Shown piece by piece: positions 1 to 64,000 of a stretch of 64,000 bases of DNA. This stretch comes from a virus. Lineage: Duplodnaviria; Heunggongvirae; Uroviricota; Caudoviricetes. Positions within the stretch are counted from its first letter, which is position 1; each line of letters starts with the position of its first letter. Position numbers and translations under genes: made by a program. The stretch is taken from the IMG/VR virus record IMGVR_UViG_3300045049_000270; one strand, written 5' to 3'. The notes under the pieces are model-generated. The model worked only from the letters and a program-made list of their open reading frames with translations, was not told where the DNA came from and did not search any database.

Positions 1-71
1 AGGACCGATCTTCCATCGTCATCAAGTTGAAGAATGGTTAATCTCCAGAGGCTACACACAAGGATAACAAA

Positions 72-533
72 ATGATAGTAGTGAACAAATTCTTCACCGA
101 AGGCATTGAGGCTCGCAAGAAAGATCAAAACCGTAACACCAACCCTTACAAAACAGGAATAAAGCTCACATTCATCCAGCGCCTGTTTTACACTAAGTAC
201 AGCAAGAAATCCTATGCTGATTTCGCAAAGGAAATGTGGTATGAAGGATGGGACGCAGAAGATCTCGATCAACGGATCACTCTGGAACGAATTAGAACAG
301 CAGAAGCTCAACACGCTGCTCAAGAACTATTCGCAAAAGAATGCCTCCAAGATCACAATCGCCTTACTTTCCTACTTCAACACTTCCTGAAACGAAATGG
401 CGGTTACCTGGATCTACAAGCGCTCGCAGTAGTGAAACTCGAATTCGGCGATCCAAAAGAATTCGATATAGTGAAATTCAAACACTGGTTAGATACTGAA
501 ATGAACAAACAACGAATCACGAATACAGCATGA
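72..533 (+). CDS. hypothetical protein (153 aa)
   Basis: ORF with AAGGA-like RBS upstream of the ATG. Confidence 0.5.
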   Translation: MIVVNKFFTEGIEARKKDQNRNTNPYKTGIKLTFIQRLFYTKYSKKSYADFAKEMWYEGWDAEDLDQRITLERIRTAEAQHAAQELFAKECLQDHNRLTFLLQHFLKRNGGYLDLQALAVVKLEFGDPKEFDIVKFKHWLDTEMNKQRITNTA

Positions 534-781
534 TTAAACTCGATGACCTTAAAAAGAATGCGTGGTACTACGGAGAAGGCTCAAACACACAAGGCATATG
601 GGCTTCCGTAGCATTGTGGGATTCACGCAACTTTTTAACCATCGATATAAAAACTCATACCCTTAAAACATTAACTTACAATACACAGTTTAAACCACTA
701 ACAATAATAGATTCGTCCTTCACACCAGACATACTAGAAACAATTAGCAATATCTTCACAAGTCTTTCAACTAAAGAATAA
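530..781 (+). CDS. hypothetical protein
   Basis: ATGA start/stop overlap with the upstream gene. Confidence 0.4.
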   Translation: MIKLDDLKKNAWYYGEGSNTQGIWASVALWDSRNFLTIDIKTHTLKTLTYNTQFKPLTIIDSSFTPDILETISNIFTSLSTKE

Positions 782-1168
782 CACCACCTAACTGAGAGCT
801 CGTAATGATCATTGTTCACGGACAATTCATGGGGATGAAGAATCGTGTCAGGGCTAAAGCCCTTCATGGACGACATCAAACCCAGGCAGAAGTCCTCAAA
901 TTTGAATTGACTACCAATTCTATCCAAAGCTCGGAAATATACCCGAGCATCTAATCTGACTGTCCACTATTAGTGTTATCCCGAACCGGTGATGAATGGT
1001 TCATCACGGCTGAACGTAATGGTATTAGCAATTAGCATATGAGGACATCCTGACGAAACAAATTGTTGCTGGAAGCAAATATATTTTTGATGAATCAAGC
1101 ACTTGTAATGGTTTACATTTACACTCGTAACTGCCGCAAGCGCGGTCTCACAAGAGGGAGACGACCTG

Positions 1169-1375
1169 ATGTTGACTAAGGATGAACGAACAGAGCTTAT
1201 TGCTTTTCGTCAGGCGGTTGAGGAAGTCGGTGAAGCAGGTTGGACTACCTGCATGATGTATATCAAATGTCGCGTTCGACAGATAACTGAGGGTTTGCCG
1301 GACCAACAGGTCCAATTTGGTAAGCTCTGTAAACTAGAAGACCACCAATCTTTCCAAAAACGATCGTTGACGTAA
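1169..1375 (+). CDS. hypothetical protein (68 aa)
   Basis: GGGAG RBS 7 nt upstream of the ATG. Confidence 0.45.
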   Translation: MLTKDERTELIAFRQAVEEVGEAGWTTCMMYIKCRVRQITEGLPDQQVQFGKLCKLEDHQSFQKRSLT

Positions 1376-1484
1376 TAGATCGCTTTCTTTAGCCCCTCGT
1401 TTTGTTGCTATTTGGCACATATGAACGAGGGGCTTTCATGTGATTGTATAATAAGGTTGTGTCAACTTTCCAAGGGGAAATAAC

Positions 1485-1673
1485 ATGACCGTCAGTCACA
1501 CCGCAGTTCTTGCTCGAATCAAAGAGATTCGTAACAAATACTACGAGGCGATGCGCCGCCAAGACCTGGAAGGATTCTTCCGTGAAATCGCAGTACAACA
1601 GTTGACTTCGGAAGCAGTATCAATTGCTCAAACTGAAGTGCGCGAACCCATCAAGCTGCGGAACGTGGCATAG
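1485..1673 (+). CDS. hypothetical protein (62 aa)
   Basis: GGGGAAATAAC-ATG context; TGTATAAT extended -10 upstream; followed by the terminator at 1693. Confidence 0.45.
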   Translation: MTVSHTAVLARIKEIRNKYYEAMRRQDLEGFFREIAVQQLTSEAVSIAQTEVREPIKLRNVA

Positions 1674-1692
1674 CGAACTTGTTGCCAGTAAT

Positions 1693-1726
1693 AAAAGGTG
1701 CCACAATATGGCACCTTTTATTTTGA
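1693..1726 (+). terminator. rho-independent terminator
   Basis: stem GGTGCC-ACAATAT-GGCACC followed by TTTTATTTT. Confidence 0.6.
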
Positions 1727-1733
1727 GCCCATC

Positions 1734-2042
1734 ATGGCTGAGTGCGTTCACTACAAAATCCGGAACAAGCGAACAGGACTGTATAAGCTCGCTACGAGTC
1801 ATACAAAATGGTCAAAGAACGGAAAAATGTTCACCTCAATGGCTGCTCTAATGTCACATCTAGCACTGTATACTGAACAGCGAGTGGTTGGTAACAACGT
1901 TCATGCTGTATACGTTATTGGTGATGAATGGGAAATAGTACCCTTTGTCATGCAACCAAGTGATGCGACAAATATAGTCGACTTCTTGACAACGCGTCAA
2001 CCAAACCGACCGATCGAAATCAACCCTGCCGAAAATGATTGA
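1734..2042 (+). CDS. hypothetical protein
   Basis: in-frame ATG downstream of the terminator hairpin; the track's upstream start lies inside the hairpin. Confidence 0.4.
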   Translation: MAECVHYKIRNKRTGLYKLATSHTKWSKNGKMFTSMAALMSHLALYTEQRVVGNNVHAVYVIGDEWEIVPFVMQPSDATNIVDFLTTRQPNRPIEINPAEND

Positions 2043-2478
2043 GTATCACAATTCAAAGTCCTTTGTTGAAGCATTTAGTGTGCTTCCGTTGTTGAAAGGA
2101 TTGGATCAACTTTACCCTGACTTTGAATACTGGTATATCAACCAGATGATGCCAGGCCTGATTACAGGCAATGACATTATGTTGTTATCAAAGGATAATG
2201 GTAGGGTGATTGGTGTTGCTCTAGGCAAGCAGACAGCTGAAGAAACAAAGCTGCGGTGTGTTCGAGTTTTACCTGAATATCAAAATAAAGGAACAGGATT
2301 GCATTTGATTGAGCGGATGTTGAAGCTACTTGATAATGACAAACCAAGTTGTACTGTTGCCGAAGAAATGTTTCATATGTATAGTCGAGCATTCATTAAT
2401 CATTTCGACTTCATCTTGAGTAAGGTGGAAAAAGGTTTATACCGACCTGGTAAAATGGAGTATGTATTCAATGTCTGA
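2035..2478 (+). CDS. GNAT-family N-acetyltransferase
   Basis: acetyl-CoA-binding motif VLPEYQNKGTGLHLIE (Q/RxxGxG); ATGA overlap with upstream gene. Confidence 0.6.
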   Translation: MIEYHNSKSFVEAFSVLPLLKGLDQLYPDFEYWYINQMMPGLITGNDIMLLSKDNGRVIGVALGKQTAEETKLRCVRVLPEYQNKGTGLHLIERMLKLLDNDKPSCTVAEEMFHMYSRAFINHFDFILSKVEKGLYRPGKMEYVFNV

Positions 2479-2830
2479 AATCAACGAAAAAACTACCGCA
2501 TTGACCAGGATCATATGGACTGCGCACCTTGCACTTCCAATTATGTGGTTGGGCTTGGATATCGCCTGGGCCGAGGTAGTATGGATTTGGCTGGTAACAA
2601 CTATGCTGGGCATTACGATTATTGGTGTCATTGCTCGTAATTACTATTTGCGTTGGGCAGCAAGTAATGGTGAACAGCCTGATATTTCTTTTGCTCCGGC
2701 CACACCAATTGATTTTTTATTCCATTTAGCTTTCACATTAGTGGAAACATATTTGATGTTGTTTTGCGCGCACCACCCATTACTTGCTGCTATGTTGGTG
2801 GCAACTCAGACGATTTTACTTTTTGAATAA
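2462..2830 (+). CDS. small integral membrane protein
   Basis: several hydrophobic helices (LALPIMWLGLDIAWAEVVWIWLVTTMLGITIIGVIA). Confidence 0.45.
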   Translation: MYSMSEINEKTTALTRIIWTAHLALPIMWLGLDIAWAEVVWIWLVTTMLGITIIGVIARNYYLRWAASNGEQPDISFAPATPIDFLFHLAFTLVETYLMLFCAHHPLLAAMLVATQTILLFE

Positions 2831-2841
2831 GAAGAATAAAC

Positions 2842-3246
2842 ATGGATTTCTATTTGATTGCCAGCATTATAATGGCGCTTACAATTCTTGGGATGATTTT
2901 TGGATATGTGATTGGTCGTCAAGTCGGATATGATTACGCTCAAGATGAAATCGAGCCTGAGCTGGATAAATTGGCTGACGCAGTAACTGAACGTAATAAA
3001 GCCGATTTGGCATTGCGTAATGCCATGCAACCACATTTGGAAAATTCACAACGGTATCAATTGATACGTTACTATCTAGAACACGATAATGGTGATATTG
3101 CATTTGACGCATTCTATGGTGCTGGTGCAATTAGAACGGCTATTGAACTCGATCAGATGCTTGATACTGATCTTGACGAGCGTAATGTGCGTCTTGACCT
3201 AGAATCATTTGATCAACTACAAAACCAACTCAACAAAAAGGTCTGA
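2842..3246 (+). CDS. membrane-anchored protein
   Basis: N-terminal TM helix (FYLIASIIMALTILGMIFGYVIG) then an acidic soluble domain. Confidence 0.45.
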   Translation: MDFYLIASIIMALTILGMIFGYVIGRQVGYDYAQDEIEPELDKLADAVTERNKADLALRNAMQPHLENSQRYQLIRYYLEHDNGDIAFDAFYGAGAIRTAIELDQMLDTDLDERNVRLDLESFDQLQNQLNKKV

Positions 3247-3248
3247 TT

Positions 3249-3422
3249 ATGTTTTTCCTTCTCGATCTAGGCGGTATCGCAATTCTGGCTCTCGGTATCT
3301 ACGTTGGTATGAAATTCGACAAGTGGTTTGGTAGCAATCACCGTAACCTTCATGCCATTTACAAGCATCTTGGTGTTCACAATCAAGAAGATGCTCTAGC
3401 AAAAATCGATGGGAAACCGTAA
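3249..3422 (+). CDS. small TM peptide (57 aa, below the ORF-track cutoff)
   Basis: ATG at 3249; MFFLLDLGGIAILALGIYVGMKF hydrophobic N-terminus; fills the gap between genes. Confidence 0.3.
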   Translation: MFFLLDLGGIAILALGIYVGMKFDKWFGSNHRNLHAIYKHLGVHNQEDALAKIDGKP

Positions 3423-3425
3423 TAA

Positions 3426-4190
3426 GTGAGCGTTTATCTTCGGCACATACCAATCAAAGACATCAGCGTGCCAGTACTGAATGTCAGTGCTGGTAATAAA
3501 AATGTCCTAAGTGTTCCAACGCAGCTTGGTTGTCCGGTCGGTTGTTCATTTTGCGTATCAACTACCAATAAATTTGTTCGTAATCTCACTGCTGATGAGA
3601 TTGTTGATTTGGTGGTCAAAAATGCACCAAATCACCCATTTGTTCTTTCATTTACTGGCGAGGGTGATGTTCTCTTTAACACCGAGAATGTGAGCAATGC
3701 TTTATCAACCCTCTACACTCTTAGCATACCGATCACATCAGTTCGTTATTCGATAAGTGGGGTTGCATCCCGCCGGATACGTTTTCTTGATACTACCACT
3801 TTCCCTGCTGAGTTACAGGTGTCGATGCACACTTTTAATCAGTCGATTCGTGATAAGATGATTCCAAAATCTGATCCGATTTATCGGATTTTGGAATCCG
3901 TATCCATGCATTACGCATCGTTCTCCAAAATTAGAATCAACTATGTATTGCGTGAAGGATTGAATGATACTCCTGGCGATATTACCCACCTTAAGCATTG
4001 GGGACATAATGATTGGGACTTCATTCTTAACCCATTCCTCACGCCTAACGGTGCTATCGTACATCCACGTGTAGATGACATAGCTATGGAAATGTTCTTT
4101 TCGGGTAGAAATGTCTATGTGTTTCGCAATGTAGGCGAAGACATCTGCGATAACGAGATTTACAATAACCTTACGTATCGCCAGCATTGA
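3426..4190 (+). CDS. radical SAM enzyme
   Basis: CxxxCxxC cluster motif in LGCPVGCSFCVST near the N-terminus; GTG start. Confidence 0.6.
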   Translation: MSVYLRHIPIKDISVPVLNVSAGNKNVLSVPTQLGCPVGCSFCVSTTNKFVRNLTADEIVDLVVKNAPNHPFVLSFTGEGDVLFNTENVSNALSTLYTLSIPITSVRYSISGVASRRIRFLDTTTFPAELQVSMHTFNQSIRDKMIPKSDPIYRILESVSMHYASFSKIRINYVLREGLNDTPGDITHLKHWGHNDWDFILNPFLTPNGAIVHPRVDDIAMEMFFSGRNVYVFRNVGEDICDNEIYNNLTYRQH

Positions 4191-4248
4191 CTCCTCGTTC
4201 AACTGGCCGTATCATTTGAAACATGAAAACAGCATAAGGAGTAGCGAT

Positions 4249-4440
4249 ATGGTAACGACAAAAATTTATCTCTTTCCGAATGACCGTGCGCCTGAATTCA
4301 AAGACATTCATTTTGAATGCGAATCTCATCTTGAGCAAATCATGCGACAAATTGTTGCAAACACTAAGTTGATTCGTGTTAGTGATTTGCAATCAATCGC
4401 GGACACTCTTGCTACGCACGTCAAAGCAAATAGGTGTTGA
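4249..4440 (+). CDS. hypothetical protein
   Basis: AAGGAG RBS then ATG (MVTTKIY...). Confidence 0.4.
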   Translation: MVTTKIYLFPNDRAPEFKDIHFECESHLEQIMRQIVANTKLIRVSDLQSIADTLATHVKANRC

Positions 4441-4480
4441 CATCATGTTCAAGTGAAACTATCATTTGAATATGATGAAC
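4437..4480 (+). promoter_or_regulatory. family-P sigma70-like promoter cassette
   Basis: -35 TTGACA 4437-4442, N17 containing CATGTTCA, -10 TATCAT 4460-4465, TTGAA downstream. Confidence 0.55.
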
Positions 4481-4498
4481 ATCACGGAGCGTTCGAAA

Positions 4499-4747
4499 AT
4501 GGCCACAAAACTTGAGCATAACATCGAAGTTCTGGGTGAAGAAGTAGTGCGTGAGTTTTATCGAGTTATTGTAACCGAACCTCGCCCGATTATTGGTACT
4601 CACACTTACGATCACATCATATGGATTGGTGAAGCGAAACCTGAAAAATTGAATTATCTTAAACGCAAAGCACGTGAAAATGGTGCAAGCTTCCGTGATG
4701 TAAAAGTTGAAGTGAAGCGCTACGATTGGTCCCCAGAACTCGACTAA
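4499..4747 (+). CDS. hypothetical protein
   Basis: family-P promoter at 4437; GGAG RBS; ATG MATKLEH; terminator at 4746. Confidence 0.5.
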   Translation: MATKLEHNIEVLGEEVVREFYRVIVTEPRPIIGTHTYDHIIWIGEAKPEKLNYLKRKARENGASFRDVKVEVKRYDWSPELD

Positions 4748-4781
4748 AGATTAAGGGGCTAAATGGCCCCTTAATCTTTTC
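4746..4781 (+). terminator. rho-independent terminator
   Basis: AAGATTAAGGGGC-TAAAT-GGCCCCTTAATCTTTT. Confidence 0.7.
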
Positions 4782-4833
4782 ATAAATAGTTCCGAACGGT
4801 ATTAACACATTCCTTAACTCGGACGGGATTATT

Positions 4834-5202
4834 ATGGATAACAAATTCTGGGGTTATCACCTCATGCTGGACTGTGCAGGTTGTAAAGTTGACGGTGGCA
4901 TTGGTAGCAAGGAAGCAATCTACAACTTCATCAAGGAACTAGTCGTCGCTATCGATATGGAAGCGCACGGCGAGCCTATCATCGAATATCTGTTGCCAGG
5001 CGATCCAAAGCAGGGCTATAGCCTGATGCAGCTCATCACGACCTCCAACATTTGCGGGCATTTTATGGACCTCGATGGCACTGCTTACTTCGACGTATTT
5101 TCCTGTCGAGAATATGATCAGCAAACAGTGATCGACATGGTTAACAAGTATTTTGCTCCACAACGTACTCGAATTAATTTCGTTACACGTCACGCAGGCT
5201 AA
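4834..5202 (+). CDS. S-adenosylmethionine decarboxylase-like protein (SpeH/class 1 AdoMetDC fold)
   Basis: matches small pyruvoyl AdoMetDC: GYHLMLDCAGC ... QGYSLMQLITTSNICGHF ... AYFDVFSC; the canonical ESH cleavage site reads TSN here. Confidence 0.5.
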   Translation: MDNKFWGYHLMLDCAGCKVDGGIGSKEAIYNFIKELVVAIDMEAHGEPIIEYLLPGDPKQGYSLMQLITTSNICGHFMDLDGTAYFDVFSCREYDQQTVIDMVNKYFAPQRTRINFVTRHAG

Positions 5203-5221
5203 TTCTTCGCCGCCACAATAA

Positions 5222-5249
5222 ATATCCCCTACTAGTTAGGGGATTTTTC
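5222..5249 (+). terminator. rho-independent terminator
   Basis: ATCCCCTA-CTAGT-TAGGGGAT followed by TTTTC. Confidence 0.65.
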
Positions 5250-5666
5250 ATGGGTGCTCACCGTACACCTCCAAAGCCACCATATTTCGATACAGTGCCA
5301 GAAGGCACTTGTCGTTGGTGCAATCAAGAAGTTGGTCTAACGCCTAAGGGCAAGCAAAGCAAATCACGCTGGCATCCTGCCTGTCTAGCTGAATACAAAC
5401 TGTTGTTCTGGCCCGCCACTACCCGTCGCGCAGTGTACAAACGCGATCGAGCAAAGTGTAATCAATGTGGTGCCAAGTGCGACCGTTACCAGAATCCTTG
5501 GCACATGGATCACATCAAACCACTCGTGGAAGCTCAAGGAAACTTGGACTACTGGCGACTACCAAACTTGCAGACGCTATGCGAACCATGTCATACTGCC
5601 AAAACTTCCCATGAAGCAACTGAACGCGCAGCCAAACGTAGAGCAGCAAAAGACAAAAACGCTTGA
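5250..5666 (+). CDS. HNH endonuclease
   Basis: CNQCG...WHMDHIKP...NLQTLCEPCHTAKT (HNH/zinc-finger nuclease motifs). Confidence 0.75.
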   Translation: MGAHRTPPKPPYFDTVPEGTCRWCNQEVGLTPKGKQSKSRWHPACLAEYKLLFWPATTRRAVYKRDRAKCNQCGAKCDRYQNPWHMDHIKPLVEAQGNLDYWRLPNLQTLCEPCHTAKTSHEATERAAKRRAAKDKNA

Positions 5667-5720
5667 TACTTGGTTCATATGAACGTATCATCTTTGTATG
5701 GTGAACAGCAAAGGAGATTC
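5664..5720 (+). promoter_or_regulatory. family-P promoter cassette
   Basis: TTGATA-N16-TATCAT with GGTTCATATGAACG spacer; leader GGTGAACAGCAAAGGAG. Confidence 0.55.
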
Positions 5721-5722
5721 AA

Positions 5723-5929
5723 ATGAGCTACACGGTGGTCGTTGAAATTAAAGTTGTCAACACTGAAGGTGAAGTGGTAGACCACAAAGGCTATCCGCAC
5801 ATGAACCCGCAGCGCAATTTCCATCCGCTGCAAACGGAACAGCGCTTTGTTACGTTCGAAGATGTCGAAAAGGCACACAACACGCTGAATGTGCTGCACG
5901 GTGTTGTCAAGCAGATGCAACAGCTTTAA
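5723..5929 (+). CDS. hypothetical protein (68 aa)
   Basis: family-P promoter at 5664; AAGGAG RBS. Confidence 0.45.
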   Translation: MSYTVVVEIKVVNTEGEVVDHKGYPHMNPQRNFHPLQTEQRFVTFEDVEKAHNTLNVLHGVVKQMQQL

Positions 5930-5945
5930 TTAACGGGAGCAGAAC

Positions 5946-6176
5946 ATGACTGCTATTGTCAAGAAGATCAAGCTGGAAATGGAAGTGTGGTGCGACGATT
6001 CGCGCGAATTTCACAACCTCATGCAGCTCATCAAGCAAGCACGTGTGATGGAAGGCGAGAATGGGCGGCACTGTGGGTATGGTTTTGCGATTCGAGTCGA
6101 TGAAGTGCCCGAGAAGGCTGTCCGTAAGGCGCTGGGCTTCCGTGTCGCTGACGTCGATTTCTGCGATTGTGACTAA
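5946..6176 (+). CDS. hypothetical protein (76 aa)
   Basis: GGGAG RBS then ATG. Confidence 0.45.
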   Translation: MTAIVKKIKLEMEVWCDDSREFHNLMQLIKQARVMEGENGRHCGYGFAIRVDEVPEKAVRKALGFRVADVDFCDCD

Positions 6177-6182
6177 AATCTC

Positions 6183-6240
6183 TTGATTCATGTTTAATAT
6201 GAACTTACCATCTGAACATGGTTAAACAATTGCAAGGAGT
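6183..6240 (+). promoter_or_regulatory. family-P promoter cassette
   Basis: TTGATT-N17-TACCAT; CTGAACATGGTTAAACAA leader; AAGGAG. Confidence 0.55.
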
Positions 6241-6245
6241 TCACG

Positions 6246-6545
6246 ATGTACATCGGCATGACGAAGACGGCATATGGGACACAACGCATTTATGTTCGCG
6301 CCCGCGACGTTGAACTGGAAAAGCTGTACGATCATTTCCAGACCTTCAAGAAGTTCCTGGATCTGGTGTGCTGCTGGGGTGGCGCCGACAAGTCCGATCG
6401 TGACCGCGACGGTGAAGGTGGCTTCATCTCGTGGGAGATCAGCGAAGAAGATGCATATTCCGTCTACAATGCTTTGCCGGTCATGCTGCGTCGTATGGGC
6501 GTGTCCTTCGAAGAAGACATTCTGAAGGCAACCGACTGCTCCTAA
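6246..6545 (+). CDS. hypothetical protein (99 aa)
   Basis: family-P promoter at 6183; AAGGAG RBS. Confidence 0.45.
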   Translation: MYIGMTKTAYGTQRIYVRARDVELEKLYDHFQTFKKFLDLVCCWGGADKSDRDRDGEGGFISWEISEEDAYSVYNALPVMLRRMGVSFEEDILKATDCS

Positions 6546-6646
6546 GGTGTTCACGTGAAAGTCATCAAGATTGAATTGCTCGATGCCAACGAGCGCGAAG
6601 TGGGACAATGACGTGTGGAAAGAATACTACGTCGAGTGAAAAACAC

Positions 6647-6704
6647 TTGATACCATGTTCAGATGAACATATCATGCGAAACATGGTAGACAGACAGGAG
6701 AAGG
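6647..6704 (+). promoter_or_regulatory. family-P promoter cassette
   Basis: TTGATA-N17-TATCAT; perfect palindrome ATGTTCAGATGAACAT in the spacer; leader AACATGGTAGACAGACAGGAG. Confidence 0.6.
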
Positions 6705-6706
6705 AG

Positions 6707-6925
6707 ATGAACAGCGCAGAACGTTACAAGGCACGTCAACAAGAACGTCGTGTTGAAACTGAACGTGCTCTCCTTGAATTTCAAGAATATGGTTTCGAGA
6801 TCTTCGAAACCAGTGAGCAAACGGCAAAGATTCACATGGAACAAGCTGCTGCTCTTCTTGCACGTTACCAATCTAAAGAACGCGTTCAGATGATGATCGT
6901 GGCCTTACAAAAAGCAATCTCATGA
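6707..6925 (+). CDS. hypothetical protein
   Basis: family-P promoter at 6647; GGAGAAGGAG RBS; ATG MNSAERYK; the track start lies inside the leader. Confidence 0.45.
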   Translation: MNSAERYKARQQERRVETERALLEFQEYGFEIFETSEQTAKIHMEQAAALLARYQSKERVQMMIVALQKAIS

Positions 6926-7212
6926 GTGTTATTGAAGAGCTCGACGAAGGTTCGCTAAATACATTCCTTTCAACATTTTATGTTGAAAGGGGAGTCATCA
7001 AAGCAAGCTTGCGTTCGTTTAAGAAACCAATATATCTTGTTGATCTGGATATAAGAAATTGGACGACAAGCAATCAAGATGAAGTAATATCTTGGTTGAA
7101 AGAAAATACAAAGGACGACTATGTTTCCGACATTGCCGTTGGCATGTTTTTCTTTCAAAGCCACGTCGATGCTATGCAGTTTTACCTAACGTGGGGAGAT
7201 CGCTTTGTCTAG
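6922..7212 (+). CDS. LTWG-family paralog (C-terminal FF..DA..FYLTWG motif)
   Basis: C-terminus FFFQSHVDAMQFYLTWG; ATGA overlap. Confidence 0.5.
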   Translation: MSVIEELDEGSLNTFLSTFYVERGVIKASLRSFKKPIYLVDLDIRNWTTSNQDEVISWLKENTKDDYVSDIAVGMFFFQSHVDAMQFYLTWGDRFV

Positions 7213-7531
7213 CATTGTCGAAATAACTGATGTCGAAGCGTTTTTGAACCAGTTCGACAAAGACATCAAGAAAGCAGTACGCCAGCGCATCAATACCCTT
7301 GACGAAGTCCCCTTTTATCTAGTGACTATCACGGGCAACGATGTGACAAAGAACGCTGCGGTTTATACCATGTTCGAGTGGCTGCTAGACAATGTTCAGC
7401 ATAAAGTGGTAAAGCAATACCCCCATGCACGCTTAGGATATACTGCGGTGAGCGCTATGGGTTATTACTTCTTCAAACAACACGCAGATGCACTTGCATT
7501 CTATTTCAGGTTTGGTAATGAATATGAGTAG
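7205..7531 (+). CDS. LTWG-family paralog
   Basis: C-terminus YYFFKQHADALAFYFRFG; TTG start overlapping the upstream stop. Confidence 0.45.
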   Translation: MSSIVEITDVEAFLNQFDKDIKKAVRQRINTLDEVPFYLVTITGNDVTKNAAVYTMFEWLLDNVQHKVVKQYPHARLGYTAVSAMGYYFFKQHADALAFYFRFGNEYE

Positions 7532-7533
7532 GT

Positions 7534-7911
7534 TTAAAACAACCTAGCTATCCACAAACCGGATCGATATGCGATTGTACCAAATAGCGTCAACGGCCAC
7601 AACATAATCAAGCAAAAATCAAGCTCATCATCCCCGCTGAGAGTACCATCCCCAGTCACTAAGTGTCGGAACACTCCAAACGTTGCACCAATACCAAATA
7701 CGTACAGCACAACGATAAGCACACCGAGCCAAATCGGTAAGTATGCGACGCATACGGCCGCAAGCGTAATCACAAGAAACAAAATCAAAAATCCGATCAT
7801 ATCGATCCTCACATAATAGGTTGCCATTTTACACTGACAATCTCTTGTCAAAGTGGTTTTCCGCCATGTTGCATCAAAGCAACGAATCAAAAAGTTGAAA
7901 AATTTGTTCAT
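7534..7911 (-). CDS. small membrane protein (start uncertain)
   Basis: two TM helices (IGFLILFLVITLAAVCVAYLPIWLGVLIVVLYVFGIGATFGVF); one of few minus-strand genes. Confidence 0.4.
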   Translation of the reverse strand: MNKFFNFLIRCFDATWRKTTLTRDCQCKMATYYVRIDMIGFLILFLVITLAAVCVAYLPIWLGVLIVVLYVFGIGATFGVFRHLVTGDGTLSGDDELDFCLIMLWPLTLFGTIAYRSGLWIARLF

Positions 7912-7917
7912 TTAGCT

Positions 7918-8010
7918 GTTGACTCAAGTATCAAATGAACACAGAATGTGATACATGGTAGACGCGCAGTGCAAAGAAAGCACTGCAAAATGGTAAAAAC
8001 TTTAAAGGAG
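7918..8010 (+). promoter_or_regulatory. family-P-like promoter (longer leader) upstream of WGR paralog 1
   Basis: TTGACT-N17-CAGAAT; TCAAATGAACA spacer; GATACATGGTAGAC leader; AAGGAG. Confidence 0.45.
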
Positions 8011-8017
8011 ATTACAA

Positions 8018-8515
8018 ATGGCAAAGGTTGAAATTCTGCGTGTTGGTCATGCACTGATCGCTGGCAAGCGTGGTGATAACGGTGGTGCTCCGTCGAAGGA
8101 CAGCGTGTTCGGTGTGGCAAAGGTACAAGGCAACCTCGTGACGTTCGGTGGCCGCCGTGGTGGCATGCTGCGTTTCAAGACATACAAGAAAGATGCACTC
8201 GAAAGCGTACTCGCATTTTACGCGAAGAAGCTGACGGGCAAGGACAAGGGTTTTGCGTATAAGGATCTCGATGCTGCGGCTCAGGTCGAAACGCTCGGTG
8301 CCGATTTTGAAGCAAACCTCGGCAAGATGTTCTACAAGGCGATGGGCAACGGCAAGCTGAACACGCGTTCGACGAAGCCGCAAGCTCCGAAGTACAAGGC
8401 ACCGAACCCGAAGAAGGTGTTCGCGTTCCCGACGCAAGCTTCGGTGGCGGCTGCCGCTGCGGCAGCCGAAAAGGCAGCCAAGAAGGCGGCAAAGGCCGAT
8501 AAGGCTGCTGCGTAA
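8018..8515 (+). CDS. WGR-domain-like small basic protein, paralog 1, with Ala/Lys-rich tail
   Basis: SKDSVFGVAKV...GRRGGMLRFKT...KKLTGK resembles the WGR core (FWEIE..G..V.V.WGRIG..G); H1-like tail AEKAAKKAAKADKAAA. Confidence 0.6.
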   Translation: MAKVEILRVGHALIAGKRGDNGGAPSKDSVFGVAKVQGNLVTFGGRRGGMLRFKTYKKDALESVLAFYAKKLTGKDKGFAYKDLDAAAQVETLGADFEANLGKMFYKAMGNGKLNTRSTKPQAPKYKAPNPKKVFAFPTQASVAAAAAAAEKAAKKAAKADKAAA

Positions 8516-8532
8516 GCAGTAACGCGTAATAC

Positions 8533-8565
8533 AATGGCTAGGTTTTACCCTAGCCATCGTCATTT
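8533..8565 (+). terminator. probable terminator hairpin (weak U-tract)
   Basis: ATGGCTAGG-TTTTAC-CCTAGCCAT. Confidence 0.45.
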
Positions 8566-8571
8566 CTGGTG

Positions 8572-8628
8572 TTGATGTTTTGTTCATTTGAACTTACCAT
8601 ATGATTATGGTTAACAACAGGAGCAAAC
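8572..8628 (+). promoter_or_regulatory. family-P promoter cassette
   Basis: TTGATG-N17-TACCAT; TTGTTCATTTGAAC spacer; ATGGTTAACAACAGGAG leader. Confidence 0.55.
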
Positions 8629-8630
8629 AA

Positions 8631-9101
8631 ATGCGTATCGCCGACATCAACGCAACCAAAGATCAGTTCGAAGCCGCACTGGGTATCGAGACTTTCGATA
8701 ATCTCTGCACGGTGCTCAGCTATTTGTCCGAGAACGACGAGCTCATTCGCCAGCTTTGCCAAGCATACAAGGAAGTCTTGCCTGACGCTCCTTTTTGTTC
8801 GATGTTCAACCATGTTTTCCTGGATTCCGAAAAGGCGTTCGGAAAGCTCTACAGCAAAGAAGAAATCGACGAACTTCTGCTGCGTATGCGCCAATACATC
8901 GTGCCACAATCGCAAGTGCATGGCTTCGATGATTTCGACATCAATTTCTCGGCAATCAAACGTCTCGCGGGAATTGGTGTGAACGTTGCTATCGACTTCA
9001 TCGGCGATGCGGAAACGGAGAAGGAGGCAGAAACGCGCACTTCTGTTCGTGTCACGTTTGTGGTTGTGCAGTACGGTGCATCATTCGAGGTCAAGTGCTA
9101 A
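8631..9101 (+). CDS. hypothetical protein
   Basis: family-P promoter at 8572; AGGAG RBS; ATG MRIADINATK. Confidence 0.5.
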   Translation: MRIADINATKDQFEAALGIETFDNLCTVLSYLSENDELIRQLCQAYKEVLPDAPFCSMFNHVFLDSEKAFGKLYSKEEIDELLLRMRQYIVPQSQVHGFDDFDINFSAIKRLAGIGVNVAIDFIGDAETEKEAETRTSVRVTFVVVQYGASFEVKC

Positions 9102-9108
9102 AAAGTGC

Positions 9109-9165
9109 TTGTAACCATGTTCAGGTGAATGTACCATCTGAACATGGTAAAACAAACACGGAGTC
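9109..9165 (+). promoter_or_regulatory. family-P promoter cassette
   Basis: TTGTAA-N17-TACCAT; CCATGTTCAGGTGAATG spacer; CTGAACATGGTAAAACAAACACGGAG. Confidence 0.6.
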
Positions 9166-9169
9166 TAGT

Positions 9170-9490
9170 ATGAACCGGCAAGAACTTGGCGCAATTGATG
9201 ATGAACTGAATGCAGTTAACCAACAGATCCGAGATCTGGAGCAACGGCGTGGTGAACTGCGTGAAGCTTACGCCCAAGGACACGCCGAGCTTTCCGGTTA
9301 TTCTGCTGGCTGCACAGTGCGATATAAGGCTTCCAATAAGGTCGTCAAAGAAGGGGTGGTTGCTTTTGTCAGGGCTCACCATACGCATGATTACGCGTAT
9401 GAAGTGGTGATCGATTGCACAGATGGTAACCGTATGTGGGTAAGGGGAAATTCGAAGAACCTCTGGTCTGTTAAGAAGGCAGGAGAATAA
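9170..9490 (+). CDS. hypothetical protein
   Basis: family-P promoter at 9109; ACGGAG RBS; ATG MNRQELGAID. Confidence 0.5.
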   Translation: MNRQELGAIDDELNAVNQQIRDLEQRRGELREAYAQGHAELSGYSAGCTVRYKASNKVVKEGVVAFVRAHHTHDYAYEVVIDCTDGNRMWVRGNSKNLWSVKKAGE

Positions 9491-9611
9491 GCGCAAAAGT
9501 GTTTGACGCCATAGTGTACTTGCAATACAATATGGCTTAGTAGTTGCAGTAAACCTTAAGGTGGCGTTGATGGGACTCGAAAACTATCTCATCACTTTTA
9601 AGGAGCAGTTC

Positions 9612-10181
9612 ATGAAGAAAATCATGTCGTTGTTTCAACGTAACTACGAAGGGGATCGTAAGGTTCGTGACGAAGTTACTCCGGGTGCTGAATGGGTTGT
9701 TCAGGGTGAAGGTTACGCTACTCGTAAATGGGATGGCGTGGCTGTGTTGGTAAAGGATGGTCAAGTCTTTAAGCGTTACGACGCTAAGACTGGGAGAACA
9801 CCTCCCATTGACTTCATTCCTGCCCAACCTAACCCTGATCCGAAAAGCGGGCACTGGCCTGGTTGGGTTCCCGCTGAAGGCCCGGAATCGAAGTACATTC
9901 GAGAAGCTGTCGAATGGGCGCAGAAGAACAAGTTTGCCGGTGGAATCCCTGATGGCACATATGAAGCGTGTGGTCCCAAAATTGGGACACGTCACGGTGC
10001 TAATCCTGAAGGTTTGACCGAACACATTCTTGTTCCTCACGGTAAGGATATCTTAGAAGATTGCCCGCGCACGTTTGATGGCATCAAAGAATGGTTGCGC
10101 GACAAGCCTATCGAAGGCATTGTTTGGCATCACGAAGATGGTCGCCTTGTGAAAATCAAGAAAGCTGACTTTCCGTACTAA
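9612..10181 (+). CDS. ligase-family nucleotidyltransferase (small ATP-dependent RNA/DNA ligase-like)
   Basis: motif I RKWDG (KxDG); motif IV PIEGIVWHH (EGhV); motif V RLVKIKK; AAGGAG RBS before MKKIMSLF. Confidence 0.6.
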   Translation: MKKIMSLFQRNYEGDRKVRDEVTPGAEWVVQGEGYATRKWDGVAVLVKDGQVFKRYDAKTGRTPPIDFIPAQPNPDPKSGHWPGWVPAEGPESKYIREAVEWAQKNKFAGGIPDGTYEACGPKIGTRHGANPEGLTEHILVPHGKDILEDCPRTFDGIKEWLRDKPIEGIVWHHEDGRLVKIKKADFPY

Positions 10182-10186
10182 GCTGT

Positions 10187-10220
10187 AAAAGATGGCCCCA
10201 TATGGGGCCATCTGCCATTT
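10187..10220 (+). terminator. probable terminator hairpin
   Basis: AGATGGCCCCA-TAT-GGGGCCATCT then GCCATTT. Confidence 0.5.
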
Positions 10221-10311
10221 GGCGGCTTTACATTTGGTATGATTTGTCATACAATGAATAAATGAATGGCTTATGGTAGCTTGATCATCAAAAACGAATA
10301 AAGGAGCATCA

Positions 10312-11547
10312 ATGCGGATCGCGATTACCGGTAACATTGGCTGTGGAAAATCCACATTCACGAAACTATTGGTGAAACATCTTACACCAAATTACACTCA
10401 AGCAAGCATCGATGAGATGGTTCACGAGCTTTATAAGAACACCGAATTTGCTAAGGAGCTGAAGGAACAATTCAGAACGGATGATCGCAAGCAAATATCG
10501 GATATCGTATTCAACGACCCAGAGCAACGTAAATGGCTTGAAGATTTGGTGAAAACGCACATGCGGTTGCGAATGATAAAAATCGACAGTCAGAATCACA
10601 TCGTAGTTGAATTTCCGCTGTTGTTTGAAATGTGCAATAATGACAAATACGATTTCATCATCACGTGTATGTGCGACGATGAGACGCAAGAAAAACGTGT
10701 GACTGCACGTGATGGCTTCACTGCCGAAAAAATCGCAAAGATTCGTGGTGCGCAACTCAGTACTATTGTGAAGTCGGCAATGTCGGATGAAACAATTGAC
10801 ACTAATGTTTCGCTTGAAGAGCTTGAAACTGAAGCTAAACGCATTGCTGGTAACATTGCTCGAAAAGATCTACGTTTATTCTTCCAAAGCGCCTTTTACA
10901 AAAAAGAAAAGGAAGCTGGTGAATTGTTCGACAATGCGATGAAACAATATCACGGTTTTGATCGGCACTGGCATAATGCAGATCACCCACTTGCTATGTA
11001 TCGATGGTTTATGTCGAATCTTGACAAATTCAACTATCCTGGCATTGCCGGTATTGCGATCATCTATCATGATGTGGTCTACAGTACGTATAAGACTCTG
11101 TATCCACATAATGAATCTCAAAGCGTTAAGTTCATGATTGATCAATTCAAAGCAATTATGCCAGAAGCATTGCGATTTGAAATTGAAGATGGTATCCCAT
11201 CACTCGCAGTTGCTGCTGAATACATCATGAGTACGAAAACGCATTCGGCTTCTTCGCATTTCTTGAAAGCCAATCCTAAGTTGAAAAACGATTGTGAATT
11301 GTTTCTTGATGTGGACTTGATGATGTTGGGTGGAACTCCCGAGGAGGCTGAAGCATTTGATGACGCAGTATATCAGGAGTTCAAAAATGAGTATGAAATT
11401 CGAACATTTGCTAGAGGCCGGGTTTCTGTATTGAAGACATTTTTGCGTCGACCAAAAGTTTTTCAATCATCGCACTTTGCACATCTCGAAGATAATGCAC
11501 GTGCAAACTTGGACACACTTATCAAGAAATGGGAGCGTTGGGTCTAA
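10312..11547 (+). CDS. coaE: dephospho-CoA kinase (CoaE) fused to a C-terminal HD-like domain
   Basis: N-terminal ~190 aa aligns with CoaE: MRIAITGNIGCGKST (P-loop), FNDPEQRKWLEDLV, PLLFE...; C-terminus has H..H / HD / H / D pattern (HWHNADH...IIYHD). Confidence 0.7.
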   Translation: MRIAITGNIGCGKSTFTKLLVKHLTPNYTQASIDEMVHELYKNTEFAKELKEQFRTDDRKQISDIVFNDPEQRKWLEDLVKTHMRLRMIKIDSQNHIVVEFPLLFEMCNNDKYDFIITCMCDDETQEKRVTARDGFTAEKIAKIRGAQLSTIVKSAMSDETIDTNVSLEELETEAKRIAGNIARKDLRLFFQSAFYKKEKEAGELFDNAMKQYHGFDRHWHNADHPLAMYRWFMSNLDKFNYPGIAGIAIIYHDVVYSTYKTLYPHNESQSVKFMIDQFKAIMPEALRFEIEDGIPSLAVAAEYIMSTKTHSASSHFLKANPKLKNDCELFLDVDLMMLGGTPEEAEAFDDAVYQEFKNEYEIRTFARGRVSVLKTFLRRPKVFQSSHFAHLEDNARANLDTLIKKWERWV

Positions 11548-12059
11548 TGTATACGATCGGTATGGTTACTGGATCGTTCGATCCAATCACACGAGGACAT
11601 GAATGGATGGTCGAACGTGCTTGTCGTACGTTCGATGAAGTCTACTTTGCGATTGCTTACAATCCAGCAAAGAAGGGAATGTTCAATTCGATCGAACGTG
11701 AGGAACTGGCACGGCGAGTGTTGGCTGACTCACTCACATCTGAGCTGTTCGAAAAGTTGAAGTTTGTAGTGATAGAAAATGAATTCACGGTCAGTGTGGC
11801 GAAGCGTCTAGGGGTGACCACAATCATGCGTGGCATTCGCAATGCTGTTGACTTTGGTTACGAGAAAGATATTCAAGGCTTCAACACCGATATCGAAAAT
11901 AGCATCGACCATGTCTTTGTAATTCCTCCCGAAGATATCACGCGTATCAGCTCATCAGCTGTGCGCGGGTTTGTCGGAATTAACAACTGGGAAGAAAAAG
12001 TGGCAAAATATATTCACCCATTTGTTCTGCAGGCGTTAGCAGATCGGGCGAATGTATGA
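11547..12059 (+). CDS. coaD: phosphopantetheine adenylyltransferase (PPAT/CoaD)
   Basis: GSFDPITRGH (T/HxGH motif), NPAKKGMFNSIEREEL, ISSSAVRG closely track E. coli CoaD; ATG overlaps the coaE stop (TAATG). Confidence 0.75.
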   Translation: MYTIGMVTGSFDPITRGHEWMVERACRTFDEVYFAIAYNPAKKGMFNSIEREELARRVLADSLTSELFEKLKFVVIENEFTVSVAKRLGVTTIMRGIRNAVDFGYEKDIQGFNTDIENSIDHVFVIPPEDITRISSSAVRGFVGINNWEEKVAKYIHPFVLQALADRANV

Positions 12060-12334
12060 TTGCTTGGACTCTTGAAGAATATCTCGATCCCACACTTGCC
12101 TTTCTGGGTCGTCAACAGAAGATTCATGACTTTGAACTAGAGCATGGTTTCAAACCTGAAGTCATTGTTCGTTTGACTTTCAGCGAAGGTTTTAGGTTCG
12201 ATAACCATGCTTTTCACCTTTTATATCGAGGATTGCGCGGCGATGTGATCTGTGAGCGATCTAATGATAGAAGACCATATCAAGTGTATTTCAAAAGCTT
12301 TATAGATTATCTTACGGTTCATTTGGCCGCATAG
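12056..12334 (+). CDS. hypothetical protein
   Basis: ATGA overlap with coaD. Confidence 0.45.
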   Translation: MIAWTLEEYLDPTLAFLGRQQKIHDFELEHGFKPEVIVRLTFSEGFRFDNHAFHLLYRGLRGDVICERSNDRRPYQVYFKSFIDYLTVHLAA

Positions 12335-12337
12335 CTC

Positions 12338-12390
12338 TTGATATCATGCTCATATGAACGTACCATATGAGCATGATTACTTCAGGAGAT
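12338..12390 (+). promoter_or_regulatory. family-P promoter cassette
   Basis: TTGATA-N17-TACCAT; CATGCTCATATGAACG / ATGAGCATG inverted repeat. Confidence 0.55.
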
Positions 12391-12391
12391 T

Positions 12392-12634
12392 ATGATGACT
12401 ACTCGAGTCGAATTGCAACGCTGGTTGGATCAATTTCCTGAAGACGCCCAGATCGAAGTAATTACAACAGCCGAAAATGATCGGTACGGTTATCAACCGT
12501 ACACCTCGGTCTATGAAACCGAAATGAAGCTTGAAGTTCCCGCCGACTACATAAGTTATTTTCAGGGAGAAACTTTCGAGATTGAAAAGTTTGGTGATCG
12601 CTTTGTCATACGACTTGGTAAGAAAGGTGATTGA
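12392..12634 (+). CDS. hypothetical protein (80 aa)
   Basis: family-P promoter at 12338; AGGAG RBS. Confidence 0.45.
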   Translation: MMTTRVELQRWLDQFPEDAQIEVITTAENDRYGYQPYTSVYETEMKLEVPADYISYFQGETFEIEKFGDRFVIRLGKKGD

Positions 12635-12906
12635 TGCAGTTACTCTCATTCGCAGCCTTCCAAGCCAGATATGGCGAAGATCGAGTTCGAAACTGGATGT
12701 CTCGAACAATGGGAAATGTTCGTTTCCTTCCTGGCTCAGTATTACTGCCTGATAAACACGATCACTTCTATGAAGTGGATCCTGATTGGCACACTGAAAA
12801 TGTGAAGGGGAAGATCGGTTTCAACCCAGCAGTAGATTTCATACCACCAGCAATTTATTTTCAGCATGAAACTGATGCGGTTGCCTGGTTGCTGGCTTGG
12901 GGTTGA
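12631..12906 (+). CDS. LTWG-family paralog
   Basis: C-terminus IYFQHETDAVAWLLAWG; ATGA overlap. Confidence 0.45.
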   Translation: MMQLLSFAAFQARYGEDRVRNWMSRTMGNVRFLPGSVLLPDKHDHFYEVDPDWHTENVKGKIGFNPAVDFIPPAIYFQHETDAVAWLLAWG

Positions 12907-12962
12907 CTTACGGTTCATATGAACGTATCATGTGAGTTCTTGTACTACGAAAGTCGGAGAAT
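12903..12962 (+). promoter_or_regulatory. family-P promoter cassette
   Basis: TTGACT-N17-TATCAT; GGTTCATATGAACG spacer. Confidence 0.55.
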
Positions 12963-12965
12963 CAC

Positions 12966-13163
12966 ATGAGCACGCATGGCATTATGGTCCAGAATCAGAA
13001 GGGCGAAACTCTGTATTACACAGGTAAGGCAGGTGAAAAATGGCTCAGCCCAAATTCGGAGGAAGCATTCATCGGATATAGCGAACAGGGAGCATTGTAC
13101 AGGGCTGGTAAGTTAAACAAACAACATGAGGGGTTATGGTTTAGCCCATATCCAGCAAAATGA
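12966..13163 (+). CDS. hypothetical protein (65 aa)
   Basis: family-P promoter at 12903; CGGAG RBS. Confidence 0.4.
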   Translation: MSTHGIMVQNQKGETLYYTGKAGEKWLSPNSEEAFIGYSEQGALYRAGKLNKQHEGLWFSPYPAK

Positions 13164-13483
13164 ATGCACAAATATTCAAACCACACGTCTTCAACGAGCT
13201 GAGTAAGCTCGATAAGCTATACGGTGACTTACACGAGGCCGGTAGCTGGTTCAAGAATGGTATCGAATCAGCTGAATTTCACATCGCGTGTGCAATGATC
13301 ATCATGTTCGACTCCAAACGTCGTTGGACATGGATCGAGCTATGCGAATGGCTTGAATCCGAGTGCGAGGGAGACCAACTTCCAATAATGCGTACGAAGA
13401 ACGGTAGCGGCGTTATGGCCGTGTTTTTCGAACGCGAAATTGACGCAATCAAGTTTTACATGACACACGGCGACAAAGTGTGA
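13160..13483 (+). CDS. LTWG-family paralog
   Basis: C-terminus VFFEREIDAIKFYMTHG; ATGA overlap. Confidence 0.5.
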   Translation: MNAQIFKPHVFNELSKLDKLYGDLHEAGSWFKNGIESAEFHIACAMIIMFDSKRRWTWIELCEWLESECEGDQLPIMRTKNGSGVMAVFFEREIDAIKFYMTHGDKV

Positions 13484-13493
13484 TGGTGTCAGC

Positions 13494-13766
13494 ATGGCTA
13501 AATTACAAACAACAAAAGAATGGTTGGATATTGAAGGGCCCGAACAGGGCAAGCGTGCCAATCTATTAATAGAACACTATCGCTCTTCAAAGAAGAACCA
13601 TCCATATGTTGTTACATTTGATTTGCCAAACAGCTTTACACATATAATCGATACCGTCAAAAATGAATATGACGGTTGTTTCACGCTCGATGGCAAGCTA
13701 AATGTGATGATGTGTTTCTTCACTGACTACAAAAATGCTTTGGCATTCTACCTTACGTGGTGCTGA
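13494..13766 (+). CDS. LTWG-family paralog
   Basis: C-terminus MCFFTDYKNALAFYLTWC. Confidence 0.5.
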   Translation: MAKLQTTKEWLDIEGPEQGKRANLLIEHYRSSKKNHPYVVTFDLPNSFTHIIDTVKNEYDGCFTLDGKLNVMMCFFTDYKNALAFYLTWC

Positions 13767-13767
13767 T

Positions 13768-14058
13768 ATGCCACTTCGAACAGTTCAAGATTGGATCAAG
13801 AATGGCAGTGAGGAGCATATAAGTGGCTCACATGAACTGTATCGTCAACACATAGTTGATGATCGCGAAGCCATTGAATTCCATATGTATCTATATGCTG
13901 TAGACATTGCCATTACCAATAGTAATATAATGGCATCTCGCCGTTGGGCAAAGCTCAATATTGAGTATGATTATTCAATAATACTGCTCAAAACAACCGT
14001 ACTTGGTTTATTCTCGAACTACCAAGACGCGCTGAACTATTTCCTGACTTGGGGTTAA
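13768..14058 (+). CDS. LTWG-family paralog
   Basis: C-terminus GLFSNYQDALNYFLTWG; ATG 2 nt after the upstream stop. Confidence 0.5.
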   Translation: MPLRTVQDWIKNGSEEHISGSHELYRQHIVDDREAIEFHMYLYAVDIAITNSNIMASRRWAKLNIEYDYSIILLKTTVLGLFSNYQDALNYFLTWG

Positions 14059-14061
14059 GGG

Positions 14062-14361
14062 ATGGCTATTATTCGTGAAATGGAAAGATGGTTCGCCATG
14101 AAAGATGATGAATTGCACAGTGCTGTCGAATATGTGATTCGACAGTCATTAAAGGCGGACTTCGAAGAAGTTAACAAACTACCGTCAGGGTATATAGTCA
14201 TGTCTGACGGTCTCGTTAAGTCTGAGCGAGATCAGGCTGTAAGGCTTTGGCACAAGGAACAAAAAATCAAATTGAACTGGCGACAGTTCGGTATGGTCGT
14301 TGTCACTATGTATGAAAAATACAACGATGCTTTGGCGTTCTATCTAACATTCGGCCAATAA
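14062..14361 (+). CDS. LTWG-family paralog
   Basis: C-terminus VTMYEKYNDALAFYLTFG. Confidence 0.5.
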   Translation: MAIIREMERWFAMKDDELHSAVEYVIRQSLKADFEEVNKLPSGYIVMSDGLVKSERDQAVRLWHKEQKIKLNWRQFGMVVVTMYEKYNDALAFYLTFGQ

Positions 14362-14362
14362 A

Positions 14363-14623
14363 ATGATATACAGTTGCAAAAATACAACAGACAAAATAGC
14401 AAAACGTGCAGCCTATATGGCCACAAAAATTGGTAATTTGTCGTTAGATGAATGCAATTTTATGGTCTTGATAGGCAATCAGACTATTGAAGAGCTCAGA
14501 GCCAATCTAGTTGAGCAGTGTGTAGGTAAGTTTTGGACTCATCACATTCCTACTGACAATATGTTAGTTGTGGTTTTTGAAGAGGTGCGAGATGCTCTCC
14601 TGTTCGACTTTACGTACAATTAA
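14363..14623 (+). CDS. LTWG-family paralog (divergent)
   Basis: C-terminus VVFEEVRDALLFDFTYN. Confidence 0.45.
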   Translation: MIYSCKNTTDKIAKRAAYMATKIGNLSLDECNFMVLIGNQTIEELRANLVEQCVGKFWTHHIPTDNMLVVVFEEVRDALLFDFTYN

Positions 14624-14681
14624 CCATACCTTCACCAGTTCTGATTCCTAGCTACTCACGTTCAAAAAGTTAGAAAAACTG

Positions 14682-14770
14682 TTGACGCCACATTTAAGTG
14701 ATCCTATCATTTGACATGTGGTGAGCAGTAACTGACAGACAACGCAACGTAGTAACTTTTCAAGGAGAAA
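14682..14770 (+). promoter_or_regulatory. family-P-like promoter (long leader) upstream of WGR paralog 2
   Basis: TTGACG-N17-TATCAT; TTGACATGTGGTGAGCAG leader; AAGGAG. Confidence 0.5.
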
Positions 14771-14773
14771 CAC

Positions 14774-15169
14774 ATGGCAAAGGTCGAAATCATCAAGCTG
14801 GGTCACGCACTGATCGAAGGCGAACGCGGCGAAAAGGGTGGCAAGCCGTCGAAGGACAGCGTCTGGGGTATCGCATACGTCGGCAACGCACTCGTCAAGT
14901 TCTACGGCCGTCGTGGTGGCAAGCTGCGCTTCAAGACGGAAAAGAAGGCCGCACTCGACGAAGCGCTGGCACTGTTCGAAGAAAAGCTGGCCGGCAAGGA
15001 CGTGAAGGGCATCAAGTACGTCGACGTGTCGAGCGCGAAGGGGATCAAGGAAACGTGTCCGTCGATCGTCGAAGATGTCAGCAAGGGCTACTACGCGGCT
15101 GTGCGTGAAGGCAAGGTAAACACGCGTTCGACGAAGGGCGCCCGCAAGGCTGCTGAAGCTGAAGCATAA
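14774..15169 (+). CDS. WGR-domain-like small basic protein, paralog 2
   Basis: MAKVEIIKLGHALIEGERGEKGGKPSKDSVWGIAYVGNALVKFYGRRGGKLRFKT...EEKLAGKDVKGIKY. Confidence 0.6.
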   Translation: MAKVEIIKLGHALIEGERGEKGGKPSKDSVWGIAYVGNALVKFYGRRGGKLRFKTEKKAALDEALALFEEKLAGKDVKGIKYVDVSSAKGIKETCPSIVEDVSKGYYAAVREGKVNTRSTKGARKAAEAEA

Positions 15170-15184
15170 GCCATGATTGGCGCA

Positions 15185-15218
15185 AAAGGCGGGGTGAGCG
15201 ATCCCCCGCTCTTTTGCT
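15185..15218 (+). terminator. rho-independent terminator
   Basis: AGGCGGGG-TGAGCGAT-CCCCCGCT followed by CTTTTGCT. Confidence 0.6.
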
Positions 15219-15228
15219 GAATGGCTGC

Positions 15229-15282
15229 TTGACTTCAAGTTCATACGAACGAACAATATGAATGTGAAGACAACAAGGAGAG
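15229..15282 (+). promoter_or_regulatory. family-P promoter cassette (weak -10)
   Basis: TTGACT-N17-AACAAT; TTCATACGAACG spacer. Confidence 0.45.
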
Positions 15283-15285
15283 GAA

Positions 15286-15501
15286 ATGTTCTACGAAGAT
15301 CCCACACTATACATGTTCAACGATCATCAACTAGATGAGGATGATTTTCGTGCCATGGATGACGAAATCGAGGCTTATAAAGCCGATGCAGCAGAACGAG
15401 AACGCTCCAGACGCGAAATCGAGCGCCGTGGTGATCGATTTGCAGTTACCAACATGGGTGACGCATTCCGGAATGCGTTAATGCGTCACAATCGGAAATG
15501 A
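15286..15501 (+). CDS. hypothetical protein (71 aa)
   Basis: family-P promoter at 15229; AAGGAGAGG RBS. Confidence 0.4.
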   Translation: MFYEDPTLYMFNDHQLDEDDFRAMDDEIEAYKADAAERERSRREIERRGDRFAVTNMGDAFRNALMRHNRK

Positions 15502-15752
15502 ACGATTACCAATTCGTTGGTTCGATCGAAGTACGTAACATCAGGACCAACCATACATTCACCGATGATGAACTGCTCCGACTGCTAAGAATAGCAGGGT
15601 TGGCATACGATGGATCGCGCCTCAAGCTGACGGCAAAAGAGATCGAGTATGTATGCTTACTCGTTAGATTCAATCATGCCAAACAATGCAAGGCTGATGA
15701 TCGATCATTCGATCGCGCAGCGTTCAACCATCTACAAATCTTGAGGAGATGA
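15498..15752 (+). CDS. hypothetical protein
   Basis: ATGA overlap with the upstream gene. Confidence 0.4.
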   Translation: MNDYQFVGSIEVRNIRTNHTFTDDELLRLLRIAGLAYDGSRLKLTAKEIEYVCLLVRFNHAKQCKADDRSFDRAAFNHLQILRR

Positions 15753-15755
15753 CAT

Positions 15756-16865
15756 ATGGGCGGCCGACTTCATAGCCTTGAAGGCTTGCGCGGGTTTGCC
15801 GCTTTAATTGTTGTCTTCCTTCATGTTTATATGTCATTGCAAGCTGTACCAAATTCTGGTGCTGCCGCAAGTTTCTTTTCTTTTTCAAAGAACGGTTATT
15901 TGGCTGTTGATTTGTTCTTCGTATTGAGTGGTTTTGTAATATATGATTCATATAAATCGAAGCTGAGAAATAATTCTGATTTTGGTGCTTTTATATTGCG
16001 TCGAATTGGGAGATTGTGGCCAGCATTCATGATTGCGAATTTCATTTATTTTTTCTTACAATATCTCGCAAGCTTTCATGAATATCGATTACCAAGCATT
16101 ATTCAACTATTAGGTGTTGCGACGTTTCTTCAAGGTTTGGCTATCACGAATGTAATTGGTATTGCAGTAAGTTGGAGTGCCAGTGTTGAATTTTGGATCT
16201 ACTGTATATTCGCACTACTCTGTATTTCCCTACATGGAAAAATTAGAACGGCTGCGTTTATCGCATTTTCTCTTTTTGGTTATTCGATTGCTTTATGGCA
16301 GTCGATAATTGTTAGTTCATGTTTGACTAAGGGCGGATGTTTTGAACAAACCTATTACTTTGGATGGGGACGCGGTCTAGTTGGCTTCTTCATTGGTGCT
16401 CTGCTTGCCGAATATCGCAATCATCGATTTGTGATCAGTCTTTGTAAACCAAATATACAATTAGCGATATTTACCGGTACATTACTCTTTATTCTAATCG
16501 CTGATAGCATTCCAGGCTTAGCATGTGTTGCGCCATTATTGTTTGCATTATTCATAGCGACACTAACTATGAATAACGGACCAGTGACACTTTTACTCAA
16601 TAGTCGCTTTGCTCAATATTTGGGTAGAATTTCTTATTCATTGTATTTGAGCCATGCTGCCATAGTTATGGTTTTTGCTGCATTCATTGCTGTAACGACA
16701 GGTACTATTGAACGTGTAACCGCTGCTTCACTGTATATCACATTATCGATTGTCCTGGCGCATATTCTCAATATGCGAGTAGAGACACCAATACGTAAAC
16801 GAATCAATTCTTGGGTTGATTCAAAGTTCAATCAGAAAAGTTTGATAGTCACTCCAAGTGAATGA
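15756..16865 (+). CDS. acyltransferase family 3 (OafA/OatA-like) integral membrane protein
   Basis: N-terminal LEGLRGFAALIVVFLHV signature; about 10 predicted TM helices. Confidence 0.7.
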   Translation: MGGRLHSLEGLRGFAALIVVFLHVYMSLQAVPNSGAAASFFSFSKNGYLAVDLFFVLSGFVIYDSYKSKLRNNSDFGAFILRRIGRLWPAFMIANFIYFFLQYLASFHEYRLPSIIQLLGVATFLQGLAITNVIGIAVSWSASVEFWIYCIFALLCISLHGKIRTAAFIAFSLFGYSIALWQSIIVSSCLTKGGCFEQTYYFGWGRGLVGFFIGALLAEYRNHRFVISLCKPNIQLAIFTGTLLFILIADSIPGLACVAPLLFALFIATLTMNNGPVTLLLNSRFAQYLGRISYSLYLSHAAIVMVFAAFIAVTTGTIERVTAASLYITLSIVLAHILNMRVETPIRKRINSWVDSKFNQKSLIVTPSE

Positions 16866-16868
16866 GTC

Positions 16869-16920
16869 TTGATGTTCTATTCAAGTGAATTTACCATAAG
16901 GACATGGTAAACATTAGGAG
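16869..16920 (+). promoter_or_regulatory. family-P promoter cassette
   Basis: TTGATG-N17-TACCAT; AAGGACATGGTAAACATTAGGAG. Confidence 0.55.
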
Positions 16921-16926
16921 TGATTG

Positions 16927-17154
16927 ATGACTACAGAACAATTCCTGCTACCTGAAGAAATATCGTGGGAAGAGGAAAATGTTATCAAACCGCGTGAAGC
17001 GTTGGCATTGCGAAAGCTCAACAGCATATTGCGCCATGGTTCCCACAAACAAAAAGTCATGGCTCGGCGTATGAGCAAGGCATTCTCCGCCAGTATCACC
17101 TTACATCATACCAAAGTTGGCATCGACCTCACACGTAAGCTCAAAACGATCTAA
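16927..17154 (+). CDS. hypothetical protein
   Basis: family-P promoter at 16869; AGGAG RBS. Confidence 0.4.
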   Translation: MTTEQFLLPEEISWEEENVIKPREALALRKLNSILRHGSHKQKVMARRMSKAFSASITLHHTKVGIDLTRKLKTI

Positions 17155-17159
17155 AAAGC

Positions 17160-17216
17160 TTGCGGCTATATTCAAATGAATATATTATTTGAATATGGTA
17201 AATGACAAAGGAGAAC
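17160..17216 (+). promoter_or_regulatory. family-P promoter cassette
   Basis: TTGCGG-N17-TATTAT; TTCAAATGAATA / TTGAATATGGTAAATGACAAAGGAG. Confidence 0.55.
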
Positions 17217-17219
17217 GTT

Positions 17220-17687
17220 GTGAGTAGATCTGTTCTAGAACAATTGGCAACGCTTGGGCTTCCGGCCAACAAAGAAGAGCTGAAAGTGATTTCTTTATTG
17301 TTACCTAAGAGAGGAGAATTCACGGTTACTGCTGGTAAACGTTCTGACAACGTTTACGGCGGAAGTTATGAGGCTGCACCTATCTTTCATTATCGATATG
17401 AGTACATTTACAATGCTACCAAATACTGGATGATAATAGAATTTCGATTTTTTCATGAATCATGGTCGCCCCGTTACAGCCAAAATGCAGGTATCTCACT
17501 TGAATTGAAAGAATACGGTAAAGTCGGCCATCAGCAATCCTTCCAGAAAAAGCCGTATGAATGTCGGGAACACATTGTTACTCAATTTGGTGACACCAAT
17601 TTGGAAAGTGAAGTTGTTGCCCAGCTTTACAAGTGGGAAGGTATGTGCGCTCGCAGTTCAAATGCGCGCACTTCACGCAGTAAATAA
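17220..17687 (+). CDS. hypothetical protein
   Basis: family-P promoter at 17160; AAGGAGAACGTT then GTG. Confidence 0.45.
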   Translation: MSRSVLEQLATLGLPANKEELKVISLLLPKRGEFTVTAGKRSDNVYGGSYEAAPIFHYRYEYIYNATKYWMIIEFRFFHESWSPRYSQNAGISLELKEYGKVGHQQSFQKKPYECREHIVTQFGDTNLESEVVAQLYKWEGMCARSSNARTSRSK

Positions 17688-17692
17688 ACTCT

Positions 17693-17750
17693 CGCAATCA
17701 TGTTCAACTGATACATTCATTTTAACATGGTAAACAACCACAAGGAGATA
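17693..17750 (+). promoter_or_regulatory. family-P promoter cassette (weak -35)
   Basis: TCGCAA-N17-ATTCAT; CATGTTCAACTGA spacer; AACATGGTAAACAACCACAAGGAG. Confidence 0.5.
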
Positions 17751-17753
17751 AAG

Positions 17754-18086
17754 ATGAGTCGCAATGGTGTTGCTCTGCTTCCCGCTACGAGCTGCCTGTT
17801 CAATGCAAACAAGATTCCGCTGTCTCGCCTCAATGAAGTGTGGGACAAGAACACCGTATACGTTGGCCGGAACGATCAAGACAAGGTTGTGTTTTTCGTA
17901 AGCTCTGGGCGCCTTAGTAATAAATTCAAGGTTGGCACAAATCACCGTATTCAGCATGATCAAACTGGTGCCAGCTATGGTTATTACGAGATCGTCAACA
18001 TCATCGACGTAGAAAACGGCCAGGTAATCAACAAAGAAAATCATCTGTACCTTAGCTCTAAAGCACCCGTCTGGGTCTTTAAGTGA
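17754..18086 (+). CDS. hypothetical protein
   Basis: family-P promoter at 17693; AAGGAGATAAAG then ATG MSRNGVAL. Confidence 0.45.
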   Translation: MSRNGVALLPATSCLFNANKIPLSRLNEVWDKNTVYVGRNDQDKVVFFVSSGRLSNKFKVGTNHRIQHDQTGASYGYYEIVNIIDVENGQVINKENHLYLSSKAPVWVFK

Positions 18087-18103
18087 GCATTTAACGGAAC
18101 GTA

Positions 18104-18137
18104 CACGGCCACCGAAAGGTGGCCGTTGCTCATTTGG
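18104..18137 (+). terminator. probable terminator hairpin
   Basis: ACGGCCACC-GAAA-GGTGGCCGT then TGCTCATTT. Confidence 0.5.
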
Positions 18138-18140
18138 TCC

Positions 18141-18196
18141 TTTACTGTTGATGTATTTGAGTATACCATATGAACATGACAAACGAAGGGAGATTG
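18141..18196 (+). promoter_or_regulatory. family-P variant promoter
   Basis: TTTACT-N17-TACCAT; ATGAACATGACAAACGAAGGGAG. Confidence 0.4.
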
Positions 18197-18198
18197 TG

Positions 18199-18411
18199 AT
18201 GAAGACAATAGATGGTTATGAAATTGTGACCGAAGACACAACTGCTATTCTTGAAGAATGTGATAAGGCTTATCTACTGCGTTCATGCACTCCTTACACC
18301 AATACTAGCCTAGTAATGTGGTTCAGGGTGAGCAACAAGAAGGGTGACGATTACGGAGTTTTCAAGACTGAAGCAGAAGCACGTGACGCCTACAATCGTA
18401 TAACTGCATAA
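18199..18411 (+). CDS. hypothetical protein
   Basis: variant promoter at 18141; GGGAG RBS; ATG MKTIDGYEIV. Confidence 0.45.
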   Translation: MKTIDGYEIVTEDTTAILEECDKAYLLRSCTPYTNTSLVMWFRVSNKKGDDYGVFKTEAEARDAYNRITA

Positions 18412-18523
18412 GGAGAAGCAATGAGCACGTGAAAAGTTGATGCAACTTATTGCCAAATACATCAAGTAACACTTGATGCCAAAATTGGCAAGTACTATTA
18501 TGAGGGACATGGCAATTCCTTAG

Positions 18524-18814
18524 GTGAAAAACGTGTCCCTCAATCTCAATGCTTGCCCCAACTGCAAGAATACCCAAACGATTCATATACATCAAATTGG
18601 CAAATTCTTTGCCAAGTGCCATTATTGCGGGCATCAAGCGGCTCCTCACGAAACTCAGATTGGTGCTGCTGCAAATTGGAACGGTGTCGAATACAAAAAC
18701 TCTCCTCTCGAAGATGCCATCATCACAGTGAAACTGATGCGTGGCTCTGATCAAATGCTTTCGGACGAATTTCTCAAAGCACTCGACGTGATTTTAAACG
18801 AAGTAACCAAATAA
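18524..18814 (+). CDS. zinc-ribbon protein
   Basis: CPNCKN...CHYCGH (two CxxC pairs); GTG start. Confidence 0.45.
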   Translation: MKNVSLNLNACPNCKNTQTIHIHQIGKFFAKCHYCGHQAAPHETQIGAAANWNGVEYKNSPLEDAIITVKLMRGSDQMLSDEFLKALDVILNEVTK

Positions 18815-18831
18815 CCTTGTGGTTATGAAGA

Positions 18832-18865
18832 AAAAGCCGTACCATATGGCTTTTCGATCTTTTTA
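18832..18865 (+). terminator. rho-independent terminator
   Basis: AAAAGCCGTA-CCATA-TGGCTTTT followed by CGATCTTTTT. Confidence 0.65.
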
Positions 18866-18875
18866 AAGAATATTC

Positions 18876-19091
18876 ATGAAACGATTTCTTGCTGTGCTTT
18901 TGAAGCTGTTTGCTACTGTTGCCTTCGCACGAGGGGGTGGCGGAGGTGGAGGTCATGGTGGCGGTGGCCATGCCTCTGCTGAGGGTCATAGCATTAATGG
19001 CGTTGATATTTGTGCTTGGGTGATTGTAATTATTGCAATGATTTCCGCTGTTGTTCTCGTCATTATGTTTTTTGTGATGCTTTTTGGTTGA
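18876..19091 (+). CDS. small secreted/membrane peptide with Gly/His-rich segment
   Basis: signal-like N-terminus; GGGGGGGHGGGGH; C-terminal TM helix. Confidence 0.4.
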   Translation: MKRFLAVLLKLFATVAFARGGGGGGGHGGGGHASAEGHSINGVDICAWVIVIIAMISAVVLVIMFFVMLFG

Positions 19092-19146
19092 CTCCATATT
19101 CATTTGAAGATACAATATGAATATGGCAACTATTTGAGAGGACAGG
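19087..19146 (+). promoter_or_regulatory. family-P promoter cassette
   Basis: TTGACT-N17-TACAAT; CCATATTCATTTGAAGA / ATGAATATGG inverted repeat. Confidence 0.55.
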
Positions 19147-19270
19147 ATGGAAGGTTATGCAAGCAAAGCATTGACTGGTTTGTCGGTGATCGGCGCGACA
19201 GACCATTCAAACTGTTGCACTTATCGTTGCCGGTCATTTTGATCTCCAGATCAAATGTGCAGTCTTTGGC

Positions 19271-19585
19271 ATGAAAGACAAATTTCAATCACCTGCAACT
19301 GAAGCTGATCTCGAAACTCCTGAGGTACTTGCAGGGCTCGAGCGAATCAAAAATCACTTCCGTGGTGTTGTACAAGAAATATTTCGCACGGCTGATGAAG
19401 CAGATCGACAAGCAGATCAGGCTCGGCACCAAGAAATGCTGAATCAGATGCGCAAGAATCAACAACCTCACGAGATGGGAACTGTTGCTGAAATTGCTGC
19501 GAAGTATGGCATCTCCAAGAGTGAAGTTCGACGTCGTAAGGCTGACGGTACGCTTGAAGCGTTAAAGTTGATGGATTCGCAATGA
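19271..19585 (+). CDS. hypothetical protein (104 aa)
   Basis: ORF with charged, helical composition. Confidence 0.45.
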   Translation: MKDKFQSPATEADLETPEVLAGLERIKNHFRGVVQEIFRTADEADRQADQARHQEMLNQMRKNQQPHEMGTVAEIAAKYGISKSEVRRRKADGTLEALKLMDSQ

Positions 19586-19759
19586 AGGTTCGAGTTCGGC
19601 GGCTCTGCTACAAGACAATGTATCTCAACGGTCCATGGGGTTATGGGCGTCGTGTGCTTGGTAAGCACACGATTTTGCAAGCGTTTGATGCAGGGCACGA
19701 CGATCATAGCTGCTTGATTGAATACATGATCGCTAGGTTCAAATAGTAACTGATTGGTC

Positions 19760-19818
19760 TTGACACCAAATTCAGATGAGCACACAATAAGCATACGGTA
19801 AACAACAACAGGAGAACG
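19760..19818 (+). promoter_or_regulatory. family-P promoter cassette upstream of WGR paralog 3
   Basis: TTGACA-N17-CACAAT; AATTCAGATGAGCA spacer; ACGGTAAACAACAACAGGAG. Confidence 0.55.
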
Positions 19819-19821
19819 GAA

Positions 19822-20373
19822 TTGAGTAACTTGGTCATTCTTAAAGTTGGTCATGCCTTCATCAAGGGTAAGTTTGCTAACGACAAGCCGAAAAAGGATT
19901 CTCTCTGGGGGCTGATGCGCACTGATGAGGCAGTCATCAAGTTCTTCGGGCGGCGCGGCGGATCGATTAGGTTCAAACAAGAACCGATCAGCGAGCTCGA
20001 AGCAGCGCTCAAGCTGTACCAGCAGAAGCTAGATGGCACTGATGCAAAGAAGCTGAAGCACGATGATCTCGATGCCGACAAGCAGGCTGAGCTGCTTGGG
20101 GCCAACTTTTCGCAAGAACTTTGCGAAAAGTATGAAGCAGCACTTGCTGAAGGCAAGATCGACTACCGCATTGCGAAGGTCGATGACGAAGCTGATGGCG
20201 AAGTTGCGGAGCCGAAGGCTGAGGAACCGAAAGCAGCTGGCAAAGCTAAGGGAAAACCCAAGGCCGAATCAAAGGCTCCCGAAACGCCACCGGCTCAGAC
20301 TGCGCCAACCAACACGACTCCTTTTAGCTGGCCGTACCCAACGACCACTATTCCCTCCAGCACACAAGAGTAA
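19822..20373 (+). CDS. WGR-domain-like protein, paralog 3, with Glu/Lys/Pro-rich tail
   Basis: KKDSLWGLMRTDEAVIKFFGRRGGSIRFKQ...YQQKLDG; TTG start after AGGAGA RBS; family-P promoter at 19760. Confidence 0.55.
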   Translation: MSNLVILKVGHAFIKGKFANDKPKKDSLWGLMRTDEAVIKFFGRRGGSIRFKQEPISELEAALKLYQQKLDGTDAKKLKHDDLDADKQAELLGANFSQELCEKYEAALAEGKIDYRIAKVDDEADGEVAEPKAEEPKAAGKAKGKPKAESKAPETPPAQTAPTNTTPFSWPYPTTTIPSSTQE

Positions 20374-20383
20374 TAATTCTCAA

Positions 20384-20424
20384 TGATGATAGCCAGGGCA
20401 GATGCCCTGGCTATCATCATTTCC
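20384..20424 (+). terminator. long terminator hairpin (weak U-tract)
   Basis: GATGATAGCCAGGG-CAGAT-GCCCTGGCTATCATC then ATTTCC. Confidence 0.5.
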
Positions 20425-20449
20425 ACTTCATGAAAAAATCATTATTCAT

Positions 20450-20508
20450 TTGATACTTTAACCAAATGAATGTATTATTTGATACATGGTAAACAAACAC
20501 AAGGAGTT
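20450..20508 (+). promoter_or_regulatory. family-P promoter cassette
   Basis: TTGATA-N17-TATTAT; AACCAAATGAATG / TTGATACATGGTAAACAAACACAAGGAG. Confidence 0.6.
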
Positions 20509-20512
20509 GAAA

Positions 20513-20764
20513 ATGGCAAAGACTACGATGCAACAATTGCTCCGTGCTCACATGATCGGCGGCGTTCTTAATGGTAGTTATCCTGGTGCAAGCGATGCCC
20601 AGAACTGGGATCAATACATTGCAGAGCACTTCGATATGAACGATCCCGAAGTGGTGAAATTCCTAACTGAATGGAAGCTCTTTATCGATGCAAGCGAGCG
20701 ATTTAACTCGATATTGAATGAGCAAATGGTTCAAAGCGGGATCAACGTCAACAACCTTTTGTAA
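20513..20764 (+). CDS. hypothetical protein
   Basis: family-P promoter at 20450; AAGGAG RBS; ATG MAKTTMQQ. Confidence 0.45.
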   Translation: MAKTTMQQLLRAHMIGGVLNGSYPGASDAQNWDQYIAEHFDMNDPEVVKFLTEWKLFIDASERFNSILNEQMVQSGINVNNLL

Positions 20765-20780
20765 ACAAACGGAGAGAACA

Positions 20781-21056
20781 ATGAAATTGAACATGATTGC
20801 TGTTATTCGCGATGTCAATCACCGCTTTGACGGTAAAATCAAACACGTTGTTGGTCCCGACTGCGATACGATGCAGGAAGAAGAGTGCTTTGACATGATC
20901 GTGAAGTTTATGATCGAAGTGCTGGGAGTTGATCTCGCTGAGCACGAACTAGCCGATGAGCTTGAAGAAGATGAAGTGACCGTTAGTATTGATGGTGATC
21001 ATGCATATTGCTTCGATGAAATGACTGGCAACATGTACACTTTTTATTTGAGCTAA
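20781..21056 (+). CDS. hypothetical protein
   Basis: ACGGAGAGAACA then ATG MKLNMIAV. Confidence 0.45.
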   Translation: MKLNMIAVIRDVNHRFDGKIKHVVGPDCDTMQEEECFDMIVKFMIEVLGVDLAEHELADELEEDEVTVSIDGDHAYCFDEMTGNMYTFYLS

Positions 21057-21075
21057 AGCAAAAACGCAAATAAAC

Positions 21076-21105
21076 AAAAAGCCACGTGGAGGTGGCTTTT
21101 TGTTT
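21076..21105 (+). terminator. rho-independent terminator
   Basis: AAAAGCCAC-GTGGAG-GTGGCTTTTTGTTT. Confidence 0.7.
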
Positions 21106-21137
21106 ATGGAGGAAGGAATAACCATATCAAATAATGC

Positions 21138-21188
21138 TTGCACTGTAGCCAAATGAATGTATAATTTGATATATGGTAAATGACAAGG
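21138..21188 (+). promoter_or_regulatory. family-P promoter cassette
   Basis: TTGCAC-N16-TATAAT; CCAAATGAATG / TTGATATATGGTAAATGACAAGGAG. Confidence 0.6.
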
Positions 21189-21190
21189 AG

Positions 21191-21910
21191 ATGATCTTGC
21201 AAACGACCGCAGAGATTATGGCACGCTTGATTGAACTTGGTTATACGTATTCTAGCGTTGAAACAACTGCTGCCAATATATTGCTTGCGAAAGGAGCAAT
21301 GTTTGAAATTGATAAGTCGATTTATGTACCGTACACTAGGGCGAATTATGAATTTGAAAACAAGGGCCGTAAGATCAACCTGAAAGTATATTACAAGGTT
21401 TATGGGGGCGGGCTTCGGGCTGCTGAAAACATCTTTCGCATTGAGTTGGTTGGATTTAATGGTGTTGATCCCGACTCGATTAGTCAAAACATGATCTCGC
21501 CATCACACAACCCCAAGCGTTTCAAACTCGCCATTGGCGAAAGCGAATGGAATACGTTTGAAACAAAGCTAATCGAGCGCCTTGCGGATTGGGAAACATA
21601 TGCTACTCGAGTTGTTATCAACAATGAAAATGCTCGAACAAAGTTTATTGCTGAACATGGAACTGACGAAGAACGAGCTGAAAAGGCAAAGCAGGAAAAA
21701 GAACAGCAAAACCGAGAACGCGTGGCTTTCAATGAACAAGTCAAACAGCGCATTTTCGAGAAGACTGGCCTGACGCGACACCGCAAGCGTGAGATGATCT
21801 TTGAAATTGCATGCAATATTCGGCACGCATCTAAGCATCTCTACAAGATCGATGACTACACGGAAAAGCAGCTGATTACGATCATAAAGAAGATGTTGCT
21901 TGTCATGTAA
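21191..21910 (+). CDS. hypothetical protein (239 aa)
   Basis: family-P promoter at 21138 (-10 TATAAT); AAGGAG RBS. Confidence 0.5.
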   Translation: MILQTTAEIMARLIELGYTYSSVETTAANILLAKGAMFEIDKSIYVPYTRANYEFENKGRKINLKVYYKVYGGGLRAAENIFRIELVGFNGVDPDSISQNMISPSHNPKRFKLAIGESEWNTFETKLIERLADWETYATRVVINNENARTKFIAEHGTDEERAEKAKQEKEQQNRERVAFNEQVKQRIFEKTGLTRHRKREMIFEIACNIRHASKHLYKIDDYTEKQLITIIKKMLLVM

Positions 21911-21938
21911 AAGAATGATAACCACATTCAAAAAGTGC

Positions 21939-21995
21939 TTGCGAAGGTGGTTAGGTGAATTTATCATTTGAACATGGTAAACAAACAAGGAGAAT
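21939..21995 (+). promoter_or_regulatory. family-P promoter cassette
   Basis: TTGCGA-N17-TATCAT; TTGAACATGGTAAACAAACAAGGAGAATAAAGATG. Confidence 0.6.
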
Positions 21996-21999
21996 AAAG

Positions 22000-22188
22000 A
22001 TGACAACTGTTTATGTAGTGACTGATTTTTCCGCCGTGCCGAGTGAAGCCCTGCTTGCTGTGATTGATGGAGAGTGCGCAGATCTTGAAACTGTTCGTAA
22101 ACACGTCGAAAATATTAGTGATGATTACAGTGTAGAAGCAATTGACATCGAAAACTTGGATTCGTTCCTTGATCGATTTGAAAAATAA
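22000..22188 (+). CDS. hypothetical protein (62 aa, acidic)
   Basis: family-P promoter at 21939; AAGGAGAATAAAG then ATG. Confidence 0.45.
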   Translation: MTTVYVVTDFSAVPSEALLAVIDGECADLETVRKHVENISDDYSVEAIDIENLDSFLDRFEK

Positions 22189-22194
22189 AAGTGC

Positions 22195-22252
22195 TTGCAA
22201 TCATGTTCAGATGAGCATATCATTTGAACATGGTAAACAAACAAGGAGAATA
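22195..22252 (+). promoter_or_regulatory. family-P promoter cassette (near-consensus copy)
   Basis: TTGCAA-N17-TATCAT; spacer TCATGTTCAGATGAGCA; leader identical to the 21939 copy. Confidence 0.65.
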
Positions 22253-22255
22253 AAG

Positions 22256-22627
22256 ATGGCTATCATTTCTCGTAAGCCAAAGATGAATGATTTTCGTGTT
22301 GCAAGCATGACACGCAATCATCAGATCAGTTATAACGACGCTTATCGTGGCGTTCTCGCCCATACGATGGGGAACAAAGGTTCATACCTGAGCGAAGGCC
22401 GAGACCATGATCACATCTTCGTATATCACATCGAAAAGAAACGAGCAAAATTCGCGCAGAAGAAAACCATTGTCAATCGTCATGGTGGTATCGGCCTTCA
22501 GTCTCGTACCAAAAGCACGAAAGTTCGTGACACCGAATGGACGGTGCGTGTGTTCAAGTTTCCGAAGGCGATTGTGAAGGCAGTCGAACAACACAAACGG
22601 CATTTTGATATTGTCCTTGCGTACTAA
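22256..22627 (+). CDS. hypothetical protein
   Basis: family-P promoter at 22195; leader and RBS identical to the one at 21939. Confidence 0.5.
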   Translation: MAIISRKPKMNDFRVASMTRNHQISYNDAYRGVLAHTMGNKGSYLSEGRDHDHIFVYHIEKKRAKFAQKKTIVNRHGGIGLQSRTKSTKVRDTEWTVRVFKFPKAIVKAVEQHKRHFDIVLAY

Positions 22628-22649
22628 ACAAGGGCAATAAGCAAGAGTG

Positions 22650-22680
22650 AAAATGGCCACCAAGGTGGCCATTTCTTTTG
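22650..22680 (+). terminator. rho-independent terminator
   Basis: AATGGCCACC-AA-GGTGGCCATTTCTTTT. Confidence 0.7.
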
Positions 22681-22710
22681 AAGTTGAATCATAAAATGTT
22701 CATATAACGC

Positions 22711-22768
22711 TTGCAACCAAGTTCAAATGAATGCATAATTTGATACATGGTAAACAACAAAGGAGTTA
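22711..22768 (+). promoter_or_regulatory. family-P promoter cassette
   Basis: TTGCAA-N17-CATAAT; CCAAGTTCAAATGAATG; TTGATACATGGTAAACAACAAAGGAG. Confidence 0.6.
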
Positions 22769-22773
22769 ACAAC

Positions 22774-23319
22774 ATGGCAAACGCAACGAACGTGGTTGAG
22801 ATCGCAAAATCGGAAAAGCAGCTCTCGATGTCACCCAGTGCTGTTCGTAGTCGTGCTCGTCGTGCTGCTACGCAAGCATTGAAGGATGCAAAGACAACAC
22901 CGCAAGTAGGCGAATCGAAGGTAGCAAAGAAGGCAGCAAAGCCGCGGGCACTCCCGACGGCTGCTCCGATCAAGGTGTCGGCTGCCCAGAAGCGAACGAT
23001 CGGCCAGTTTGTTGCTGCAATCGCAAGCGGTTTTCTCCCGATTGCAAGCTTTGTGATTGCTCATCAAGAAGCCGCATCCCAACCGCTTCTCTGGATTTTG
23101 GTAGCTGCCGCGCTTATGTTCTCGGCCCCGTCGGTGGCAAGCTGGGCAAATAAATGGTGCGGTCATCAAATCAAGGCATGGGGCTTCACAGTGTTGCTTG
23201 AAGGTACGCTTGTTTTTGCGCATCATGAAGCACTGAGCCTTGGCGGCCTTGCAATCCTGATCCTAGTGAACGCAAGCAACGCATGGCAGCTTGCAGCACG
23301 TCGTGAAGTGCAAGCGTAA
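22774..23319 (+). CDS. membrane protein with basic N-terminal region
   Basis: family-P promoter at 22711; three hydrophobic helices (FVAAIASGFLPIASFVIAH; LLWILVAAALMFSAP; LGGLAILILV). Confidence 0.5.
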   Translation: MANATNVVEIAKSEKQLSMSPSAVRSRARRAATQALKDAKTTPQVGESKVAKKAAKPRALPTAAPIKVSAAQKRTIGQFVAAIASGFLPIASFVIAHQEAASQPLLWILVAAALMFSAPSVASWANKWCGHQIKAWGFTVLLEGTLVFAHHEALSLGGLAILILVNASNAWQLAARREVQA

Positions 23320-23334
23320 GCAATAACACACAAC

Positions 23335-23368
23335 ATGATGACCGCCCAAAAGCGGTCATCATTCATTT
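23335..23368 (+). terminator. probable terminator hairpin
   Basis: ATGACCGC-CCAAAA-GCGGTCAT then CATTCATTT. Confidence 0.5.
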
Positions 23369-23373
23369 GATGC

Positions 23374-23428
23374 TTGATTTTATATCCATTTGAACATAAT
23401 ATACGAATATAGTAATGAAAAGGAGAAA
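23374..23428 (+). promoter_or_regulatory. family-P promoter cassette (divergent leader)
   Basis: TTGATT-N17-TAATAT; CCATTTGAACA spacer; AAAGGAG. Confidence 0.45.
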
Positions 23429-23431
23429 ATA

Positions 23432-23629
23432 ATGCATGGTTATAAAGGATTTTACAATGGTAAGCAATCTGACATCTATGCTGATAGTCTAGTTGATGCA
23501 AAGAAGCAAGCCATTGCATTGTTCAAAGTGCCCAAAAGTAAACAGCACATGGTTAGTGTTGTTCTGTGTGAAAAAGATGTGCAGGCTGATGGTAATGGTA
23601 CCCAAGTTATCCATCCAGCTGATTTTTAA
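23432..23629 (+). CDS. hypothetical protein
   Basis: promoter at 23374; AAGGAGAAAATA then ATG. Confidence 0.45.
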   Translation: MHGYKGFYNGKQSDIYADSLVDAKKQAIALFKVPKSKQHMVSVVLCEKDVQADGNGTQVIHPADF

Positions 23630-23736
23630 TCAATTTTGAATATTTAAGAGGCTTTTGTGGCCTCTTCATTCTTCTGTCGTAATCATATTCAAATGAACGT
23701 TCCATAGGAACATGGTAAACAAACAAGGAGAACAAA

Positions 23737-24138
23737 ATGTCTACACTTCGGGAACTCGTTGCGCAAGCCGCGTCGGACCTTTCGATGTACAAACACCCAA
23801 ACATTGACGAAGCCAAGAACCGACTTAATAAGATTATAGAAGCGGCTGGCTTGGGCAGCATTGCGCATGACACAGTCGAATCGATCGATTTTTACGGAGA
23901 GAACGTGCGTATCGAAACGAGTTGGTCGGTCCGTGGCTGCGGAAACACGAGCGACTATGTGTTTCCGGTAAACTTGCTCGACGCAGCAGACCCCATCAAA
24001 GCTGCGACGGTCTGGGGCTTGAACGAGAAGATCGCAAATGAAGAACGTGAACTTGGATATGCGCGCCTCCGTGTGAAGGATCATGAAGCGAAACTAGCCC
24101 ACTTCAAAGTGGAACTGGCGAAGGCAGTTGAAGCGTAA
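23737..24138 (+). CDS. hypothetical protein (133 aa)
   Basis: variant promoter at 23677; AAGGAG RBS. Confidence 0.5.
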   Translation: MSTLRELVAQAASDLSMYKHPNIDEAKNRLNKIIEAAGLGSIAHDTVESIDFYGENVRIETSWSVRGCGNTSDYVFPVNLLDAADPIKAATVWGLNEKIANEERELGYARLRVKDHEAKLAHFKVELAKAVEA

Positions 24139-24255
24139 GCAGTAACGCAGTAACACTGGAAACAACGTGCTCTAGCAAAGTCACGCTCTTAAAATATGGC
24201 ACTGTAATCCTGGTAACAAAGCTTACCGCTGAGTAATAAACAGACTAGTCGTGTA

Positions 24256-24288
24256 AAAGGTACCTACAAACAGGTACCTTTTTGCTTT
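24256..24288 (+). terminator. rho-independent terminator
   Basis: AAAGGTACC-TACAAACA-GGTACCTTTTTGCTTT. Confidence 0.7.
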
Positions 24289-24317
24289 AAACTAGCGGTT
24301 TCAACAAAGAGGTCACT

Positions 24318-24530
24318 ATGAAAAAAGTATTTGAACAAACGGTGTCCGCAAGAGACGTTTCAGAGGAAGACGGTGGCTGTGCAAAGATTCTTGACATAGA
24401 TGATGACGGTACAGGAGCGGAGGAAGGTATGTTCGTTCGAGTGCAGAGCTGGTCAGAAGAAGGAGAACATCCGGATTTTGACAACTTGATTGGTAAGCGT
24501 GTGCGAGTAACAATCGAAGTACTTGACTGA
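24318..24530 (+). CDS. hypothetical protein (70 aa, acidic)
   Basis: AGAGG RBS then ATG; preceded by the terminator at 24256. Confidence 0.4.
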   Translation: MKKVFEQTVSARDVSEEDGGCAKILDIDDDGTGAEEGMFVRVQSWSEEGEHPDFDNLIGKRVRVTIEVLD

Positions 24531-24542
24531 TTCATTTACCTG

Positions 24543-24596
24543 TTGATGCCGTACTAATATGAATATACTATATGAGTATGGCATTCGACAGGAGCG
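24543..24596 (+). promoter_or_regulatory. family-P promoter cassette
   Basis: TTGATG-N17-TACTAT; ACTAATATGAATA / ATGAGTATGG inverted repeat. Confidence 0.5.
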
Positions 24597-24599
24597 AAA

Positions 24600-24809
24600 A
24601 TGATCACTGTAGAACAACTAAAAGCACTTCCGGATGGTACTCCCGTTTCATATGGCGCATATAAACGCGTCACTTTCGTGGGAGTGAGAACTCACCGTGA
24701 GAATGGAACTGCATATGACAAACCGCATGTTCTAATGCGGGATAGTCAAGGTGGTGAGAAGCTCGTCTTTCAATCACTGTTCTGCAAATATGCGACTGTG
24801 ATAGAATGA
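24600..24809 (+). CDS. hypothetical protein
   Basis: family-P promoter at 24543; AGGAG RBS. Confidence 0.45.
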   Translation: MITVEQLKALPDGTPVSYGAYKRVTFVGVRTHRENGTAYDKPHVLMRDSQGGEKLVFQSLFCKYATVIE

Positions 24810-24919
24810 ATAAGCCTACTATCAGCCGTTTTGATCGCATTGATGTGGTCGGTTTCGACATTCATGAAGTCATGTTGACGAAATGATGGCTGCGAAAGTG
24901 CTGTAATCATGAAGCAAAT

Positions 24920-25312
24920 ATGAATAATTTAGCTATTCGACCCCCACACGGTTTTCCTATGAACACCAAGACCGATGGGAAAGGTCTTTGGTCCAAGGTT
25001 GCACGTGATGTCAACATCGTTCGACTTGAAGTAGCTTATGTGGATCACGAGTCCAAGTTTGCGTCGGTGAACGCTTACTTTGATCCTAACACCTGGGATA
25101 TTGACGACGGCATCATCTACACTGATGACACGTGGTTAGCAACATTTCGGCGGGCACTCATTGCTCAATGTTATGTTCCGGCTGACGTTGCTGCGGCGAT
25201 TAGCTATTCCGAAATGGGTATGCAAGGCCCAGACTATGTCAACCTCGATTGTGGTGCGGCCTTTTACCATTATCTGTTTGGTGGCAGCATGCTTTCTCAT
25301 GAAGACGCTTAG
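24920..25312 (+). CDS. hypothetical protein
   Basis: ORF of 130 aa. Confidence 0.45.
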   Translation: MNNLAIRPPHGFPMNTKTDGKGLWSKVARDVNIVRLEVAYVDHESKFASVNAYFDPNTWDIDDGIIYTDDTWLATFRRALIAQCYVPADVAAAISYSEMGMQGPDYVNLDCGAAFYHYLFGGSMLSHEDA

Positions 25313-25616
25313 TGAAACATTAAACGAATTTTATGGCTGCAAACCTACACAGTGGAGCAGCCGTGACTACGAAGAGGAAAATTTCTGCAAAGACATCAAG
25401 AACCTTCCCTTCAAGCCAAAAGCATTCGTCGTGTTTTCCGAGACACATCGCAAGCGCCGCTCCGACTACGTTCAGAGCATACATGAATGGTGTGGCAATA
25501 ATGTGCGTGGTGCGTTTGCTGCGTTTTTGACATCGGAAGTCAAGTCTCCAATTTATGAGCTGTGGTGCTTTCAAGATGAAGCAGACGCAGCCATATTCAA
25601 ACTAACATGGTGCTGA
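25299..25616 (+). CDS. LTWG-family paralog
   Basis: C-terminus LWCFQDEADAAIFKLTWC; ATG overlaps the upstream gene's 3' end by 14 nt in another frame. Confidence 0.5.
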   Translation: MKTLSETLNEFYGCKPTQWSSRDYEEENFCKDIKNLPFKPKAFVVFSETHRKRRSDYVQSIHEWCGNNVRGAFAAFLTSEVKSPIYELWCFQDEADAAIFKLTWC

Positions 25617-25861
25617 AGATTTGATCCATATTTAAAATAATCGTACATAGAATGATAGGGGGTTTATATGTACGATTTGTTGATTGGGTTACTGTTCGGT
25701 ACCGGTTTTGTTGTTTTTATGCTAATTCCCTTGATGGTGAAAAACATGAAATATGAGTTTCCTGCCTCAAGAGAACATGAATTTTACGGCCGTTGAAAAC
25801 GCTTTACTTCTTGCTCATTTGAATTTACCATAAGAATATGGTAAATGAATAGGGAGTTCGT

Positions 25862-26155
25862 ATGGTGCTAGTATTCATTAAGGTTTCGGACGGGCAAGTG
25901 GGCCCTGGCGGCGCTCATGACTTTGTGGGTACAGTGAGCAGCATCGACCCTAAAGATGTGCGAAAACTGCTTATTGACTGGCTCGGAAACGATTTCAGAA
26001 TGCAGCAGCAAGGTAGGTATGAAACTTTGTATTTGTCTGCTATTAGCAACGAAGGCGTGCGTTACGGCGCCACCCTGTGGGCTTTCAATGATCGTATCGA
26101 GCATCTTAGTTCAACTGAGCTAGAAGATATTGGTGACTTGAGCGGCCCTTACTAA
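25862..26155 (+). CDS. hypothetical protein
   Basis: variant promoter at 25803; GGGAG RBS. Confidence 0.45.
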   Translation: MVLVFIKVSDGQVGPGGAHDFVGTVSSIDPKDVRKLLIDWLGNDFRMQQQGRYETLYLSAISNEGVRYGATLWAFNDRIEHLSSTELEDIGDLSGPY

Positions 26156-26160
26156 AAACC

Positions 26161-26215
26161 TTGCAACCAGGTTCAGATGATCTTATCATAAGAACATGGT
26201 TAAAACAAGGGAGAA
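26161..26215 (+). promoter_or_regulatory. family-P promoter cassette
   Basis: TTGCAA-N17-TATCAT; CCAGGTTCAGATGATC; AAGAACATGGTTAAAACAAGGGAG. Confidence 0.6.
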
Positions 26216-26219
26216 GCAA

Positions 26220-26507
26220 ATGTCGATTGGCGCACTGATCAAAGACAACGGTTTCAAGTACGATCCATCGAGCAGTGGTTGGAGGGGCTTTTATTCGATT
26301 GCTGGTTACGTGCCGAAAGCTGCACTGGTCAGAAAAGGCGTAGATGGATACTTCGAAGTGCATTGTGATCGTGACTTTGACACGAAAGTGACGACGTACA
26401 CTTGCAAGGGTAGTATCAAGCGCAAGGATGGCACGATCAAACAGATCAACATGACGAGCACGGACGAGACCGTGATAAAAGAGAAGCTGAAAGAATTGTT
26501 TGCGTAA
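26220..26507 (+). CDS. hypothetical protein
   Basis: family-P promoter at 26161; GGGAGAAGCAA then ATG. Confidence 0.45.
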   Translation: MSIGALIKDNGFKYDPSSSGWRGFYSIAGYVPKAALVRKGVDGYFEVHCDRDFDTKVTTYTCKGSIKRKDGTIKQINMTSTDETVIKEKLKELFA

Positions 26508-26522
26508 AACAAAGCAGGAATC

Positions 26523-26548
26523 AAAAGGGCCACAACCGTGGCCCTTTT
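26523..26548 (+). terminator. rho-independent terminator
   Basis: AAAAGGGCCAC-AAC-CGTGGCCCTTTTG. Confidence 0.7.
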
Positions 26549-26604
26549 GCCATTCGCAACACAAAACATGATGCGAAAAAGAATGTCAAAGCCTCATTTA
26601 GTGC

Positions 26605-26683
26605 TTGACGTGAGCATCAAATGAACGTATTATTTGATACATGGTAAGCAGTGAAGACAACGCAACAAACTTTACAGGAGATC
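26605..26683 (+). promoter_or_regulatory. family-P promoter cassette (long leader) upstream of WGR paralog 4
   Basis: TTGACG-N17-TATTAT; CATCAAATGAACG; TTGATACATGGTAAGCAG ... CAGGAG. Confidence 0.55.
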
Positions 26684-26686
26684 GAA

Positions 26687-27046
26687 ATGGCAAATGTCGA
26701 AATCATCAAGTTTGGTCACTTCTACAACGAAGGTGCTCGTGGTGAAGCAGGTGGCGCGGCAAGCAATGATAAGATCTGGGGTGTGGCAAAGATCGACGGC
26801 AAGTTGGTCAACTTCTGGGGCCGCCGCAACGGCAAGCTGAAGTTCAAGACGCGTTATCTCAGCGAGATGGGTAAGGTCATGGAAAAGTGGGCCGAAAAGA
26901 TTGGTGGCCGCACTGATGGTGGCGATGTCTATACTCCGATTCTCTCGGCAACGATGCAAATGACGCTGTGCCCGCGTCTCGTACAAGATGTCACGAAGCA
27001 CTTCTATATCGATCTTGCAAAGGGCAAGGTTAATACGAATCACTAA
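26687..27046 (+). CDS. WGR-domain-like protein, paralog 4
   Basis: MANVEIIKFGHFYNEG...SNDKIWGVAKIDGKLVNFWGRRNGKLKFKT; family-P promoter at 26605. Confidence 0.55.
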   Translation: MANVEIIKFGHFYNEGARGEAGGAASNDKIWGVAKIDGKLVNFWGRRNGKLKFKTRYLSEMGKVMEKWAEKIGGRTDGGDVYTPILSATMQMTLCPRLVQDVTKHFYIDLAKGKVNTNH

Positions 27047-27082
27047 ACCAGAATTGGCATTAACCCACCAAACGGTGCTACA

Positions 27083-27110
27083 ATAAGGGGAACAGCGTTC
27101 CCCTTATTTC
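27083..27110 (+). terminator. rho-independent terminator
   Basis: ATAAGGGGAAC-AGC-GTTCCCCTTATTTC. Confidence 0.7.
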
Positions 27111-27112
27111 AT

Positions 27113-27376
27113 ATGCAATTGATCATCATGACCGTTCACGACTTCATTACTGAGCAAAATCAGGAAGTTCGGCGTCGCGTCTACAACAAACTCAAATTCA
27201 CACCAGCTTGTGTGCTGCGTACCAAAGGAGTGGCGGCTTCTGCCCTGGTGCGCGAAAACCTAGAGTGGTTCATTAAAAATACGGCTGGAGCTTGTTTTCA
27301 ACCAATATTTTGTAATGCCATTTATTTTGAATCTATGGCAGATGCAATTGCTTGTAAATTGGCGCTAGAAAAATGA
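27113..27376 (+). CDS. LTWG-family paralog (divergent)
   Basis: C-terminus AIYFESMADAIACKLALEK. Confidence 0.4.
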   Translation: MQLIIMTVHDFITEQNQEVRRRVYNKLKFTPACVLRTKGVAASALVRENLEWFIKNTAGACFQPIFCNAIYFESMADAIACKLALEK

Positions 27377-27723
27377 AAACACTTCACGACGTTATTAGTG
27401 AGCATTATAATGCTAGGGATGATGTCCAAAAGAAAGAAGCCGATCGAGACCATATTATCAAGTTGTTTGAAACAAAAGTGAATATGTTTGATTATAATCC
27501 AACAGCATTTTTCATTTTTAATTTCAGGCATCTTGAAAAAATCATGTCCGAACGTAAAAAATTCGATGGTTCAATTATGAATTGGCTTCATCAAAACATG
27601 AGTGGTCGGTTTTCAGTATTAAGAATCGAGCAAGCAACAGAACGGATTGGCTCTGGTATTTCAAGGTTGCTGTGTTTCCAGAATGAACATGATGCTGTTT
27701 TATTCAAACTAACTTGGTGCTGA
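27373..27723 (+). CDS. LTWG-family paralog
   Basis: C-terminus LLCFQNEHDAVLFKLTWC; ATGA overlap. Confidence 0.5.
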   Translation: MKTLHDVISEHYNARDDVQKKEADRDHIIKLFETKVNMFDYNPTAFFIFNFRHLEKIMSERKKFDGSIMNWLHQNMSGRFSVLRIEQATERIGSGISRLLCFQNEHDAVLFKLTWC

Positions 27724-27724
27724 T

Positions 27725-28066
27725 ATGAAATATGATGAATTGATGAAAATGGCAATTGATCGGGCGATCAATGAAACTAAAACTAGAGTTGAGCATTCAA
27801 CTGCTCACTCATTTGAGGGACCAAATGTTGAATATTTTGTTATTCAAAGCTATGAAGCGTATGATCGGATGACAGACGAATTGAAAACTGACCAGGCAAA
27901 TGGCTTACGCTATTTTTCGAAACACGATATCGTTCGCTGGTCCGATGATTACGGTGCTATCGTTGAAGTGGCAAATCCTGATATCCTATTCGGTTTAAAG
28001 TGTCGCCTTTGGGGATTTGAACGAGAAACCGACGCTATTGGCTTCAGACTCACCTGGTGTGCTTGA
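27725..28066 (+). CDS. LTWG-family paralog
   Basis: C-terminus LWGFERETDAIGFRLTWC. Confidence 0.5.
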   Translation: MKYDELMKMAIDRAINETKTRVEHSTAHSFEGPNVEYFVIQSYEAYDRMTDELKTDQANGLRYFSKHDIVRWSDDYGAIVEVANPDILFGLKCRLWGFERETDAIGFRLTWCA

Positions 28067-28118
28067 TTTTGCCTTCATATGAAGCTATCATTTGGTTAGA
28101 TAGATGATAGCAGGAGAT
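28064..28118 (+). promoter_or_regulatory. family-P promoter cassette
   Basis: TTGATT-N16-TATCAT; CTTCATATGAAGC spacer. Confidence 0.5.
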
Positions 28119-28122
28119 TAAC

Positions 28123-28440
28123 ATGAAGCGTAGTCAAGTGCAAAAGCTTGAAGCAGTGCTCGAAAACGCGAAAATCCCGAACGCCTTTTGGCCAGGAATC
28201 ATTCGAGGCGTTGACGATCTCGAGTTTGTTCCTGATGGCTACGTGGTGCTTACCAACATTCATCGAGACAACTTCCGCTCGAAAGGCTACAAAACAAAAG
28301 ACTTGGATGAATGGCTTGATAATAATACTAGCGGGCAGTTTGGTGCTATTGTCACTTCAGCACCTGGCATAAATGCAATCTGGTGTTTCGAGGACCTTGG
28401 TGATGCAGCAATGTTCAAGCTCATGTACGGTGTTGAATAA
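28123..28440 (+). CDS. LTWG-family paralog
   Basis: C-terminus IWCFEDLGDAAMFKLMYG; family-P promoter at 28064. Confidence 0.5.
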   Translation: MKRSQVQKLEAVLENAKIPNAFWPGIIRGVDDLEFVPDGYVVLTNIHRDNFRSKGYKTKDLDEWLDNNTSGQFGAIVTSAPGINAIWCFEDLGDAAMFKLMYGVE

Positions 28441-28715
28441 TGAAATACAGTACATGGCTTGCTGAAATGTCGGATGTTGATCGGATGGTCTGGCATTTTC
28501 ATTTTAAAGATTTCAAATGGCCCATCAACTTCGTAGTACAGTGCCGTCCGCCCAAAACGGCTGGTGAAGTATTCGAGCGATATACTTGGTTGGATGAAAA
28601 TGTAGATTCTCCCTATACGTGGGAAGAACAGCTAGTGCCACCGGGCTTGTATTACTTTTTCGAAAATGAGATGGAAGCATTGCAGTTCAAACTAACGTAT
28701 GGATATGAACACTGA
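28440..28715 (+). CDS. LTWG-family paralog
   Basis: C-terminus YYFFENEMEALQFKLTYG; TAATG overlap. Confidence 0.5.
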   Translation: MKYSTWLAEMSDVDRMVWHFHFKDFKWPINFVVQCRPPKTAGEVFERYTWLDENVDSPYTWEEQLVPPGLYYFFENEMEALQFKLTYGYEH

Positions 28716-28987
28716 TGAATGCCATTGAATGGGTTGAATTACTGCAATCGTTGGACAGGAAATCAACCGATAGTAGTGAAGTGATGCTCAAACGATTGTT
28801 TCCGTTCAAGTTCAAACTCATGCGCAATACAACTGAGCAAAAGCAGCTCATAGCTGAAGCTACAGATTGGTTGCTGAACAATGCCACCAGCGATGAATAT
28901 GTGTGGTTGGCATCAACCGTTCACTTCAAAGATGATGTTGTAGCAATGCAGTTTAGGCTAACATTCACCGACATAGTCAGCAGTTGA
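28715..28987 (+). CDS. LTWG-family paralog
   Basis: C-terminus STVHFKDDVVAMQFRLTF; ATGA-type overlap. Confidence 0.45.
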   Translation: MNAIEWVELLQSLDRKSTDSSEVMLKRLFPFKFKLMRNTTEQKQLIAEATDWLLNNATSDEYVWLASTVHFKDDVVAMQFRLTFTDIVSS

Positions 28988-29042
28988 CTGTGAATTCAAA
29001 TGAGCGCATCATAGCATTTTCTATAAACGAAATAAGAAGACA

Positions 29043-29495
29043 ATGAACTTTAAATCACCTAAGTATGCTCGATTGACGACTCTTCCGATTGATTTGGTGA
29101 TTCTTGCTATTAAAGAGCAGGAAGGAGTTCGTTCTAATTCGCGTGTCGAACTAGGCGGTGTAATGGTCAAGCTTTCTAGTTTGCGTCTACGTTGTTTCGC
29201 AAACAAAGGTACAATCTGTGAGTATTGCAAATTGCCAGCCCAATATTTTGCAGTTGAGCGCAGTCTTGCAGATGAAGAAAAAGGCCGACCCTACCATATC
29301 AACCTATGGGGTATTGGTCCTGATGGCGAAGAGGTTCTATTCACGCATGATCATGTTCTAGCCCGTGCTCTTGGTGGGGCTCCAAATGACTTGGAGAATG
29401 CAGTAACTAGCTGTGGTCCATGTAATTGGAGAAAAGGTCTAGAAGAACAAAAACTAGTAGAAAAACTGAGTGAGAATAATGAGCAAACGGATTGA
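29043..29495 (+). CDS. HNH endonuclease
   Basis: CEYCK...FTHDHVLARALGGAPNDLENAVTSCGPCNWRKG (HNH with zinc ligands). Confidence 0.7.
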   Translation: MNFKSPKYARLTTLPIDLVILAIKEQEGVRSNSRVELGGVMVKLSSLRLRCFANKGTICEYCKLPAQYFAVERSLADEEKGRPYHINLWGIGPDGEEVLFTHDHVLARALGGAPNDLENAVTSCGPCNWRKGLEEQKLVEKLSENNEQTD

Positions 29496-29706
29496 AATTT
29501 ACGGTAAGTTTTATCGCAAACGTCGCGGGAAGCTGGTTGAGATTCCTACCGAATGGGTTGGTAAGGTAACGCATCCTCAGACTATTCGAAACCGTCCAAG
29601 CAAACTGATCAACAAACGCAAGCGAGATGCCAACGGTGGTAGTTCCGCAAAGTTTTGGTCAGCCACGGAATTCAAAGATCAACGTGATTTTCCTATTGAG
29701 GATTGA
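29479..29706 (+). CDS. hypothetical basic protein
   Basis: overlaps the HNH gene's 3' end; Lys/Arg-rich. Confidence 0.4.
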   Translation: MSKRIEIYGKFYRKRRGKLVEIPTEWVGKVTHPQTIRNRPSKLINKRKRDANGGSSAKFWSATEFKDQRDFPIED

Positions 29707-29708
29707 AT

Positions 29709-30011
29709 ATGAGCGACATTCAAGAACAGAAGTGGGCACCTCATGAGAAGGTATTGGTGCTTTACTACAATGCCAAAACATCTGGTAAATTCAACAAAAG
29801 GTTTGCAAATGAACTAAATCAACTTCCTCTGCCTGAATGCCAGGAGGCTATTCAAGCAGCATTCAATGTGCTTGGTTTTTCACGTGACATCGAAATGATC
29901 ACTGATGATCGAACACTGTTTGGCTGGGTGATGGCTACTGCTCTTGGTGCAAGCTGGAATCCTGATGCAAACAAATACCAAACGCGAGAAGAACGTCTCG
30001 ATTATTTGTGA
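29709..30011 (+). CDS. hypothetical protein
   Basis: ATG 3 nt after the upstream stop. Confidence 0.45.
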   Translation: MSDIQEQKWAPHEKVLVLYYNAKTSGKFNKRFANELNQLPLPECQEAIQAAFNVLGFSRDIEMITDDRTLFGWVMATALGASWNPDANKYQTREERLDYL

Positions 30012-30018
30012 AAAAATG

Positions 30019-30078
30019 TTGATTCGACCACCAAGTGAACTTACCATCTGAGCATGGTAAGCAAACACAAGGAGAGTT
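30019..30078 (+). promoter_or_regulatory. family-P promoter cassette
   Basis: TTGATT-N17-TACCAT; CTGAGCATGGTAAGCAAACACAAGGAG. Confidence 0.55.
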
Positions 30079-30081
30079 TAA

Positions 30082-30480
30082 ATGGGTCTCAAAGCATTCG
30101 ATTACTACAAAACAGTGCCGATGGCTTACCCGCGCCGTTCAGATTACACGAAGGTTTTCGTATACAGAAAGGGTAAAACGATCGTAAATGGCATCAAACG
30201 CAGTGAAATAGACGGAAATGCGATTAAGGAATATCGCGATACTGGTTGCCTTATCGAAGAAACCTTCGATAAGGATGCCTTCTTCGTAGATACTCGTGCT
30301 TACAGTAATCTGTGTAGTGAACTGGAAAAAGAATTCAAGCGTGATCTGTTCGATCAGCATGGAGTGACAGGCCACCCCAAAGCAGAACGCGCATTTCAAC
30401 TTGCTTGGGATTACGGCCATAGCTCTGGATTCCAAGAAGTAGCGAACTATTTCGACGATCTTGCTGATCTGCTGAAATAA
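30082..30480 (+). CDS. hypothetical protein (132 aa)
   Basis: family-P promoter at 30019; AAGGAG RBS; terminator at 30497. Confidence 0.5.
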   Translation: MGLKAFDYYKTVPMAYPRRSDYTKVFVYRKGKTIVNGIKRSEIDGNAIKEYRDTGCLIEETFDKDAFFVDTRAYSNLCSELEKEFKRDLFDQHGVTGHPKAERAFQLAWDYGHSSGFQEVANYFDDLADLLK

Positions 30481-30496
30481 GCGACAAATGCAATAC

Positions 30497-30535
30497 ACTG
30501 AAGGCCTCACAATTGTGAGGCCTTCAGTCATTTGA
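30497..30535 (+). terminator. rho-independent terminator
   Basis: ACTGAAGGCCTCACAATTGTGAGGCCTTCAGT then CATTTG. Confidence 0.6.
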
Positions 30536-30538
30536 TAC

Positions 30539-30596
30539 TTGATGTCATCACCAAATGAACTTACACTAAGAGCATGGTGAATCAAAACAGGAGGAC
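30539..30596 (+). promoter_or_regulatory. family-P promoter cassette
   Basis: TTGATG-N17-TACACT; CACCAAATGAACT; AGAGCATGGTGAATCAAAACAGGAGG. Confidence 0.5.
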
Positions 30597-30599
30597 AAG

Positions 30600-30791
30600 A
30601 TGACTAAGAGGATTATGGAAGCAGTCAAGCGTAATCAGCTTTACAAATCGGCTGACGGCTATGTGCTCGAGCGAAACCTTGAAGACGATTGGATCCTTCG
30701 TGATGCCAATGGCAAGGAACTAGATCGTGGTGGTTGGCGTAACGATATAGCAGAGCGGCATAACCTAGTACTGAAACCCTATTGCATTTAA
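30600..30791 (+). CDS. hypothetical protein (63 aa)
   Basis: family-P promoter at 30539; AGGAGG RBS. Confidence 0.4.
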   Translation: MTKRIMEAVKRNQLYKSADGYVLERNLEDDWILRDANGKELDRGGWRNDIAERHNLVLKPYCI

Positions 30792-30794
30792 TGC

Positions 30795-30850
30795 TTGCAT
30801 TATGAACCAAATGAATGCAAAATAGGAACATGGTAAACGACAAGGAGCAA
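30795..30850 (+). promoter_or_regulatory. family-P promoter cassette
   Basis: TTGCAT-N17-CAAAAT; AACCAAATGAATG; GGAACATGGTAAACGACAAGGAG. Confidence 0.55.
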
Positions 30851-30853
30851 GCA

Positions 30854-31504
30854 ATGGCACAAACTAATGTAGAACTGTTCGTCGTTGGCGCAGAAATCGA
30901 TCTTAAAGATGCTAGTCAAGCAAAGAAATTTGGTCGTTCGCGCATCATCAACATCGAACGTGCTCCTCGCAGTGCAAATACCACATTCCACTTCGAATCA
31001 GTTGCAACTGGCAAAGCGTGGCACTGGAAATTCCGTGATTACCTGGATGGTGCTTGCAATCGACTTGCGACATATGCCAGTGTTGTAAAAAAAGCTACAG
31101 CTGAAACTGTGAAGAAAGCTGCTGACAAACAACGTGATCTGTACGAGCGTGATTTTGCATCATTCAAAAACGTGATTTTGGAACAGAACGTCCAACCCGG
31201 CGACACGGTTACGGTCACAACTCCTGACAAGAGCTACGACTTCAACGTGTGCGAGATTGATTTCGGCAAAAGTCGATTGAGAGGGTTCAATGTCAACACA
31301 TCGTACACCAGCGTCGGATCACGTATGGGGTGGGTAAGCTTCAAACACCCGGACGTTAAAATCAAGATGAAGAAAAAGAACGCATTCAACGTTAGCTTGG
31401 ATGCTTGCTATAACGCGCACAAGGCTGCGGCCGCTGAAGTTGGTGAAAAGCGGGCTAATACACGTGCTCGCCGAAAGCAGCTACGAGATCGTTTTGGATG
31501 GTAA
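30854..31504 (+). CDS. hypothetical protein (216 aa)
   Basis: family-P promoter at 30795; AAGGAG RBS; terminator at 31515. Confidence 0.5.
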   Translation: MAQTNVELFVVGAEIDLKDASQAKKFGRSRIINIERAPRSANTTFHFESVATGKAWHWKFRDYLDGACNRLATYASVVKKATAETVKKAADKQRDLYERDFASFKNVILEQNVQPGDTVTVTTPDKSYDFNVCEIDFGKSRLRGFNVNTSYTSVGSRMGWVSFKHPDVKIKMKKKNAFNVSLDACYNAHKAAAAEVGEKRANTRARRKQLRDRFGW

Positions 31505-31514
31505 GCGAAAGTTT

Positions 31515-31543
31515 TGAGGAAAAACGGTTCCGTTTTTCCTCAT
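31515..31543 (+). terminator. rho-independent terminator
   Basis: GAGGAAAAACGG-TTC-CGTTTTTCCTC. Confidence 0.65.
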
Positions 31544-31586
31544 CATCATAGTATAATTGGCGCACCAAACAACCTATGGGGGTTAA

Positions 31587-32417
31587 ATGAAACGTACTAT
31601 TGGCTTTATTGTTGCACTCGCTATTGGTGCAATGTTGATGACGAGTGGTTGCACTCGCATTGAATCAGGCAATGTCGGCATTGTCAAACATTGGGGCGGC
31701 AAAATCGATCCTGAAGTGTTGGAACCTGGTTTCCATTTCATGATTTTCGATTCGCTGCTCGCAGAAGTTGATGCAACTCCTACACGAGTGGCAGTGAATA
31801 ATCTCACACCGAAAGATGCTGACGGCGTACCAGTTGACGATCTGGATATCGTTGTAACATATAAACTCAATGCACCATATGTATCAAAGTTCTATACTGG
31901 AACACATGAACTGGATACGTACAAAGATGGTAGTGGGCGTGAATACACTACTATTGGGCTTGAAGCTATCAAGCAATTGGCTCCTGGTGTTATGCAAACC
32001 GCAACGGAAACCGATGACCCTGTTGCTATTGCGAAGAATACGCAATTGTATGATGCGAAAGCTTCTGCTGAATTCAAACGTGTGCTTGATGCACGATATC
32101 CAAATGCGTTCGATTCAGTATCAGTGCTCACATTACATTTCAAATTGCCCGATTCTATTCAACAACAAGTGAATGCAGTAGCGGCATTTAATGCTGAAGC
32201 AGAACGCAACAAGGCTGAATTGGCGTTGATTGCACAACGCAAGGAACTTGCGAGCAAGAAAGCAACCGTAGACGCTGAGGCGCTTCGTGCCGCTGCTGAT
32301 GCTGCCCACCTCACACCCGAAGAGGTGATTGCGTGGCGCAACGCCAATGCCGCTCAGACCCAAGCTGAAAATATCGGTGGTGTTGCAAAAGTGATCGATG
32401 TAAGTACCAAGAAATAA
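31587..32417 (+). CDS. SPFH/band-7 domain lipoprotein
   Basis: lipobox LMTSGC; SPFH-like SGNVGIVKHWGG...LEPGFHF...DLDIVVTYKLN; Ala-rich coiled-coil C-terminus. Confidence 0.6.
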   Translation: MKRTIGFIVALAIGAMLMTSGCTRIESGNVGIVKHWGGKIDPEVLEPGFHFMIFDSLLAEVDATPTRVAVNNLTPKDADGVPVDDLDIVVTYKLNAPYVSKFYTGTHELDTYKDGSGREYTTIGLEAIKQLAPGVMQTATETDDPVAIAKNTQLYDAKASAEFKRVLDARYPNAFDSVSVLTLHFKLPDSIQQQVNAVAAFNAEAERNKAELALIAQRKELASKKATVDAEALRAAADAAHLTPEEVIAWRNANAAQTQAENIGGVAKVIDVSTKK

Positions 32418-32432
32418 CGTAGTAGTCCTGTT

Positions 32433-32470
32433 AGTGGTAGGGTGAGGATCCTCACCCTACCACTCATTTG
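32433..32470 (+). terminator. rho-independent terminator
   Basis: GTGGTAGGGTGAGGATCCTCACCCTACCAC then TCATTTG. Confidence 0.6.
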
Positions 32471-32474
32471 GTCG

Positions 32475-32535
32475 TTGACAATTCATTCATATGAATGCAG
32501 AATACGATACATGGTAGACACAACAGGAGAATAGT
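32475..32535 (+). promoter_or_regulatory. family-P promoter cassette
   Basis: TTGACA-N17-CAGAAT; TTCATTCATATGAATG palindrome; GATACATGGTAGACACAACAGGAG. Confidence 0.55.
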
Positions 32536-32537
32536 TC

Positions 32538-32741
32538 ATGCAATTCACAGACAATGCTGTTGTAAAAATTGCTCGAGACACGAAGAAAGACTATGGTTTG
32601 ATGCTTGGTCGGACGGGTACTATCAAGATGAAATGCATGCGTAAGAACGGTGTTGATTATTACCAAGTTCGCATTGGTAGAGTGCCTTTTATCGATGTGA
32701 TCGAAGTTGCAGCATGTGACTTGGATCCGGCAACACCATAA
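32538..32741 (+). CDS. hypothetical protein (67 aa)
   Basis: family-P promoter at 32475; AGGAGAATAG RBS. Confidence 0.4.
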   Translation: MQFTDNAVVKIARDTKKDYGLMLGRTGTIKMKCMRKNGVDYYQVRIGRVPFIDVIEVAACDLDPATP

Positions 32742-32746
32742 AACAG

Positions 32747-32800
32747 TTGACACCATGTTCAGGTGAATGTATCATTTGAACATGGTAAAGAACAGGAGAT
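32747..32800 (+). promoter_or_regulatory. family-P promoter cassette (consensus copy)
   Basis: TTGACA-N17-TATCAT; CCATGTTCAGGTGAATG; TTGAACATGGTAAAGAACAGGAG. Confidence 0.65.
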
Positions 32801-32804
32801 AAAA

Positions 32805-33902
32805 ATGGTTATTTGGAAGGATATTGCTGTTCCCATCATCGAAAAACAGGTTCACATTCGTGCGCTTACTGGCGCCAAGTCTCGCCGTCGTTTCTCGTTT
32901 ATCAAGACTTTTGGCGATGTTCCTGTTGCCAACATTAACGAAATCACTGGCAAGCTTGAGCCTGTCGTCAACAATCGTGGTCGTGCTTATGCGGCACGCC
33001 TTCTGGAGCTCGACGCACAATTCCATTTTGTTGAGCAGCGTCCTCCCGCGCTGCGCGATGACGGCCCGGCGATCGCGCCTCACGGCCCTACATACCTCCC
33101 CGTCGTCGCGATTGAACGCGTCACTCACATCGGCGAGATGAACCCCGCCGCGCGCGACAGTACCGGGCAAAGCCTCGAAGGACATGCGCTGTCGGTCTCC
33201 ACGACACCCCACGCATGGGAGGAGATCGCCACCATCGGCGGTCGGCCGTGGTTTGAGCTGACGAACCACGATGCGAACTTCGTCGACGTCCTGGCACTGC
33301 TGGCCGACGAAACCCGGACAGCCGCATTACGCTCGTGGGCGCAGTCCGAAGGTCTGCTCCGACCGGAGCAACAATACCGCGCCTGGTATCTCGACACCGA
33401 TAGCGACGAATGGCACTACTTCGTCGCCGACTCGCGCGAAGCCGCATGGAGCGAGATCGATACCGGCGAATTCGATTCGCCCGACGATGCGCCTGGGCCC
33501 GACGGGAAACCGTGCATCGAACCGATCTGCCAATGGGTTGGCACGCCCGCCCTCGAATCGGCCGTCGGTCGAGTCGGTTTGAATCAGACCGAGAGCACGG
33601 ATATGGCCCTGATGATTTTCGTCGAGCGTCATTGTCCCGACATCGATGGCCTGTGGTGGACGGAGCAATACGATCCGCTGGCGCTCTCGGCGCCGCGCGG
33701 CGGAATACTTCCTGATCGGCTTGCTCGCTGGACGGCTACTCCGGTTTCCCGGCACCGGGTCGATGACGAAATCGCTTTGCCAGAAGCGAGCGAGATGCCA
33801 GTCCATCAGCCCGCGTTGAAGCCCGCTCATGAAGCGCAGCCAGTCGACGCAACGGCAAAGGATGCGCCGCATTCCCCACGTCGGCCCCCGCGGGCGCGAT
33901 GA
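32805..33902 (+). CDS. hypothetical protein encoded largely within a high-GC island
   Basis: family-P promoter at 32747; ORF becomes ~65% GC from ~32.9 kb; varied residue composition suggests real coding. Confidence 0.45.
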   Translation: MVIWKDIAVPIIEKQVHIRALTGAKSRRRFSFIKTFGDVPVANINEITGKLEPVVNNRGRAYAARLLELDAQFHFVEQRPPALRDDGPAIAPHGPTYLPVVAIERVTHIGEMNPAARDSTGQSLEGHALSVSTTPHAWEEIATIGGRPWFELTNHDANFVDVLALLADETRTAALRSWAQSEGLLRPEQQYRAWYLDTDSDEWHYFVADSREAAWSEIDTGEFDSPDDAPGPDGKPCIEPICQWVGTPALESAVGRVGLNQTESTDMALMIFVERHCPDIDGLWWTEQYDPLALSAPRGGILPDRLARWTATPVSRHRVDDEIALPEASEMPVHQPALKPAHEAQPVDATAKDAPHSPRRPPRAR

Positions 33903-34176
33903 CCTGATGCCTCGGCGCGGCAATGCCGTGCCGCGCCAGTTCGGCCACGCTGCCCGGCCCGACCACGCCGATCGGCACGGAGTCTGGCCAAGCGAAACCG
34001 GGGACTGCGCCGAGCGCACGTTCGATCGCGTTCGGCGAAACGAAGACGACGAGCGCATAACGCTCCAGCGAGGCGAAGGGAAAGAAACAACATGACAAGC
34101 GAACAGCGGAAAAAGAACGTGAGGGCAAGCGTGAAGTTGAGCGCGCAATGAAAACGAACAAGAGGGATATCTGAAT

Positions 34177-34410
34177 ATGCGAGCACGTGAACATCGTGGT
34201 GGATTGGCCGAATCACTGGCTACGGTCTTCAATTTCGAAACGAAGGAAGACTTGTTGACGGAAATTAACGAACGCATGGGGACACATTTTTGCCATGACG
34301 ACATTGCATTCCTTCATCAAGGAAAAGATGAACGCATTGGTTGGGATACTTACTTGGTGAGTGTGCGTGGCTATGGTGTGTTCGGATATACAGATGGGAT
34401 ACCAAAATAA
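34177..34410 (+). CDS. hypothetical protein (77 aa)
   Basis: AGAGGG RBS then ATG; stop overlaps the tpt1 start (ATAATG). Confidence 0.4.
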   Translation: MRAREHRGGLAESLATVFNFETKEDLLTEINERMGTHFCHDDIAFLHQGKDERIGWDTYLVSVRGYGVFGYTDGIPK

Positions 34411-34958
34411 TGAATGAAGACTTCAATAAAAAGTACAAAAAGCATAGTATTTGGTTGTCGTACTTGCTGCGACATGGTGCGAAAGAACAAAAAGTCAAAA
34501 TTGACAAACAAGCATTCATCCTAGTAGACGATGTGATAGCGGCGGGCAAGAAAGCAGGTTATGAATTTGATCTTGAAATCCTGAAAGGAATTGTTGCTAA
34601 CGATCAGAAGGGCCGTTATTCATTCAATGAAGACTTCACCAAAATTCGGGCAAACCAAGGACATTCCATTAATGTTGATCCTGGGTTGCAAAAAGCAGTG
34701 CCGCCAGTGATCTTGTATCACGGCACTTCAAGCGAAGCTTGGGAGATCATCAAGAAGAAAGGTCTCAATAAGATGACACGCACTCACGTTCATCTCACTG
34801 CTGACATTGAACTGGCTCGGAAACGGTTTCGAAAAACTGTAGTAATCGAAGTTGACTCTAAAGCTATGCTGGCTGATAAAGTTGATTTCTACAAGTCAGC
34901 AAATGATGTGTGGCTGGTTGATGCCGTAGATGCAAAGTATCTGAAGCTTGTGGAATGA
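34410..34958 (+). CDS. kptA: RNA 2'-phosphotransferase (Tpt1/KptA)
   Basis: near-collinear with E. coli KptA: WLSYLLRHG, GRYSF...IRANQGHS, VILYHGTSSEAWEIIKKKGL, RTHVHLTAD, NDVWLVD. Confidence 0.8.
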   Translation: MNEDFNKKYKKHSIWLSYLLRHGAKEQKVKIDKQAFILVDDVIAAGKKAGYEFDLEILKGIVANDQKGRYSFNEDFTKIRANQGHSINVDPGLQKAVPPVILYHGTSSEAWEIIKKKGLNKMTRTHVHLTADIELARKRFRKTVVIEVDSKAMLADKVDFYKSANDVWLVDAVDAKYLKLVE

Positions 34959-34965
34959 AATTCAC

Positions 34966-35025
34966 TTGACGCCACATTCAGGTGAACTTATCATCTGACG
35001 TACGGTAAACAACGTGAGGAGGGAA
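34966..35025 (+). promoter_or_regulatory. family-P promoter cassette
   Basis: TTGACG-N17-TATCAT; CCACATTCAGGTGAACT; CTGACGTACGGTAAACAACGTGAGGAGG. Confidence 0.55.
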
Positions 35026-35030
35026 ACGAG

Positions 35031-35402
35031 ATGTCCACAACGATCAAAGATTTCGGTCGCCACAGCGAACGTTTCGGTGACATCAGCCACTACTACGCAT
35101 TTCCTGTGCGTTTCTGGTTTGGCAACAGCCAGCTCACACCGGAAGATGTGTTGACGTGGCTGCGTGAAAATGCAAAGGGCTACTACAAGGTGGTGTGCTA
35201 CACGCACAAGGATTCCACGCGCGTCAAGGGTCGGCCGAAGGAATTCGAAAACCAGATCATCTACGTCGACAAAGTGTACTTGTCGAGCGAAGAAGACGCT
35301 GCGAAGATCAAGTTGTCGTTCGATGTTCGCGACGTGAAGGTCAAGCGTCCTCGTATCGCGGCGCGCCGCAAGAAAGTCAAGACCTACAAGACGAAGAAGT
35401 AA
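35031..35402 (+). CDS. hypothetical protein with Lys/Arg-rich C-terminal tail
   Basis: family-P promoter at 34966; GAGGAGGG RBS; tail KRPRIAARRKKVKTYKTKK. Confidence 0.45.
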   Translation: MSTTIKDFGRHSERFGDISHYYAFPVRFWFGNSQLTPEDVLTWLRENAKGYYKVVCYTHKDSTRVKGRPKEFENQIIYVDKVYLSSEEDAAKIKLSFDVRDVKVKRPRIAARRKKVKTYKTKK

Positions 35403-35541
35403 GCGGGTGAGGGGCGACAGCCCCTCAAACAGTTCAGTTAGTACTGGAGAATCCATGTAAGAAGTGCGTTTGGGCATTTGAGTATCATCCCATGTAGAGG
35501 CATTGGTTGGGGGCCAGCATTAAATGAACAGTGGAGGAAAT

Positions 35542-35898
35542 ATGGTTTACGATAGCGATTATCCGAATGAACCGATCGGAGGTGATAATCCTTATTATTG
35601 CTGCTCGTCTTGTAAACTTTCGGATCCACAGATCAACGGTGACATCAACAGACACCATTTCTGGTGTCTGTATCGTATTCAGAAGCAAGGTTACAAGCTA
35701 ACGTCAACGCAATATTACGATTTGCTTGATGAACTTGATCGTGAAGATCTACAAGACTACACGGTTGTGGTGATGGCGGCTCGTGATATGGAGAGTAACA
35801 ATATTGTCAGTGCTCTTGCCCGCTTGAAGGTTGATGCTGATAAGCTTCGTATGGTGAGCCCAAAATTGTACGCGATCATCTTGGCACAAAGCGCGTGA
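35542..35898 (+). CDS. hypothetical protein
   Basis: GGAGGAAATA then ATG. Confidence 0.45.
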   Translation: MVYDSDYPNEPIGGDNPYYCCSSCKLSDPQINGDINRHHFWCLYRIQKQGYKLTSTQYYDLLDELDREDLQDYTVVVMAARDMESNNIVSALARLKVDADKLRMVSPKLYAIILAQSA

Positions 35899-35907
35899 AA
35901 ACATCGC

Positions 35908-35963
35908 TTTACATCAAATTCATGCGAACATACTATCTGCGATAGGTAAACGAACAGGAGAAT
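35908..35963 (+). promoter_or_regulatory. family-P variant promoter
   Basis: TTTACA-N17-TACTAT; AATTCATGCGAACA; GATAGGTAAACGAACAGGAG. Confidence 0.45.
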
Positions 35964-35966
35964 CAG

Positions 35967-36305
35967 GTGATGGCCCGCCCGGGGAGCATCGAACAACGAA
36001 TATTGATGAAGCGACGTGCTCGTCGTATGGCCCATCCCTTCGAATCTTCGCCTGTGGCGGTAACGCTATACGGTGGTCAGACAGAACCCGTGCTGAAGGC
36101 AGATAAGGGCAAGATGGCGGGAAGTTGCAATCGTACCGCCTGCCAGGAACCTGGTGCAGTTTGGTGGAACCGTGGTTCGTATGCGTATTACTGCTACGAT
36201 TGCTCGAGGATGCTTAACCGAGCGAACCAGGATTTCCCAGAAGGCGATCTCTGCGTGCTTGATGTTAAGGCTCTTGAACTATTCGAGAAGAGGCAAGCAG
36301 CATGA
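35967..36305 (+). CDS. Cys-rich zinc-finger-like protein
   Basis: promoter at 35908; CNRTAC ... CYDCSRM; AGGAGAATCAG then GTG/ATG. Confidence 0.45.
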   Translation: MMARPGSIEQRILMKRRARRMAHPFESSPVAVTLYGGQTEPVLKADKGKMAGSCNRTACQEPGAVWWNRGSYAYYCYDCSRMLNRANQDFPEGDLCVLDVKALELFEKRQAA

Positions 36306-36979
36306 AGCTCTTTCATGGCACCACGAGTCGGCACCTACCTTCAATTCTGGCTGATGGTCTGACGCCGCGCAATCAAAACGAGATGAGTAACTGGGATCAT
36401 AGTATCCCCAGCAATGCTCAAACAGTATACCTGACTGATGCGTATGCTCTATACTTTGCAGCTCAAGCAAGCAAAGTTGATGAGCAGCTTGTCGTTCTAG
36501 AAATCGACACTAGTAAGATGAATCAGTATAAGTTTGTCGCTGATGAAGACGCGATTGAGCAAGCAACTCGCGGCCAGGACAAACTGCCGAAAGCTTGGGA
36601 TATGCATAAGCGAACCATGTTTTATCGCGAACGTGCTGATCAATACTCTTGGGAAGGAAGCCTAAAAGTGTTGGGCACTTGCGGATATCGCGGGGTAATA
36701 TCGCCACAAGCATTCACGAGAGTGGCTCTAGTTGAACCCAAACAGTTTGCAAGAATGGTTTGGTCTGGTTATGATCCGTCTATTACGGTAATGAATTACA
36801 GGATAGTTGGACATAATTATCGATTTGCTATGCGGTGGCTTTTTGATGAAAATGCTGAGCAAGAAGTTGATAATACAAACCCCTTCTCCGCAATTGGCAT
36901 TTTCAATATTCCCAAGACCCGTGAAGGCATTGAGGTTCTCGGGATTAATGAAGCAAAAATGCGGTTCATTGTAGAATAA
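36302..36979 (+). CDS. Tpt1/ADP-ribosyltransferase-fold paralog (catalytic lobe only)
   Basis: MKLFHGTTSRHLPSILADGL ... VYLTD parallels the Tpt1 LYHGT...GL...VHLTAD segment of the gene at 34410; ATGA overlap. Confidence 0.45.
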   Translation: MKLFHGTTSRHLPSILADGLTPRNQNEMSNWDHSIPSNAQTVYLTDAYALYFAAQASKVDEQLVVLEIDTSKMNQYKFVADEDAIEQATRGQDKLPKAWDMHKRTMFYRERADQYSWEGSLKVLGTCGYRGVISPQAFTRVALVEPKQFARMVWSGYDPSITVMNYRIVGHNYRFAMRWLFDENAEQEVDNTNPFSAIGIFNIPKTREGIEVLGINEAKMRFIVE

Positions 36980-37136
36980 GGCGTAAACCAGATTTAAATG
37001 AAACGTGGTATTCTTTTAAGATGAATAAGCATAAAATGCTTGTATAGGTGAGCAGGTGATGTTAGAGTTCATTTACACAAGCAGTTTTGTGGAAAGATTA
37101 GATCAAAAACTCACTTGAAGTAAAGGAGAATTTCAT

Positions 37137-37967
37137 ATGTCTTCGTTGGTTCTGCAATTCAACGGGGCGGCGGTCGAGCTGCTCCATGGTATCACCCGTC
37201 TTCGTGTCAAGACGATGAAGCGTGGGGGCGTTGAATACCTGGCCCTGCGCCCCAGCTACCGCGTTTCGGGTAAAAACATGCAAGCGCGCACGGCAAAAGC
37301 TGAAAGCGGAGCAACGCTGGTTGAAATTCCCGCAAGTTTCATCAAAGACCTCAAGTATCCTCGCCCCGAGCTCGGCACATCATTCCTGTTCCACAACGAC
37401 GGCTACGGATGGTTCACCTTGCGTGATCTTCCGGACGATGCAGCCGAATCGACCCCCACTTTGATCGTTGCGGACAGCGCGTTGATGAAGACAGCGACCC
37501 TGTCCGATGCAAAGGCTGAAGAACCGGCAAAAGAACCGAAGCAAGCCAAGGCCGACAAACTGCCCAAGCCCGACAAATTACCCAAGGCAGCAAAAGCTGA
37601 CAAGCCGAAAGCTGAACGCAAGGGCAAGTCGAAGCAAGTTGAAGCACAGCCCGAAGCGCCGACTGAGCCAACCAACGCTCAACCCGAAACGAACGCTGGG
37701 GCGACGGGTGGTGTAACGACAGAGCAACCCAGTGCGACGGCTGGTGAAGCACAAGACACGAGCTCGGCAGAGGCACTGATGCAGCACTTCGGCGCTGAAA
37801 GCAACGGCGAGCAAGCAACAGGCGAAACGACGAATGCACCGGCTGGTGATGCACAAGTCGAAGGCCAGACACCCGCTGCGGCAGCCGAAGCAAAAAATAC
37901 AACCGCTGCCGTGAAGAAAGCGTCGACTTCCAAGAAGGGCCAAGACAAGAAGGAAGCGCAAGCGTAA
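37137..37967 (+). CDS. protein with ~110 aa globular N-terminus and long Lys/Ala/Glu/Pro-rich low-complexity tail
   Basis: AAGGAG RBS; tail has KAEEPAKEPKQAKADKLPKPDKLPKAAKADKPKAE repeats; terminator at 37988. Confidence 0.5.
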   Translation: MSSLVLQFNGAAVELLHGITRLRVKTMKRGGVEYLALRPSYRVSGKNMQARTAKAESGATLVEIPASFIKDLKYPRPELGTSFLFHNDGYGWFTLRDLPDDAAESTPTLIVADSALMKTATLSDAKAEEPAKEPKQAKADKLPKPDKLPKAAKADKPKAERKGKSKQVEAQPEAPTEPTNAQPETNAGATGGVTTEQPSATAGEAQDTSSAEALMQHFGAESNGEQATGETTNAPAGDAQVEGQTPAAAAEAKNTTAAVKKASTSKKGQDKKEAQA

Positions 37968-37987
37968 GTTAATGTTACGCAATAATC

Positions 37988-38024
37988 AAGGCTAACCCCT
38001 TAAAGGGGTTAGCCTTTGTTTCAT
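37988..38024 (+). terminator. rho-independent terminator
   Basis: AAGGCTAACCCCTTAAAGGGGTTAGCCTTTGTTTC. Confidence 0.7.
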
Positions 38025-38036
38025 TGAGGTGGTGAG

Positions 38037-38309
38037 TTGGACAGCTATGAATTAGTGTATCCAGCCGCAATACCAGTGAAAGTGCATAAAGGTGGGCGAT
38101 TTGTGTTTGCCCGAAGCGTTGCTATCTTTGTATTGAATATGTTGCAGGAAGATGTAGACGAAGATGAGCAACTTGAATACACCACAATGGATAACGTAGA
38201 ACTAGGTGAATGTCTCCTTGCGGCAGGAGCCATACATGATAGTGTATTCGGTGGAGTTGTCGTTGATGGTGCTCCAAACGGTTTCATTCAAGCAGTTCAA
38301 ATAACATAG
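38037..38309 (+). CDS. hypothetical protein, paralog pair member 1
   Basis: VYPAAIPVKV...GGVVVDGAPNGF parallels the downstream gene. Confidence 0.4.
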   Translation: MDSYELVYPAAIPVKVHKGGRFVFARSVAIFVLNMLQEDVDEDEQLEYTTMDNVELGECLLAAGAIHDSVFGGVVVDGAPNGFIQAVQIT

Positions 38310-38317
38310 GTGATACT

Positions 38318-38602
38318 ATGAATGTTGAAAGACGAGCCGATTTTTTAAACGAACCAGTATATCCTGACTCCATTCCTATGAGTATCCCAGCTGGTTACAA
38401 ATGGGTATTCGCAAGGGAAGTAGCACTATCACTCTTGGGTAAGCAATTGCATTCTGACCCTAAGAGCGTAGGATTACATAGGCTAACCAATGATCAACTC
38501 GGCCAACAACTGGTCGAAATGAAAGTTCTATATCCCGAATATTTGGGAGGAGTTGTTGATGATGGTGAGCCCAATGGAATCATGCCTTTCCCCATTAAGT
38601 AA
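38318..38602 (+). CDS. hypothetical protein, paralog pair member 2
   Basis: VYPDSIPMSIP...GGVVDDGEPNGI. Confidence 0.4.
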   Translation: MNVERRADFLNEPVYPDSIPMSIPAGYKWVFAREVALSLLGKQLHSDPKSVGLHRLTNDQLGQQLVEMKVLYPEYLGGVVDDGEPNGIMPFPIK

Positions 38603-38965
38603 TTAACCACCCCATGGTTGGTGGTCTGCGATAATACAGATCACCTTATTCTCACGAGCCAATTCCATCGCTTTTTCGTTTAGTGGATTATAGTCATCCG
38701 GACAGGGATGACTATCGACCACACAAACGTTAAATCCTGCTTCTTTCAATGCTTTGTGAATCACTGCTATCTCGCAATGGATAGTTGATCCAGGACCACT
38801 AACACGAATATCAATTCTAGATTTCATTTCAAAAATAATTCCGCATAAATCAATAGCAAGATTGCAGGAATAGCAAAACATCCTGCAATCAGTCCAAAGT
38901 AATCTCTTGCCTTTTGTGGGGCTAATTTCTTTAACCAAACTTTCACTTTTTCTTAGCCCGGACAT
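38603..38965 (-). CDS. hypothetical protein (minus strand)
   Basis: 120 aa ORF; overlaps the next minus-strand gene by 23 nt. Confidence 0.4.
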   Translation of the reverse strand: MSGLRKSESLVKEISPTKGKRLLWTDCRMFCYSCNLAIDLCGIIFEMKSRIDIRVSGPGSTIHCEIAVIHKALKEAGFNVCVVDSHPCPDDYNPLNEKAMELARENKVICIIADHQPWGG

Positions 38966-39272
38966 GCGCAGAGCGCAATACAGCCTCTGCGCCCAAAAGA
39001 AGCTTGTGGGCTTCTTTTAAACTCTGGATGGCCGCCAGAACGTCTTCTGGCGTGTTGGTGAGGTCTCGGCGATATATTCCCTGAAATCCATACGCAGCAT
39101 CGCCAACTTTGTGCATAGCATGCGCCGTTCGTTTCAGCAAATTATCAAATTCTTCACTTCCTGGTTGAACTGGACCATACCGACGTAGCATGTTCGATCC
39201 GTTCGGATCATCTTTTGCCGCCATAGCATGAGTCACAGCGTCCCACATTGACGTAGGTTTCTTATCGCTCAT
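38943..39272 (-). CDS. hypothetical protein (minus strand)
   Basis: 109 aa ORF with start near 39272. Confidence 0.4.
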   Translation of the reverse strand: MSDKKPTSMWDAVTHAMAAKDDPNGSNMLRRYGPVQPGSEEFDNLLKRTAHAMHKVGDAAYGFQGIYRRDLTNTPEDVLAAIQSLKEAHKLLLGAEAVLRSAHVRAKKK

Positions 39273-39353
39273 TTCTTTGTGCGCTGTTAATTAGTTTGAC
39301 ACACCACTAAATAACTTTGTGGTGCATGCCAAATTATAACAGGAGCCAGTGAT

Positions 39354-39839
39354 ATGAGCAATCCGCGCGCCGAAAATTCCCTAAGTGCTGGTCTTTTTGC
39401 TGGTCAAACTCAACTCTGTTATGGCTGGGAACTCTCACGATTCACCTGTCGCAACGAAACTATTCTATCTCTGAAACAATGTCAGCAGTTGATTAAAGAA
39501 GTCTGGAAGGAACTCAATATGAAAGGTCCAGCACCAAAAGTGATTGATGGTCGTGGCAGCATTTATGCTCGTAGTGATTGTAAAGAAATTCACCTCCCCA
39601 AATGGTCAAGAAACAATATTATTGTTTTGCATGAATTAGCTCATACTTTGACAAATTTCATAGATGAAACTGATAGTGGTGAACACGGTGGTATCTTTGT
39701 TCACGTCATGATCACGCTTTTGACTAGATTCGCAGGCTATAAATATGGGGAACTTTCGAAATCTGCGCAAGCATTTGGCTTGAAGGTTACGAACATTAAA
39801 TTAGCCACAAAGCTGAAAAACTTCACAAATGCAGCATAA
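39354..39839 (+). CDS. putative zinc metallopeptidase (HExxH; SprT/WLM-like)
   Basis: IVLHELAHTL motif; AGGAGCCAG then ATG. Confidence 0.5.
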   Translation: MSNPRAENSLSAGLFAGQTQLCYGWELSRFTCRNETILSLKQCQQLIKEVWKELNMKGPAPKVIDGRGSIYARSDCKEIHLPKWSRNNIIVLHELAHTLTNFIDETDSGEHGGIFVHVMITLLTRFAGYKYGELSKSAQAFGLKVTNIKLATKLKNFTNAA

Positions 39840-40038
39840 AATTCTAGATCGTATCCGTGATATGGCATACGACCAATCAGTAACATTTGAGGATATCGAC
39901 CAGTTTGTTGATGAATGCATCGAATTTTTGATGCGCGAAGCTACACCAGAACTTAATTTCAAGTCTGATATCTATGAATTAGAGAATGCGCGACAGAATG
40001 CTATTCTCATAAAACTATCGATCACACCACAACGGTAA
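39829..40038 (+). CDS. hypothetical protein (69 aa)
   Basis: overlaps the upstream gene by 11 nt. Confidence 0.35.
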   Translation: MQHKILDRIRDMAYDQSVTFEDIDQFVDECIEFLMREATPELNFKSDIYELENARQNAILIKLSITPQR

Positions 40039-40042
40039 ACAT

Positions 40043-40654
40043 ATGATTTACAATTTAACTCTGCCAAAGCTGTCAGATACACTCACATCAAGCTTGATAA
40101 CTCAAGCAACAAATATGTTCACAGCTGATAATATTACAAGCTTCAATAGTCGTCATCCTTGGCCATATACAAGTGCGCAAATGACCGCTTCTAATATTGT
40201 TGAACGTATGGGGTGTATGATTCCAGATCCCACTGATTTGGCAGCAGCTATTTCGTCTTCACTACCATTTGCTGTGGATTATGAATTCTTTATTATGAAG
40301 AACACCACAGCTAGTACTCCTGCCCTTATGCCACCAAGCCGTGGATTGGCTGGTTCAGTTGCAATCAATTATTACCTTCAACTTGGCGGCAGCACCTTAT
40401 ATAATTTCTTCTTTAACGAAGCCGTCAATCAAGCAAATACCGTATATGATCCAACATTAACACCAACGTCGTCATATACTATGACCGCTGGCTCTTGGTA
40501 TGCATTTGATGCTACCATGGTACGCTCAATTTCTGGGATTACTGATACTTGTATTGTAGTCAGTTTGGCTCCAACTGATACCTCAATTACATTCCCAGAT
40601 TTACTACAACAACATCCTAGTTTGTTTGGACCGTCATATACACCAAACGCATAA
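40043..40654 (+). CDS. hypothetical protein, paralog A of the gene at 41733
   Basis: shared N-terminal pattern LP.LS..LT..LI..A...F....-----RPYPF/WPY-S..I..NIVER and FIM.N; terminator at 40655. Confidence 0.45.
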   Translation: MIYNLTLPKLSDTLTSSLITQATNMFTADNITSFNSRHPWPYTSAQMTASNIVERMGCMIPDPTDLAAAISSSLPFAVDYEFFIMKNTTASTPALMPPSRGLAGSVAINYYLQLGGSTLYNFFFNEAVNQANTVYDPTLTPTSSYTMTAGSWYAFDATMVRSISGITDTCIVVSLAPTDTSITFPDLLQQHPSLFGPSYTPNA

Positions 40655-40687
40655 AGGAAAACCCTGCATTTGCAGGGTTTTCCTTTT
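40655..40687. terminator. bidirectional terminator between convergent genes
   Basis: GGAAAACCCTGCAAATGCAGGGTTTTCC with A/T runs on both sides. Confidence 0.65.
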
Positions 40688-41654
40688 AGATTGTCCACAA
40701 TCGTTGAGTTCCTTTTGGCTGTTTCAAAAATTCAGTAAACTCAAATGCATCCGCATACAGAATATTCTTCCTACCGGCACGTTGTAATTCTATCTGTTTT
40801 TTCCAATAATCATCTTTGGAATATGTTTCAAACCCATGCTGTTTACTTCTATGGAGTAAACCGTCCCAATTCGCTTGACAAACAAGTGGCTTGAAATATG
40901 AAGTGAACATGCGCCATGTCCAATATGGGTTTTTACTATCTTCCTTAAAAGCATCAAACATACTCTTATACGCACCAGCCAAAAATGCATCACAAAATAC
41001 ATTATCAATTTGTGACATATAGAGCTCGGGTGTGTATTTAAAAAAGATTGATGTGCCTTCTACCCCTTCATTGACATAACAACGTTGTAGGTAAGTGGCT
41101 GAGATTTCAATCATAAGTTTACCACCGACCATATCAAATACTGGGTTACCGGCTCCTATTAAAATTGTGTGAGTATCTTTGTAAAGATCCAATAAATGAG
41201 CTTGCACGATTTTACGATAAAAGTGTATGCAATATTTTTGTGCAAGATATGTACCGCGCCCAGCTAAAAACGCTTCTACCGAATACTTGACACAGGTATG
41301 TTTGATATTATGAAGTTTGCAGAATTCAATTGCATAGTTGACGTCATCGGCATTAATGATATTACCGTCGTTATCTAACCAAGCCATAGTTACGGCTTCG
41401 AAGTCCTTCTTTATTTCTTTCAATGCCAAACAAACGATCTGTGAATCTAATCCAGCAGACAACCCAACTATAAATGGTTTCTTCCATTCATTTGCCATTA
41501 ATGTGGCTGCTCGAATTGTTTCTACATGAAAGGAATCGTGTGTGCCAGCACTTGTAAATTGGACTTTGTAAGTTGACTCGGTTGACGTTGGCAAATTATA
41601 CCAACCGTCGTCCCAACCCCAATGATAATGGTCGTTGTGTGTACCTGAATTCAT
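40686..41654 (-). CDS. PP-loop ATP pyrophosphatase (adenine nucleotide alpha-hydrolase superfamily; QueC/AsnB-like)
   Basis: FIVGLSAGLDSQIVCLAL = SGGxDS PP-loop; 322 aa; minus strand, sharing the bidirectional terminator at 40655. Confidence 0.6.
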   Translation of the reverse strand: MNSGTHNDHYHWGWDDGWYNLPTSTESTYKVQFTSAGTHDSFHVETIRAATLMANEWKKPFIVGLSAGLDSQIVCLALKEIKKDFEAVTMAWLDNDGNIINADDVNYAIEFCKLHNIKHTCVKYSVEAFLAGRGTYLAQKYCIHFYRKIVQAHLLDLYKDTHTILIGAGNPVFDMVGGKLMIEISATYLQRCYVNEGVEGTSIFFKYTPELYMSQIDNVFCDAFLAGAYKSMFDAFKEDSKNPYWTWRMFTSYFKPLVCQANWDGLLHRSKQHGFETYSKDDYWKKQIELQRAGRKNILYADAFEFTEFLKQPKGTQRLWTI

Positions 41655-41732
41655 GATATTCTATAAGGTTTAAAGTGGTATTTAACTATATTTTCATAAC
41701 TAAATACCTGCAAAAACGTTCAAGGATATTAT

Positions 41733-42329
41733 ATGTTTCAAGTAGTTCCTTTACCTACGCTTTCACCAGAGTTGACTGATAAGTTAATTAAATTGGCTAA
41801 AGATCTATTTTATGACGAAGAATTACAACGTCAGTGGATAACCACTCGTCCATATCCATTCTCTACTGAAATTCTTGATCATTACAATATTGTCGAACGC
41901 ATCAGTTTCAATATTGGTGACTATATTGATTTGTGTGAATTGAAAGCAATAATGGAACCGGCTTTACCAATTGAGGCCACCTATCAATTGTTTATTATGC
42001 GGAATATTCGGCCAAATAGAAAAGCTATCTTTCCAGCACATACTGATAGAAAACGTGGTGTTGCACTTAACTATCTTCTTCAAAGTGGTGGTGAAAATGT
42101 AAAACTACATTTTCATGAGCCTGCCGCTTCTGTTGCCAATACATTTTTCAACGAAATCAACGCTCCCATAAGAGCAACTTTTGACACACCACTTGGGGCC
42201 TGGGGGGCATTGGACGCAACCGACATTCATAGTGTTACTGGCATCGAAGGTGATCGTATCATATTCACATTGAGTCCTTGCGATCAAACACTTTCCTACC
42301 ATGACTTCTTAGCCAAAATGATGCCTTGA
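41733..42329 (+). CDS. hypothetical protein, paralog A' of the gene at 40043
   Basis: MFQVVPLPTLSPELTDKLIKLA...RPYPFSTEILDHYNIVERI...FIMRN. Confidence 0.45.
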   Translation: MFQVVPLPTLSPELTDKLIKLAKDLFYDEELQRQWITTRPYPFSTEILDHYNIVERISFNIGDYIDLCELKAIMEPALPIEATYQLFIMRNIRPNRKAIFPAHTDRKRGVALNYLLQSGGENVKLHFHEPAASVANTFFNEINAPIRATFDTPLGAWGALDATDIHSVTGIEGDRIIFTLSPCDQTLSYHDFLAKMMP

Positions 42330-42398
42330 GGTATTCATCTGTTGACTCCTTCACCAAATGAACGTAAACTTGGTTTATGGTCAAGAGCGGAGGAAAAG

Positions 42399-43205
42399 AT
42401 GAGCTTGCGCAATCTTGGTATTCACTGTGATATGGCTTGCCTGGAGCAAGGTTCTGGTTCATGGCAACAACAAGATGTTGACTTGCTCAAATCGGAAAAG
42501 GGTTTGGCAAAGATCTATCGCTCGTTCGACAAAACGACGTTCGATTTCAACATCAATATCCTCATGCAAAAGCATGCCGTTTTTGACTCTGACAAATTAA
42601 ACAAAATCATTCCTAGCGAACAATTGGTTGATCCAACTGCCATAAATGTTTGTCATACGACGAATGTTACTACTAACAGCAACTATATCCCCATGAATGC
42701 TTGGATTATGGTGCATCGCATGGCACATGCCAACCAAGCACGTGGTTACGTATCCGAGCAGTCTTTGATCGATACGCTTGCTGAAGCCTATGAGCGATTG
42801 ACTGGTGATAAGGCAAAAGTGTTATCAGGGCGAATCCAAGGCTTTGGTCGGGATCTAGAAGCATTGTTGATGCTTCTCATGACAATGCGGTCTGCTCGTA
42901 TGTGTAATATCAGCAGTGATTTGGATTTTTTGGGTGAACTACTGGCACAATATGTGATAACTGGCAAGATTTCATTGCTACCAGTCGAAGGTTGGGACCA
43001 GCGCATCGATATCATGAATGCAGTTAAGGATCGCCAGCATTTAGTGCGTAGTCATTATCAAGTAATTGATAATCTTTACATGAAGTCACAAGAACGTTAT
43101 ACTGCTCACCAACTTAGCGAAGAGCTTGCATACCTTGAGCGTGATCTGAACATGATCGTGCATGGCATGCTAACACAATGTATGGGCAAGCTTATCCACT
43201 TTTAA
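42399..43205 (+). CDS. hypothetical protein
   Basis: GGAGGAAAAG then ATG MSLRNLGI; the track start is further upstream. Confidence 0.45.
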   Translation: MSLRNLGIHCDMACLEQGSGSWQQQDVDLLKSEKGLAKIYRSFDKTTFDFNINILMQKHAVFDSDKLNKIIPSEQLVDPTAINVCHTTNVTTNSNYIPMNAWIMVHRMAHANQARGYVSEQSLIDTLAEAYERLTGDKAKVLSGRIQGFGRDLEALLMLLMTMRSARMCNISSDLDFLGELLAQYVITGKISLLPVEGWDQRIDIMNAVKDRQHLVRSHYQVIDNLYMKSQERYTAHQLSEELAYLERDLNMIVHGMLTQCMGKLIHF

Positions 43206-43307
43206 AGTGGTTATTCCAGTAGAAATTATTGTTGACTATTGGCACCGTACTAAATAGAATGTGAAACACTTACGGAACACCAGCAAACGTTGTTGTGGAA
43301 AGAATTT

Positions 43308-43382
43308 GCGTCTGTAGCTCAGTGGAAGAGCAGGGCCCTTACAAGGCCAAGGTCGGGAGTTCAACCCTCTCCAGACGCACCA
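43308..43382 (+). tRNA. tRNA-Val (anticodon UAC), CCA encoded
   Basis: hand-folded cloverleaf: acceptor GCGTCTG/CAGACGC, D-arm GCTC-AGTGGAA-GAGC, anticodon loop CTTACAA, T-arm GGGAG-TTCAACC-CTCTC, then A-CCA. Confidence 0.7.
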
Positions 43383-43423
43383 TTTTGGGGAATTAGCTCA
43401 GCTGGCGAAAGCTGGCCCCCGTT

Positions 43424-43500
43424 CTCCGGTTAGTATAGTCTGGTTAGTATACGTGGTTTGGGACCATGGGACGCAAGTTCGAATCTTGCACTGGAGACCA
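43424..43500 (+). tRNA. tRNA-like gene, possibly tRNA-Pro (UGG); D-arm non-canonical
   Basis: acceptor CTCCGGT/ACTGGAG, anticodon arm CGTGG-TTTGGGA-CCATG, T-arm GCAAG-TTCGAAT-CTTGC, A-CCA end; D-region holds a GGTTAGTATA direct repeat I could not fold cleanly. Confidence 0.4.
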
Positions 43501-43531
43501 AATTCATCCTGTTAGCTATGTGCTTTCAGAT

Positions 43532-43568
43532 AATGGCCTCAGTTTTAACTGAGGCCATTTTGTTTTTA
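43532..43568 (+). terminator. rho-independent terminator after the tRNA pair
   Basis: AATGGCCTCAGTTTTAACTGAGGCCATTTTGTTTTT. Confidence 0.7.
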
Positions 43569-44050
43569 TGGGAATGATAATGACGACAACAATCAAAATT
43601 GTAAACTTCACTGGTGCGATGCATGAGTGCGAATATTGTGGCAGTCATAGTTCTGAAAGAACAACCATATTTGTGAATGATGAAGAAGTATGGCAAAAGT
43701 ATGATGACGGCCATATGCATAGTTCGATATCTGAAAGATCATTAGTTGATTGCATTTTAGAAGCTTGGAACAAGCAACAGAACAGTTATATTGAACAGGA
43801 ATATACAGAGACCCGTCGGATTGCTTGGAATAAGCGTCATCCTGGCAATTCAATTGCGGCCACACCTGAAAATTGGTTAGAAGCCAAGGACAGGGTTCTT
43901 GGCTCTCAATTAGAGTACCTAGAGCAGGTGAAGCAGGATTGTAATCACCTCCCATATGAAATCGAACTTCAAGTAAAAATGATTGCATTGTGGATCGAAA
44001 ATGCGTGTGGTGAAAAAATAGTAATTGAAATTGAAGGGGAATTTGAGTAA
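43568..44050 (+). CDS. hypothetical protein (160 aa)
   Basis: CEYCGSH Cys pair near the N-terminus; follows the terminator at 43532. Confidence 0.45.
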   Translation: MGMIMTTTIKIVNFTGAMHECEYCGSHSSERTTIFVNDEEVWQKYDDGHMHSSISERSLVDCILEAWNKQQNSYIEQEYTETRRIAWNKRHPGNSIAATPENWLEAKDRVLGSQLEYLEQVKQDCNHLPYEIELQVKMIALWIENACGEKIVIEIEGEFE

Positions 44051-44142
44051 CGTCTCCCAGCGCTTGCTATGCGGTGCGGTTTGTAATATGATGATAGATG
44101 TGTGCTTCCGGCTTGGCGGGGCACACGGCATAAGACCCTAGT

Positions 44143-44182
44143 TAGAGGCCACGACTTACAGGTCGTGGCCTCTTTTTTCATT
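44143..44182 (+). terminator. rho-independent terminator
   Basis: AGAGGCCACGAC-TTACAG-GTCGTGGCCTCTTTTTTCATTTT. Confidence 0.75.
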
Positions 44183-44265
44183 TTGAATCAAGTCTTGACG
44201 TATAAAAGGTGATCCTATAGTATTGGCGGCTGTGCGTTGACTGGTCTCTCGCACAATTCCCCGTT

Positions 44266-44303
44266 TAGAGCCACTAGGACCCTCGCCTAGTGGCTCTTTT
44301 TTC
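44266..44303 (+). terminator. rho-independent terminator
   Basis: AGAGCCACTAGG-ACCCTCG-CCTAGTGGCTCTTTTTTCG. Confidence 0.75.
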
Positions 44304-44314
44304 GCTTGCTTCAT

Positions 44315-44370
44315 TCATCATCTGAATATACCATCTACTTGTGAAACTCATGAAATGAATAAGGGGAAAG
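44315..44370 (+). promoter_or_regulatory. family-P promoter cassette
   Basis: TTGCTT-N17-TACCAT; CATTCATCATCTGAATA palindromic spacer. Confidence 0.45.
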
Positions 44371-44372
44371 TG

Positions 44373-44615
44373 ATGACAAGCAATGCTAAAGAATCAATGA
44401 AAGTCTCGATTCCTCGTTTGCTCAAATTGCATGCGCAAGTGCAAGTTTTGTATGTTCCTCCAGTCGATTGGTCGATATTCGACAATCACCCAGACCCGGA
44501 CATCATAACATTGGTCCCGGCATGGAAAGAGTACTGTGAGGCGAAGGAACGTCTCGATAAGGTCATCAAGAATTTATCCAGCAAGCGCTCAACCGAAATC
44601 ATGTATAGCAAATAA
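44373..44615 (+). CDS. hypothetical protein
   Basis: family-P promoter at 44315; AAGGGGAAAG then ATG. Confidence 0.45.
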   Translation: MTSNAKESMKVSIPRLLKLHAQVQVLYVPPVDWSIFDNHPDPDIITLVPAWKEYCEAKERLDKVIKNLSSKRSTEIMYSK

Positions 44616-44639
44616 TTTTCATTTATGTCATACATAACC

Positions 44640-44672
44640 ACGCCATTCAGTTAAAATGGCGTTTTCTTTTTG
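44640..44672 (+). terminator. rho-independent terminator
   Basis: ACGCCATT-CAGTTAAA-ATGGCGTTTTCTTTTT. Confidence 0.65.
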
Positions 44673-44683
44673 GGGAGTGTGTG

Positions 44684-45298
44684 ATGGAAATTAAAGAACA
44701 ATTCCTTATCGTTCAAGCTATTCTGAATGAAGTTGCAGGGCGTGAAGGTTGCTATCCGGATGGTGATATTGCCGAACAAATCATTAAGATGGTACGAGAT
44801 CGAACTGGTAATGACAGCTTTTGTCGTGATATTCCACCGCTTAGTACCATAGATGTGGCTGATACGTTCGAACTGTGTATCGAAACGTGGGAAAATGACA
44901 CTGATCACTACAGAACGAAAGTGCTCAGGAATCTCACCGAGAATGATCTCGACTTTTATATCGAGCTTACTAGCATATTCACCAGCGCAAATTCACACCA
45001 AGATCCTGGCATGGGTAACGAAGAGCATGACTTCAAAGCATATGAAAAAGTAATGCGCAATCTCTTTGATCGTCACTTGGAGAAGCTGTCGCCTGATACC
45101 AAGACACTGTGGGCTCTGACGCCTGAGCAAAACATGAATGTGGAATCGCGCGGCAACGCTTACTATGAATTGCTGACCGAACATGTGCTAGGTTATCCCG
45201 TTGAATACGATTGGGGTTTTGCTCGGGTAGTCGACAACCTCAAAGTATTCACCATTAAAGACGGACGTCTAATTGAAGTAACTGATCGCTTCAAATAA
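44684..45298 (+). CDS. hypothetical protein (205 aa)
   Basis: GGGGAG RBS; follows the terminator at 44640. Confidence 0.5.
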   Translation: MEIKEQFLIVQAILNEVAGREGCYPDGDIAEQIIKMVRDRTGNDSFCRDIPPLSTIDVADTFELCIETWENDTDHYRTKVLRNLTENDLDFYIELTSIFTSANSHQDPGMGNEEHDFKAYEKVMRNLFDRHLEKLSPDTKTLWALTPEQNMNVESRGNAYYELLTEHVLGYPVEYDWGFARVVDNLKVFTIKDGRLIEVTDRFK

Positions 45299-45301
45299 GT
45301 G

Positions 45302-45357
45302 TTGCAACCATGTTCAGGTGAATGTATCATTTGGCTATTGGTAAACAACAGGAGAAC
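45302..45357 (+). promoter_or_regulatory. family-P promoter cassette (consensus copy)
   Basis: TTGCAA-N17-TATCAT; CCATGTTCAGGTGAATG; GGTAAACAACAGGAG. Confidence 0.6.
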
Positions 45358-45360
45358 ACA

Positions 45361-45618
45361 ATGGCAAAGCAAATGCTGAACAAAGATCTGATCGCTCAAC
45401 TGGAAGCTGCGCTTGCCATCCTCAAGACGCTTCCACCGGATATGGAAGTGAAAGGTCGGTCGGGAGTGGGTGACGACTCGGGCATCTACGGAACGCTGCT
45501 CGAAGTGAGCGTTGAAGCACCTGACTACGATGGTGACGAATGCGTCCTTAACGCTCTCGTTCGTGACGAAAACGATGAAGATGGAGACGAGGGCGAAGAA
45601 GAAGACGAGGACGAATAA
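45361..45618 (+). CDS. hypothetical protein with poly-Asp/Glu C-terminal tail
   Basis: family-P promoter at 45302; tail DENDEDGDEGEEEDEDE. Confidence 0.45.
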   Translation: MAKQMLNKDLIAQLEAALAILKTLPPDMEVKGRSGVGDDSGIYGTLLEVSVEAPDYDGDECVLNALVRDENDEDGDEGEEEDEDE

Positions 45619-45623
45619 AACAC

Positions 45624-45680
45624 TTGCAACCATGTTCAGATGAATGTATCATTTGAACATGGTAAGCAAATGTGGAGGTG
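45624..45680 (+). promoter_or_regulatory. family-P promoter cassette (consensus copy)
   Basis: TTGCAA-N17-TATCAT; CCATGTTCAGATGAATG; TTGAACATGGTAAGCAAATGTGGAGG. Confidence 0.65.
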
Positions 45681-45683
45681 AAA

Positions 45684-45866
45684 ATGTTTGGTCTGCTATC
45701 GGTGAACATGAAGCAAATGTCGAAATTCAAGGTAGATGCTGACAATATTCGTGTTTACGATCACATCATGAAAAACAAGGGCAAAGTATCAACGCTTGAT
45801 GCTCGTTCGTATATCGAACAGTTGAATGAATTTGGCATCTTCTACACATTCAAGGAATATGCATGA
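45684..45866 (+). CDS. hypothetical protein
   Basis: family-P promoter at 45624; GGAGG RBS. Confidence 0.4.
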   Translation: MFGLLSVNMKQMSKFKVDADNIRVYDHIMKNKGKVSTLDARSYIEQLNEFGIFYTFKEYA

Positions 45867-46039
45867 TCAACTCAGCAAACGATGACAAGAAGGGCACTGG
45901 CGAAGAGTGCGAGCATTGTGGTAACAACACAGTGTATTCGTACCCTCGAATGGGATGTCTGTTGTGTGGTGCGCCAGTCTGTTGCTCTTTCTGCTGTTCT
46001 GAAACTTATAATGCGTTGAAACAATATAAGGAGGAATAA
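45863..46039 (+). CDS. Cys-rich zinc-ribbon micro-protein (58 aa, below the ORF-track cutoff)
   Basis: ATGA overlap at the start and TAATG overlap at the end; CEHCG...CLLCG..CCSFCCS. Confidence 0.3.
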   Translation: MINSANDDKKGTGEECEHCGNNTVYSYPRMGCLLCGAPVCCSFCCSETYNALKQYKEE

Positions 46040-46395
46040 TGATTGACTCGTTTTTTGAGAAGTACGCAGACTTGATCATTGAGCGTTTTGCCTTTACACC
46101 CACAAACGTTGTAACATCTGTTGATGCTTGTTGTGATCTAAAGATCCTAATTCGGCGACATCTGTTCAACTATCTACAAGCACGCAAACATGGCAATCAG
46201 GAAATGCTGATTACCGTTTCGCAGGAAGGATGCCTTCTCGAAGGTAAGATTGCAGTTTATTACAGTACGTTACCATTCAAAGATGGTCTTACTTCCGAAC
46301 AGAAGGAAGAAGCGATGTTGGCTTGTGCCAGAACCTCGGTTGCAGTAAATGGCATGATCAACAACTATCGCAATCAAGTATTGCAGTCGTTTTAA
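46039..46395 (+). CDS. hypothetical protein
   Basis: AAGGAGGAATA then ATG; terminator at 46411. Confidence 0.45.
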   Translation: MIDSFFEKYADLIIERFAFTPTNVVTSVDACCDLKILIRRHLFNYLQARKHGNQEMLITVSQEGCLLEGKIAVYYSTLPFKDGLTSEQKEEAMLACARTSVAVNGMINNYRNQVLQSF

Positions 46396-46410
46396 CCAGA
46401 TTTCTTTAAT

Positions 46411-46445
46411 ATGATGGCCTCCAGTTGGAGGCCATCATATTATCA
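46411..46445 (+). terminator. terminator hairpin
   Basis: ATGATGGCCTCCAGTTGGAGGCCATCAT then ATTAT. Confidence 0.55.
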
Positions 46446-46539
46446 GAGTTCTGCCTGGGTTTGATAGCTTTCATTAATAGGATCACAGAGTTCCTTAGTT
46501 AAAGTTAATAACCTCCATGAATTGTCCATGAACAATCTG

Positions 46540-46598
46540 TTTGCGGAATGGTTCATATGAACATAAAATAATGATATGGTATACCACAAGGGGGTGTG
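46540..46598 (+). promoter_or_regulatory. family-P promoter cassette
   Basis: TTGCGG-N17-TAAAAT; GGTTCATATGAACA palindrome. Confidence 0.5.
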
Positions 46599-46600
46599 TG

Positions 46601-47230
46601 ATGATAGTAGGAGGTCTTCCTCATAATTTGGGTGTTATTGAATGTGATGCGTCTGAGATGATGTTTATTCAATATATGCCTATTCAAATGCCTGGATGTG
46701 GTCTTCGTATTCCGGATAACCTGATGTGTTTCAAGCCGTTGATTGATCGAGTCATTCGTGATGCTGAGGAGACTTATTTCTCTTTTAATGATGAGTATTA
46801 CATTTATATCACAGCCAAGCATTTGTATGTTACTCCTGAGAATTTGGGTAATCGACCTGGGTGGCATATTGATGGTTTTGGGACGGATGATATAAATTAT
46901 ATTTGGTCTGATGGTGCTCCTGAAAACAGTACTGAGTTCTGCGATCAGGCATTTGATATTTCAGAAGATGAGCATCAGTCGATGGTTGACATGACTGCGC
47001 AAGCTGATGAAGGTAACATTGTCACCTATCTACCCAAGACGTTACTAAGACTTGATAACAAGATCGTTCACAGAACCTCCACAAGAGCCGTGGCGGGGTA
47101 CCGGACATTTGTTAAGTTGTCTTTGTCGAAACAGATTTACAATCTCAAGGGTAACGCGCACAATTATTTGTTCGACTATGCTTGGAACATGATTGAGCGT
47201 GATGCCGAACGAAATGTGACTTCAAAATAG
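46601..47230 (+). CDS. hypothetical protein
   Basis: family-P promoter at 46540; AGGGGGTGTGTG then ATG. Confidence 0.5.
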   Translation: MIVGGLPHNLGVIECDASEMMFIQYMPIQMPGCGLRIPDNLMCFKPLIDRVIRDAEETYFSFNDEYYIYITAKHLYVTPENLGNRPGWHIDGFGTDDINYIWSDGAPENSTEFCDQAFDISEDEHQSMVDMTAQADEGNIVTYLPKTLLRLDNKIVHRTSTRAVAGYRTFVKLSLSKQIYNLKGNAHNYLFDYAWNMIERDAERNVTSK

Positions 47231-47233
47231 TGT

Positions 47234-47290
47234 TTGCTACTATGGTTAAATGAACGTATCATTTTGTGCATGGTAGACAACAGGGAGGTG
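47234..47290 (+). promoter_or_regulatory. family-P promoter cassette
   Basis: TTGCTA-N17-TATCAT; GGTTAAATGAACG; GTGCATGGTAGACAACAGGGAGG. Confidence 0.55.
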
Positions 47291-47551
47291 ATGATGGCTA
47301 TTAAGCTAGACGCTGAGTTTTTGGGTAAGATTCGTAGTCCTATCCAATCAGTGTGGGGTATGATTGCTCCTGATGTTGACGAATGTGATTCGAACGATGA
47401 AGCTGTCGAGCTGGTTTTGGATGCCAATCGTTTGTCTATGTTTTTGGGGGAGCGGGGTAGGGAGGTTGAGAACCTTATTGCTCAAGCAGAACGGGAACAT
47501 GGTTTTAGCCAGGTAGATACGTTCATTTGCAATAACATTCAGCTTATCTAA
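47291..47551 (+). CDS. hypothetical protein
   Basis: family-P promoter at 47234; GGGAGGTG then ATGATG. Confidence 0.45.
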   Translation: MMAIKLDAEFLGKIRSPIQSVWGMIAPDVDECDSNDEAVELVLDANRLSMFLGERGREVENLIAQAEREHGFSQVDTFICNNIQLI

Positions 47552-47561
47552 AGGGGGTGGT

Positions 47562-47756
47562 ATGAACATCAAACAAGCATATGATTATGTTGATGCGTAC
47601 CACCCTGCCATGGAAGTTTGGGAGATCTATGATGAGGATCCTGACTTTCGGACTGCCATGTCAGTATTGTTTCCTAACTTCGAGTATCCAGACTTTTCTG
47701 GGTTGAAGATGTGTGAGGTTCTTGCCAAATACAAGAGGGAGGCTGGTGATGTATAA
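47562..47756 (+). CDS. hypothetical protein (64 aa)
   Basis: GGGGGTGGT then ATG. Confidence 0.4.
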   Translation: MNIKQAYDYVDAYHPAMEVWEIYDEDPDFRTAMSVLFPNFEYPDFSGLKMCEVLAKYKREAGDV

Positions 47757-48039
47757 CCTGCTTGTCGTTATTCAATATGTGATGGTTGGATTGATGATCA
47801 TTTGCTACGTTATGTATTACCGATATCACATTCGGGAAGAATTTACAATCATCACCACTACTGTAAATCGAATTGTTGACGGTGTATGGGAAGAGGAAAT
47901 TGACGTCAAGCTTGAACGGTCGATTCTCCCAAAAGATGCTGAAAAACGCGCGATATGGGGTTGGTCTTTTATTGGATTTACCATTGCTGCTTTTGTGGTG
48001 ATGGGGATCCTCATCCACATTACACCGTCGATTAAGTAA
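47749..48039 (+). CDS. small membrane protein
   Basis: two TM helices (LLVVIQYVMVGLMIICYVMYY; GWSFIGFTIAAFVVMGILI); 8-nt overlap with the upstream gene. Confidence 0.4.
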   Translation: MYNLLVVIQYVMVGLMIICYVMYYRYHIREEFTIITTTVNRIVDGVWEEEIDVKLERSILPKDAEKRAIWGWSFIGFTIAAFVVMGILIHITPSIK

Positions 48040-48344
48040 AATTTACTTGGTTACAAAAATTTCTGTAAAAAGTGCTTGCGGTGGAGCATAATCAGTTTTA
48101 ATCTACGTTTTGTTGTTAGTACGTGACTTAATGGAGACCGTAGATGTCACTTGCTGCTGAAGATGTAGTAGAGTTAATCCACCTTTGGTCAACGGCAAAA
48201 TGCGCAAATCTGCGTGCCACATATGAAAATCAATTAAAACGAGTGGCAAGAAATATCATTGCTTCGAGTGTTATTAGCCAACTATCGGGATGTTGAATCG
48301 GTAGTTTTAAAGCTCAGGATAAATAAACGCAAAGGAGAATTCCA

Positions 48345-48785
48345 ATGCGTTTTGATGAATTTTATAAAATCCTGCAAGAAGACATCGGATACCAGCCAAA
48401 TAGCGTAAACGACAACGAAAAAGAACTTGATGAAGCGAATTGGGATCGTATGTCTCGAGGCTGGATTATCCTTCCAGCTACTATGGCATTGTATGGCAAG
48501 CGTGTGGTGACGCTGCAAGAAGCGGTGTCAGAGTGGGGTGACGGTACAATCTACATTTGTGCTAAAGACGAGAATGGTCGCCAGCGCATATTGTTTGTAT
48601 ATTCCTCAGGTCAAGAAGGCGATGACAAAGTAGGCAAGACTTACGAAGCATTCCATGATCAGACTCATGCGTCAAAGGGTTTTTACACAGTTCTGAATGT
48701 TGCTCACTTTGAGAACAATGAGCTAGTTCGATCAGTGAATAACATTGGCTTGAATGTTAAAGCATCACTTGCTGTATTCAAGTAA
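48345..48785 (+). CDS. hypothetical protein (146 aa)
   Basis: AAGGAGAATTCCA then ATG. Confidence 0.5.
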   Translation: MRFDEFYKILQEDIGYQPNSVNDNEKELDEANWDRMSRGWIILPATMALYGKRVVTLQEAVSEWGDGTIYICAKDENGRQRILFVYSSGQEGDDKVGKTYEAFHDQTHASKGFYTVLNVAHFENNELVRSVNNIGLNVKASLAVFK

Positions 48786-48841
48786 TACTTCATCTGAAAA
48801 TATGATGGCTCCCAAATTGGGAGCCATCGTTCATTCTACGC

Positions 48842-48896
48842 TTGCTGTTTCATTCATATGAAGTTACTATTGTTCTAAGTTAAATAACAGGAGCGA
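48842..48896 (+). promoter_or_regulatory. family-P promoter cassette
   Basis: TTGCTG-N17-TACTAT; CATTCATATGAAGT; AACAGGAG. Confidence 0.5.
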
Positions 48897-48898
48897 AC

Positions 48899-49411
48899 AT
48901 GAAAGTTGAATACGGGCAGATGCTGCTTAACGGTAAGCGTGCCGATGAAGTAGCGCATGACGTTTGGTTTTATAATGAAACACAACTTCAAGAATTATCG
49001 ATGATGCTAATTGATCTTGGTATCGAAAGTGACTTCGATACTGAAGATGGTTTCGAGGAATTGTGGTTTCTTATCGGTATACGCTCTGAATATTTCGAAG
49101 CAGAAAGGAGTCGTGAAATAGATGAGAGAATTGCTGAACGTGGTGGTTTTCGACATGGTAAGGATTTGAATCAGCAAATATTTCTGTCAAATGACGTTGT
49201 GACCCAAGCTGCAAAAGTAATCTTCGGTGATATTGCGGTAGCTGGTTATGTTCGTGTCGCCGCTTGTGAAAAGAAAGGAGTGAGCGTCTTCGAAAATGAA
49301 GAAAGCTATCAACTCAATTGCGATGCCGAAGATGTGGTGATTGAATTTTCGAACGGACGACGTGTTGAATTTTCAAATTCAGAATGGGGCGCAATCACAT
49401 TGTTGAAGTGA
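48899..49411 (+). CDS. hypothetical protein (170 aa)
   Basis: family-P promoter at 48842; AGGAGCGAAC then ATG; terminator at 49422. Confidence 0.5.
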   Translation: MKVEYGQMLLNGKRADEVAHDVWFYNETQLQELSMMLIDLGIESDFDTEDGFEELWFLIGIRSEYFEAERSREIDERIAERGGFRHGKDLNQQIFLSNDVVTQAAKVIFGDIAVAGYVRVAACEKKGVSVFENEESYQLNCDAEDVVIEFSNGRRVEFSNSEWGAITLLK

Positions 49412-49421
49412 ATGTAATAAA

Positions 49422-49460
49422 TGATTGATGGCCTCCAAAATGGAGGCCATCAATCATTCA
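49422..49460 (+). terminator. terminator hairpin
   Basis: TGATTGATGGCCTCCAAAATGGAGGCCATCAATCA then TTCAATT. Confidence 0.55.
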
Positions 49461-49540
49461 ATTAAAGCATATGGCATCGCTACCATCAGTTGGGACCTTT
49501 ACGAGCCGGTACGCAAGAAGTAACCATGTTCAGTTAGTGC

Positions 49541-49597
49541 TTGACTGTTATACCAAATGAACGTAATATACGAACATGGTAGACAAACAGGAGAGCA
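49541..49597 (+). promoter_or_regulatory. family-P promoter cassette
   Basis: TTGACT-N17-TAATAT; ACCAAATGAACG; CGAACATGGTAGACAAACAGGAG. Confidence 0.6.
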
Positions 49598-49599
49598 CA

Positions 49600-49962
49600 A
49601 TGAACAAGACGCAAGCGCAGAAGCTGAAGAAAGAGCAGATTCAGTCGTTGCTCGCAAAGGATGATCGTGCTGTTGTCCGTGCTCTCGTTCGTATTTACGA
49701 ACGCCAAACGGCTGATGAGCAACGCAGCGAAGAAACGAAGCACCATAACGAAGTAGGCTTCCGCGCAAACGATGCAAAGTACATGACGATGGCTGCCAAG
49801 TTTGCGTTGCGCAATGGTCGGCTTGATGACTATCATCTGCAGAAGGTGCGCGGTCGAATCATGCATTACTGGCGCCAACTAGCTGAGATTGCTGAAGAAC
49901 AGAATGCGAAACGTGTTGCGATGGGTAAAGAAACGGTTCCCCTCTGCGGCCGCCAAAAGTAA
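49600..49962 (+). CDS. hypothetical protein
   Basis: family-P promoter at 49541; AGGAGAGCACA then ATG MNKTQAQ. Confidence 0.45.
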   Translation: MNKTQAQKLKKEQIQSLLAKDDRAVVRALVRIYERQTADEQRSEETKHHNEVGFRANDAKYMTMAAKFALRNGRLDDYHLQKVRGRIMHYWRQLAEIAEEQNAKRVAMGKETVPLCGRQK

Positions 49963-50016
49963 GCCAGTTTTAGATTATGTTGATGCCATATGTGTTAGCA
50001 TACGGCATCAACGCTA

Positions 50017-50211
50017 TTGGAATTTCAAATGTATTTCGTAACAACGATTTGGCGCAGTGCATTACACATTGATCCTATGCGACTCTTTCCAGAAGAAGAG
50101 CAAGCACAAAACTATGCTCGTGATTTGAAAAATTACGGCGAAGTTCGCATTTACCTACTCAGCTCTGATGCTCCACCAAAACGCATCAAGCTAAAGGAAC
50201 GTGATGAATAA
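50017..50211 (+). CDS. hypothetical protein (64 aa)
   Basis: short ORF with weak RBS. Confidence 0.35.
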   Translation: MEFQMYFVTTIWRSALHIDPMRLFPEEEQAQNYARDLKNYGEVRIYLLSSDAPPKRIKLKERDE

Positions 50212-50244
50212 TCCAAGGTTAGTATCATATACTGGAGTGCAGTA

Positions 50245-50487
50245 ATGCTATTCATCATTCTTTGGATACTTGCCGGTAGCATCGCATTAGTGCTGTTCAT
50301 CGCAACAGGTGGTATGCCTGTAGTATGTAGAAGCGCATATTTACAAGATGGCAAGAACCTTGCAATTTTCCTTTTTGGTTGGTGGCTCATCGGTGGTATC
50401 GGCTTGATATACATGATTGTCGTTCTTACTGGTATGGGAACGATGTATCTGCGTTCTAAGATTATCAAACAATCAAATTCGAGATGA
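50245..50487 (+). CDS. small membrane protein
   Basis: three hydrophobic helices; GGAG RBS. Confidence 0.4.
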   Translation: MLFIILWILAGSIALVLFIATGGMPVVCRSAYLQDGKNLAIFLFGWWLIGGIGLIYMIVVLTGMGTMYLRSKIIKQSNSR

Positions 50488-50498
50488 GGTGTAGTGAT

Positions 50499-50528
50499 AA
50501 AATGGTGGGCTAAGTAGCCCACCATTTT
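50499..50528 (+). terminator. rho-independent terminator
   Basis: AAAATGGTGGGC-TAAGTA-GCCCACCATTTTG. Confidence 0.65.
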
Positions 50529-50562
50529 GACTACTAAAACATGGCTACTGTAACATGGTTGA

Positions 50563-50916
50563 ATGAAGACCATTGTTTCAATTACCCATAAAAATCCACT
50601 ACTAGAAAATATCCAAAATTTGGACGCAGTAAAAACTGATGAATATGCTGGATTCGTTTATATGTGGCGATGTATTCCTGAAGACAAATTTTATATTGGT
50701 AGCCACAAAGGTAAAGTCACTGACGACTATCGTGGATCTGGTAAATTATTCAAACAGATATTCGAGCATTATGGCATCACTCAATTTGAACGCATTATAC
50801 TAGAATATGTTGCTGATGAAGATGTATTGAAAGTACGAGAGCAATTTTGGATGACCAAGTTTAATGCGGTGGTATCTAAACGCTTTTTGAATTCAAAGAA
50901 CGCCAAACGCACATAA
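50563..50916 (+). CDS. GIY-YIG endonuclease domain protein
   Basis: GFVYMW...KFYIGSHKG...REQFWMTKFNA matches the GIY-YIG catalytic motifs (GIY / YIG / R...FW..ELN). Confidence 0.6.
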   Translation: MKTIVSITHKNPLLENIQNLDAVKTDEYAGFVYMWRCIPEDKFYIGSHKGKVTDDYRGSGKLFKQIFEHYGITQFERIILEYVADEDVLKVREQFWMTKFNAVVSKRFLNSKNAKRT

Positions 50917-51071
50917 AATGACTGTATTTGAAATAAGTGCCATTCGTCTGGAACAAATGCTTCAGCGGTCCTTGATTTATTATAAGGAAATCATGACACC
51001 AGAAGATATTTTTCAACTGGATCAAGTACAACGACGAATAAAAGGATACAAACAAGCGTTGAGTGATTTTT

Positions 51072-51590
51072 TCAACGATAAATCCTAACCCCTTTAATTG
51101 GTGATTCCGGTTCTTGCTTGATAACGACACCGTGACGTTTGGCGAGTGATTCTTTATACGCAACCATATACTGACTCTTTGTCATCACACCAGTAATTGG
51201 TAAATCTGCTAGGCGATGATCCACGGTCCTGCAGAATGTACTTTCAATCCAGACACCACCGGTTTCTGGAAACCAGACCAAGGTGTTGGTTTTCAATTCA
51301 ACCGCCATTTTGCTAGATGCTTGAATGAAGATATCACCGCCTGTCCACATTGCAGCTTGACCCATTGAATCAGGTGTGTGACCCATTGTTACACCAAGCA
51401 TTTCAACACCTTGAGCCTTACGGATGTTTTCGTATTTCAGCATCTTTAATGCAGTCTTAAACCATGGCAATGGGGTATCAGCCGCATCAATCTCTTCATC
51501 AGTCATCGAATCTACTTTGGCAACTAATTCAGCAATTGCTGGTTTTACCTTTGCTTCGTATTCCAAATAGCCAAGTAATGGATGTTTCAT
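51072..51590 (-). CDS. hypothetical protein (minus strand); weak resemblance to the C-terminal half of a metallo-beta-lactamase fold
   Basis: GHTPDSMG ... TGGDIF; start near 51590 with GAGGG RBS. Confidence 0.35.
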   Translation of the reverse strand: MKHPLLGYLEYEAKVKPAIAELVAKVDSMTDEEIDAADTPLPWFKTALKMLKYENIRKAQGVEMLGVTMGHTPDSMGQAAMWTGGDIFIQASSKMAVELKTNTLVWFPETGGVWIESTFCRTVDHRLADLPITGVMTKSQYMVAYKESLAKRHGVVIKQEPESPIKGVRIYR

Positions 51591-51618
51591 AAACCCTCAC
51601 TATAAATGTCTGGTATTT

Positions 51619-51981
51619 ATGAGCTTGCGTATGACATATGATGAAAGTATAATTGTTGAAAATGATTATGAGTTCATTATGAAAACACTGATTCGTAGAC
51701 ATAAGCATTATCGGATAAAACTTTGGCTTGATCTTTACGGATGGTGGGATGCCGTAATTCGTGACAATCGTACGAATAGATGGTACACCTTAAAAACAAC
51801 TTACAGAAGCCTTGATGCTGCTCTGGAAGAAGTACAGGAAACGTTCGAATCGATTGAATTAAAACCTTACAGTGTGCGTATGTACAGTACGGGAAAACTC
51901 GGTAATAATCATTCATTCACTATCAAATACAAACCGCTCAAGTCAAGCAAGTCAACACGTTTTCGACTTTATCGCAACTGA
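51619..51981 (+). CDS. hypothetical protein (120 aa)
   Basis: ORF starting immediately after the divergent minus-strand gene. Confidence 0.4.
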   Translation: MSLRMTYDESIIVENDYEFIMKTLIRRHKHYRIKLWLDLYGWWDAVIRDNRTNRWYTLKTTYRSLDAALEEVQETFESIELKPYSVRMYSTGKLGNNHSFTIKYKPLKSSKSTRFRLYRN

Positions 51982-52059
51982 TCTGGCAAGATTCACTTGC
52001 AAATTGGCCACCTTGAAGCTATCATTCGCCATATCTAGAATGATTTCGAGGAGCCAACG

Positions 52060-52731
52060 ATGGCAACCCACCAGAAGCTCGTAACACCTGAAGTCCTTCA
52101 TTACGAAAAGTTGAAGATGGCTCTTCGTTATCAGTTGATGGGACGAGCTTCTCGTGATTCTGTTTGGTACGTTGCAATCAAGGCACTAGACCTTGGCCTC
52201 ATGTATCATACGGGTTTTCGCAAAGACGGCAAAACACCGGAATTCCAGCACCAGATCGAAATTGCGCTGTATCTCCTGACCATGGAGAAACTGTTGATCG
52301 ATGCGCCACGCACGATCGCTGATGCTCTGCTTCATGACCTAGGTGAAGATTACGGTCATCAAATCAGCTTCGAAGAAATTGGCGAGCAAACTGACAAAAT
52401 CATCGAAATTGATTGTCGTCTACTTGCGAAAGAATACCGTGGTGAAAGGAAAACCACAGATGAATACTTTGAACCACTGGCCGGTAATTTCCGTGTGTCA
52501 GTTGTGAAAGGCAGCGATCGCGTGCATAATATGCGAACGATGGCTGGTGTGTTCAAGCTGGAAAAGCAAATCAGTTACTGCGATGAAACGGAAGAACATT
52601 TCTTCCCGTTCTTGAAAGCTGCACGGCGCAATTTCCCTGAACAAGAACCAGTTTACGAAAACATTAAATTCAACCTTACAACTCAGCTACGAATTTATCG
52701 TAGCGTAAACGCTCAAGGCATTGCAGCATGA
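52060..52731 (+). CDS. small alarmone hydrolase: (p)ppGpp hydrolase HD domain (SpoT/Mesh1-like)
   Basis: HQIEIALYLL, ALLHDLGEDYG, RVSVVKGSDRVHNMRTM parallel the RelA/SpoT hydrolase motifs (LLHDvvED; ADRLHNMRTL); GAGGAGCCAAC then ATG. Confidence 0.7.
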   Translation: MATHQKLVTPEVLHYEKLKMALRYQLMGRASRDSVWYVAIKALDLGLMYHTGFRKDGKTPEFQHQIEIALYLLTMEKLLIDAPRTIADALLHDLGEDYGHQISFEEIGEQTDKIIEIDCRLLAKEYRGERKTTDEYFEPLAGNFRVSVVKGSDRVHNMRTMAGVFKLEKQISYCDETEEHFFPFLKAARRNFPEQEPVYENIKFNLTTQLRIYRSVNAQGIAA

Positions 52732-53450
52732 TTCTTACCGCAGCTGAAGAGAGCCTATTGAAATTGGCTCTTACGATCGACATCAATTGTCTGGAGAAGA
52801 TGCTGGCTGGTGAATTGGCACGGCGTTATCCTGATGGTGAGTTTTACGAATACGATCCGAGCACTGACCGTCAATGGAAGTATAACTCGAGGATGAGTAC
52901 AAGGTGCGGTTTCAAATATAAATTTGAACGTGACGGTCAAAGCTATAAAGCTGAAGTTGTTATCGCAGCTATATCACAAAGCACCAAAAACATCAACACA
53001 CATATGGGCATTAGTTTTTGTGGCTTCAACAAAAGCAACAAACCTTCAATTACCAACATTAGTCAAGGACATACTAGATTTTGGTGTGCTGACGCGTTTT
53101 GGTGTGCTGAAGGATGCTCTGATGACGTGTATGCCATAAAACTTGGTGACACGATAAGAACGGTTTTCACCAAGTTTGAAAAAGCAGAGAATGAAATCCC
53201 AGCTTATTTGGAAAAGCTTGATCAGCAAAGGGCTGAAGCTGAAGAACAACGTGCTAATTTACGGGTTCAACGAAGTTCTGCACGAGATCGAAAGAAACAA
53301 TTGGTGTTTCAGAATCACAATGTCACATCAACACCAGAAACAGAACTACTGTTCAAGGTGTTGAGTAGGCTGAATAATGAAAAAGCAATCAGCAAAGCAT
53401 TCGGTGAGCTATTGCCATTGATTGGGGGTAAAAATGGCCAGCAAAGCTGA
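52728..53450 (+). CDS. family-B tandem paralog 1
   Basis: N-terminus AAEESLLKLAL; C-terminus KAFGELLPLIGGK; ATGA overlap. Confidence 0.5.
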   Translation: MILTAAEESLLKLALTIDINCLEKMLAGELARRYPDGEFYEYDPSTDRQWKYNSRMSTRCGFKYKFERDGQSYKAEVVIAAISQSTKNINTHMGISFCGFNKSNKPSITNISQGHTRFWCADAFWCAEGCSDDVYAIKLGDTIRTVFTKFEKAENEIPAYLEKLDQQRAEAEEQRANLRVQRSSARDRKKQLVFQNHNVTSTPETELLFKVLSRLNNEKAISKAFGELLPLIGGKNGQQS

Positions 53451-54117
53451 AGCCTCACTTGTCAAAGTAATCCTTTCCTATAACCTAAACGACCTTGAGA
53501 AGGCGTTCTGTAAAGCGTTGGCGTCCCGTAATCCTCAAGGATCGTTCAAATTACACAAAATCAAGGGAAGTGGTAAATCGATTTCAAAGGTTGTCGAAGA
53601 AGGTGATTCACAACTCTCTTTCACTTACACGTTTGATGCCCCTAGTGGTAAACAAGTGCGCATCACCGCAGAAGTAGCAGGATTTTCTGGTAGTCTAATA
53701 TTCAGCATCAAGAGATATGGTTATGTTGATGGGCAAGCATTCACGGAAAGCTTGCCACATTACGATTTCCATCTGCAGGTTTGGGAATCAATAATTCCTG
53801 GTACATCTTTGGGTGAATATCAAGGGCTTATTAGCACGATGCTTAATAAAATTCGATTAGCTGAAGAACATGATATAGAAGACGTGATCGCAGTAGCCAG
53901 CAGCAATGCTAAAACACGTAAAATCAAGACCGAGCAACGCAAAAACGCTCGTACACTGAAGTCAATAAATTTGAAGCAACAAGTCTTCGAGAAGTACAAT
54001 ATTCACATCACTAGGCCCCCAGCCAATATTGAAACCTTGTACGAAGCAGTTAGTAAGCTTGGTACCTTTGACAAAATCAGTGAAGCATTTGGCAAGATTT
54101 TACCACTTCTGAAGTAG
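53434..54117 (+). CDS. family-B tandem paralog 2
   Basis: MASKAEASLVKVIL ... EAFGKILPLLK. Confidence 0.5.
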   Translation: MASKAEASLVKVILSYNLNDLEKAFCKALASRNPQGSFKLHKIKGSGKSISKVVEEGDSQLSFTYTFDAPSGKQVRITAEVAGFSGSLIFSIKRYGYVDGQAFTESLPHYDFHLQVWESIIPGTSLGEYQGLISTMLNKIRLAEEHDIEDVIAVASSNAKTRKIKTEQRKNARTLKSINLKQQVFEKYNIHITRPPANIETLYEAVSKLGTFDKISEAFGKILPLLK

Positions 54118-54185
54118 AAGTCTGTTTCTTTGTGTTAGCAAATGTTATACTTGCCGCACAACGCCTGACAACTTAAAAATACAAA

Positions 54186-54818
54186 ATGGCAAAGAAACAT
54201 GAAACAGCATTGCTGGCACTGATTCTATCAGGTGCCGAAAAAGGCAATCAATATCTCTTCCCAGTTCTAAAAGAACTAATCAAGCATCGTGATTTCATAT
54301 TCAGTATAGCCCCCGAAGGGGACGAAACGCCGCTCCACGGATTCGATCAGAATTCTGGGTTTGAAGAAGTGAAATTCAAGTATCAATTCAATTATAATGA
54401 TGCCAAGTACACATTGAATGGTTCATTGCATGCCATCAATTACGACGAATACGAAGCTAAAGTTGAAATGATACTTGATGTACTAAAGATTGGTAAACAG
54501 TCATATCGACCAGTACGTTATAGTAGATCAGTTTACGGCTGTCTAGATGATTTGCTTGAAGCCTCAGAAATAGCCAATGTCAATTATATTGGAATGATTG
54601 ATGAATTTGAGGATAAAACAAAACGCTTTATTGATTATGTTCTCAAGATTGAAGCTGAAGAAATCCAACGCAAACAAACTTGGATTAAGGCATATAATCT
54701 GAAGGATAATGAAGATTTTAAATTAGCATTTGACATAGCCACCAAATACGAACGACAAAAAACCGCGCAGGAAAAGCTCTTTAAGAAGCTTGTGACCTTG
54801 CTAAAAGCCTCAATCTAA
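54186..54818 (+). CDS. family-B tandem paralog 3 (divergent)
   Basis: MAKKHETALLALIL ... KLFKKLVTLLK. Confidence 0.45.
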   Translation: MAKKHETALLALILSGAEKGNQYLFPVLKELIKHRDFIFSIAPEGDETPLHGFDQNSGFEEVKFKYQFNYNDAKYTLNGSLHAINYDEYEAKVEMILDVLKIGKQSYRPVRYSRSVYGCLDDLLEASEIANVNYIGMIDEFEDKTKRFIDYVLKIEAEEIQRKQTWIKAYNLKDNEDFKLAFDIATKYERQKTAQEKLFKKLVTLLKASI

Positions 54819-54826
54819 TAATAACC

Positions 54827-55555
54827 ATGGCATCAAAAACTGAAGGTGATTTGCTCACTGCCGTACTTACTTCTTCTTTCACAATCGACGCTGACTTGAA
54901 GTATTTTGCTCAACAATTGGCGGAAAAACATACTGGTAAATTCAAGTTCATCAATCCCGATCAGGACCAGCCTTGGAATAATAATATTTGTGAAGTATTG
55001 ACGTTCACAACAAAGCTGTCATATTACGATCGCAAAAAGAAAGAGAAAGTTCCGATCAATGTTACTCTAAATGTAAGAGTATCAAATAAACCGTATTGGG
55101 GCCCTGGTAGAAATCCGAACTTTCGCCAATTAATCATAGTAGCAATTCGAGCTGGTTTCAAAGACGGCCAACATTTCTACGAAGGCTCAGATTCATGTTA
55201 TTACGCCGGACATACCAGTGTGTCATACACGTTCAAATCAGAAAAGCGTGACGAAATCGATTTGGATGCTCTGTTTAAAGAACTAACCACCAATGTTGCA
55301 AGAGAAATCAAGGATGCTGAAAAAAGAATAGTTGATAAAAAAATCCGAGAAGAAAAAGAGAAAGAACGCTTGCGAAAGATGAAAGAAGACATCCTAGCAA
55401 GTCATGGTTTCGTTGAAAATGAAATCGTGAACTGGGCATATGATATGATCTTTCGATCATACGGTTGGCATGGTAAGCGAGTGGTTAAACAGCAATTCGA
55501 AACATATGCCAAATTGCTGAAAGGTGATCCGTACAAAGCGGATGAATCAAAATAA
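54827..55555 (+). CDS. family-B tandem paralog 4
   Basis: MASKTEGDLLTAVL ... charged coiled-coil middle. Confidence 0.45.
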   Translation: MASKTEGDLLTAVLTSSFTIDADLKYFAQQLAEKHTGKFKFINPDQDQPWNNNICEVLTFTTKLSYYDRKKKEKVPINVTLNVRVSNKPYWGPGRNPNFRQLIIVAIRAGFKDGQHFYEGSDSCYYAGHTSVSYTFKSEKRDEIDLDALFKELTTNVAREIKDAEKRIVDKKIREEKEKERLRKMKEDILASHGFVENEIVNWAYDMIFRSYGWHGKRVVKQQFETYAKLLKGDPYKADESK

Positions 55556-55556
55556 G

Positions 55557-56189
55557 ATGATAACAACTAAATCGACAAAAGCTGAAAAGAGCTTGCTTAC
55601 TGCCATATTAAAGAATACCGGTAAACCCATGTCTGAAGATCAGAAATGGGTGGTAACTGAAATTGCGAAGATTCGTGATTCTGCTTCATTTAGATTGTCT
55701 CCATCACATCGTGGTGTTGATTGCTATGTCCGTTATACATTCAAACACGAAGACGATACGATTGATGTTGTCCTACGCGTGAATGTATTTGCTAATGGTA
55801 TGATTGAAGTCAAATCAACGCGAGCTGGTTATCGTGGTGGCTACCATTATACAGAATATGATCGTTTCTTTTCTCATTGGAACCTCCAGCGTCGATTCAC
55901 AGTAAAGAATTTAGGTGATTTCCCGCCATTCTTGGAGATATTTGAAAAGAATATCATTCAAGAGCTTAATTCTGCTGAATCTAAAAGAGCGAATGAAGAA
56001 GCACGAAAAGTAAGCAAAGCGGCAAAAATTGCCGAACGACATCAAATTTTGAAAGACTCAATCTTGAAACAATATAACATGGTTGATTCAGTAGAAATTT
56101 CGCAATGCTTTGATACGCTTACATCGTTAGCAATTCCTGATGGCAAGATTAAGAAGGCATTCACGGCATTACTGCCATTAATCAAATAA
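55557..56189 (+). CDS. family-B tandem paralog 5
   Basis: TKAEKSLLTAIL ... KKAFTALLPLIK. Confidence 0.5.
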   Translation: MITTKSTKAEKSLLTAILKNTGKPMSEDQKWVVTEIAKIRDSASFRLSPSHRGVDCYVRYTFKHEDDTIDVVLRVNVFANGMIEVKSTRAGYRGGYHYTEYDRFFSHWNLQRRFTVKNLGDFPPFLEIFEKNIIQELNSAESKRANEEARKVSKAAKIAERHQILKDSILKQYNMVDSVEISQCFDTLTSLAIPDGKIKKAFTALLPLIK

Positions 56190-56299
56190 AGTTTCATTGT
56201 AGTGTGCCAACAACAGGTATGTGGTTTGCCAGTCTTTGAAATTGGCTGGCATCGTGTATCATGCATGGCGTTACAAAGTTAACATTTTTAGGAGGCAAT

Positions 56300-57070
56300 G
56301 TGTCAGCTGAACCAAAACCGACAAAGCTCGCCACTGCTCTCAAGTATGGTCTTGCAATCGGTGCCGTAGCTGTGTTTGAGCCGGTTCTCGTCACCGCCGC
56401 TCAGGGCGTGGTTGCTCTGGGGGTTGCGATTGTCGGCGGCTTGGCCATTGTGAACTTCGCACCGTGGGTTGAGATGAAGTTCAGGAACTTGGGACTTAAG
56501 GCAATCAAGCATGAAGCAAAAAAGAACCCGGTCGAGACCCTTCAAAACCAGTGGATCGACAAGCATAAACAGCTTCAAACGCGTGCCGAAAAGGTAACGC
56601 TTTTCAACACGGCAACTCGTACTTTTGCTGACAAGGTCGCTGGATATATCAAGAAGTACCCAGAAGATGCACAAATGTACACCAATCAGCTCAACCAGAT
56701 GAAATATGCGCTGGGCAAACAGCTGGCGGGTTTGCGACAGGGGGCAAAAGATCTTGATTCGCTGCGTGATTTGATTAGCATCACTGCCGACAAGTGGGAG
56801 ATGGCACAAGCGGCTATTGCTGCAAACGAAGCGACGGCCGAATTCGAACAACTTGATCCAATCGAATTCATGAAGCAGCAAACGGCATTGCAATCAGTAC
56901 AAAATGCGGTCAATCAATCATTCGCGCAGCTTGATACGGCTATCGCGATGGATTACAAGACGATTGATGTTACGGTTGAAGATATGCCAACAATGTTGGC
57001 ACTTGCCGATAATCCAAGCCAAGTTCTTAATCAGCTTGGTCAGATTAACGTTCAACGCACAACCGTTTAA
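56300..57070 (+). CDS. membrane-associated protein (start uncertain)
   Basis: AGGAGG RBS then GTG; two N-terminal TM helices then a long helical region. Confidence 0.45.
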   Translation: MSAEPKPTKLATALKYGLAIGAVAVFEPVLVTAAQGVVALGVAIVGGLAIVNFAPWVEMKFRNLGLKAIKHEAKKNPVETLQNQWIDKHKQLQTRAEKVTLFNTATRTFADKVAGYIKKYPEDAQMYTNQLNQMKYALGKQLAGLRQGAKDLDSLRDLISITADKWEMAQAAIAANEATAEFEQLDPIEFMKQQTALQSVQNAVNQSFAQLDTAIAMDYKTIDVTVEDMPTMLALADNPSQVLNQLGQINVQRTTV

Positions 57071-57081
57071 GGAGTGGCGAG

Positions 57082-57276
57082 ATGAAATTTCGTTTGATTT
57101 TTAGCGCACTTGCCATTATCGTGGCTGTCGGTATGTTCATGCTGAAAGGCGGCCTCTCCTCTAGTTCGGTGACTCCGATTGCACAATCACAGACATCGAC
57201 TGAAACTCAAGCTACCCCTACGCCTGCGCCACAAGATAATGGCATGAGCAATTTTTCGATCAACAACCGCAACTGA
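57082..57276 (+). CDS. small secreted/TM peptide
   Basis: AAGGAGTGGCGAG then ATG; signal-like FRLIFSALAIIVAVGMF; Ser/Thr/Pro-rich tail. Confidence 0.35.
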   Translation: MKFRLIFSALAIIVAVGMFMLKGGLSSSSVTPIAQSQTSTETQATPTPAPQDNGMSNFSINNRN

Positions 57277-57302
57277 TTTACAACTTCAAGGAGAAGATTT
57301 AC

Positions 57303-58220
57303 ATGAAACGTTTCATCGCTAGTCTCGTCGGCTCGCTGACAGCACTGATCCTCTTTTCATCGGTTGCTCAAGCGCAGTCGCTGGTGGTTGCAACGGGCGA
57401 TCCTAAGCTAACATACTCGACGATGTTCAAGGAACTATCGGGCCGATGCCAGAGTGTTTCACTGCGTGAGGTGAATTCTAATGGCTCGAATGCAAACCTC
57501 GACATGCTCGAACAGAACAAAGTGAACGCCGCGATCGTGCAAACTGATGCTCTATTCTGGCGTTCGCGATCGGAAGATGATCTGAACAATGTTCGAACCC
57601 TGTTTACTTTGTATCCAGAAGAAGTCCACTTCGTCGCTCGAGCAGATGGCGTGCATGAAGGTGGGGTGAGCCTCGGTGGTTTCTCGATCGGTGGCAAGCA
57701 AGTGATCTTCAACAATATTGGTGACCTGAATGGTCACAACGTTGGCGCCGTCGGCGGATCAGCATTAACTGCTGAAGTGATCAAAGCGTTGACCAAGATC
57801 AATTACAACATCGTCAAGTTCTCGTCAAACGACGAAGCCTCGAAAGCGCTACAAGCTGGTAATATCGACGCGTTCATTGCTGTCGGTGGAGCACCGCTCT
57901 CGACCGTCGCAAATCTTGATCAACGCTTCAAGCTGCTCATGATCACGCCACAGCAACAAGGTATTCTGGCTAAGGTTTACAAGCCTGCACGTGTCAGCTA
58001 TGGTAACCTTGGGCAGCGTGGTGTACCGACGGTTGCTACGGAAGCTTTGATGGTCTCGCGTGTTTACAGTTCGGCTCAGATGCTCGATGGTCTGAAGCGA
58101 TTCCGCCAGTGCGAAGTACAAGCGCTACCTGATCTTAAGGACACTGTTGGAACGCACCCGAAGTGGCAAGTGGTCGAAGCAGGCAACAAGGGTTTGTGGA
58201 CGTTCTACGACTTCAAGTAA
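57303..58220 (+). CDS. periplasmic substrate-binding protein, TAXI-type TRAP transporter receptor-like
   Basis: signal peptide ...SSVAQAQS; SBP-like sequence; AAGGAG RBS; terminator at 58242. Confidence 0.5.
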   Translation: MKRFIASLVGSLTALILFSSVAQAQSLVVATGDPKLTYSTMFKELSGRCQSVSLREVNSNGSNANLDMLEQNKVNAAIVQTDALFWRSRSEDDLNNVRTLFTLYPEEVHFVARADGVHEGGVSLGGFSIGGKQVIFNNIGDLNGHNVGAVGGSALTAEVIKALTKINYNIVKFSSNDEASKALQAGNIDAFIAVGGAPLSTVANLDQRFKLLMITPQQQGILAKVYKPARVSYGNLGQRGVPTVATEALMVSRVYSSAQMLDGLKRFRQCEVQALPDLKDTVGTHPKWQVVEAGNKGLWTFYDFK

Positions 58221-58241
58221 ACCGTTAGTTTTCAACAACGC

Positions 58242-58265
58242 AAAAGCCCCGAAAGGGGCTTTTGC
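58242..58265 (+). terminator. rho-independent terminator
   Basis: AAAAGCCCC-GAAA-GGGGCTTTTG. Confidence 0.75.
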
Positions 58266-58315
58266 CATATCAGTTATGCTATCATATATTATAGGATCAT
58301 CAATCCGAGGTGAAT

Positions 58316-58759
58316 ATGCTTGAACGATACGCTATCAAAACCATTAAATGGCACCAGAATACGGATTCTAGTCTCGAAGACGATGAAGAATACATTGCAT
58401 TCTTGTCCCAATATTACAACCTACGTAAAGACACGGATGCGTTTATGGGCGGGGCAAACAGCAATTGCTTTTCATTGCACGATGCCATCGTTAAGGATTT
58501 TTCGTCACGACGGATTGTGAATGATTACTTGATAAAGTTCAAAGTAGATGCGTTTCATTACTATGACTGTCATGAAATTGGTTACAAGAGAATGGTTTTC
58601 CAACTAAAAACCAAACAATCAATGCGTGAATTGTCAAGTGTTGAAATATTCGACTTCATGATTGACTGTAACGCCAAACAAGTGTTATTCATGTTTCATC
58701 GTAATCATCGGCTGACATATCTAATTGTTGATTATGAAACTTTCACAATTGAGCAATAA
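58316..58759 (+). CDS. hypothetical protein
   Basis: GAGGTGAAT then ATG. Confidence 0.45.
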   Translation: MLERYAIKTIKWHQNTDSSLEDDEEYIAFLSQYYNLRKDTDAFMGGANSNCFSLHDAIVKDFSSRRIVNDYLIKFKVDAFHYYDCHEIGYKRMVFQLKTKQSMRELSSVEIFDFMIDCNAKQVLFMFHRNHRLTYLIVDYETFTIEQ

Positions 58760-58797
58760 TATGACAACGATTGACGATAGAATACGAATGATATTGC

Positions 58798-58857
58798 TTG
58801 ACTTGTTACCAAATGAATGTATTATTTGATATATGGTGAACAACACAACGGAGGTTT
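58798..58857 (+). promoter_or_regulatory. family-P promoter cassette
   Basis: TTGACT-N16-TATTAT; ACCAAATGAATG; TTGATATATGGTGAACAACACAACGGAGG. Confidence 0.6.
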
Positions 58858-58859
58858 AA

Positions 58860-59099
58860 ATGGCTGCTCAATATGAAAGTAGTATTGACTTCACAGAAGA
58901 TTTCGCTGATGCATATAAGAAACTAACCGATGCAGTGAAGTTGTTGAACAAGCCAGAGATGCTTGAATGGATGAAAGCAACGGACCAGAATTACGGTACG
59001 GCTTGCGAAGGTAAGTTGATTTCTCTCATTCGCTATGAATTGCCACATATTGTGTACCATTTCGATATTCTTTCAAACGAAATCGATAGCGCAGTCTAA
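58860..59099 (+). CDS. hypothetical protein (79 aa)
   Basis: family-P promoter at 58798; CGGAGG RBS; terminator at 59121. Confidence 0.45.
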   Translation: MAAQYESSIDFTEDFADAYKKLTDAVKLLNKPEMLEWMKATDQNYGTACEGKLISLIRYELPHIVYHFDILSNEIDSAV

Positions 59100-59120
59100 A
59101 CTGATTACAAGCTATGATAG

Positions 59121-59144
59121 AAAGGGCTAAATGAGCCTTTTCTG
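59121..59144 (+). terminator. rho-independent terminator
   Basis: AAAGGGCT-AAATG-AGCCTTTTCTG. Confidence 0.6.
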
Positions 59145-59178
59145 CCATACCATTGTGCTATAATACGAAATCTCTCAT

Positions 59179-59373
59179 GTGGTTATAATAATGAACAAAG
59201 AAAAATTATTCACGATTCTATATACTCTGATCTGGTGTCCTATCATGTGCGTGATTTATGGCCTTGCTCTAGCTTATGATAAGATTCCAACGAATTTCCT
59301 GTTTCTTGTGTGGTCTGGATGGTTCTTCGCATTGTGGCTACCATTGATTGCGAAAATGATTTTGGAAATCTAG
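59179..59373 (+). CDS. small membrane peptide
   Basis: two hydrophobic helices. Confidence 0.3.
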   Translation: MVIIMNKEKLFTILYTLIWCPIMCVIYGLALAYDKIPTNFLFLVWSGWFFALWLPLIAKMILEI

Positions 59374-59481
59374 ACGTTGTTAAAGCAATCCCAGATGAAA
59401 TAAATATTTCAAAACAAAATTGGCACGGGCATTGTATAATAGATGTCTGTGCCATTTGCCAATTATTTTCTGGAGATTGTC

Positions 59482-60342
59482 GTGCAACATATCGAAGTTA
59501 CTTTAGCAGCAATCGGCGAAGGCGCCCAGATCATGGAGTGCAAATCAGGGCCTCTTGCACTCCGAGAACATATTTCAAAGCTTCCTATTCCCCTTCAATG
59601 GGGATCTTTTATAACCAGTGATGCTTCTTTGCTGGAACACGGTAAATTGGCGGTGGTCGAAGAATATATGCCAAGACTTGCCAATGCCGTACATTCTACA
59701 CTCTCAAAAGAACGTTTCCCTCTCGTAATTGGCGGTGATCATTCCTGTGCAATTGGCACTTGGAGTGCAATAGCTAATTTCTATCGAACAATGGGTGATA
59801 TTGGTCTAATCTGGATTGATGCTCATCTTGACAGTCATACTCCACAAACATCTGAAAGCGGAGCTCCTCATGGTATGCCTCTAGCTTGCCTTCTAGGATA
59901 TGGCAGCCGCAATCTCACCACCATACACGATGTTGTTCGAAAGCTACGTCCTCAAAATGTAGTGGTGATCGGAGCACGGAGCAGTGAAAAGGGTGAAGAA
60001 GATCTACTAGAAAGCCTTGGCGTTCGCGTTATGCGAATTGAAGAAGTGCATGACCGTGGTTTCGATGTTTGCTTAGACGAAGCTATTGAAATAGTTTCAA
60101 AAGAAACTGTTGGTTATGGCATCACATTTGACATTGATAGTCTGGATCCTATTGATGCACCAGGAGTTGGTTCACCAGAAGATGGTGGGTTGTGGCTATC
60201 TGATGTAGTAAGGACATTTGAAAGTATGAACAAACGCAAGTTGATTGGCTTCGAATTGGTCGAATATAATCCAGAGCGTGATTCTGGCGACCTTCGCACT
60301 GCCAAAGCTTGTGTTGCTATTCTTGATGCAATTTTGCCATAA
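59482..60342 (+). CDS. arginase/agmatinase-family ureohydrolase
   Basis: binuclear-Mn motifs GGDHS, DAHLDSHT, DIDSLDP; GGAG RBS then GTG. Confidence 0.65.
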   Translation: MQHIEVTLAAIGEGAQIMECKSGPLALREHISKLPIPLQWGSFITSDASLLEHGKLAVVEEYMPRLANAVHSTLSKERFPLVIGGDHSCAIGTWSAIANFYRTMGDIGLIWIDAHLDSHTPQTSESGAPHGMPLACLLGYGSRNLTTIHDVVRKLRPQNVVVIGARSSEKGEEDLLESLGVRVMRIEEVHDRGFDVCLDEAIEIVSKETVGYGITFDIDSLDPIDAPGVGSPEDGGLWLSDVVRTFESMNKRKLIGFELVEYNPERDSGDLRTAKACVAILDAILP

Positions 60343-60344
60343 CG

Positions 60345-60400
60345 TTGACAAATACTTCTAGTGAATTTACCATACATTTGGTAAATTCATTAAGAGGCAT
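60345..60400 (+). promoter_or_regulatory. family-P variant promoter
   Basis: TTGACA-N17-TACCAT; divergent leader CATTTGGTAAATTCATTAAGAGG. Confidence 0.45.
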
Positions 60401-60402
60401 TG

Positions 60403-60711
60403 ATGTCTTGGTTGCAACGCCCGACTATTGGAAGCCGTCGATATTACGTGATGTGCTTTGCTCCAGTCGCTATATTTCTGATCGCATATCCTACATTTCT
60501 GTACTTACTGCAGAAACCTGCTATCAACACCTTCATTCAATTTGCTTTGGCTGCGTTGTTTTGGGTATGGTGGTACCGTTTCGTTGATTGGGCTCAAGGC
60601 TATCGAGAAACAATATTTTCCTCATACGATCTTGATCAACCATATGTTATTCGATGGCCATCGAATAGTTCTGCCCCACCGCATCCTAATCCACCCGCCC
60701 CGAAGCCTTGA
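60403..60711 (+). CDS. small membrane protein
   Basis: promoter at 60345; TM helices; Pro-rich C-terminus. Confidence 0.4.
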   Translation: MSWLQRPTIGSRRYYVMCFAPVAIFLIAYPTFLYLLQKPAINTFIQFALAALFWVWWYRFVDWAQGYRETIFSSYDLDQPYVIRWPSNSSAPPHPNPPAPKP

Positions 60712-60762
60712 CATCATGTTCATATGAACATACCATATCTTTATGGTAAATGTTACGGAGAT
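60708..60762 (+). promoter_or_regulatory. family-P promoter cassette
   Basis: TTGACA-N17-TACCAT; perfect palindrome CATGTTCATATGAACATA in the spacer. Confidence 0.6.
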
Positions 60763-60766
60763 GATT

Positions 60767-61084
60767 ATGATTAAGAAACAAGAATCTATCGATATTTTCG
60801 AACTGGCGAAGCAAGCCGGTTTTGATGTATCCAAAAATGACAAAGTCATCGACGCCAATGGTGAAGAACAAGGCGTGAAAGAACGCATCATGATTCAACA
60901 TGAGCTCCGTAAGTTTAGTGAGCTATTGCTCGAAGAAGCAGCAAAGCTTGCTCAAGAGCGTGGGCACGAATTTAGAAGCGGCCAACGAGGCGGTGGCAAA
61001 CTTGATATGCAAGAACGAAACGCTCGTGAAGCTGGATGCAATTCAATCGCGCAGATGTTGCGCAAGATGAAAACCCAACTGTAA
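60767..61084 (+). CDS. hypothetical protein
   Basis: family-P promoter at 60708; ACGGAG RBS. Confidence 0.45.
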   Translation: MIKKQESIDIFELAKQAGFDVSKNDKVIDANGEEQGVKERIMIQHELRKFSELLLEEAAKLAQERGHEFRSGQRGGGKLDMQERNAREAGCNSIAQMLRKMKTQL

Positions 61085-61090
61085 AAACGC

Positions 61091-61150
61091 TTGACGCTAC
61101 GTTCAAGTGAACTTATCATTTGAACATGGTAAACAACGGCGGAGTGCAAA
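61091..61150 (+). promoter_or_regulatory. family-P promoter cassette (consensus copy)
   Basis: TTGACG-N17-TATCAT; CGTTCAAGTGAACT; TTGAACATGGTAAACAACGGCGGAG. Confidence 0.65.
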
Positions 61151-61152
61151 AC

Positions 61153-61722
61153 ATGCAGATCACTTTCGAACAAGGCGTTGCAGCAGTTTTGGAATACCTG
61201 ATGGACGAAGTGCGAGACTCGCATGAATTGATCGACTATCTCGCCGACTATATCGACTGCGAGTCGATCCCCGTCCTGAATTACCTGAACGACAAGGACT
61301 ACAAAAAGCTGGAACGCATTTCTCATTCACAGTGGGAGAAGAAGTTCAAAGAGCACTTCGGCTTCACTGATCACCAGTACATCGATCAAGCGCAGATGGC
61401 GATCCGAGTTTCGCTTACGGAAAAAGAACGTGAGTTGCTGAAGGAGATGGAAAGCATTTGCACTGTGCGGTTTACCTTTGACCCGCAGACTGGCTTGCTG
61501 GGCGGCACGTATTACCAGCGCACTCCGAAAAAACTTGCGTGGCGACCGAATGAACGTAACGGGGGAAACTGGTGCTCTGGGGTTTCCTTTAATACGGACG
61601 GCTGGACTGGCGAGATGGGCTGGACGTTTGACGAGGTGGAAGCGTTCCTGGTGCGCTTGGGCGCAACGAAGAAAAAGCGCCCCGTCCACAAGCGCATCCA
61701 CAGCTATAGCCTCTACGACTAA
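61153..61722 (+). CDS. hypothetical protein (189 aa)
   Basis: family-P promoter at 61091; GGCGGAG RBS. Confidence 0.5.
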   Translation: MQITFEQGVAAVLEYLMDEVRDSHELIDYLADYIDCESIPVLNYLNDKDYKKLERISHSQWEKKFKEHFGFTDHQYIDQAQMAIRVSLTEKERELLKEMESICTVRFTFDPQTGLLGGTYYQRTPKKLAWRPNERNGGNWCSGVSFNTDGWTGEMGWTFDEVEAFLVRLGATKKKRPVHKRIHSYSLYD

Positions 61723-61728
61723 AAGTGC

Positions 61729-61790
61729 TTGAACGTTCACTCAGGTGAACGTATCATTTGAACATGGTAAACAAACAAGGAGATGACAAA
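61729..61790 (+). promoter_or_regulatory. family-P promoter cassette (consensus copy)
   Basis: TTGAAC-N17-TATCAT; GTTCACTCAGGTGAACG palindrome; TTGAACATGGTAAACAAACAAGGAG. Confidence 0.65.
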
Positions 61791-61791
61791 A

Positions 61792-61974
61792 GTGATCACG
61801 ACGGCGGCCCGCAAGCACTACGAAACGGTTGCAAAGATGACAGACTTGGAGCTTGCAAAGATCGAGGCCAACGAGATGCATCCGTTATATGATGTTGCTT
61901 GTGCTGAAATTGATGCACGTCTCAAAGGTTTGCATGCAATCGATACGGAACCATCGTTTTACGACCTTGCATAA
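61792..61974 (+). CDS. hypothetical protein (start ambiguous: ATG 61783 or GTG 61792)
   Basis: family-P promoter at 61729; AAGGAG lies immediately next to the ATG, so the GTG start is favoured. Confidence 0.35.
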   Translation: MITTAARKHYETVAKMTDLELAKIEANEMHPLYDVACAEIDARLKGLHAIDTEPSFYDLA

Positions 61975-61985
61975 GGAGAGTATAA

Positions 61986-62888
61986 ATGTCTTTCACCGAA
62001 AGTTTGTTCCGTATCGATGACACTGTCATATTCAAGCGTGGCCAAGATTACTATCCGACTCCAGGTGATCCGCCGATGGATCGTGCGAAAGGTGTTGTCG
62101 TCGGCAAAAATCGAGTGACCAGAATCGAAGAACGTTACGGCTTCGTATCAAGAGAGCCTGGTATCTGGGTGAGGGATGGTTCATGCCAAGTTAAATGGGA
62201 TCATGACGGCTCAGTGACGACTCCAAATGCATATAAGTTGGAGATGGTCAATCGAAAAGAATTCGAACGGCGAGCACAACAACGTCGCGAAGAAACGGCA
62301 CTGATCGGCTATACGGCATGTGACGACAAATACGAAAATGCCGAGAGAATTGGTGATCTACCTGTCACGAAGGGATGGGAGCTCGACTATATTCGGATGC
62401 CTGGTCGTTGGCGTGATCATTATAAATTCGGTCGTATTAGTCGTATTGATTATAATATCGGCGATTCGGAACGTGAGGTGGCATATTATGTTGATCTAGT
62501 CGACGAGTATCGCCAGACTGGGCACGGATCAACTTACGTCAATGAAGCAGAGTTGGAGGTGGTCGAACGGGGCAATGTTTATAAATTCTTCAACAATCAG
62601 CCTTTGGTTTTTGTTGACTTGAAGGATGAAGCATCGTTCTTTACTAATATCGGGCATTCAGCAGAAGTACGGCACCCAGAAAATGGTAACTACGGATGGG
62701 GCCTCGAAGATGTGCTGCGAGCGATTAGTGATGACATTGTTGACGGTTTCGCTGCCGACAATGATCTATTCTCGTTTGGGCACGGATCGCTTCGTGCAAT
62801 GCGCTGGCGTAATCGCGAACTTGGCAAGCGCATTCAACAAGCGACATTGAACGGCTTCGGAAGTCTCGATAAACCTGCTATCACATAA
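61986..62888 (+). CDS. hypothetical protein (300 aa)
   Basis: AAGGAGAG RBS then ATG. Confidence 0.5.
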   Translation: MSFTESLFRIDDTVIFKRGQDYYPTPGDPPMDRAKGVVVGKNRVTRIEERYGFVSREPGIWVRDGSCQVKWDHDGSVTTPNAYKLEMVNRKEFERRAQQRREETALIGYTACDDKYENAERIGDLPVTKGWELDYIRMPGRWRDHYKFGRISRIDYNIGDSEREVAYYVDLVDEYRQTGHGSTYVNEAELEVVERGNVYKFFNNQPLVFVDLKDEASFFTNIGHSAEVRHPENGNYGWGLEDVLRAISDDIVDGFAADNDLFSFGHGSLRAMRWRNRELGKRIQQATLNGFGSLDKPAIT

Positions 62889-62900
62889 CAAGGTGAAATA

Positions 62901-63059
62901 ATGATTTACATTGGAATTGCTTTAGTAGTATGGTTATTCGTTGGTTTCATTTGGATTCTTTCAAACTTTCAACTGCCGAAGTGGCTCGATTATGTTATCA
63001 CCGGCCCGTTTCGTATGATCGCTTATGTGATTGGGCTTCTATATTCGAAGTACGGTTGA
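62901..63059 (+). CDS. small TM peptide (52 aa, below the ORF-track cutoff)
   Basis: AAGGTGAAATA then ATG; IGIALVVWLFVGFIWIL helix. Confidence 0.3.
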   Translation: MIYIGIALVVWLFVGFIWILSNFQLPKWLDYVITGPFRMIAYVIGLLYSKYG

Positions 63060-63062
63060 TAC

Positions 63063-63365
63063 ATGGGTTGGGCAACAATTTACATTGGCAAATTGCTTCA
63101 GGGTGAGACTATTCAGTTTCGACCTAGAGGTCATTCAATGACTGGGCTAGTAAATGATGGAGACCTTGTTACAGTTGAGCCCAGAGGTACACGAATACCT
63201 GAGAAAGGGGACATTGTACTTTGTAAAGTGATGGGAGCGCAGTATCTACACCTCGTCAAAGCCGTTGATGGTAAACGTGTGCTGATAGGTAACAATCGTG
63301 GCGGGACAAATGGTTGGACATCACTATCACAGATATATGGTTTCTGCGTGAATGTTGAAAAGTAA
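63063..63365 (+). CDS. hypothetical protein (100 aa)
   Basis: ATG 4 nt after the upstream stop. Confidence 0.45.
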   Translation: MGWATIYIGKLLQGETIQFRPRGHSMTGLVNDGDLVTVEPRGTRIPEKGDIVLCKVMGAQYLHLVKAVDGKRVLIGNNRGGTNGWTSLSQIYGFCVNVEK

Positions 63366-63430
63366 GATAAGCATTGATGAAATAGCCAGATGGTTGTAAC
63401 ATCTGGCTATCATTCATTCTTGAGGTAACC

Positions 63431-63769
63431 ATGGCAGAACAGGATCAAAAGCAGAAGCAACCCAAACAACAAAAGCACAATATGCTTGATGCTAAGAAGG
63501 ATGAACCGACAATCAAGTTTGAACGTCGTGTATGCCATGGTTGGCATGCTGTAGTTTTTCCGACCGTACATGATCAAAACACAGTGCTTGAATTGTGGTT
63601 GTACGATGTCTTCGAATGGATGAAGATGCGTGGATTCACAGATTACTTTTGGTGTTACGCTCACGGTATCGAAAAGAAAGACCAAAACCGGCTGTCACCT
63701 GCTTTCTTCTTCAAAGATGAAATGCATGCTTGCAATATGATGTGGCGATTCAAGGGTGAAATTGTTTGA
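63431..63769 (+). CDS. hypothetical protein, distant LTWG-family-like C-terminus
   Basis: C-terminus FFFKDEMHACNMMWRFKG. Confidence 0.4.
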   Translation: MAEQDQKQKQPKQQKHNMLDAKKDEPTIKFERRVCHGWHAVVFPTVHDQNTVLELWLYDVFEWMKMRGFTDYFWCYAHGIEKKDQNRLSPAFFFKDEMHACNMMWRFKGEIV

Positions 63770-63822
63770 CGCGCGACTCAGGTGAGTTTATCATTTGGTT
63801 ACTGATTACATGGAGGGCGATT
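63766..63822 (+). promoter_or_regulatory. family-P promoter cassette
   Basis: TTGACG-N17-TATCAT; CTCAGGTGAGTT spacer; leader to GGAGGG. Confidence 0.55.
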
Positions 63823-63824
63823 AG

Positions 63825-64000
63825 ATGAAAACACTGTACAACGTTGCTGAACGTGACTATTGTCTGGACCGTAGCTATGGCATGTTTGATAACGAAGCAG
63901 TGGCTGAAGCATTCGCGGAACGTGTAAATCAGTTCAACGGACGAACTGATGAGAGTGATGACACTCGCGCCATGGTGTACAAACAATATGTGGTTGAAGC
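63825..64000 (+). CDS. hypothetical protein (5' partial; continues beyond the window)
   Basis: family-P promoter at 63766; GGAGGG RBS then ATG. Confidence 0.4.
   Translation, partial: MKTLYNVAERDYCLDRSYGMFDNEAVAEAFAERVNQFNGRTDESDDTRAMVYKQYVVE

Follow-up and report, generated by a model that had tools for sequence, protein, structure and literature searches.

A GC-rich composite of foreign DNA that probably replaced phage genes, including most of smpB, and created an in-frame fusion in an uncultivated huge phage

The window analyzed here, the whole 64,000-nt stretch of DNA from IMG/VR record IMGVR_UViG_3300045049_000270, is part of an uncultivated huge phage of approximately 523 kb and 44% GC; the 365-aa product of the open reading frame (ORF) studied here has a 100% match in a JGI protein encoded on a contig of 523,572 bp. 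The genes of the window are small and lie mostly on the + strand, and they include CoaE-like, acyltransferase, arginase-family, radical SAM and Tpt1/KptA genes. There are two tRNAs in the 64-kb window, and no tmRNA was found in it. Megablast of a GC-rich island in this window, together with the 24-kb stretch around it, against 50,697 phage records returned no match, and the sole isolated-phage match that covered most of the neighboring Band_7 protein came from a Burkholderia jumbo phage, at 28% identity. Given these small genes of auxiliary function and the absence of an isolated phage in GenBank that is close at the DNA level, we regard the locus as a region of accessory genes in this phage. 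In the coordinates of the window, the features discussed below are as follows.

32747–32787, + strand: promoter-like element (TTGACA, 17 nt, TATCAT; inverted repeat CATGTTCA/TGAACATG), a copy of a repeat
32805–33902, + strand: chimeric ORF of 365 aa, with a phage N-terminus, the captured gene and an antisense-hemD tail
32805–32998, + strand: phage-derived 5′ part (codons 1–64), orthologous to a 77–82-aa gene of related phages
32999–34075, no strand assigned: foreign high-GC island of 1,077 bp, in two pieces of different origin and orientation
~32999–33863, + strand: captured gene, assigned by family membership
33072–33809, + strand: conserved domain of the captured gene, from an unannotated family, possibly with an ADP-ribosyltransferase (ART)/RES-like fold
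33864–34077, − strand: internal fragment of hemD (uroporphyrinogen-III synthase), cut at both ends and non-functional, identified with Pfam HEM4, tblastn and blastn
34073–34171, + strand: remnant of the phage smpB (last 32 codons and stop), identified with Pfam SmpB and the SmpB of a related phage
34177–34410, + strand: first conserved phage gene 3′ of the island (77 aa), at which collinearity with that related phage resumes

An earlier note on this DNA had described a jump in GC content to roughly 65%, followed by a sharp drop, and a sliding-window analysis bore this out. In 200-nt windows, GC rose from 0.43–0.47 (32700–32999) to 0.62–0.70 (33000–34099) and returned to 0.39–0.48 past 34100, while among 1-kb bins 33001–34000 alone reached 0.648, the next highest value in the 64 kb being 0.532. 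Across 32999–34075 the GC content is 0.650, compared with a mean of 0.436 (sd 0.032, maximum 0.541) for other 1075-nt windows (z ~6.6). GC3 in the adjacent phage genes is 0.37–0.47, but it rises to 0.70 in the captured gene and to 0.815 in the hemD fragment. Comparison with relatives placed the left border at 32998/32999 and the right border at approximately 34073–34078; the island that the note had put at 32.87–34.11 kb is thus real, but its start had been set about 130 nt too early and its end about 35 nt too late. The ORF reported at 32805–33902 and the overlapping alternative-frame ORFs reported within the island both appear in the ORF list, the longest of the latter being a − strand ORF at 33327–34304 for which no Pfam match was found. 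At the island we found no flanking direct or inverted repeats, no target-site duplication and no terminal inverted repeats, and neither the + strand ORF nor the two − strand ORFs scanned against Pfam matched a transposase family. A search for another source of the moderate-GC 42-nt stretch at 32999–33040 found none, and there is no terminator-like site at the end of the island.

Two relatives could be compared at this locus (n = 2). The closer, which we call L005 (IMGVR_UViG_3300037418_001546, 523,836 bp, from IMG/VR), encodes neighboring proteins that are 80–82% identical to those of the window, and the other, L006, is a more distant relative on a 360,227-bp viral contig. The island is missing from both at this locus, and in both huge phages the small gene that opens the chimeric ORF ends normally, as would be expected if the segment were a foreign capture, which is how the note had read it.

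The left flank of the island carries the expression signals of the small gene. The sequence TTGACA-17 nt-TATCAT at 32747–32775 matches the sigma-70 consensus at 11 of 12 positions, and the element occurs 16 times in the window, each time on the + strand (16/16), where 0.05 copies would be expected by chance; what had been called a normal family promoter ahead of the ORF therefore belongs to a real repeat family. The L005 ortholog has this element in front of it as well, and an AGGAG ribosome-binding site lies 8 nt upstream of the ATG at 32805. By blastn, window positions 32741–32998 correspond to L005 5938–6194, and by tblastn residues 1–65 of the 82-aa L005 protein align with 32805–32999 at 84.6% identity. 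The L005 gene (MVIWQDIAV..., 82 aa) has a C-terminal end of VVNNRGRAYAARRRNAYRGDAYRNRNVKD before its stop, and the L006 ortholog one of VVNNRGRAYAARKRQMYRENKKREAV; in both, NNRGRAYAAR is followed by a short basic tail and then by the stop. The window ORF instead reads VVNNRGRAYAAR, passes directly into LLELDAQFHF and continues for 300 further codons. Since the reading of the small gene is shared up to codon 64 and diverges thereafter, we placed the left junction at 32998/32999. Codons 65 to ~353 are donor-derived, from a family found in high-GC contexts, and the final ~12 codons with the stop are antisense hemD, to which similarity begins at 33864, so that the possible chimeric gene of the earlier note can now be divided into its parts. 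Direct reading of the sequence revealed no in-frame ATG, GTG or TTG between the left junction and the invariant H108, and a complete domain is therefore obtainable only from the phage start at 32805. The left junction lies in frame, and the captured domain, which has lost its own start, would now be controlled by a phage promoter, ribosome-binding site and 64 codons; we infer that the protein is made and active.

Beyond the right border, 34073–34171 matched the end of Pfam SmpB (PF01668, positions 116–142 of 143; E = 3.3e-5) and aligned with residues 119–150 of the intact L005 SmpB at 72% identity (E = 2e-8). In L005, the interval between the small gene and the conserved 77-aa gene holds a 69-aa ORF, a full smpB (6473–6928; Pfam E = 4e-57) and a 122-aa ORF. 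Neither the 69-aa nor the 122-aa ORF was found in the window, and no second copy of smpB was found in the 64 kb. A frame-0 ORF past the island, beginning MTSEQRKK, was considered as the possible 3′ terminus of the small gene that the island interrupts, and rejected, the frame-2 reading being the SmpB tail. Collinearity was regained shortly afterward, with window 34177–34398 corresponding to L005 7357–7578 (blastn, 76.6%) and the protein encoded at 34177–34410 matching phrog_8785 (E = 6e-22). The right junction has the letters GCGAAGGG; the corresponding letters are GCGAAC in hemD and GCTAAGGG in smpB, which amounts to a few bases of GCnAAG microhomology. The arrangement is that of a replacement, in which the phage lost most of its smpB, and not of a simple insertion.

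The second piece of the island is a fragment of hemD. The earlier note had seen a weak resemblance to uroporphyrinogen-III synthase on the − strand and had not trusted it, but the resemblance proved genuine: the fragment matched Pfam HEM4 (PF02602) at positions 36–92 of 231 (E = 4.9e-6), with a score of 26.3 bits that lies just below the 27.5-bit cut-off because only a fragment of the gene is present. In a search of one genome per bacterial species, which yielded 72 hemD loci, the best tblastn match was to a Trinickia sp. metagenome-assembled genome (91% over 65 aa), followed by Trinickia sp. NRRL B-1857 (85%), an uncultured betaproteobacterium (83%) and T. diaoshuihuensis (83%), with Paraburkholderia and Burkholderia at 58–75% and Caballeronia, Herbaspirillum and Rhodocyclales at 48–59%. 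The ranking of the matches among Trinickia, Paraburkholderia and Burkholderia follows the taxonomy of the Burkholderiaceae, and the 91% identity to a member of that family agrees with the high-GC donor proposed in the note. At the nucleotide level, the fragment is 83.6% identical to Trinickia over 214 nt (blastn), with similarity stopping at 33864 and 34077. The differences from Trinickia hemD are mostly synonymous (dN/dS 0.095), which indicates that the divergence arose in functional bacterial genes before the capture, and the fragment has had little time for decay in the phage. In contrast to those bacterial genes, the fragment lies antisense to local transcription and lacks both ends, and so we consider it a scar and not a gene.

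We found no donor closer than 84% nt identity (for hemD) or 55% aa identity (for the captured gene) in species-representative genomes, a 5.8-billion-protein collection or JGI metagenome contigs. A scan of metagenomes with a hemD 24-mer returned nine contigs, none of them closer than 75% nt and with the window's own contig not among them, and in none of the 72 hemD loci did the captured family occur within 4 kb of hemD. To go by the hemD piece, the foreign DNA came, at least ultimately, from an unsampled Trinickia-like member of the Burkholderiaceae, and, as far as a single 214-nt fragment can indicate, a Trinickia-like Burkholderiaceae cell is probably the host of the phage. Jumbo phages with a GC content far below that of their host are known, phiKZ being an example.

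The larger piece of the island encodes a member of a family that has escaped annotation. Twelve relatives with 30–55% identity align to query residues ~87 to 326, and their N-termini lie just upstream of a conserved LPV..V.H.GT strand. By exhaustive profile search the family comprises 1,369 clusters at 50% identity, whose representatives are usually 210–260 aa long. Its conserved motifs are HxG, SxEG, LSVS, GxWW and SAPRGG, and it has conserved H, S, E and R residues; the invariant and nearly invariant residues are all intact in the captured gene. This would be compatible with a working fusion, and equally with an event too recent for decay. No match to the family was found in Pfam, PHROGs, NCBIfam, PADLOC or PDB sequence profiles, and a weak hit of the captured gene to Pfam DUF6630 (E = 0.016, 26 residues) was set aside as chance. 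The five nearest homologs examined lie on contigs of 58–66% GC. Neighbors of homologs include PcfJ, RadC, phage-lysozyme-like and type I CRISPR-Cas genes, and other contexts are long ankyrin-repeat arrays with an RNA ligase, and unannotated 300-kb contigs. A PHROG scan around the closest homolog, on a 300-kb contig of 58% GC, was uninformative, which leaves that contig as either phage or plasmid. In PLSDB, members occur on 0.5–1.3-Mb plasmids of Pseudomonas (including pMPPla107), Variovorax, Bosea, Rhizobium, Acetobacter and Aneurinibacillus, and are annotated "hypothetical protein" every time. Fusions of the family with GNAT, ankyrin and ParB-like domains also exist.

The captured domain was modeled with a pLDDT of 95.5. 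Foldseek against PDB and BFVD returned nothing significant for this domain; the list of ART-fold proteins for the model was headed by MbcT (7.4), Res (6.8) and VPA0770 (6.3), followed by diphtheria toxin (6.1), ParT (5.7), NatT (5.5), AcrF11 (5.4) and exotoxin A (4.9), with PARPs ranking below exotoxin A. Only about half of the captured domain was aligned in these comparisons, at 6–10% sequence identity. No ART, RES or Tpt1 profile match for the family was found in Pfam, NCBIfam, PHROGs, PADLOC or PDB sequences, and kinship to the window's own Tpt1, which has an ART-superfamily fold, was rejected (hhalign probability 0.3%). Proteins of the ART fold include the RES-domain toxins MbcT, Res, ParT and NatT, the diphtheria-toxin-like ARTs and the anti-CRISPR AcrIF11, and phage T4 Alt, ModA and ModB are functional analogs. 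Unlike these proteins, the captured domain is approximately twice the size of the aligned core, and its conserved motifs are unplaced against the R-S-E, H-Y-E and R-E-S triads; it also differs from the RES-domain toxins in that no antitoxin-like partner is evident beside the captured gene. On the basis of the model, the captured domain may hold an ART/RES-like core inside a larger novel domain, and the fusion could be an NAD+-using ART-type enzyme that serves in host takeover or counter-defense.

The same arrangement was present in other assembled contigs. A 90%-identity protein cluster holds four members, encoded on the window's contig, on a 218,697-bp JGI contig (L084, from sample 3300044693) and on two Logan contigs of ~1.2 kb (from SRR23978796 and SRR23978794), and C251Y is the one residue difference among the four proteins. 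Collinearity between L084 and the window extends over 13 kb, with no difference at the right junction or in the smpB remnant. Within the island the two show 6 nt differences, at 33407 and 33514 plus a 6-nt loop inversion at 33923–28 flanked by GCGGCA/TGCCGC stems; the changes in the fusion are one synonymous and one non-synonymous, too few for a selection test. One Logan contig matches the window haplotype exactly, and the other matches the L084 haplotype. An exact 27-mer across the left junction had no match in IMG/VR, and in the contig index a 379-aa form with a GTG start had no match, whereas the 365-aa form and the cluster members did.

We consider it likely that a 1,077-bp foreign high-GC composite replaced phage DNA by illegitimate recombination and thereby created the 365-aa fusion. 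In the lineage of the window, approximately 0.65–1.1 kb of phage DNA would have been replaced, the mechanism being suggested by the anatomy of the junctions, with loss of the 3′ end of the small gene, the 69-aa ORF, smpB up to about codon 118 and perhaps also the 122-aa ORF. Of the two incoming pieces, one is a gene from a large uncharacterized family whose usual setting is megaplasmids and other big mobile elements, and the other an inverted internal hemD fragment from a Trinickia-like member of the Burkholderiaceae. The in-frame left junction would then have allowed the captured domain to be expressed from the phage promoter, ribosome-binding site and 64 codons as a 365-aa fusion. The same junction anatomy suggests neither transposition nor site-specific integration. 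The composition is unameliorated, so the capture is probably recent, as the note had also held, and the mostly synonymous differences between the hemD fragment and Trinickia fit with this. In relative terms, the capture is later than the split from the ~75%-identical relative and earlier than the split of the two haplotypes.

Two other accounts would remove the capture altogether, and we regard both as highly improbable. Bacterial reads could have been misjoined into a phage contig, a concern raised by the origin of the window in a metagenome assembly and by the abruptness of the composition jump. Against this, phage positions collinear with L005 resume at both junctions, the phage codons run across the left junction into the true reading frame of the captured family, and the structure recurs both in a second JGI sample (6 nt apart from the window) and in two SRA runs as assembled by Logan, the right junction and smpB remnant of L084 being identical. 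Although the Logan runs may share raw data with the JGI samples, and the structure is known from assembled contigs alone, the rebuilding of each of two haplotypes by two assemblers (JGI and Logan) makes an assembly chimera very unlikely. Alternatively, the GC-rich segment could be ancestral to the phage group and lost from the relatives, for which it can be said that just two relatives represent this locus and that the region is variable between L005 and L006. This is at odds with the doubly truncated antisense hemD and the truncated smpB, intact in L005, which mark a replacement on the lineage of the window, as well as with the normal 3′ end of the small gene that L005 and L006 share and with GC3 values (0.70–0.82) far from the phage norm of ~0.4.

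A harder question is where the composite was put together, and whether the fusion does anything. It is quite possible, if not the reading we would choose, that the capture was real but that the direct donor was a mobile element in the same cell, such as a megaplasmid or another large phage of a Burkholderiaceae host, that already carried the gene and the hemD scrap, and not a bacterial chromosome. The company that the family keeps where its context could be read (PcfJ, RadC, phage lysozyme, ankyrin arrays, RNA ligase, unannotated 300-kb contigs and 0.5–1.3-Mb plasmids), the lower GC3 of the captured gene than of the hemD piece (0.70 < 0.815) and the absence of the family within 4 kb of hemD at all 72 loci speak for such a donor; no element with the gene–hemD junction was found, however, and the data are just as well accounted for by two illegitimate joins made separately in the phage. 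We give similar weight, again short of favoring it, to the view that the chimeric ORF is a functionless passenger, with the deletion alone selected or tolerated and the fusion inactive or not made. Non-functional DNA did come along, in the form of the junk hemD fragment, and the native N-terminus of the captured protein, and probably its C-terminal end too, has been replaced; moreover, high-GC DNA keeps long ORFs by chance, and the divergence between the haplotypes is too small to show purifying selection. What counts against a passenger is that the frame is maintained across the junction, with the invariant and nearly invariant family residues intact and a strong phage promoter and a ribosome-binding site directly upstream, that the domain models with a pLDDT of 95.5, and that the island persists in two haplotypes. 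The replacement that yields an expressed fusion remains our preferred reading. An extended version of it, which we offer as speculation and think unlikely, is that the captured gene belongs to a new, widespread and nowhere annotated NAD+-using ART/RES-like clade (~1,369 clusters) specific to very large extrachromosomal elements, namely megaplasmids and huge phages, and was recruited as a promoter-driven fusion for host takeover or counter-defense, with the hemD scar giving a direct link to a Trinickia-like host for a phage that lies 20 GC points below it.

Mosaic replacement of genes through illegitimate recombination is an established concept in phage genomics, as is that of phage "morons", and the replacement described here is a textbook-type mosaic gene replacement in a phage accessory region. 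As in such cases, the island is a discrete block of deviant composition between conserved phage genes, is missing from close relatives and has junctions without the hallmarks of site-specific recombination or transposition. A classical moron arrives with a promoter and a terminator and takes a place between genes, whereas this island replaces phage DNA, breaks two phage genes and depends on a translational fusion; with no promoter or terminator of its own and two broken phage genes, it is not a classical moron. It is also unlike a transposon or insertion sequence, lacking terminal inverted repeats, a target-site duplication and a transposase. The capture is unusually well documented because its scars are fresh. 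With regard to the gene that was lost, tmRNA and SmpB have been reported in huge phage genomes (Al-Shayeb et al., 2020, PMC7162821), and L005 likewise encodes a full SmpB, whereas in the phage of the window smpB has been destroyed by the capture, with codons 119–150 left. The potentially new element here is the cargo family only, the capture event itself being of a known kind.

Neither the island capture nor the family flagged here changes a concept, and we regard the locus as a clean but ordinary case of gene capture. With the junctions, the lost genes and the hemD scar still visible, it illustrates how huge phages gain and lose accessory genes, namely through illegitimate recombination of the microhomology type, from which expressed fusions can result. 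Phage-encoded SmpB would be dispensable in at least one natural lineage, and in the hemD scar an uncultivated phage of ~520 kb has left a physical clue, of a kind seldom available, as to its host. For biochemists, the capture also points to a target worth testing, a large family that is wholly unannotated, occurs on megaplasmids and other big mobile elements, is modeled with confidence and possibly has an ART-like fold.

The window and its second haplotype, the 218,697-bp contig L084, were about 20% divergent across window 30000-32500 (35–68 differences per 250 nt), with both flanks of this block differing by less than 1%. From the pattern of differences, this is a recombination or hypervariable block with sharp borders. 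It contains a lipoprotein gene that is followed directly, on its 3′ side and upstream of the next promoter-like site, by a perfect palindrome:

31587-32417, Band_7/SPFH lipoprotein gene
32433-32464, perfect 32-nt palindrome, AGTGGTAGGGTGAGGA/TCCTCACCCTACCACT

Judging by its sequence, the palindrome is probably a terminator hairpin; it was missing from the output of a simple terminator scan. The haplotypes are further distinguished at window 33917-33934, within the antisense hemD fragment of the high-GC island (the hemD scar), by a 6-nt loop that is exactly inverted in one relative to the other (ATGCCG vs. CGGCAT). The loop is enclosed by inverted repeats, GCGGCA on one side and TGCCGC on the other, and its inversion looks like a quasi-palindrome template-switch mutation.

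Common to both haplotypes is an RNA 2′-phosphotransferase gene, which the related 523,836-bp phage L005 lacks at the equivalent position, the counterparts of window 34398 and 34965 being adjoined there. Its presence or absence constitutes a second difference in gene content, immediately adjoining the island. L005 also encodes a full-length SmpB; no tmRNA was found within the 64-kb window. The window carries a neighboring pair of tRNA genes.

34410-34958, + strand, RNA 2′-phosphotransferase Tpt1/KptA gene (Pfam E = 5e-43)
L005 6473-6928, full-length SmpB (Pfam E = 4e-57)
43308-43382, + strand, tRNA Val(TAC)
43424-43500, + strand, tRNA Pro(TGG)

The captured gene, which forms the + strand part of the island, has a homologue on contig L082 (logan:SRR34347871_3138, positions 1-8000; 108 kb, 66% GC), where it immediately follows 10 or more ankyrin-repeat protein genes arranged in tandem. 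Such an array of ankyrin-repeat paralogues is unusual; an RNA ligase is also present on this contig.

We also observed that the window holds four auxiliary metabolic-type genes, all on the + strand:

3426-4190, + strand, radical SAM
10312-11547, + strand, 411-aa protein with a dephospho-CoA-kinase-like N-terminal domain
15756-16865, + strand, membrane acyltransferase_3
59443-60342, + strand, arginase/agmatinase-family protein (E = 2e-56)

A promoter-like element recurs along the window, and copies of it are also found in L005:

4437-61769, + strand, 16 sites of the promoter-like repeat TTGACAnCATGTTCAnnTGAAnnTAtCATtTGAACATGGTA, e.g., at 9109, 22195, 32747, 45624, and 61091

All 16 copies lie on the + strand, against a chance expectation of 0.05 in the 64-kb window. 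The −10 box of the element is flanked by an inverted repeat, CATGTTCA/TGAACATG, an arrangement suggestive of a regulator-binding site.

Follow-up and report, generated by a model that had tools for sequence, protein, structure and literature searches.

A predicted Tpt1 and a separate stand-alone ADP-ribosyltransferase-fold protein encoded in one interval of a large phage genome

Tpt1 (KptA), an RNA 2'-phosphotransferase, and the ADP-ribosyltransferase (ART) DarT are the described proteins nearest to the two genes considered here. The catalytic tetrad of CthTpt1 consists of R18, H19, R68 and R121 (PMC6333775), and the Tpt1 of jumbo phages has already been described (PMC9503650). In DarT, the catalytic loop carries Arg52 and Asp54, the Glu characteristic of ARTs is Glu152 within the motif QAEVLV, and Asn104 of DarT1 coordinates the target base (PMC11543638). 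Tpt1 is also the enzyme used by phage RNA-repair clusters (T4 Pnkp/Rnl1-type and Tpt1-2H-Macro-ligase). The viral H-Y-[EDQ] ART families, including the N4-like, p0068-like and ORF28 families, are said to have been surveyed by Iyer et al. in 2022, and we take the ART paralogues of Bacillus phage G and Vibrio phage nt-1 to be among these families.

We have analyzed a window of 64,000 nucleotides (the whole stretch of DNA studied, numbered from its first letter) of IMG/VR record IMGVR_UViG_3300045049_000270. The source is an uncultivated phage with a genome of about 520 kb; a megablast search of GenBank phages gave no match to it. With a probability of roughly 0.6, we consider that two accessory genes, each NAD+-using and independent of the other, lie in the interval: a genuine Tpt1 (ORF A) and a stand-alone ART (ORF B), for which a nucleic-acid acceptor is a first guess.

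A Tpt1 gene inserted singly between backbone genes

ORF A (34410..34958, plus strand) encodes a protein of 182 aa. In a Pfam search it is matched by PF01885 at E 4.6e-43 and 147.7 bits (gathering cutoff 26), and its residues 11-171 correspond to positions 5-176 of the 177 in the profile. It also matches PHROG 5470 (E 6e-51) and 13 solved Tpt1 sequences in the PDB, the best being 7kw8 (E 2e-40). ORF A aligns end to end with CthTpt1 6e3a, and in this alignment R21 (34470-34472), H22 (34473-34475), R80 (34647-34649) and R124 (34779-34781), all on the plus strand, occupy the tetrad positions. None of the four residues varies in 26 homologues, in which H104-G105-T106 (the motif begins at 34719-34721, plus strand) and H128 are likewise invariant. 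Both Tpt1 lobes are present, the RNA lobe at the N terminus and, at the C terminus, the NAD+ lobe with its His-Gly-Thr. The first-pass annotation had read this ORF as collinear with KptA/Tpt1, and that reading holds: LLRHG, KIRANQGHS, LYHGT and HVHLTAD all occur in it, and the full Arg21-His22-Arg80-Arg124 tetrad is aligned. ORF A thus shares with Tpt1/KptA (PF01885; CthTpt1 6e3a, RslTpt1 7kw8, 9ld3) its length, the two lobes, the tetrad and the HGT and VHL motifs, and is predicted from its sequence to be a canonical, complete two-lobe Tpt1. By analogy with the family, R21, H22 and R80 of the winged-helix lobe together with R124 of the C-lobe would bind the RNA 2'-phosphate, and the same chemistry may be able to cap 5'-phosphate ends.

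The longest ORF for A opens at TTG 34341. We consider ATG 34410 to be the correct start, because it overlaps with the preceding gene's stop (TAATG) and agrees with the start of the 182-aa homologues. This upstream gene is a 77-aa backbone gene (34177..34410, plus strand; phrog_8785), which we regard as a flank and not a partner since it is kept in relatives with and without Tpt1. ORF A is inserted as one gene, with a backbone gene on either side. Tpt1 was found in 98 GenBank phage records and in 303 IMG/VR contigs; since it is already documented in large phages, ORF A brings nothing new in itself.

An RNA-repair context, as proposed in the first pass, did not emerge. Among the window ORFs of at least 110 aa there is no 2H phosphoesterase, Macro domain, polynucleotide kinase or Trl1-type ligase, and no substrate-generating partner for ORF A is visible in the window. 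The sole ligase found in the window is an RNA-ligase-like ORF of RLIG1 type (9561-10181), about 24 kb upstream of ORF A. A Trl1-like ligase-kinase-CPDase set around this ORF was considered and rejected; its 'kinase' resembles CoaE, and the next gene is PPAT-like, an arrangement that indicates CoA synthesis. In other phages, a KxDG ligase adjoins Tpt1 in 13 of 84 loci and a Macro-like protein, judged by eye from sequence only, in 9 of 84, whereas the Tpt1 of the window stands without these neighbors.

ORF B and its virus-restricted family

ORF B (36302..36979, plus strand; 225 aa) begins with MKLFHGTTSRHLPSILADGL. It was correctly noticed in the first pass that this protein opens on the catalytic-lobe motif without an N-terminal lobe; its first element is the NAD-lobe strand beta1, and the same start Met is used by about 90% of 167 relatives. 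B retains all six strands of the Tpt1 NAD+ lobe, with beta1-beta4 in residues 1-81 (36302-36544) and beta5-beta6 in residues 126-144 (36677-36733). His5-Gly-Thr is located on beta1 (H5 at 36314-36316), Ile15 is retained, and Tyr43 (36428-36430) replaces the second His of Tpt1. The RNA lobe is replaced by a loop of 14 residues with Asn30-Trp31, a helical insertion of 45 residues that separates beta4 from beta5 (residues 82-125, 36545-36676) and an 80-residue C-terminal region (residues 145-225, 36734-36976), all these elements being on the plus strand. The insertion occupies the position of the ARTT loop, which is substrate-binding in other ARTs. At the start of beta5 there is no Glu or other acidic or amide residue and an invariant Gly125 (G125-T126) is found instead, while the invariant D81-E82-D83 of the family (36542-36550, plus strand) stands just after beta4, not at beta5. 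By profile alignment and beta-hairpin topology, this DED cluster aligns to a predicted position adjoining the NAD+ site. The pI of ORF B is 6.0 and the family median is about 7, i.e., not basic, in contrast to many nucleic-acid-binding ARTs.

The similarity of this protein to the Tpt1/ART fold, anticipated in the first pass, was confirmed. In a Foldseek search of the PDB, the top matches of the ORF B model are all ARTs. ORF B has the split six-strand beta-sheet NAD+-binding fold of the Tpt1-type NAD+ lobe, and the conserved beta1 His and beta2 aromatic residue of ARTs, H5 and Y43, align to Tpt1 H104 and H128. Comparison of family profiles with hhalign relates the B family to the Tpt1 family (96-97%, E 1.6e-9) and, over B residues 3-90, to the DarT1 family (91.4%, E 8.8e-7), the DarT1 side being built from plasmid-borne DarT1 genes. 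No Pfam, NCBIfam or PADLOC model (the last tried on 54 members) reaches threshold for the B family, and the PHROG match of ORF B, phrog_13493, is of unknown function.

The family comprises 2,153 cluster representatives with a median length of 231 aa, clustering at 50% identity yielding over 2,000 clusters, and ORF B is a full-length member carrying the family's own 45-residue insertion and C-terminal region. Across 167 representatives, which are divergent (mean identity about 27-45%), H5, G6, Y43, D81, E82, D83 and G125 never vary (for example, H5 in 165/165 sequences and Y43 in 167/167), and conservation is 89% or higher at R23, N30, W31, E67, R104, R109 and R140. This conservation argues for an active enzyme, and the likeliest identity of ORF B is a stand-alone ART. 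Family members reside in IMG/VR viral contigs of 38-607 kb. A tblastn search with B and two divergent relatives against 50,697 GenBank phage records returned nothing at E<=1e-3; relaxing the cutoff to E<=10 brought up only Tpt1 genes from Klebsiella/Serratia jumbo phages and, at E 5e-3, an uncultured phage of 484 kb. In 185,579 prokaryotic genomes, two matches to the family were found. We read the B family as a large, virus-restricted and uncharacterized family of probable ARTs. Clustering the ORFs of 86 loci by blastp revealed no recurrent partner of B, nor was one found within 6-8 kb on either side of its relatives. Furthermore, a Pfam scan of 150 non-redundant neighbors gave no match to Macro or NADAR, and Nudix and NAD-salvage genes showed no consistent linkage to B.

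Locus layout and alternative readings

Three conserved ORFs lie between A and B, all on the plus strand, and B is therefore the fourth gene downstream of A, not two genes downstream as first annotated. Two of them, of 123 aa (35031-35402) and 124 aa (35524-35898), are backbone genes that every syntenic relative shares (72-96% identity), and neither has a match in Pfam or PHROG. The third, read as translationally coupled to B, encodes a Cys-rich small protein of 112 aa (35967..36305; phrog_13772), and its stop overlaps the start of ORF B (ATGA). This gene accompanies B in the closest relatives only (L004-L006, L089 and L090); in L001-L003 its position is occupied by an unrelated gene of 85 aa, and in L086-L088 both it and B are missing. 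Downstream of B is a 276-aa low-complexity backbone gene (37137..37967, plus strand), the homologue of which directly follows the 124-aa gene in L086-L088 and thus marks the empty B site there. A strong terminator-like hairpin (37988-38016) comes after the 276-aa gene; apart from this hairpin, the promoter and terminator scans did not rise above shuffled sequence. Rfam gave two tRNAs and no other match.

The first-pass annotation had taken B for a truncated paralogue of the adjoining Tpt1, cooperating with that Tpt1 and with a ligase in end-capping or the repair of RNA. It is true that A and B are only 1.3 kb apart on the same strand, that the NAD lobe of B is closest to that of Tpt1, and that an RNA-ligase-like ORF exists within the window. 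However, the pairwise match of B to A reaches only E 0.039 (30% over 71 residues), the two genes are separated by three genes and a promoter-like site (from the scan that is not above shuffled sequence), and B belongs to a separate family whose 2,153 representatives are all about 230 aa long. The ligase said to be nearby is 24 kb off, and RLIG1-type ligases do not produce 2'-PO4 junctions. Furthermore, the syntenic relatives show A+B+, A-B+ and A+B- genotypes, so that either gene occurs without the other, and Tpt1 is found within 6 kb of B at none of the 85 other B-bearing loci (0/85). The truncated-paralogue reading is already contradicted by these presence/absence data, and we regard it as highly improbable. 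A and B do not form a pathway or working pair.

As a stand-alone ART, ORF B would bind NAD+, expel nicotinamide and move ADP-ribose onto a host macromolecule during infection, and its DED cluster may position or activate the acceptor. We guess a nucleic-acid acceptor (a base or terminal phosphate) before a protein because the nearest relatives, Tpt1 and DarT, act on nucleic acids, which weakly points to nucleic acid as the target; the RNA/DNA-end ADP-ribosylation or counter-defense suggested in the first pass may apply to B. A more specific proposal, which we put forward tentatively, is that the B family consists of virus-only nucleic-acid ARTs with a free-standing Tpt1-type NAD+ lobe, in which a relocated Asp-Glu-Asp replaces the beta5 Glu, and that they mark or block host RNA/DNA, or shield that of the phage, at a base or terminal phosphate without a dedicated reversing enzyme. 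The missing beta5 Glu could instead mean a non-transferase chemistry. That B modifies a host protein, either in takeover like T4 Alt/ModA/ModB or in disabling a defense like AcrIF11, is conceivable if doubtful, but its sequence profiles detect only Tpt1 and DarT, and it is without the R-S-E signature and the beta5 Glu of protein-modifying toxins. Action on a small molecule, or mere consumption of NAD+, might also be imagined (an NADase/phosphorylase, an Arr-like metabolite modification, or destruction or production of an ADP-ribose-derived immune signal). This is unlikely, given that a macromolecular substrate is suggested by the large insertion conserved at the ARTT position and by the conserved C-terminal region with its several conserved Arg, and that Macro, NADAR, Nudix and NAD-salvage genes are not consistently linked to B. 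Finally, the loss of the canonical Glu and of the Tpt1/DarT catalytic residues would be expected if B were a catalytically dead ART-fold module for binding or structure; yet H5, G6, T7, I15, Y43 and the DED are invariant or nearly so in the 167 divergent representatives, which is an active-site pattern, and there is very little chance that this explanation is right.

With ORF B read as a nucleic-acid-directed ART, several consequences would follow. If active on nucleic acids, the family would join the few enzymes listed as ADP-ribosylating RNA/DNA and offer a new testable activity in phage-host conflict. If the more specific proposal above holds, B would represent a new catalytic arrangement and a new takeover or counter-defense activity of phages, widespread in environmental phages and absent from cultured ones. 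In any case, a family of this size is without a member among cultured phages, no bacterial home is detectable for it, and it displays a predicted ART active site without the hallmark Glu. B is also a natural case of a Tpt1 NAD+ lobe that is predicted to work without the RNA-binding lobe; Tpt1 was reportedly proposed by Shuman's group to come from the fusion of such an NAD+ lobe with a winged-helix domain. The A+B+, A-B+ and A+B- genotypes on one syntenic backbone provide a natural comparison set.

ORF B compared with known ADP-ribosyltransferases

The best structural matches of B in BFVD are the fast-evolving ART paralogues of jumbo phages (Bacillus phage G Gp53/233/336/610/532 and Vibrio phage nt-1 R9TEX3), with E 2e-7 to 4e-5 and TM 0.38-0.47. 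Like B, these are stand-alone phage ARTs, but they show no sequence-level match to B in the tblastn search of the 50,697 phage records at E<=1e-3. The similarity to DarT1/DarT2 (PF14487; 8baq, 7omu) is also partial. PF14487 scores 15.4 bits against ORF B (cutoff 22.5), and only 1 of 54 B relatives attains E 6e-4 with it. In the hhalign alignment, Arg52 and Asp54 of DarT are opposite S34 and P36 of B, and Glu82 of B is opposite Asn104 of DarT1 (NAA motif). The catalytic Glu152 of QAE(V/I)LV is missing in ORF B, with no conserved acid before beta5. Moreover, DarT is encoded in bacterial toxin-antitoxin loci with a DarG/NADAR antitoxin, whereas ORF B is found in lytic-type viral contigs with no antitoxin neighbor.

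Against Tpt1 models, ORF B scores 14.0 bits with PF01885 (gathering cutoff 26), over residues 3-30 only, and 19 versus 239 with the NCBIfam Tpt1 equivalog. The NAD+ lobe is nevertheless common to both proteins (83 residues at 1.6 Å, 29% identity), as are H-G-T, the helix-1 Ile and the beta2/beta3 strands. ORF B is without three of the four tetrad residues because it has no winged-helix RNA lobe; the fourth, Tpt1 R124, is opposite a non-conserved residue of B at about Q25 (hhalign), and the loop also contains, two residues before this position, R23, which is 95% conserved. B alone has the 14- and 45-residue insertions, the C-terminal region and the invariant DED, together with Tyr in place of the second His of Tpt1.

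ORF A and its surroundings in the window

ORF A (34410-34958, + strand, 182 aa) is, judged by its sequence, a canonical and ordinary phage Tpt1/KptA. PF01885 covers almost its whole length (E = 4.6e-43; 147.7 bits, cutoff 26), and it also matches PHROG 5470 "RNA 2'-phosphotransferase" and 13 solved Tpt1 sequences, the best of which is 7kw8, annotated as a tRNA 2'-phosphotransferase (E = 2e-40). The essential tetrad in Clostridium thermocellum Tpt1 consists of Arg18, His19, Arg68, and Arg121 (PMC6333775). Arg21, His22, Arg80, and Arg124 of ORF A fall on these positions in a HMMER alignment to 6e3a; across 26 homologues, neither these four residues nor, in the NAD+ lobe, His104-Gly-Thr and His128 vary. 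The identification as Tpt1/KptA made in the first-pass annotation, which absence of the tetrad would have refuted, is thus borne out, and the biochemical function would follow from family membership. Tpt1 is also found in 303 IMG/VR contigs and in 98 GenBank phage records, all with less than 60% identity to ORF A and mostly from jumbo phages of Erwinia, Klebsiella, Serratia, Dickeya, and Clostridioides. KptA in jumbo phages has been treated as an NAD+-dependent tRNA-repair function (Iyer et al. 2022, PMC9503650), and a phage-borne Tpt1 such as ORF A is an already known kind of gene.

The ligase that had been described as nearby lies 24 kb upstream of ORF A. Among window ORFs of at least 110 aa, the sole ligase is an RLIG1-type RNA-ligase-like ORF (9561-10181) with a KWDG motif and a match to PF17720 (E = 2e-10); the PHROG "RNA ligase" match (E = 1.7e-86), which falls on one window ORF of unassigned position, is probably to this same ORF. 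RLIG1-type ligases seal 5'-P to 3'-OH ends and are not known to make 2'-PO4 junctions. Pfam searches of the same size class of ORFs detected no 2H, Macro, Nudix, polynucleotide kinase, or NAD-salvage gene. The kinase next to the ligase was considered as an end-healing enzyme and rejected: it is a 411-aa protein that fuses a CoaE-like dephospho-CoA kinase to a C-terminal half resembling HD proteins (10312-11547), followed by a PPAT-like cytidylyltransferase (11529-12059), and this adjacency points to CoA synthesis instead. The two genes would provide the last two reactions of the CoA pathway, borne by a phage. In other phages, a KxDG ligase adjoins Tpt1 in 13 of 84 loci and a Macro-like protein, recognized by eye rather than by family search, in 9 of 84. 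The closest Tpt1-bearing relatives, L086 and L087, carry a NAMPT/NadV-type nicotinamide phosphoribosyltransferase 3-4 kb upstream of Tpt1 (3380-4903 and 3277-4803, respectively) and a T4 rIIB-like gene downstream of it; NAMPT was not found in the window.

ORF A and ORF B occur independently

Both ORFs lie in a run of small genes on one strand: a 77-aa gene (34177-34410), ORF A, a 123-aa gene (35031-35402), a 124-aa gene (35524-35898), a 112-aa Cys-rich gene (35967-36305), ORF B (36302-36979, 225 aa), and a 276-aa gene (37137-37967), with a strong hairpin-plus-T terminator-like site at 37988-38016. The ATG of ORF A overlaps the stop of the preceding gene (TAATG), as the ATG of ORF B does that of the Cys-rich gene (ATGA). 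Three ORFs separate the two, and ORF B is the fourth gene downstream of ORF A, rather than two genes downstream as first counted. The tandem ~90-aa genes beyond (38037-38309 and 38318-38602) are apparently diverged paralogues; the pair is kept in relatives, where each cross-matches the other's homologue at ~33-36% identity.

Comparison of syntenic contigs reveals a backbone of the 77-aa, 123-aa, 124-aa, and 276-aa genes and the two ~90-aa genes, with Tpt1 after the 77-aa gene and a small gene plus ORF B after the 124-aa gene as separable elements. Both are present in the window, L089, and L090. ORF B occurs without Tpt1 in L001-L006, one of which is a sister contig of 523,837 bp. In L004 and L005 the 77-aa gene is directly adjoined by the 123-aa gene; in L006 ORF B was confirmed by tblastn, and the absence of Tpt1 rests on a phmmer scan. 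Conversely, L086-L088 carry Tpt1 without ORF B, and the 276-aa homologue directly follows the 124-aa gene. A phmmer search with ORF A of all ORFs within 6 kb on either side in 85 other ORF B-bearing loci found no Tpt1. No neighbor family recurs around ORF B, the largest comprising 8 loci that are all close relatives, and Pfam searches of 150 non-redundant neighbors showed no enrichment of Macro, NADAR, ARH, antitoxin, or RNA-repair families. ORF A and ORF B are therefore no functional pair.

We infer that the window derives from an uncultivated megaphage: megablast against GenBank phages gave no match, a protein identical to ORF B is recorded on contigs as long as 523,572 bp, and the same gene arrangement is present on a 218,697-bp contig. 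Close to the Tpt1 insertion site, a 1.1-kb block at 33000-34100 has 62-70% GC (genome ~43%). In the resulting 379-aa ORF (32763-33902) it is joined in frame to the ~70 N-terminal residues of a phage gene whose counterpart in the sister phage has just 89 aa; the high-GC portion has no match in Pfam or PDB. Since the same ORF was found in a second sample (L089), the block looks like a recent foreign insertion. In sister phages its slot is taken by SmpB together with genes of 71 and 122 aa. The SmpB homologue (PF01668, tmRNA partner) lies ~2 kb upstream of ORF B in the Tpt1-lacking sister megaphages L001-L005 (e.g., L004 3653-4108); the window has no SmpB at the corresponding position and no tmRNA. 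The sole Rfam/ARAGORN matches in the 64 kb are two adjacent tRNA genes at 43308-43500, Val(TAC) and Pro(TGG). The window also encodes a radical-SAM protein (3426-4190), an HD_4 phosphohydrolase (52060-52731), an NMT1-like protein (57303-58220), an arginase/agmatinase-family protein (59443-60342, E = 2e-56), an AdoMet decarboxylase match of unassigned ORF position, and several HNH and GIY-YIG homing endonucleases.

The ORF B family

ORF B is the more interesting half of the interval. Single-sequence searches gave sub-threshold matches alone, to phrog_13493 (E = 9.5e-6), DarT (E = 0.016), and PTS_2-RNA (E = 0.052, residues 3-30), and a word-indexed search gave 21 relatives, all "hypothetical". 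When 1.84 billion cluster representatives were searched with a profile, 2,153 matched at E ≤ 1e-3, 800 of them at E ≤ 1e-30. The best 150 are 199-292 aa long and nearly all align over most of the profile, which argues that ORF B is an ordinary member of a family of its own, complete in length, rather than a truncated Tpt1. Nor is it a recent duplicate of ORF A, given the low pairwise similarity (30% over 71 residues, E = 0.039). Of 54 diverse members, none passes a Pfam/NCBIfam threshold, the sole weak matches being to Tpt1, PARP, DarT, and AbiGI, and PADLOC returned no match for these 54.

The proposed Tpt1/ADP-ribosyltransferase (ART) fold, whose absence would have refuted the first-pass reading, is well supported. 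AlphaFold2, run on an alignment of 20 sequences, gave a high-confidence model (pLDDT 88.4, pTM 0.87), and Foldseek against PDB returned only ARTs, weakly (best E = 1.7e-3, TM ~0.36). Profile-profile comparison confirms homology to both the Tpt1 family (96-97%, E = 1.6e-9; residues 2-73 against Tpt1 101-153) and a DarT1 family alignment built from plasmid genes (91.4%, E = 8.8e-7; residues 3-90). Thus the original observation holds and half of its interpretation does: ORF A is an ordinary Tpt1, and ORF B is not a truncated Tpt1 paired with it.

Relatives of ORF B are encoded on 93 IMG/VR contigs of 38-607 kb, and none was detected in cultured phages. Among prokaryotes, sampled at one genome per species over 185,579 species, only two contigs (23.5 and 30.9 kb) carry the family, both binned into archaeal MAGs, of Nitrososphaerota and Bathyarchaeia; they may stem from archaeal viruses or be viral contigs placed in the wrong bin. 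The nearest BFVD structures (E = 2e-7 to 1e-3, TM 0.33-0.47) are uncharacterized proteins of Vibrio phage nt-1, Bacillus phage G (seven paralogues), and Ralstonia phiRSL1, which belong to the fast-evolving jumbo-phage ARTs pointed out by Iyer et al. The ORF B proteins form an orphan ART family, restricted to viruses, in which a NAD+ lobe of the Tpt1 type occurs with neither the RNA lobe nor the canonical Glu.

In the model, beta1 (residues 2-8, LFHGT), beta2 (41-45, VYLT), beta3 (63-69, VVLEID), and beta4 (78-80) are followed by three helices (82-124), beta5 (126-130), beta6 (138-144), and a helical and beta C-terminal region. Among 167 family representatives, His5, Gly6, Tyr43, Asp81, Glu82, Asp83, and Gly125 are invariant, and conservation is 89% or higher at Arg23, Asn30, Trp31, Ser37, Tyr48, Glu67, Gln87, Arg104, Arg109, Ser120, Arg140, Asp158, and Asn165. 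Invariant Gly125 occupies the place expected for the beta5 Glu, and the invariant Asp81-Glu82-Asp83 directly follows beta4, placing it by alignment at the entry to the substrate loop. Since beta5 begins next to where beta4 ends in ART folds, this cluster could reach the acceptor/NAD+ junction and stand in for the missing Glu.

We take ORF B to be a stand-alone NAD+-dependent ADP-ribosyltransferase that would act on a host macromolecule. A nucleic acid is the tentatively favored acceptor (rough odds of about 0.4), a protein is a less likely candidate, and action on a small molecule or turnover of NAD+ would be distinctly improbable. Compared with Tpt1, ORF B is missing the N-terminal RNA lobe and is longer at three places: a loop of 14 residues links helix 1 to beta2, an insertion of 45 residues separates beta4 from beta5, and the C terminus is extended by 80 residues. 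Tyr43 stands at the second His of Tpt1, and the full Arg-His-Arg-Arg tetrad is impossible, because three of its members lie in the lobe that ORF B lacks; the fourth falls opposite a variable position in the profile alignment. The catalytic residues of DarT1, the Arg52/Asp54 pair and Glu152 in "QAEVLV" (PMC11543638), have no equivalents in ORF B in the profile alignment. Glu82 of ORF B aligns with the Asn of the "NAA" motif in DarT1; this residue, Asn104, sits where the ARTT substrate loop begins and coordinates the target base (PMC11543638).

Follow-up and report, generated by a model that had tools for sequence, protein, structure and literature searches.

Positions 39354-43205 of the 64-kb window analysed here, a continuous stretch of IMGVR_UViG_3300045049_000270 in which all coordinates are counted, raise the question of which of their genes belong together and what these might do for a huge, uncultured phage (genome size range 218–524 kb). 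An earlier note on this DNA had read the whole stretch as one AT-rich module, with a HExxH protease, a pair of paralogs flanking a minus-strand PP-loop ATPase and a further protein of 269 aa. Every open reading frame is present where that note had placed it (Table 1), but only ~40040-42335 varies between relatives, the rest being backbone. The true entity is a 2.3-kb accessory block consisting of parA, the PP-loop gene and parB.

Table 1. Features of the accessory block and of the backbone on either side.
Feature	Position	Strand	Remarks
161-aa HExxH (HELAH...EHGG) small metallohydrolase-like protein	39354..39839	+	backbone, outside the variable cassette
69-aa acidic protein	39829..40038	+	backbone in L035; also directly 5' of the cassette in L002
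parA, 203-aa degenerate Fe(II)/2OG-dioxygenase-fold paralog	40043..40654	+	residue mapping; absent in L035
Perfect 16-bp-stem hairpin (AAAGGAAAACCCTGCA tt TGCAGGGTTTTCCTTT)	40653..40686		T-runs on both strands
322-aa stand-alone PP-loop ATP pyrophosphatase (SAGLDS)	40686..41654	-	phage family
AT-rich 78-bp divergent intergenic region	41655..41732		candidate PP-loop promoter and parB ribosome-binding site (AAGGA)
parB, 198-aa catalytic-type Fe(II)/2OG dioxygenase (H103-x-D105 ... H166 ... R175)	41733..42329	+	
Copy of the family-P promoter (TTGACTCCTTCACCAAATGAACGTAAACTTGGTTTATGGTCAAG) for the 269-aa gene	42342..42388	+	PWM scan; right border of the variable cassette
268/269-aa protein	42399..43205	+	backbone gene with its own promoter
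tRNA-Val(UAC) and tRNA-Pro(UGG)	43308..43500	+	conserved backbone, outside the cassette

Extent and relocation of the accessory block

The limits of the block are given by L035, a 524-kb relative without the cassette, in which homology to the window breaks sharply at 39995 and resumes at 42333. The HExxH, 69-aa and 269-aa genes and the tRNAs are all contiguous there, which leaves only three genes to the cassette. The idea of a relocatable accessory block with a PP-loop ATP pyrophosphatase between paralogs is therefore borne out, albeit for these three genes only, and of the presence or absence across relatives that had been looked to, it is the cassette that is missing from L035, while the flanking genes of the region are kept. 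The L035 orthologue of the 161-aa protein is 78% identical and retains HELAH...EHGG; the 69-aa gene has orthologues of 66% identity in L035 and 68% in L002 (12847-13059, adjoining a degenerate double-stranded beta-helix, or DSBH, gene), and the 269-aa protein has one of 50% identity in L035, encoded immediately behind the 69-aa gene. The metallopeptidase-like character ascribed to the 161-aa protein has its HELAH motif in place, but family scores are below threshold (SprT-like PF10263, E 0.007, 16.6 bits, cut-off 25.6; TIGR04338 HEXXH_Rv0185 metallohydrolase, E 2.8e-5, 24 bits, cut-off 90), and the protein lies outside the cassette. A sequence search of the PDB returned no match for it, and the 269-aa protein had none in Pfam, PHROGs, PADLOC, NCBIfam or PDB.

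Two features that had set the region apart hold in part. The dip in GC content is real, at 0.396 (0.5th percentile among windows of the same size) for the full stretch and 0.384 (1.7th percentile) for parA-PP-loop-parB versus 0.439 for the 64-kb window, but it is modest, and individual genes outside the stretch fall further (e.g., 0.35 for those at 27373 and 50563). The family-P promoter is lacking from 35908 to 42342, a 6.4-kb stretch that is the second largest after 49541 to 60708 (11.2 kb), but a strong site at 42342-42388 (31.3 bits in a PWM scan, shuffles ≤9.5 bits) lies inside the region, conserved in L035 and immediately 5' of the ATG at 42399; the TTG "start" of a 287-aa ORF is the -35 box of this promoter. 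The tRNA genes do follow the region as described, with tRNA-Val found in L002 and L035 as well, but the suggestion of a tRNA integration hotspot found no support, the tRNAs being conserved backbone that the 269-aa gene and its promoter separate from the cassette.

The accessory, relocating behaviour of the block is seen across four relatives, in which the PP-loop gene occupies three different backbone sites (window, L002 and L001/L004) and is antisense to the backbone at every one of them, as it is in L037. The window and L002 share the order of 69-aa gene, degenerate DSBH gene and convergent PP-loop gene at different backbone sites, with a PP-loop identity of only 47%. Horizontal acquisition, as first proposed, was not demonstrated: PP-loop identity between relatives is 47–53% versus backbone medians of 52–58%, and the GC content of the gene follows that of each host genome. 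As the PP-loop gene diverges in step with the backbone, these values fit an old accessory resident that has been rearranged or lost, and not a recent import. The proposal of a mobile defence island was likewise not supported, with zero PADLOC matches for all module proteins in the window, no close relatives in 185,579 bacterial/archaeal genomes, and all relatives coming from phage-like contigs.

The PP-loop protein and its family

The 322-aa minus-strand protein can be placed in the PP-loop superfamily (HUP class), in agreement with the earlier note, through its SAGLDS motif and a profile search in which residues 53-165 of the family align with the PP-loop domains of NadE (E 3e-6) and MnmA (5e-6). 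The motif spans residues 66-71, of which S66, G68, D70 and S71 are 98–100% conserved across 70 relatives; the second position is Ala in the window protein versus Gly in 97% of the family. Around 885 representatives, metagenome-only and uncharacterised, make up this family, with motifs NNHYKWGW, SFRxE, SGGxDSQ, NxHD, FFxYTPEL and KP..WPEL..K..GFE. The protein would be expected to adenylate its substrate, converting ATP to AMP and PPi; its AF2 model was unusable (pLDDT 45).

The narrower placement in a QueC/AsnB-like adenylating family stands as far as the superfamily, but the protein falls below every curated model of QueC, AsnB, TilS, MnmA and NadE. NadE is the best PDB profile match of the family (3e-6), over ~110 residues only, and the score with the NadE equivalog domain TIGR00552 is 17.2 bits (cut-off 63.65). 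Models of the asparagine synthase B/lasso-peptide cyclase type (PF00733, TIGR01536, NF033561) gave no score above cut-off, PF00733 reaching 19.0 bits (cut-off 21) over residues 59-131 only; a glutaminase domain is lacking, and the 55 residues N-terminal to the PP-loop leave no room for one of the Ntn type. QueC (PF06508/TIGR00364) gave no match for the window protein, which has no C-terminal Zn-binding Cys cluster, and there is no queD, queE, DpdA or TGT nearby, so that this is not the plain QueC with queD/queE that the earlier note had weighed against its own reading.

QueC-family PP-loop proteins act in DNA 7-deazaguanine pathways, QatABCD and type IV CBASS (10.1101/2025.04.06.647259; PMC13279940), a precedent which, together with weak PADLOC QueC matches in 28 of 70 family members (best 2.9e-8), could point to DNA hypermodification (TET/JBP-like oxidation with PP-loop amidation, or a 7-deazaguanine pathway) or to a hitchhiking bacterial defence module of the QatC/Cap9 kind. 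Such a role is highly improbable here, given the lack of PADLOC matches for the window protein and its neighbours and of close relatives in bacterial genomes; the QueC-type C-terminal Zn-binding Cys cluster is missing, and neither the que-type partners nor QatA/B/D or Cap10 are found nearby. The cassette is also dispensable in L035, which would be unusual for genome-wide DNA modification.

Improbable too, though less so, is a TilS/MnmA-like tRNA-modifying enzyme acting with an AlkB/ALKBH8-like RNA oxidase to adjust translation or the tRNAs of phage or host. MnmA (20.1 bits, E 2.5e-4) and TilS_N (19.8 bits, E 5.9e-4) are the best single-sequence NCBIfam matches, and within the close clade some neighbours relate to translation: the tRNA-Val/Pro genes lie 1 kb downstream, SmpB adjoins the L002 cassette, and a weak PTH2 match plus RNase_T is found next to the gene of family member P0008. 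The cut-offs for these two enzymes are 284 and 93.6, however, and the matches are limited to the generic PP-loop domain. Cys frequencies of ≥25% are confined to alignment columns 46, 75 and 112, C112 being the only conserved one (84%) and lying in a generic helix, and the family alignment contains no conserved Cys pair or CxxC, which argues against thiolation. With a pI of 6.45 (family median 6.47) the protein is on the acidic side, no RNA-binding domain was detected, L035 keeps its tRNAs without the cassette, and the contexts of distant members resemble small-molecule operons (GNAT, SDR, aminotransferase, ACP).

Dioxygenase-fold neighbours and a proposed tailoring pathway

parA and parB are homologous, as had been claimed (32% identity over 189 aa, E 9e-32), but in place of unknown partners they are of Fe(II)/2OG dioxygenase fold, one catalytic-type and one degenerate. 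They form a clade-specific sequence family of their own, with 8 unique sequences among 5.8 billion and no Pfam match. The predicted model of parB has a double-stranded beta-helix (jelly-roll) fold and matches 125 BFVD viral proteins, cyanophage ones among these; strand 98-103 of the model terminates with H103, and strands 165-171 and 174-182 contain H166 and R175, respectively. These three residues and D105 are conserved in five of the eight family members (parB, P0006, P0007, P0158 and P0159), and with this intact H-x-D...H metal triad and 2OG-binding Arg, parB is apparently active. In parA these positions hold S, G, R and C; all four metal/2OG ligands are lost, and the protein is predicted to be non-catalytic. 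The set is also lost from both flanking copies in L002, where the residues are A/S, D, N and C. L002 encodes a third paralog, of the catalytic type, as a solitary gene ~7 kb away from its PP-loop gene.

Between the convergent parA and PP-loop genes, the hairpin (inverted repeat I2, 100% complementary) is, judging from its stem and T-runs, a bidirectional intrinsic terminator for both. PP-loop and parB are divergently transcribed and do not form a single operon, the former being a separate unit antisense to the backbone, apparently with a promoter of its own, for which a sigma70-like candidate (TTTGCA-18-TATAGT, minus strand, 41714→41685; consensus match only) was found.

Further afield, genes of the PP-loop family are repeatedly found adjoining, or within ~3 kb of, dioxygenase genes that represent at least four Pfam families: PhyH in L008-L018 and L042, Asp_Arg_Hydrox in L019-L024 and L039, and 2OG-FeII_Oxy_3 in L041 (14-nt overlap with the PP-loop start) and L043. 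The same co-directional arrays repeatedly contain GNAT, SDR, aminotransferase and fatty-acid desaturase/hydroxylase genes and look like small-molecule tailoring operons. This recurrence suggests a pathway in which hydroxylation is coupled to ATP-dependent amidation or ligation. When profiles of the paralog family and of the PhyH-type and AspH-type neighbours were compared, no significant similarity emerged, so the different dioxygenases are not orthologous partners.

It is possible, if somewhat unlikely, that the PP-loop gene and the dioxygenase paralogs are instead independent accessory genes with separate substrates, co-resident in hypervariable small-gene islands. T4-like cyanophages and large marine phages carry 2OG-Fe(II) oxygenase and PhyH genes in multiple copies, several per T4-like cyanophage (PMC3037559), so that co-localisation may partly reflect shared residence in such islands, and more than 100 small phage proteins of the parB fold are present in BFVD. 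L001/L004 and L037/L038 have no recognisable dioxygenase next to the PP-loop gene, and both its separate transcription from parB, with its own terminator, and the solitary L002 paralog agree with independence. On the other hand, the window and L002 have kept degenerate DSBH and PP-loop genes adjacent even though the genes have relocated and diverged deeply, start/stop overlaps with a dioxygenase gene occur in L041 and L009, and a dioxygenase lies within ~3.5 kb in roughly 6–7 of 9–10 lineages sampled (not all independent), versus ~20% expected as a rough estimate from gene densities in PMC3037559.

We see about an even chance that the PP-loop and dioxygenase-fold proteins act jointly, parA, parB and the PP-loop enzyme together tailoring a small molecule or protein side chain during infection. 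parB would hydroxylate or oxidise a substrate using 2OG and O2, and the PP-loop enzyme would adenylate a carboxyl or carbonyl group of that or a pathway-related substrate, from which an amine or ammonia would displace AMP to give an amide or ligation product, a chemistry of the NadE/AsnB type and not sulfur transfer. The part of parA may be that of a binding or adaptor subunit without catalytic function. An anti-defence or takeover function through chemical modification is possible. More speculatively, and rather unlikely in our estimation, the pair might install an undescribed covalent modification (hydroxylation, then ATP-dependent amidation/conjugation) on a host or phage macromolecule, or make an infection-specific metabolite, with the pseudo-dioxygenase as adaptor; if so, the ~885-member PP-loop family would represent a widespread, unrecognised phage tailoring pathway. 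A translation component is one example of such a macromolecule. Conjugation to proteins by PP-loop enzymes has a precedent in the QueC family (10.1101/2025.04.06.647259; PMC13279940).

Comparison with known systems

As ~200-aa DSBH proteins encoded by divergent paralogs in a large-phage accessory region, parA and parB resemble the multi-copy 2OG-Fe(II) oxygenase/PhyH genes of T4-like cyanophages (Sullivan et al., 2010; PMC3037559), but they differ from these in forming their own family, in maintaining a ligand-less subgroup and in being physically tied to a PP-loop gene. With L-proline cis-4-/3-hydroxylases (4p7x/1e5r), P4H/PHD2 and AspH, parB shares only 9–17% identity, and unlike such amino-acid and peptidyl hydroxylases it is far shorter, without substrate-recognition domains.

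The PP-loop protein belongs to the same superfamily as QueC, QatC and Cap9, with weak Pfam/PADLOC QueC matches in 28–29 of 70 relatives, but the window protein itself lacks that match, the C-terminal Cys/Zn cluster and any 7-deazaguanine or Qat/CBASS partners. Its sub-cut-off scores, phage-only distribution, family-specific N- and C-terminal motifs and lack of a glutaminase domain set it apart from NadE and AsnB-type amidoligases, whereas a PP-loop domain following an N-terminal segment of ~55 residues, with no catalytic Cys, is a likeness to NadE and asparagine-synthetase-type enzymes. Beta-lactam synthetase, itself a PP-loop amidoligase, has a 2OG oxygenase, clavaminate synthase, as its working partner, and it is the clavam and carbapenem pathways that the block resembles in pairing a PP-loop enzyme with a 2OG oxygenase.

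Boundaries and relocation of the cassette

The paralogous genes parA and parB and the PP-loop gene between them form a compact cassette in a huge uncultured phage, with a protein identical to that of parB found on contigs of 218.7 kb up to 523.6 kb and a relative of 523.8 kb present in IMG/VR. No similarity to deposited phages was found at the DNA or protein level (megablast and tblastn of the region at 39354–43205 and five family members against 50,697 phages), and PHROGs gave zero matches for all window proteins.

Open reading frames and tRNA genes of the region
Feature	Coordinates	Strand	Description
HExxH gene	39354–39839	+	161 aa, HELAH motif
69-aa gene	39829–40038	+	69 aa
parA	40043–40654	+	203 aa
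PP-loop gene	40686–41654	-	322 aa, SAGLDS motif
parB	41733–42329	+	198 aa
269-aa gene	42342/42399–43205	+	287 aa from TTG, 268–269 aa from ATG
tRNA-Val(UAC), tRNA-Pro(UGG)	43308–43500		downstream of the ORFs

The limits of the cassette are apparent from a 524-kb relative (L035) that shares ~70% nucleotide identity with the window flanks. There, orthologues of the genes at window 37137, 38037 and 38318 are followed by a minus-strand gene pair, the HExxH gene (78% amino acid identity), the 69-aa gene (66%), 263 bp of unrelated sequence, family-P (the conserved promoter cassette preceding most window genes), the 269-aa gene (50%) and tRNA-Val, tRNA-Ala and tRNA-Pro, with parA, the PP-loop gene and parB all missing. 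As nucleotide homology breaks off at window 39995 and restarts at 42333, only ~40040–42335 is variable. The earlier note had read everything from the HExxH gene to the 269-aa gene as one module, but the HExxH, 69-aa and 269-aa genes persist in L035 and are backbone genes, not cassette parts. Its suggestion of integration at the tRNA genes can be removed, since L035 keeps the tRNAs without the cassette. A tRNA-Ala(UGC) lies beside tRNA-Val in L035 (8045–8120) and in another relative, L002 (2174–2250), and is missing from the window (43383–43423).

The HExxH protein, with sub-cut-off matches to SprT and Rv0185 and its motif kept in L035, is a candidate small SprT/Rv0185-like metallohydrolase. 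The 269-aa protein had no matches in PADLOC or NCBIfam, and PDB sequence searches with both proteins and with a 388-aa protein of L002 returned nothing usable. Auxiliary genes lie at window 10312–11547 and 15756–16865, and at 2678–3226 of a relative, L005 (window ~34410–34958), among them a fusion of a CoaE-like kinase with a region resembling a phage HD phosphohydrolase, and an Acyl_transf_3 membrane acyltransferase; the source contig's gene table also has Tpt1/KptA-like RNA 2'-phosphotransferase, Band_7 and HD_4 genes.

The GC content of the region is 0.396 (0.5th percentile of same-size windows) and that of the cassette 0.384 (1.7th percentile), with a window mean of 0.439. The dip noted previously is real, but modest, as single genes elsewhere in the window go down to 0.35. 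Family-P, confirmed here as a conserved promoter of the form TTGACA-17-TAyCAT, has 46–49 plus-strand copies in the window (e.g., 32747, 45624, 61091) and two on the minus strand, both weak; its consensus, TTGACACCATGTTCATATGAACGTACCATTTGAACATGGTAAACAAC, scores up to 57 bits vs ≤9.5 bits for shuffles. Contrary to the previous claim that the region lacks this promoter, a 31.3-bit copy sits at 42342–42388, shortly upstream of the ATG at 42399, so that the 269-aa gene is transcribed as an ordinary backbone gene. At 6.4 kb, the stretch free of this promoter (35908 to 42342) is smaller than another of 11.2 kb (49541 to 60708). A conserved inverted repeat within family-P, CCATGTTCA...TGAACATGG, brackets the -10 box and transcription start, and may either serve a phage regulator as its operator or form a hairpin at the 5' end of the RNA.

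The idea of transposon-like borders was dropped, as neither a target-site duplication nor terminal inverted repeats were found. When relatives are mapped onto the collinear backbone, the PP-loop gene is found at two further sites. In L002 and L003, at the position of window 33.0–34.1 kb, the block reads 69-aa gene, paralog, a 388-aa gene and the PP-loop gene on the opposite strand, paralog and SmpB, whilst in L001 and L004 a lone PP-loop gene lies amid genes of the window-30082 family, repeated in tandem. At L001 8678–11394 it is flanked by three divergent tandem members of this family (window 30082–30477), so that paralogs of two unrelated families bracket it in different genomes, a pattern that could be fortuitous where arrays are rich in paralogs or could hint at the relocation route. 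The PP-loop gene is antisense to its neighbours in all these genomes, and in a more distant one (L037, 43% identity). Between parA and the PP-loop gene, which converge, lies a hairpin (40653–40686) with a perfectly paired 16-bp stem and T-runs on either strand, and a sigma70-like match lies upstream of the latter on the minus strand; no conservation of its non-coding flanks was found among relatives.

PP-loop identity is 47% to L002 and 53% to L001, which falls within the range of the backbone (medians 58% and 52%), and the gene's GC content follows each host genome at 3–5 points lower. Recent horizontal acquisition, as proposed from composition, was therefore dropped, and these findings instead mark the gene as a long-standing resident of this phage clade that relocates and can be dispensed with.

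SmpB, which binds tmRNA in ribosome rescue, is full-length in L002 (8711–9157, minus strand; PF01668, E 4e-53) and directly adjoins the PP-loop cassette. The exact backbone slot of that cassette and SmpB is filled in the window (32763–34153) by a GC-rich segment (0.648 over 33001–34000) within ORF 32763–33902, whose N-terminus is that of a backbone gene and whose remainder looks foreign; a 27-aa SmpB remnant (85% identity) remains at 34073–34153. The 388-aa orphan gene (L002 11003–12169), seen in L002 and L003 only, is co-oriented with and directly downstream of the PP-loop gene, and its product has no family matches save a weak galectin-like stretch (E 0.004).

Predicted folds of the cassette proteins

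The paralogy of parA and parB was confirmed (32% identity over 189 residues, E 9e-32), and 5.8 billion clusters contain just eight unique members of their family. With parB modelled confidently by AlphaFold2 from seven sequences (pLDDT 88.5, pTM 0.86), Foldseek searches of PDB and BFVD concur, with 125 viral proteins at E ≤ 1e-3 (best TM 0.74): by this model, parA and parB both have the Fe(II)/2OG dioxygenase fold. The fold assignment comes from the structure model, since Pfam gave nothing for all seven paralogs searched and hhalign of the paralog family against the PhyH-type and AspH-type proteins encoded near distant PP-loop homologues gave no significant match (Prob 2% and 0.1%).

H103-x-D105, H166 and R175 lie on the expected strands of the parB model and are kept in P0006, P0007, P0159 and P0158, the last being the third copy of L002. 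All four residues are lost in parA and in both L002 copies flanking the PP-loop gene, with Cys replacing the Arg in each of the three. These degenerate copies cluster weakly (68% bootstrap), and the two of L002 are a lineage-specific duplication (51% identical). The window and L002 thus share a conserved core of the 69-aa gene and a degenerate dioxygenase gene convergent with the PP-loop gene. Elsewhere in the window, a 229-aa ORF (46541–47230) begins at the TTG of a family-P promoter, so that its real start is further downstream; with an H-x-D...H...R pattern in its sequence, it may be another dioxygenase, although a PDB sequence search gave no match.

The PP-loop protein has four close relatives (47–53% identity), plus the window's own fragment, and a wider family of 885 at E ≤ 1e-3 (profile search of 1.84 billion representatives), most of 290–340 aa. 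Ten members sampled were all metagenomic, any name being "hypothetical protein", and the sole PHROGs match, the unnamed phrog_16728, is to distant relatives only. A metagenome scan gave no further close relatives. Family motifs are NNHYKWGW, SFRxE, LSGGxDSQ, NxHD, FFxYTPEL and KP..Y..WPEL..R.K..GFE. Pfam and NCBIfam matches (QueC, Asn_synthase, ATP_bind_3, NAD_synthase, MnmA, TilS, LarE) were all sub-threshold and confined to the PP-loop domain. The family profile matches NadE (3e-6) and MnmA (5e-6) in the PDB, over residues 53–165 only. An AF2 model from four sequences was unusable (pLDDT 45). The family has no conserved Cys pair or Zn cluster, which speaks against chemistry of the thiolase or QueC kind and would favour amidation or ligation. 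One T4-like viral contig has four PP-loop-family paralogs in 9 kb (L008 697–9104).

Genomic neighbourhoods and possible function

Genes near the PP-loop gene in distant loci
Locus	Genes
L008–L018 (T4-like contigs up to 231 kb)	SMC-like ATPase, GNAT, PhyH dioxygenase, PPPDE-like protein, PP-loop, two unknowns, SegE
L019–L024	Fatty-acid desaturase, unknowns, PP-loop, SDR, unknown, Asp/Arg-hydroxylase-type dioxygenase
L039	AspH-type gene 3 kb upstream of PP-loop, plus a GNAT
L041	PF13640 2OG oxygenase gene, 14-nt overlap with PP-loop start
L042	SDR, nitroreductase, GNAT, PhyH, two unknowns, class-III aminotransferase, PP-loop, GNAT
L043	PP-loop, GNAT, two unknowns, PF13640 oxygenase
L044	Acyl-carrier/ketosynthase/FA-hydroxylase cluster

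A recognisable dioxygenase gene lies within ~3.5 kb of the PP-loop gene in roughly 6–7 of 9–10 lineages, against a chance expectation of ~20%, a rough estimate from the gene counts of PMC3037559 that assumes lineage independence. These dioxygenases span at least four sequence families, and the PhyH gene of L009 overlaps the start of the PP-loop gene. The main caveat on this co-localisation is that 2OG-Fe(II) oxygenases are abundant in large phages (PMC3037559), and the two genes could be merely co-resident in a hypervariable island. The tandem ~206-aa genes adjoining the PP-loop homologue of L043 were rejected as parA/parB relatives, having no similarity and a different composition.

The best-supported reading is that the cassette is an accessory two-enzyme tailoring unit, in which a parB-type hydroxylase and an ATP-dependent, adenylating PP-loop amidoligase would act on a small molecule or protein, and the degenerate dioxygenase would probably be their non-catalytic partner. 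QueC-family precedents exist for PP-loop enzymes able to conjugate to proteins. A tRNA- or RNA-modifying pair is an alternative hinted at by the tRNA, SmpB and PTH2 neighbours. For a DNA hypermodification or defence module, no defining feature was found, and the earlier idea of a defence island is not supported: PADLOC was empty for the PP-loop protein and, like NCBIfam, for parA and parB, and no close PP-loop relative turned up in the genomes of 185,579 species of bacteria and archaea.

Should the coupling of the two enzymes not be real, the cassette boundaries and a fold assignment for an orphan family would remain as gains, and the defence-island and tRNA-integration readings are removed either way. 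The cassette, compact at three genes, has a built-in contrast of active and inactive paralogs and lends itself to direct synthesis and testing. Large and huge phages bear many small 2OG-Fe(II) oxygenase genes, which have been a puzzle since the first cyanophage genomes; these enzymes now gain a recurrent partner in a sizeable, unannotated and phage-only PP-loop family and, if the coupling is real, this would point to a new ATP- and 2OG-dependent tailoring chemistry during infection.
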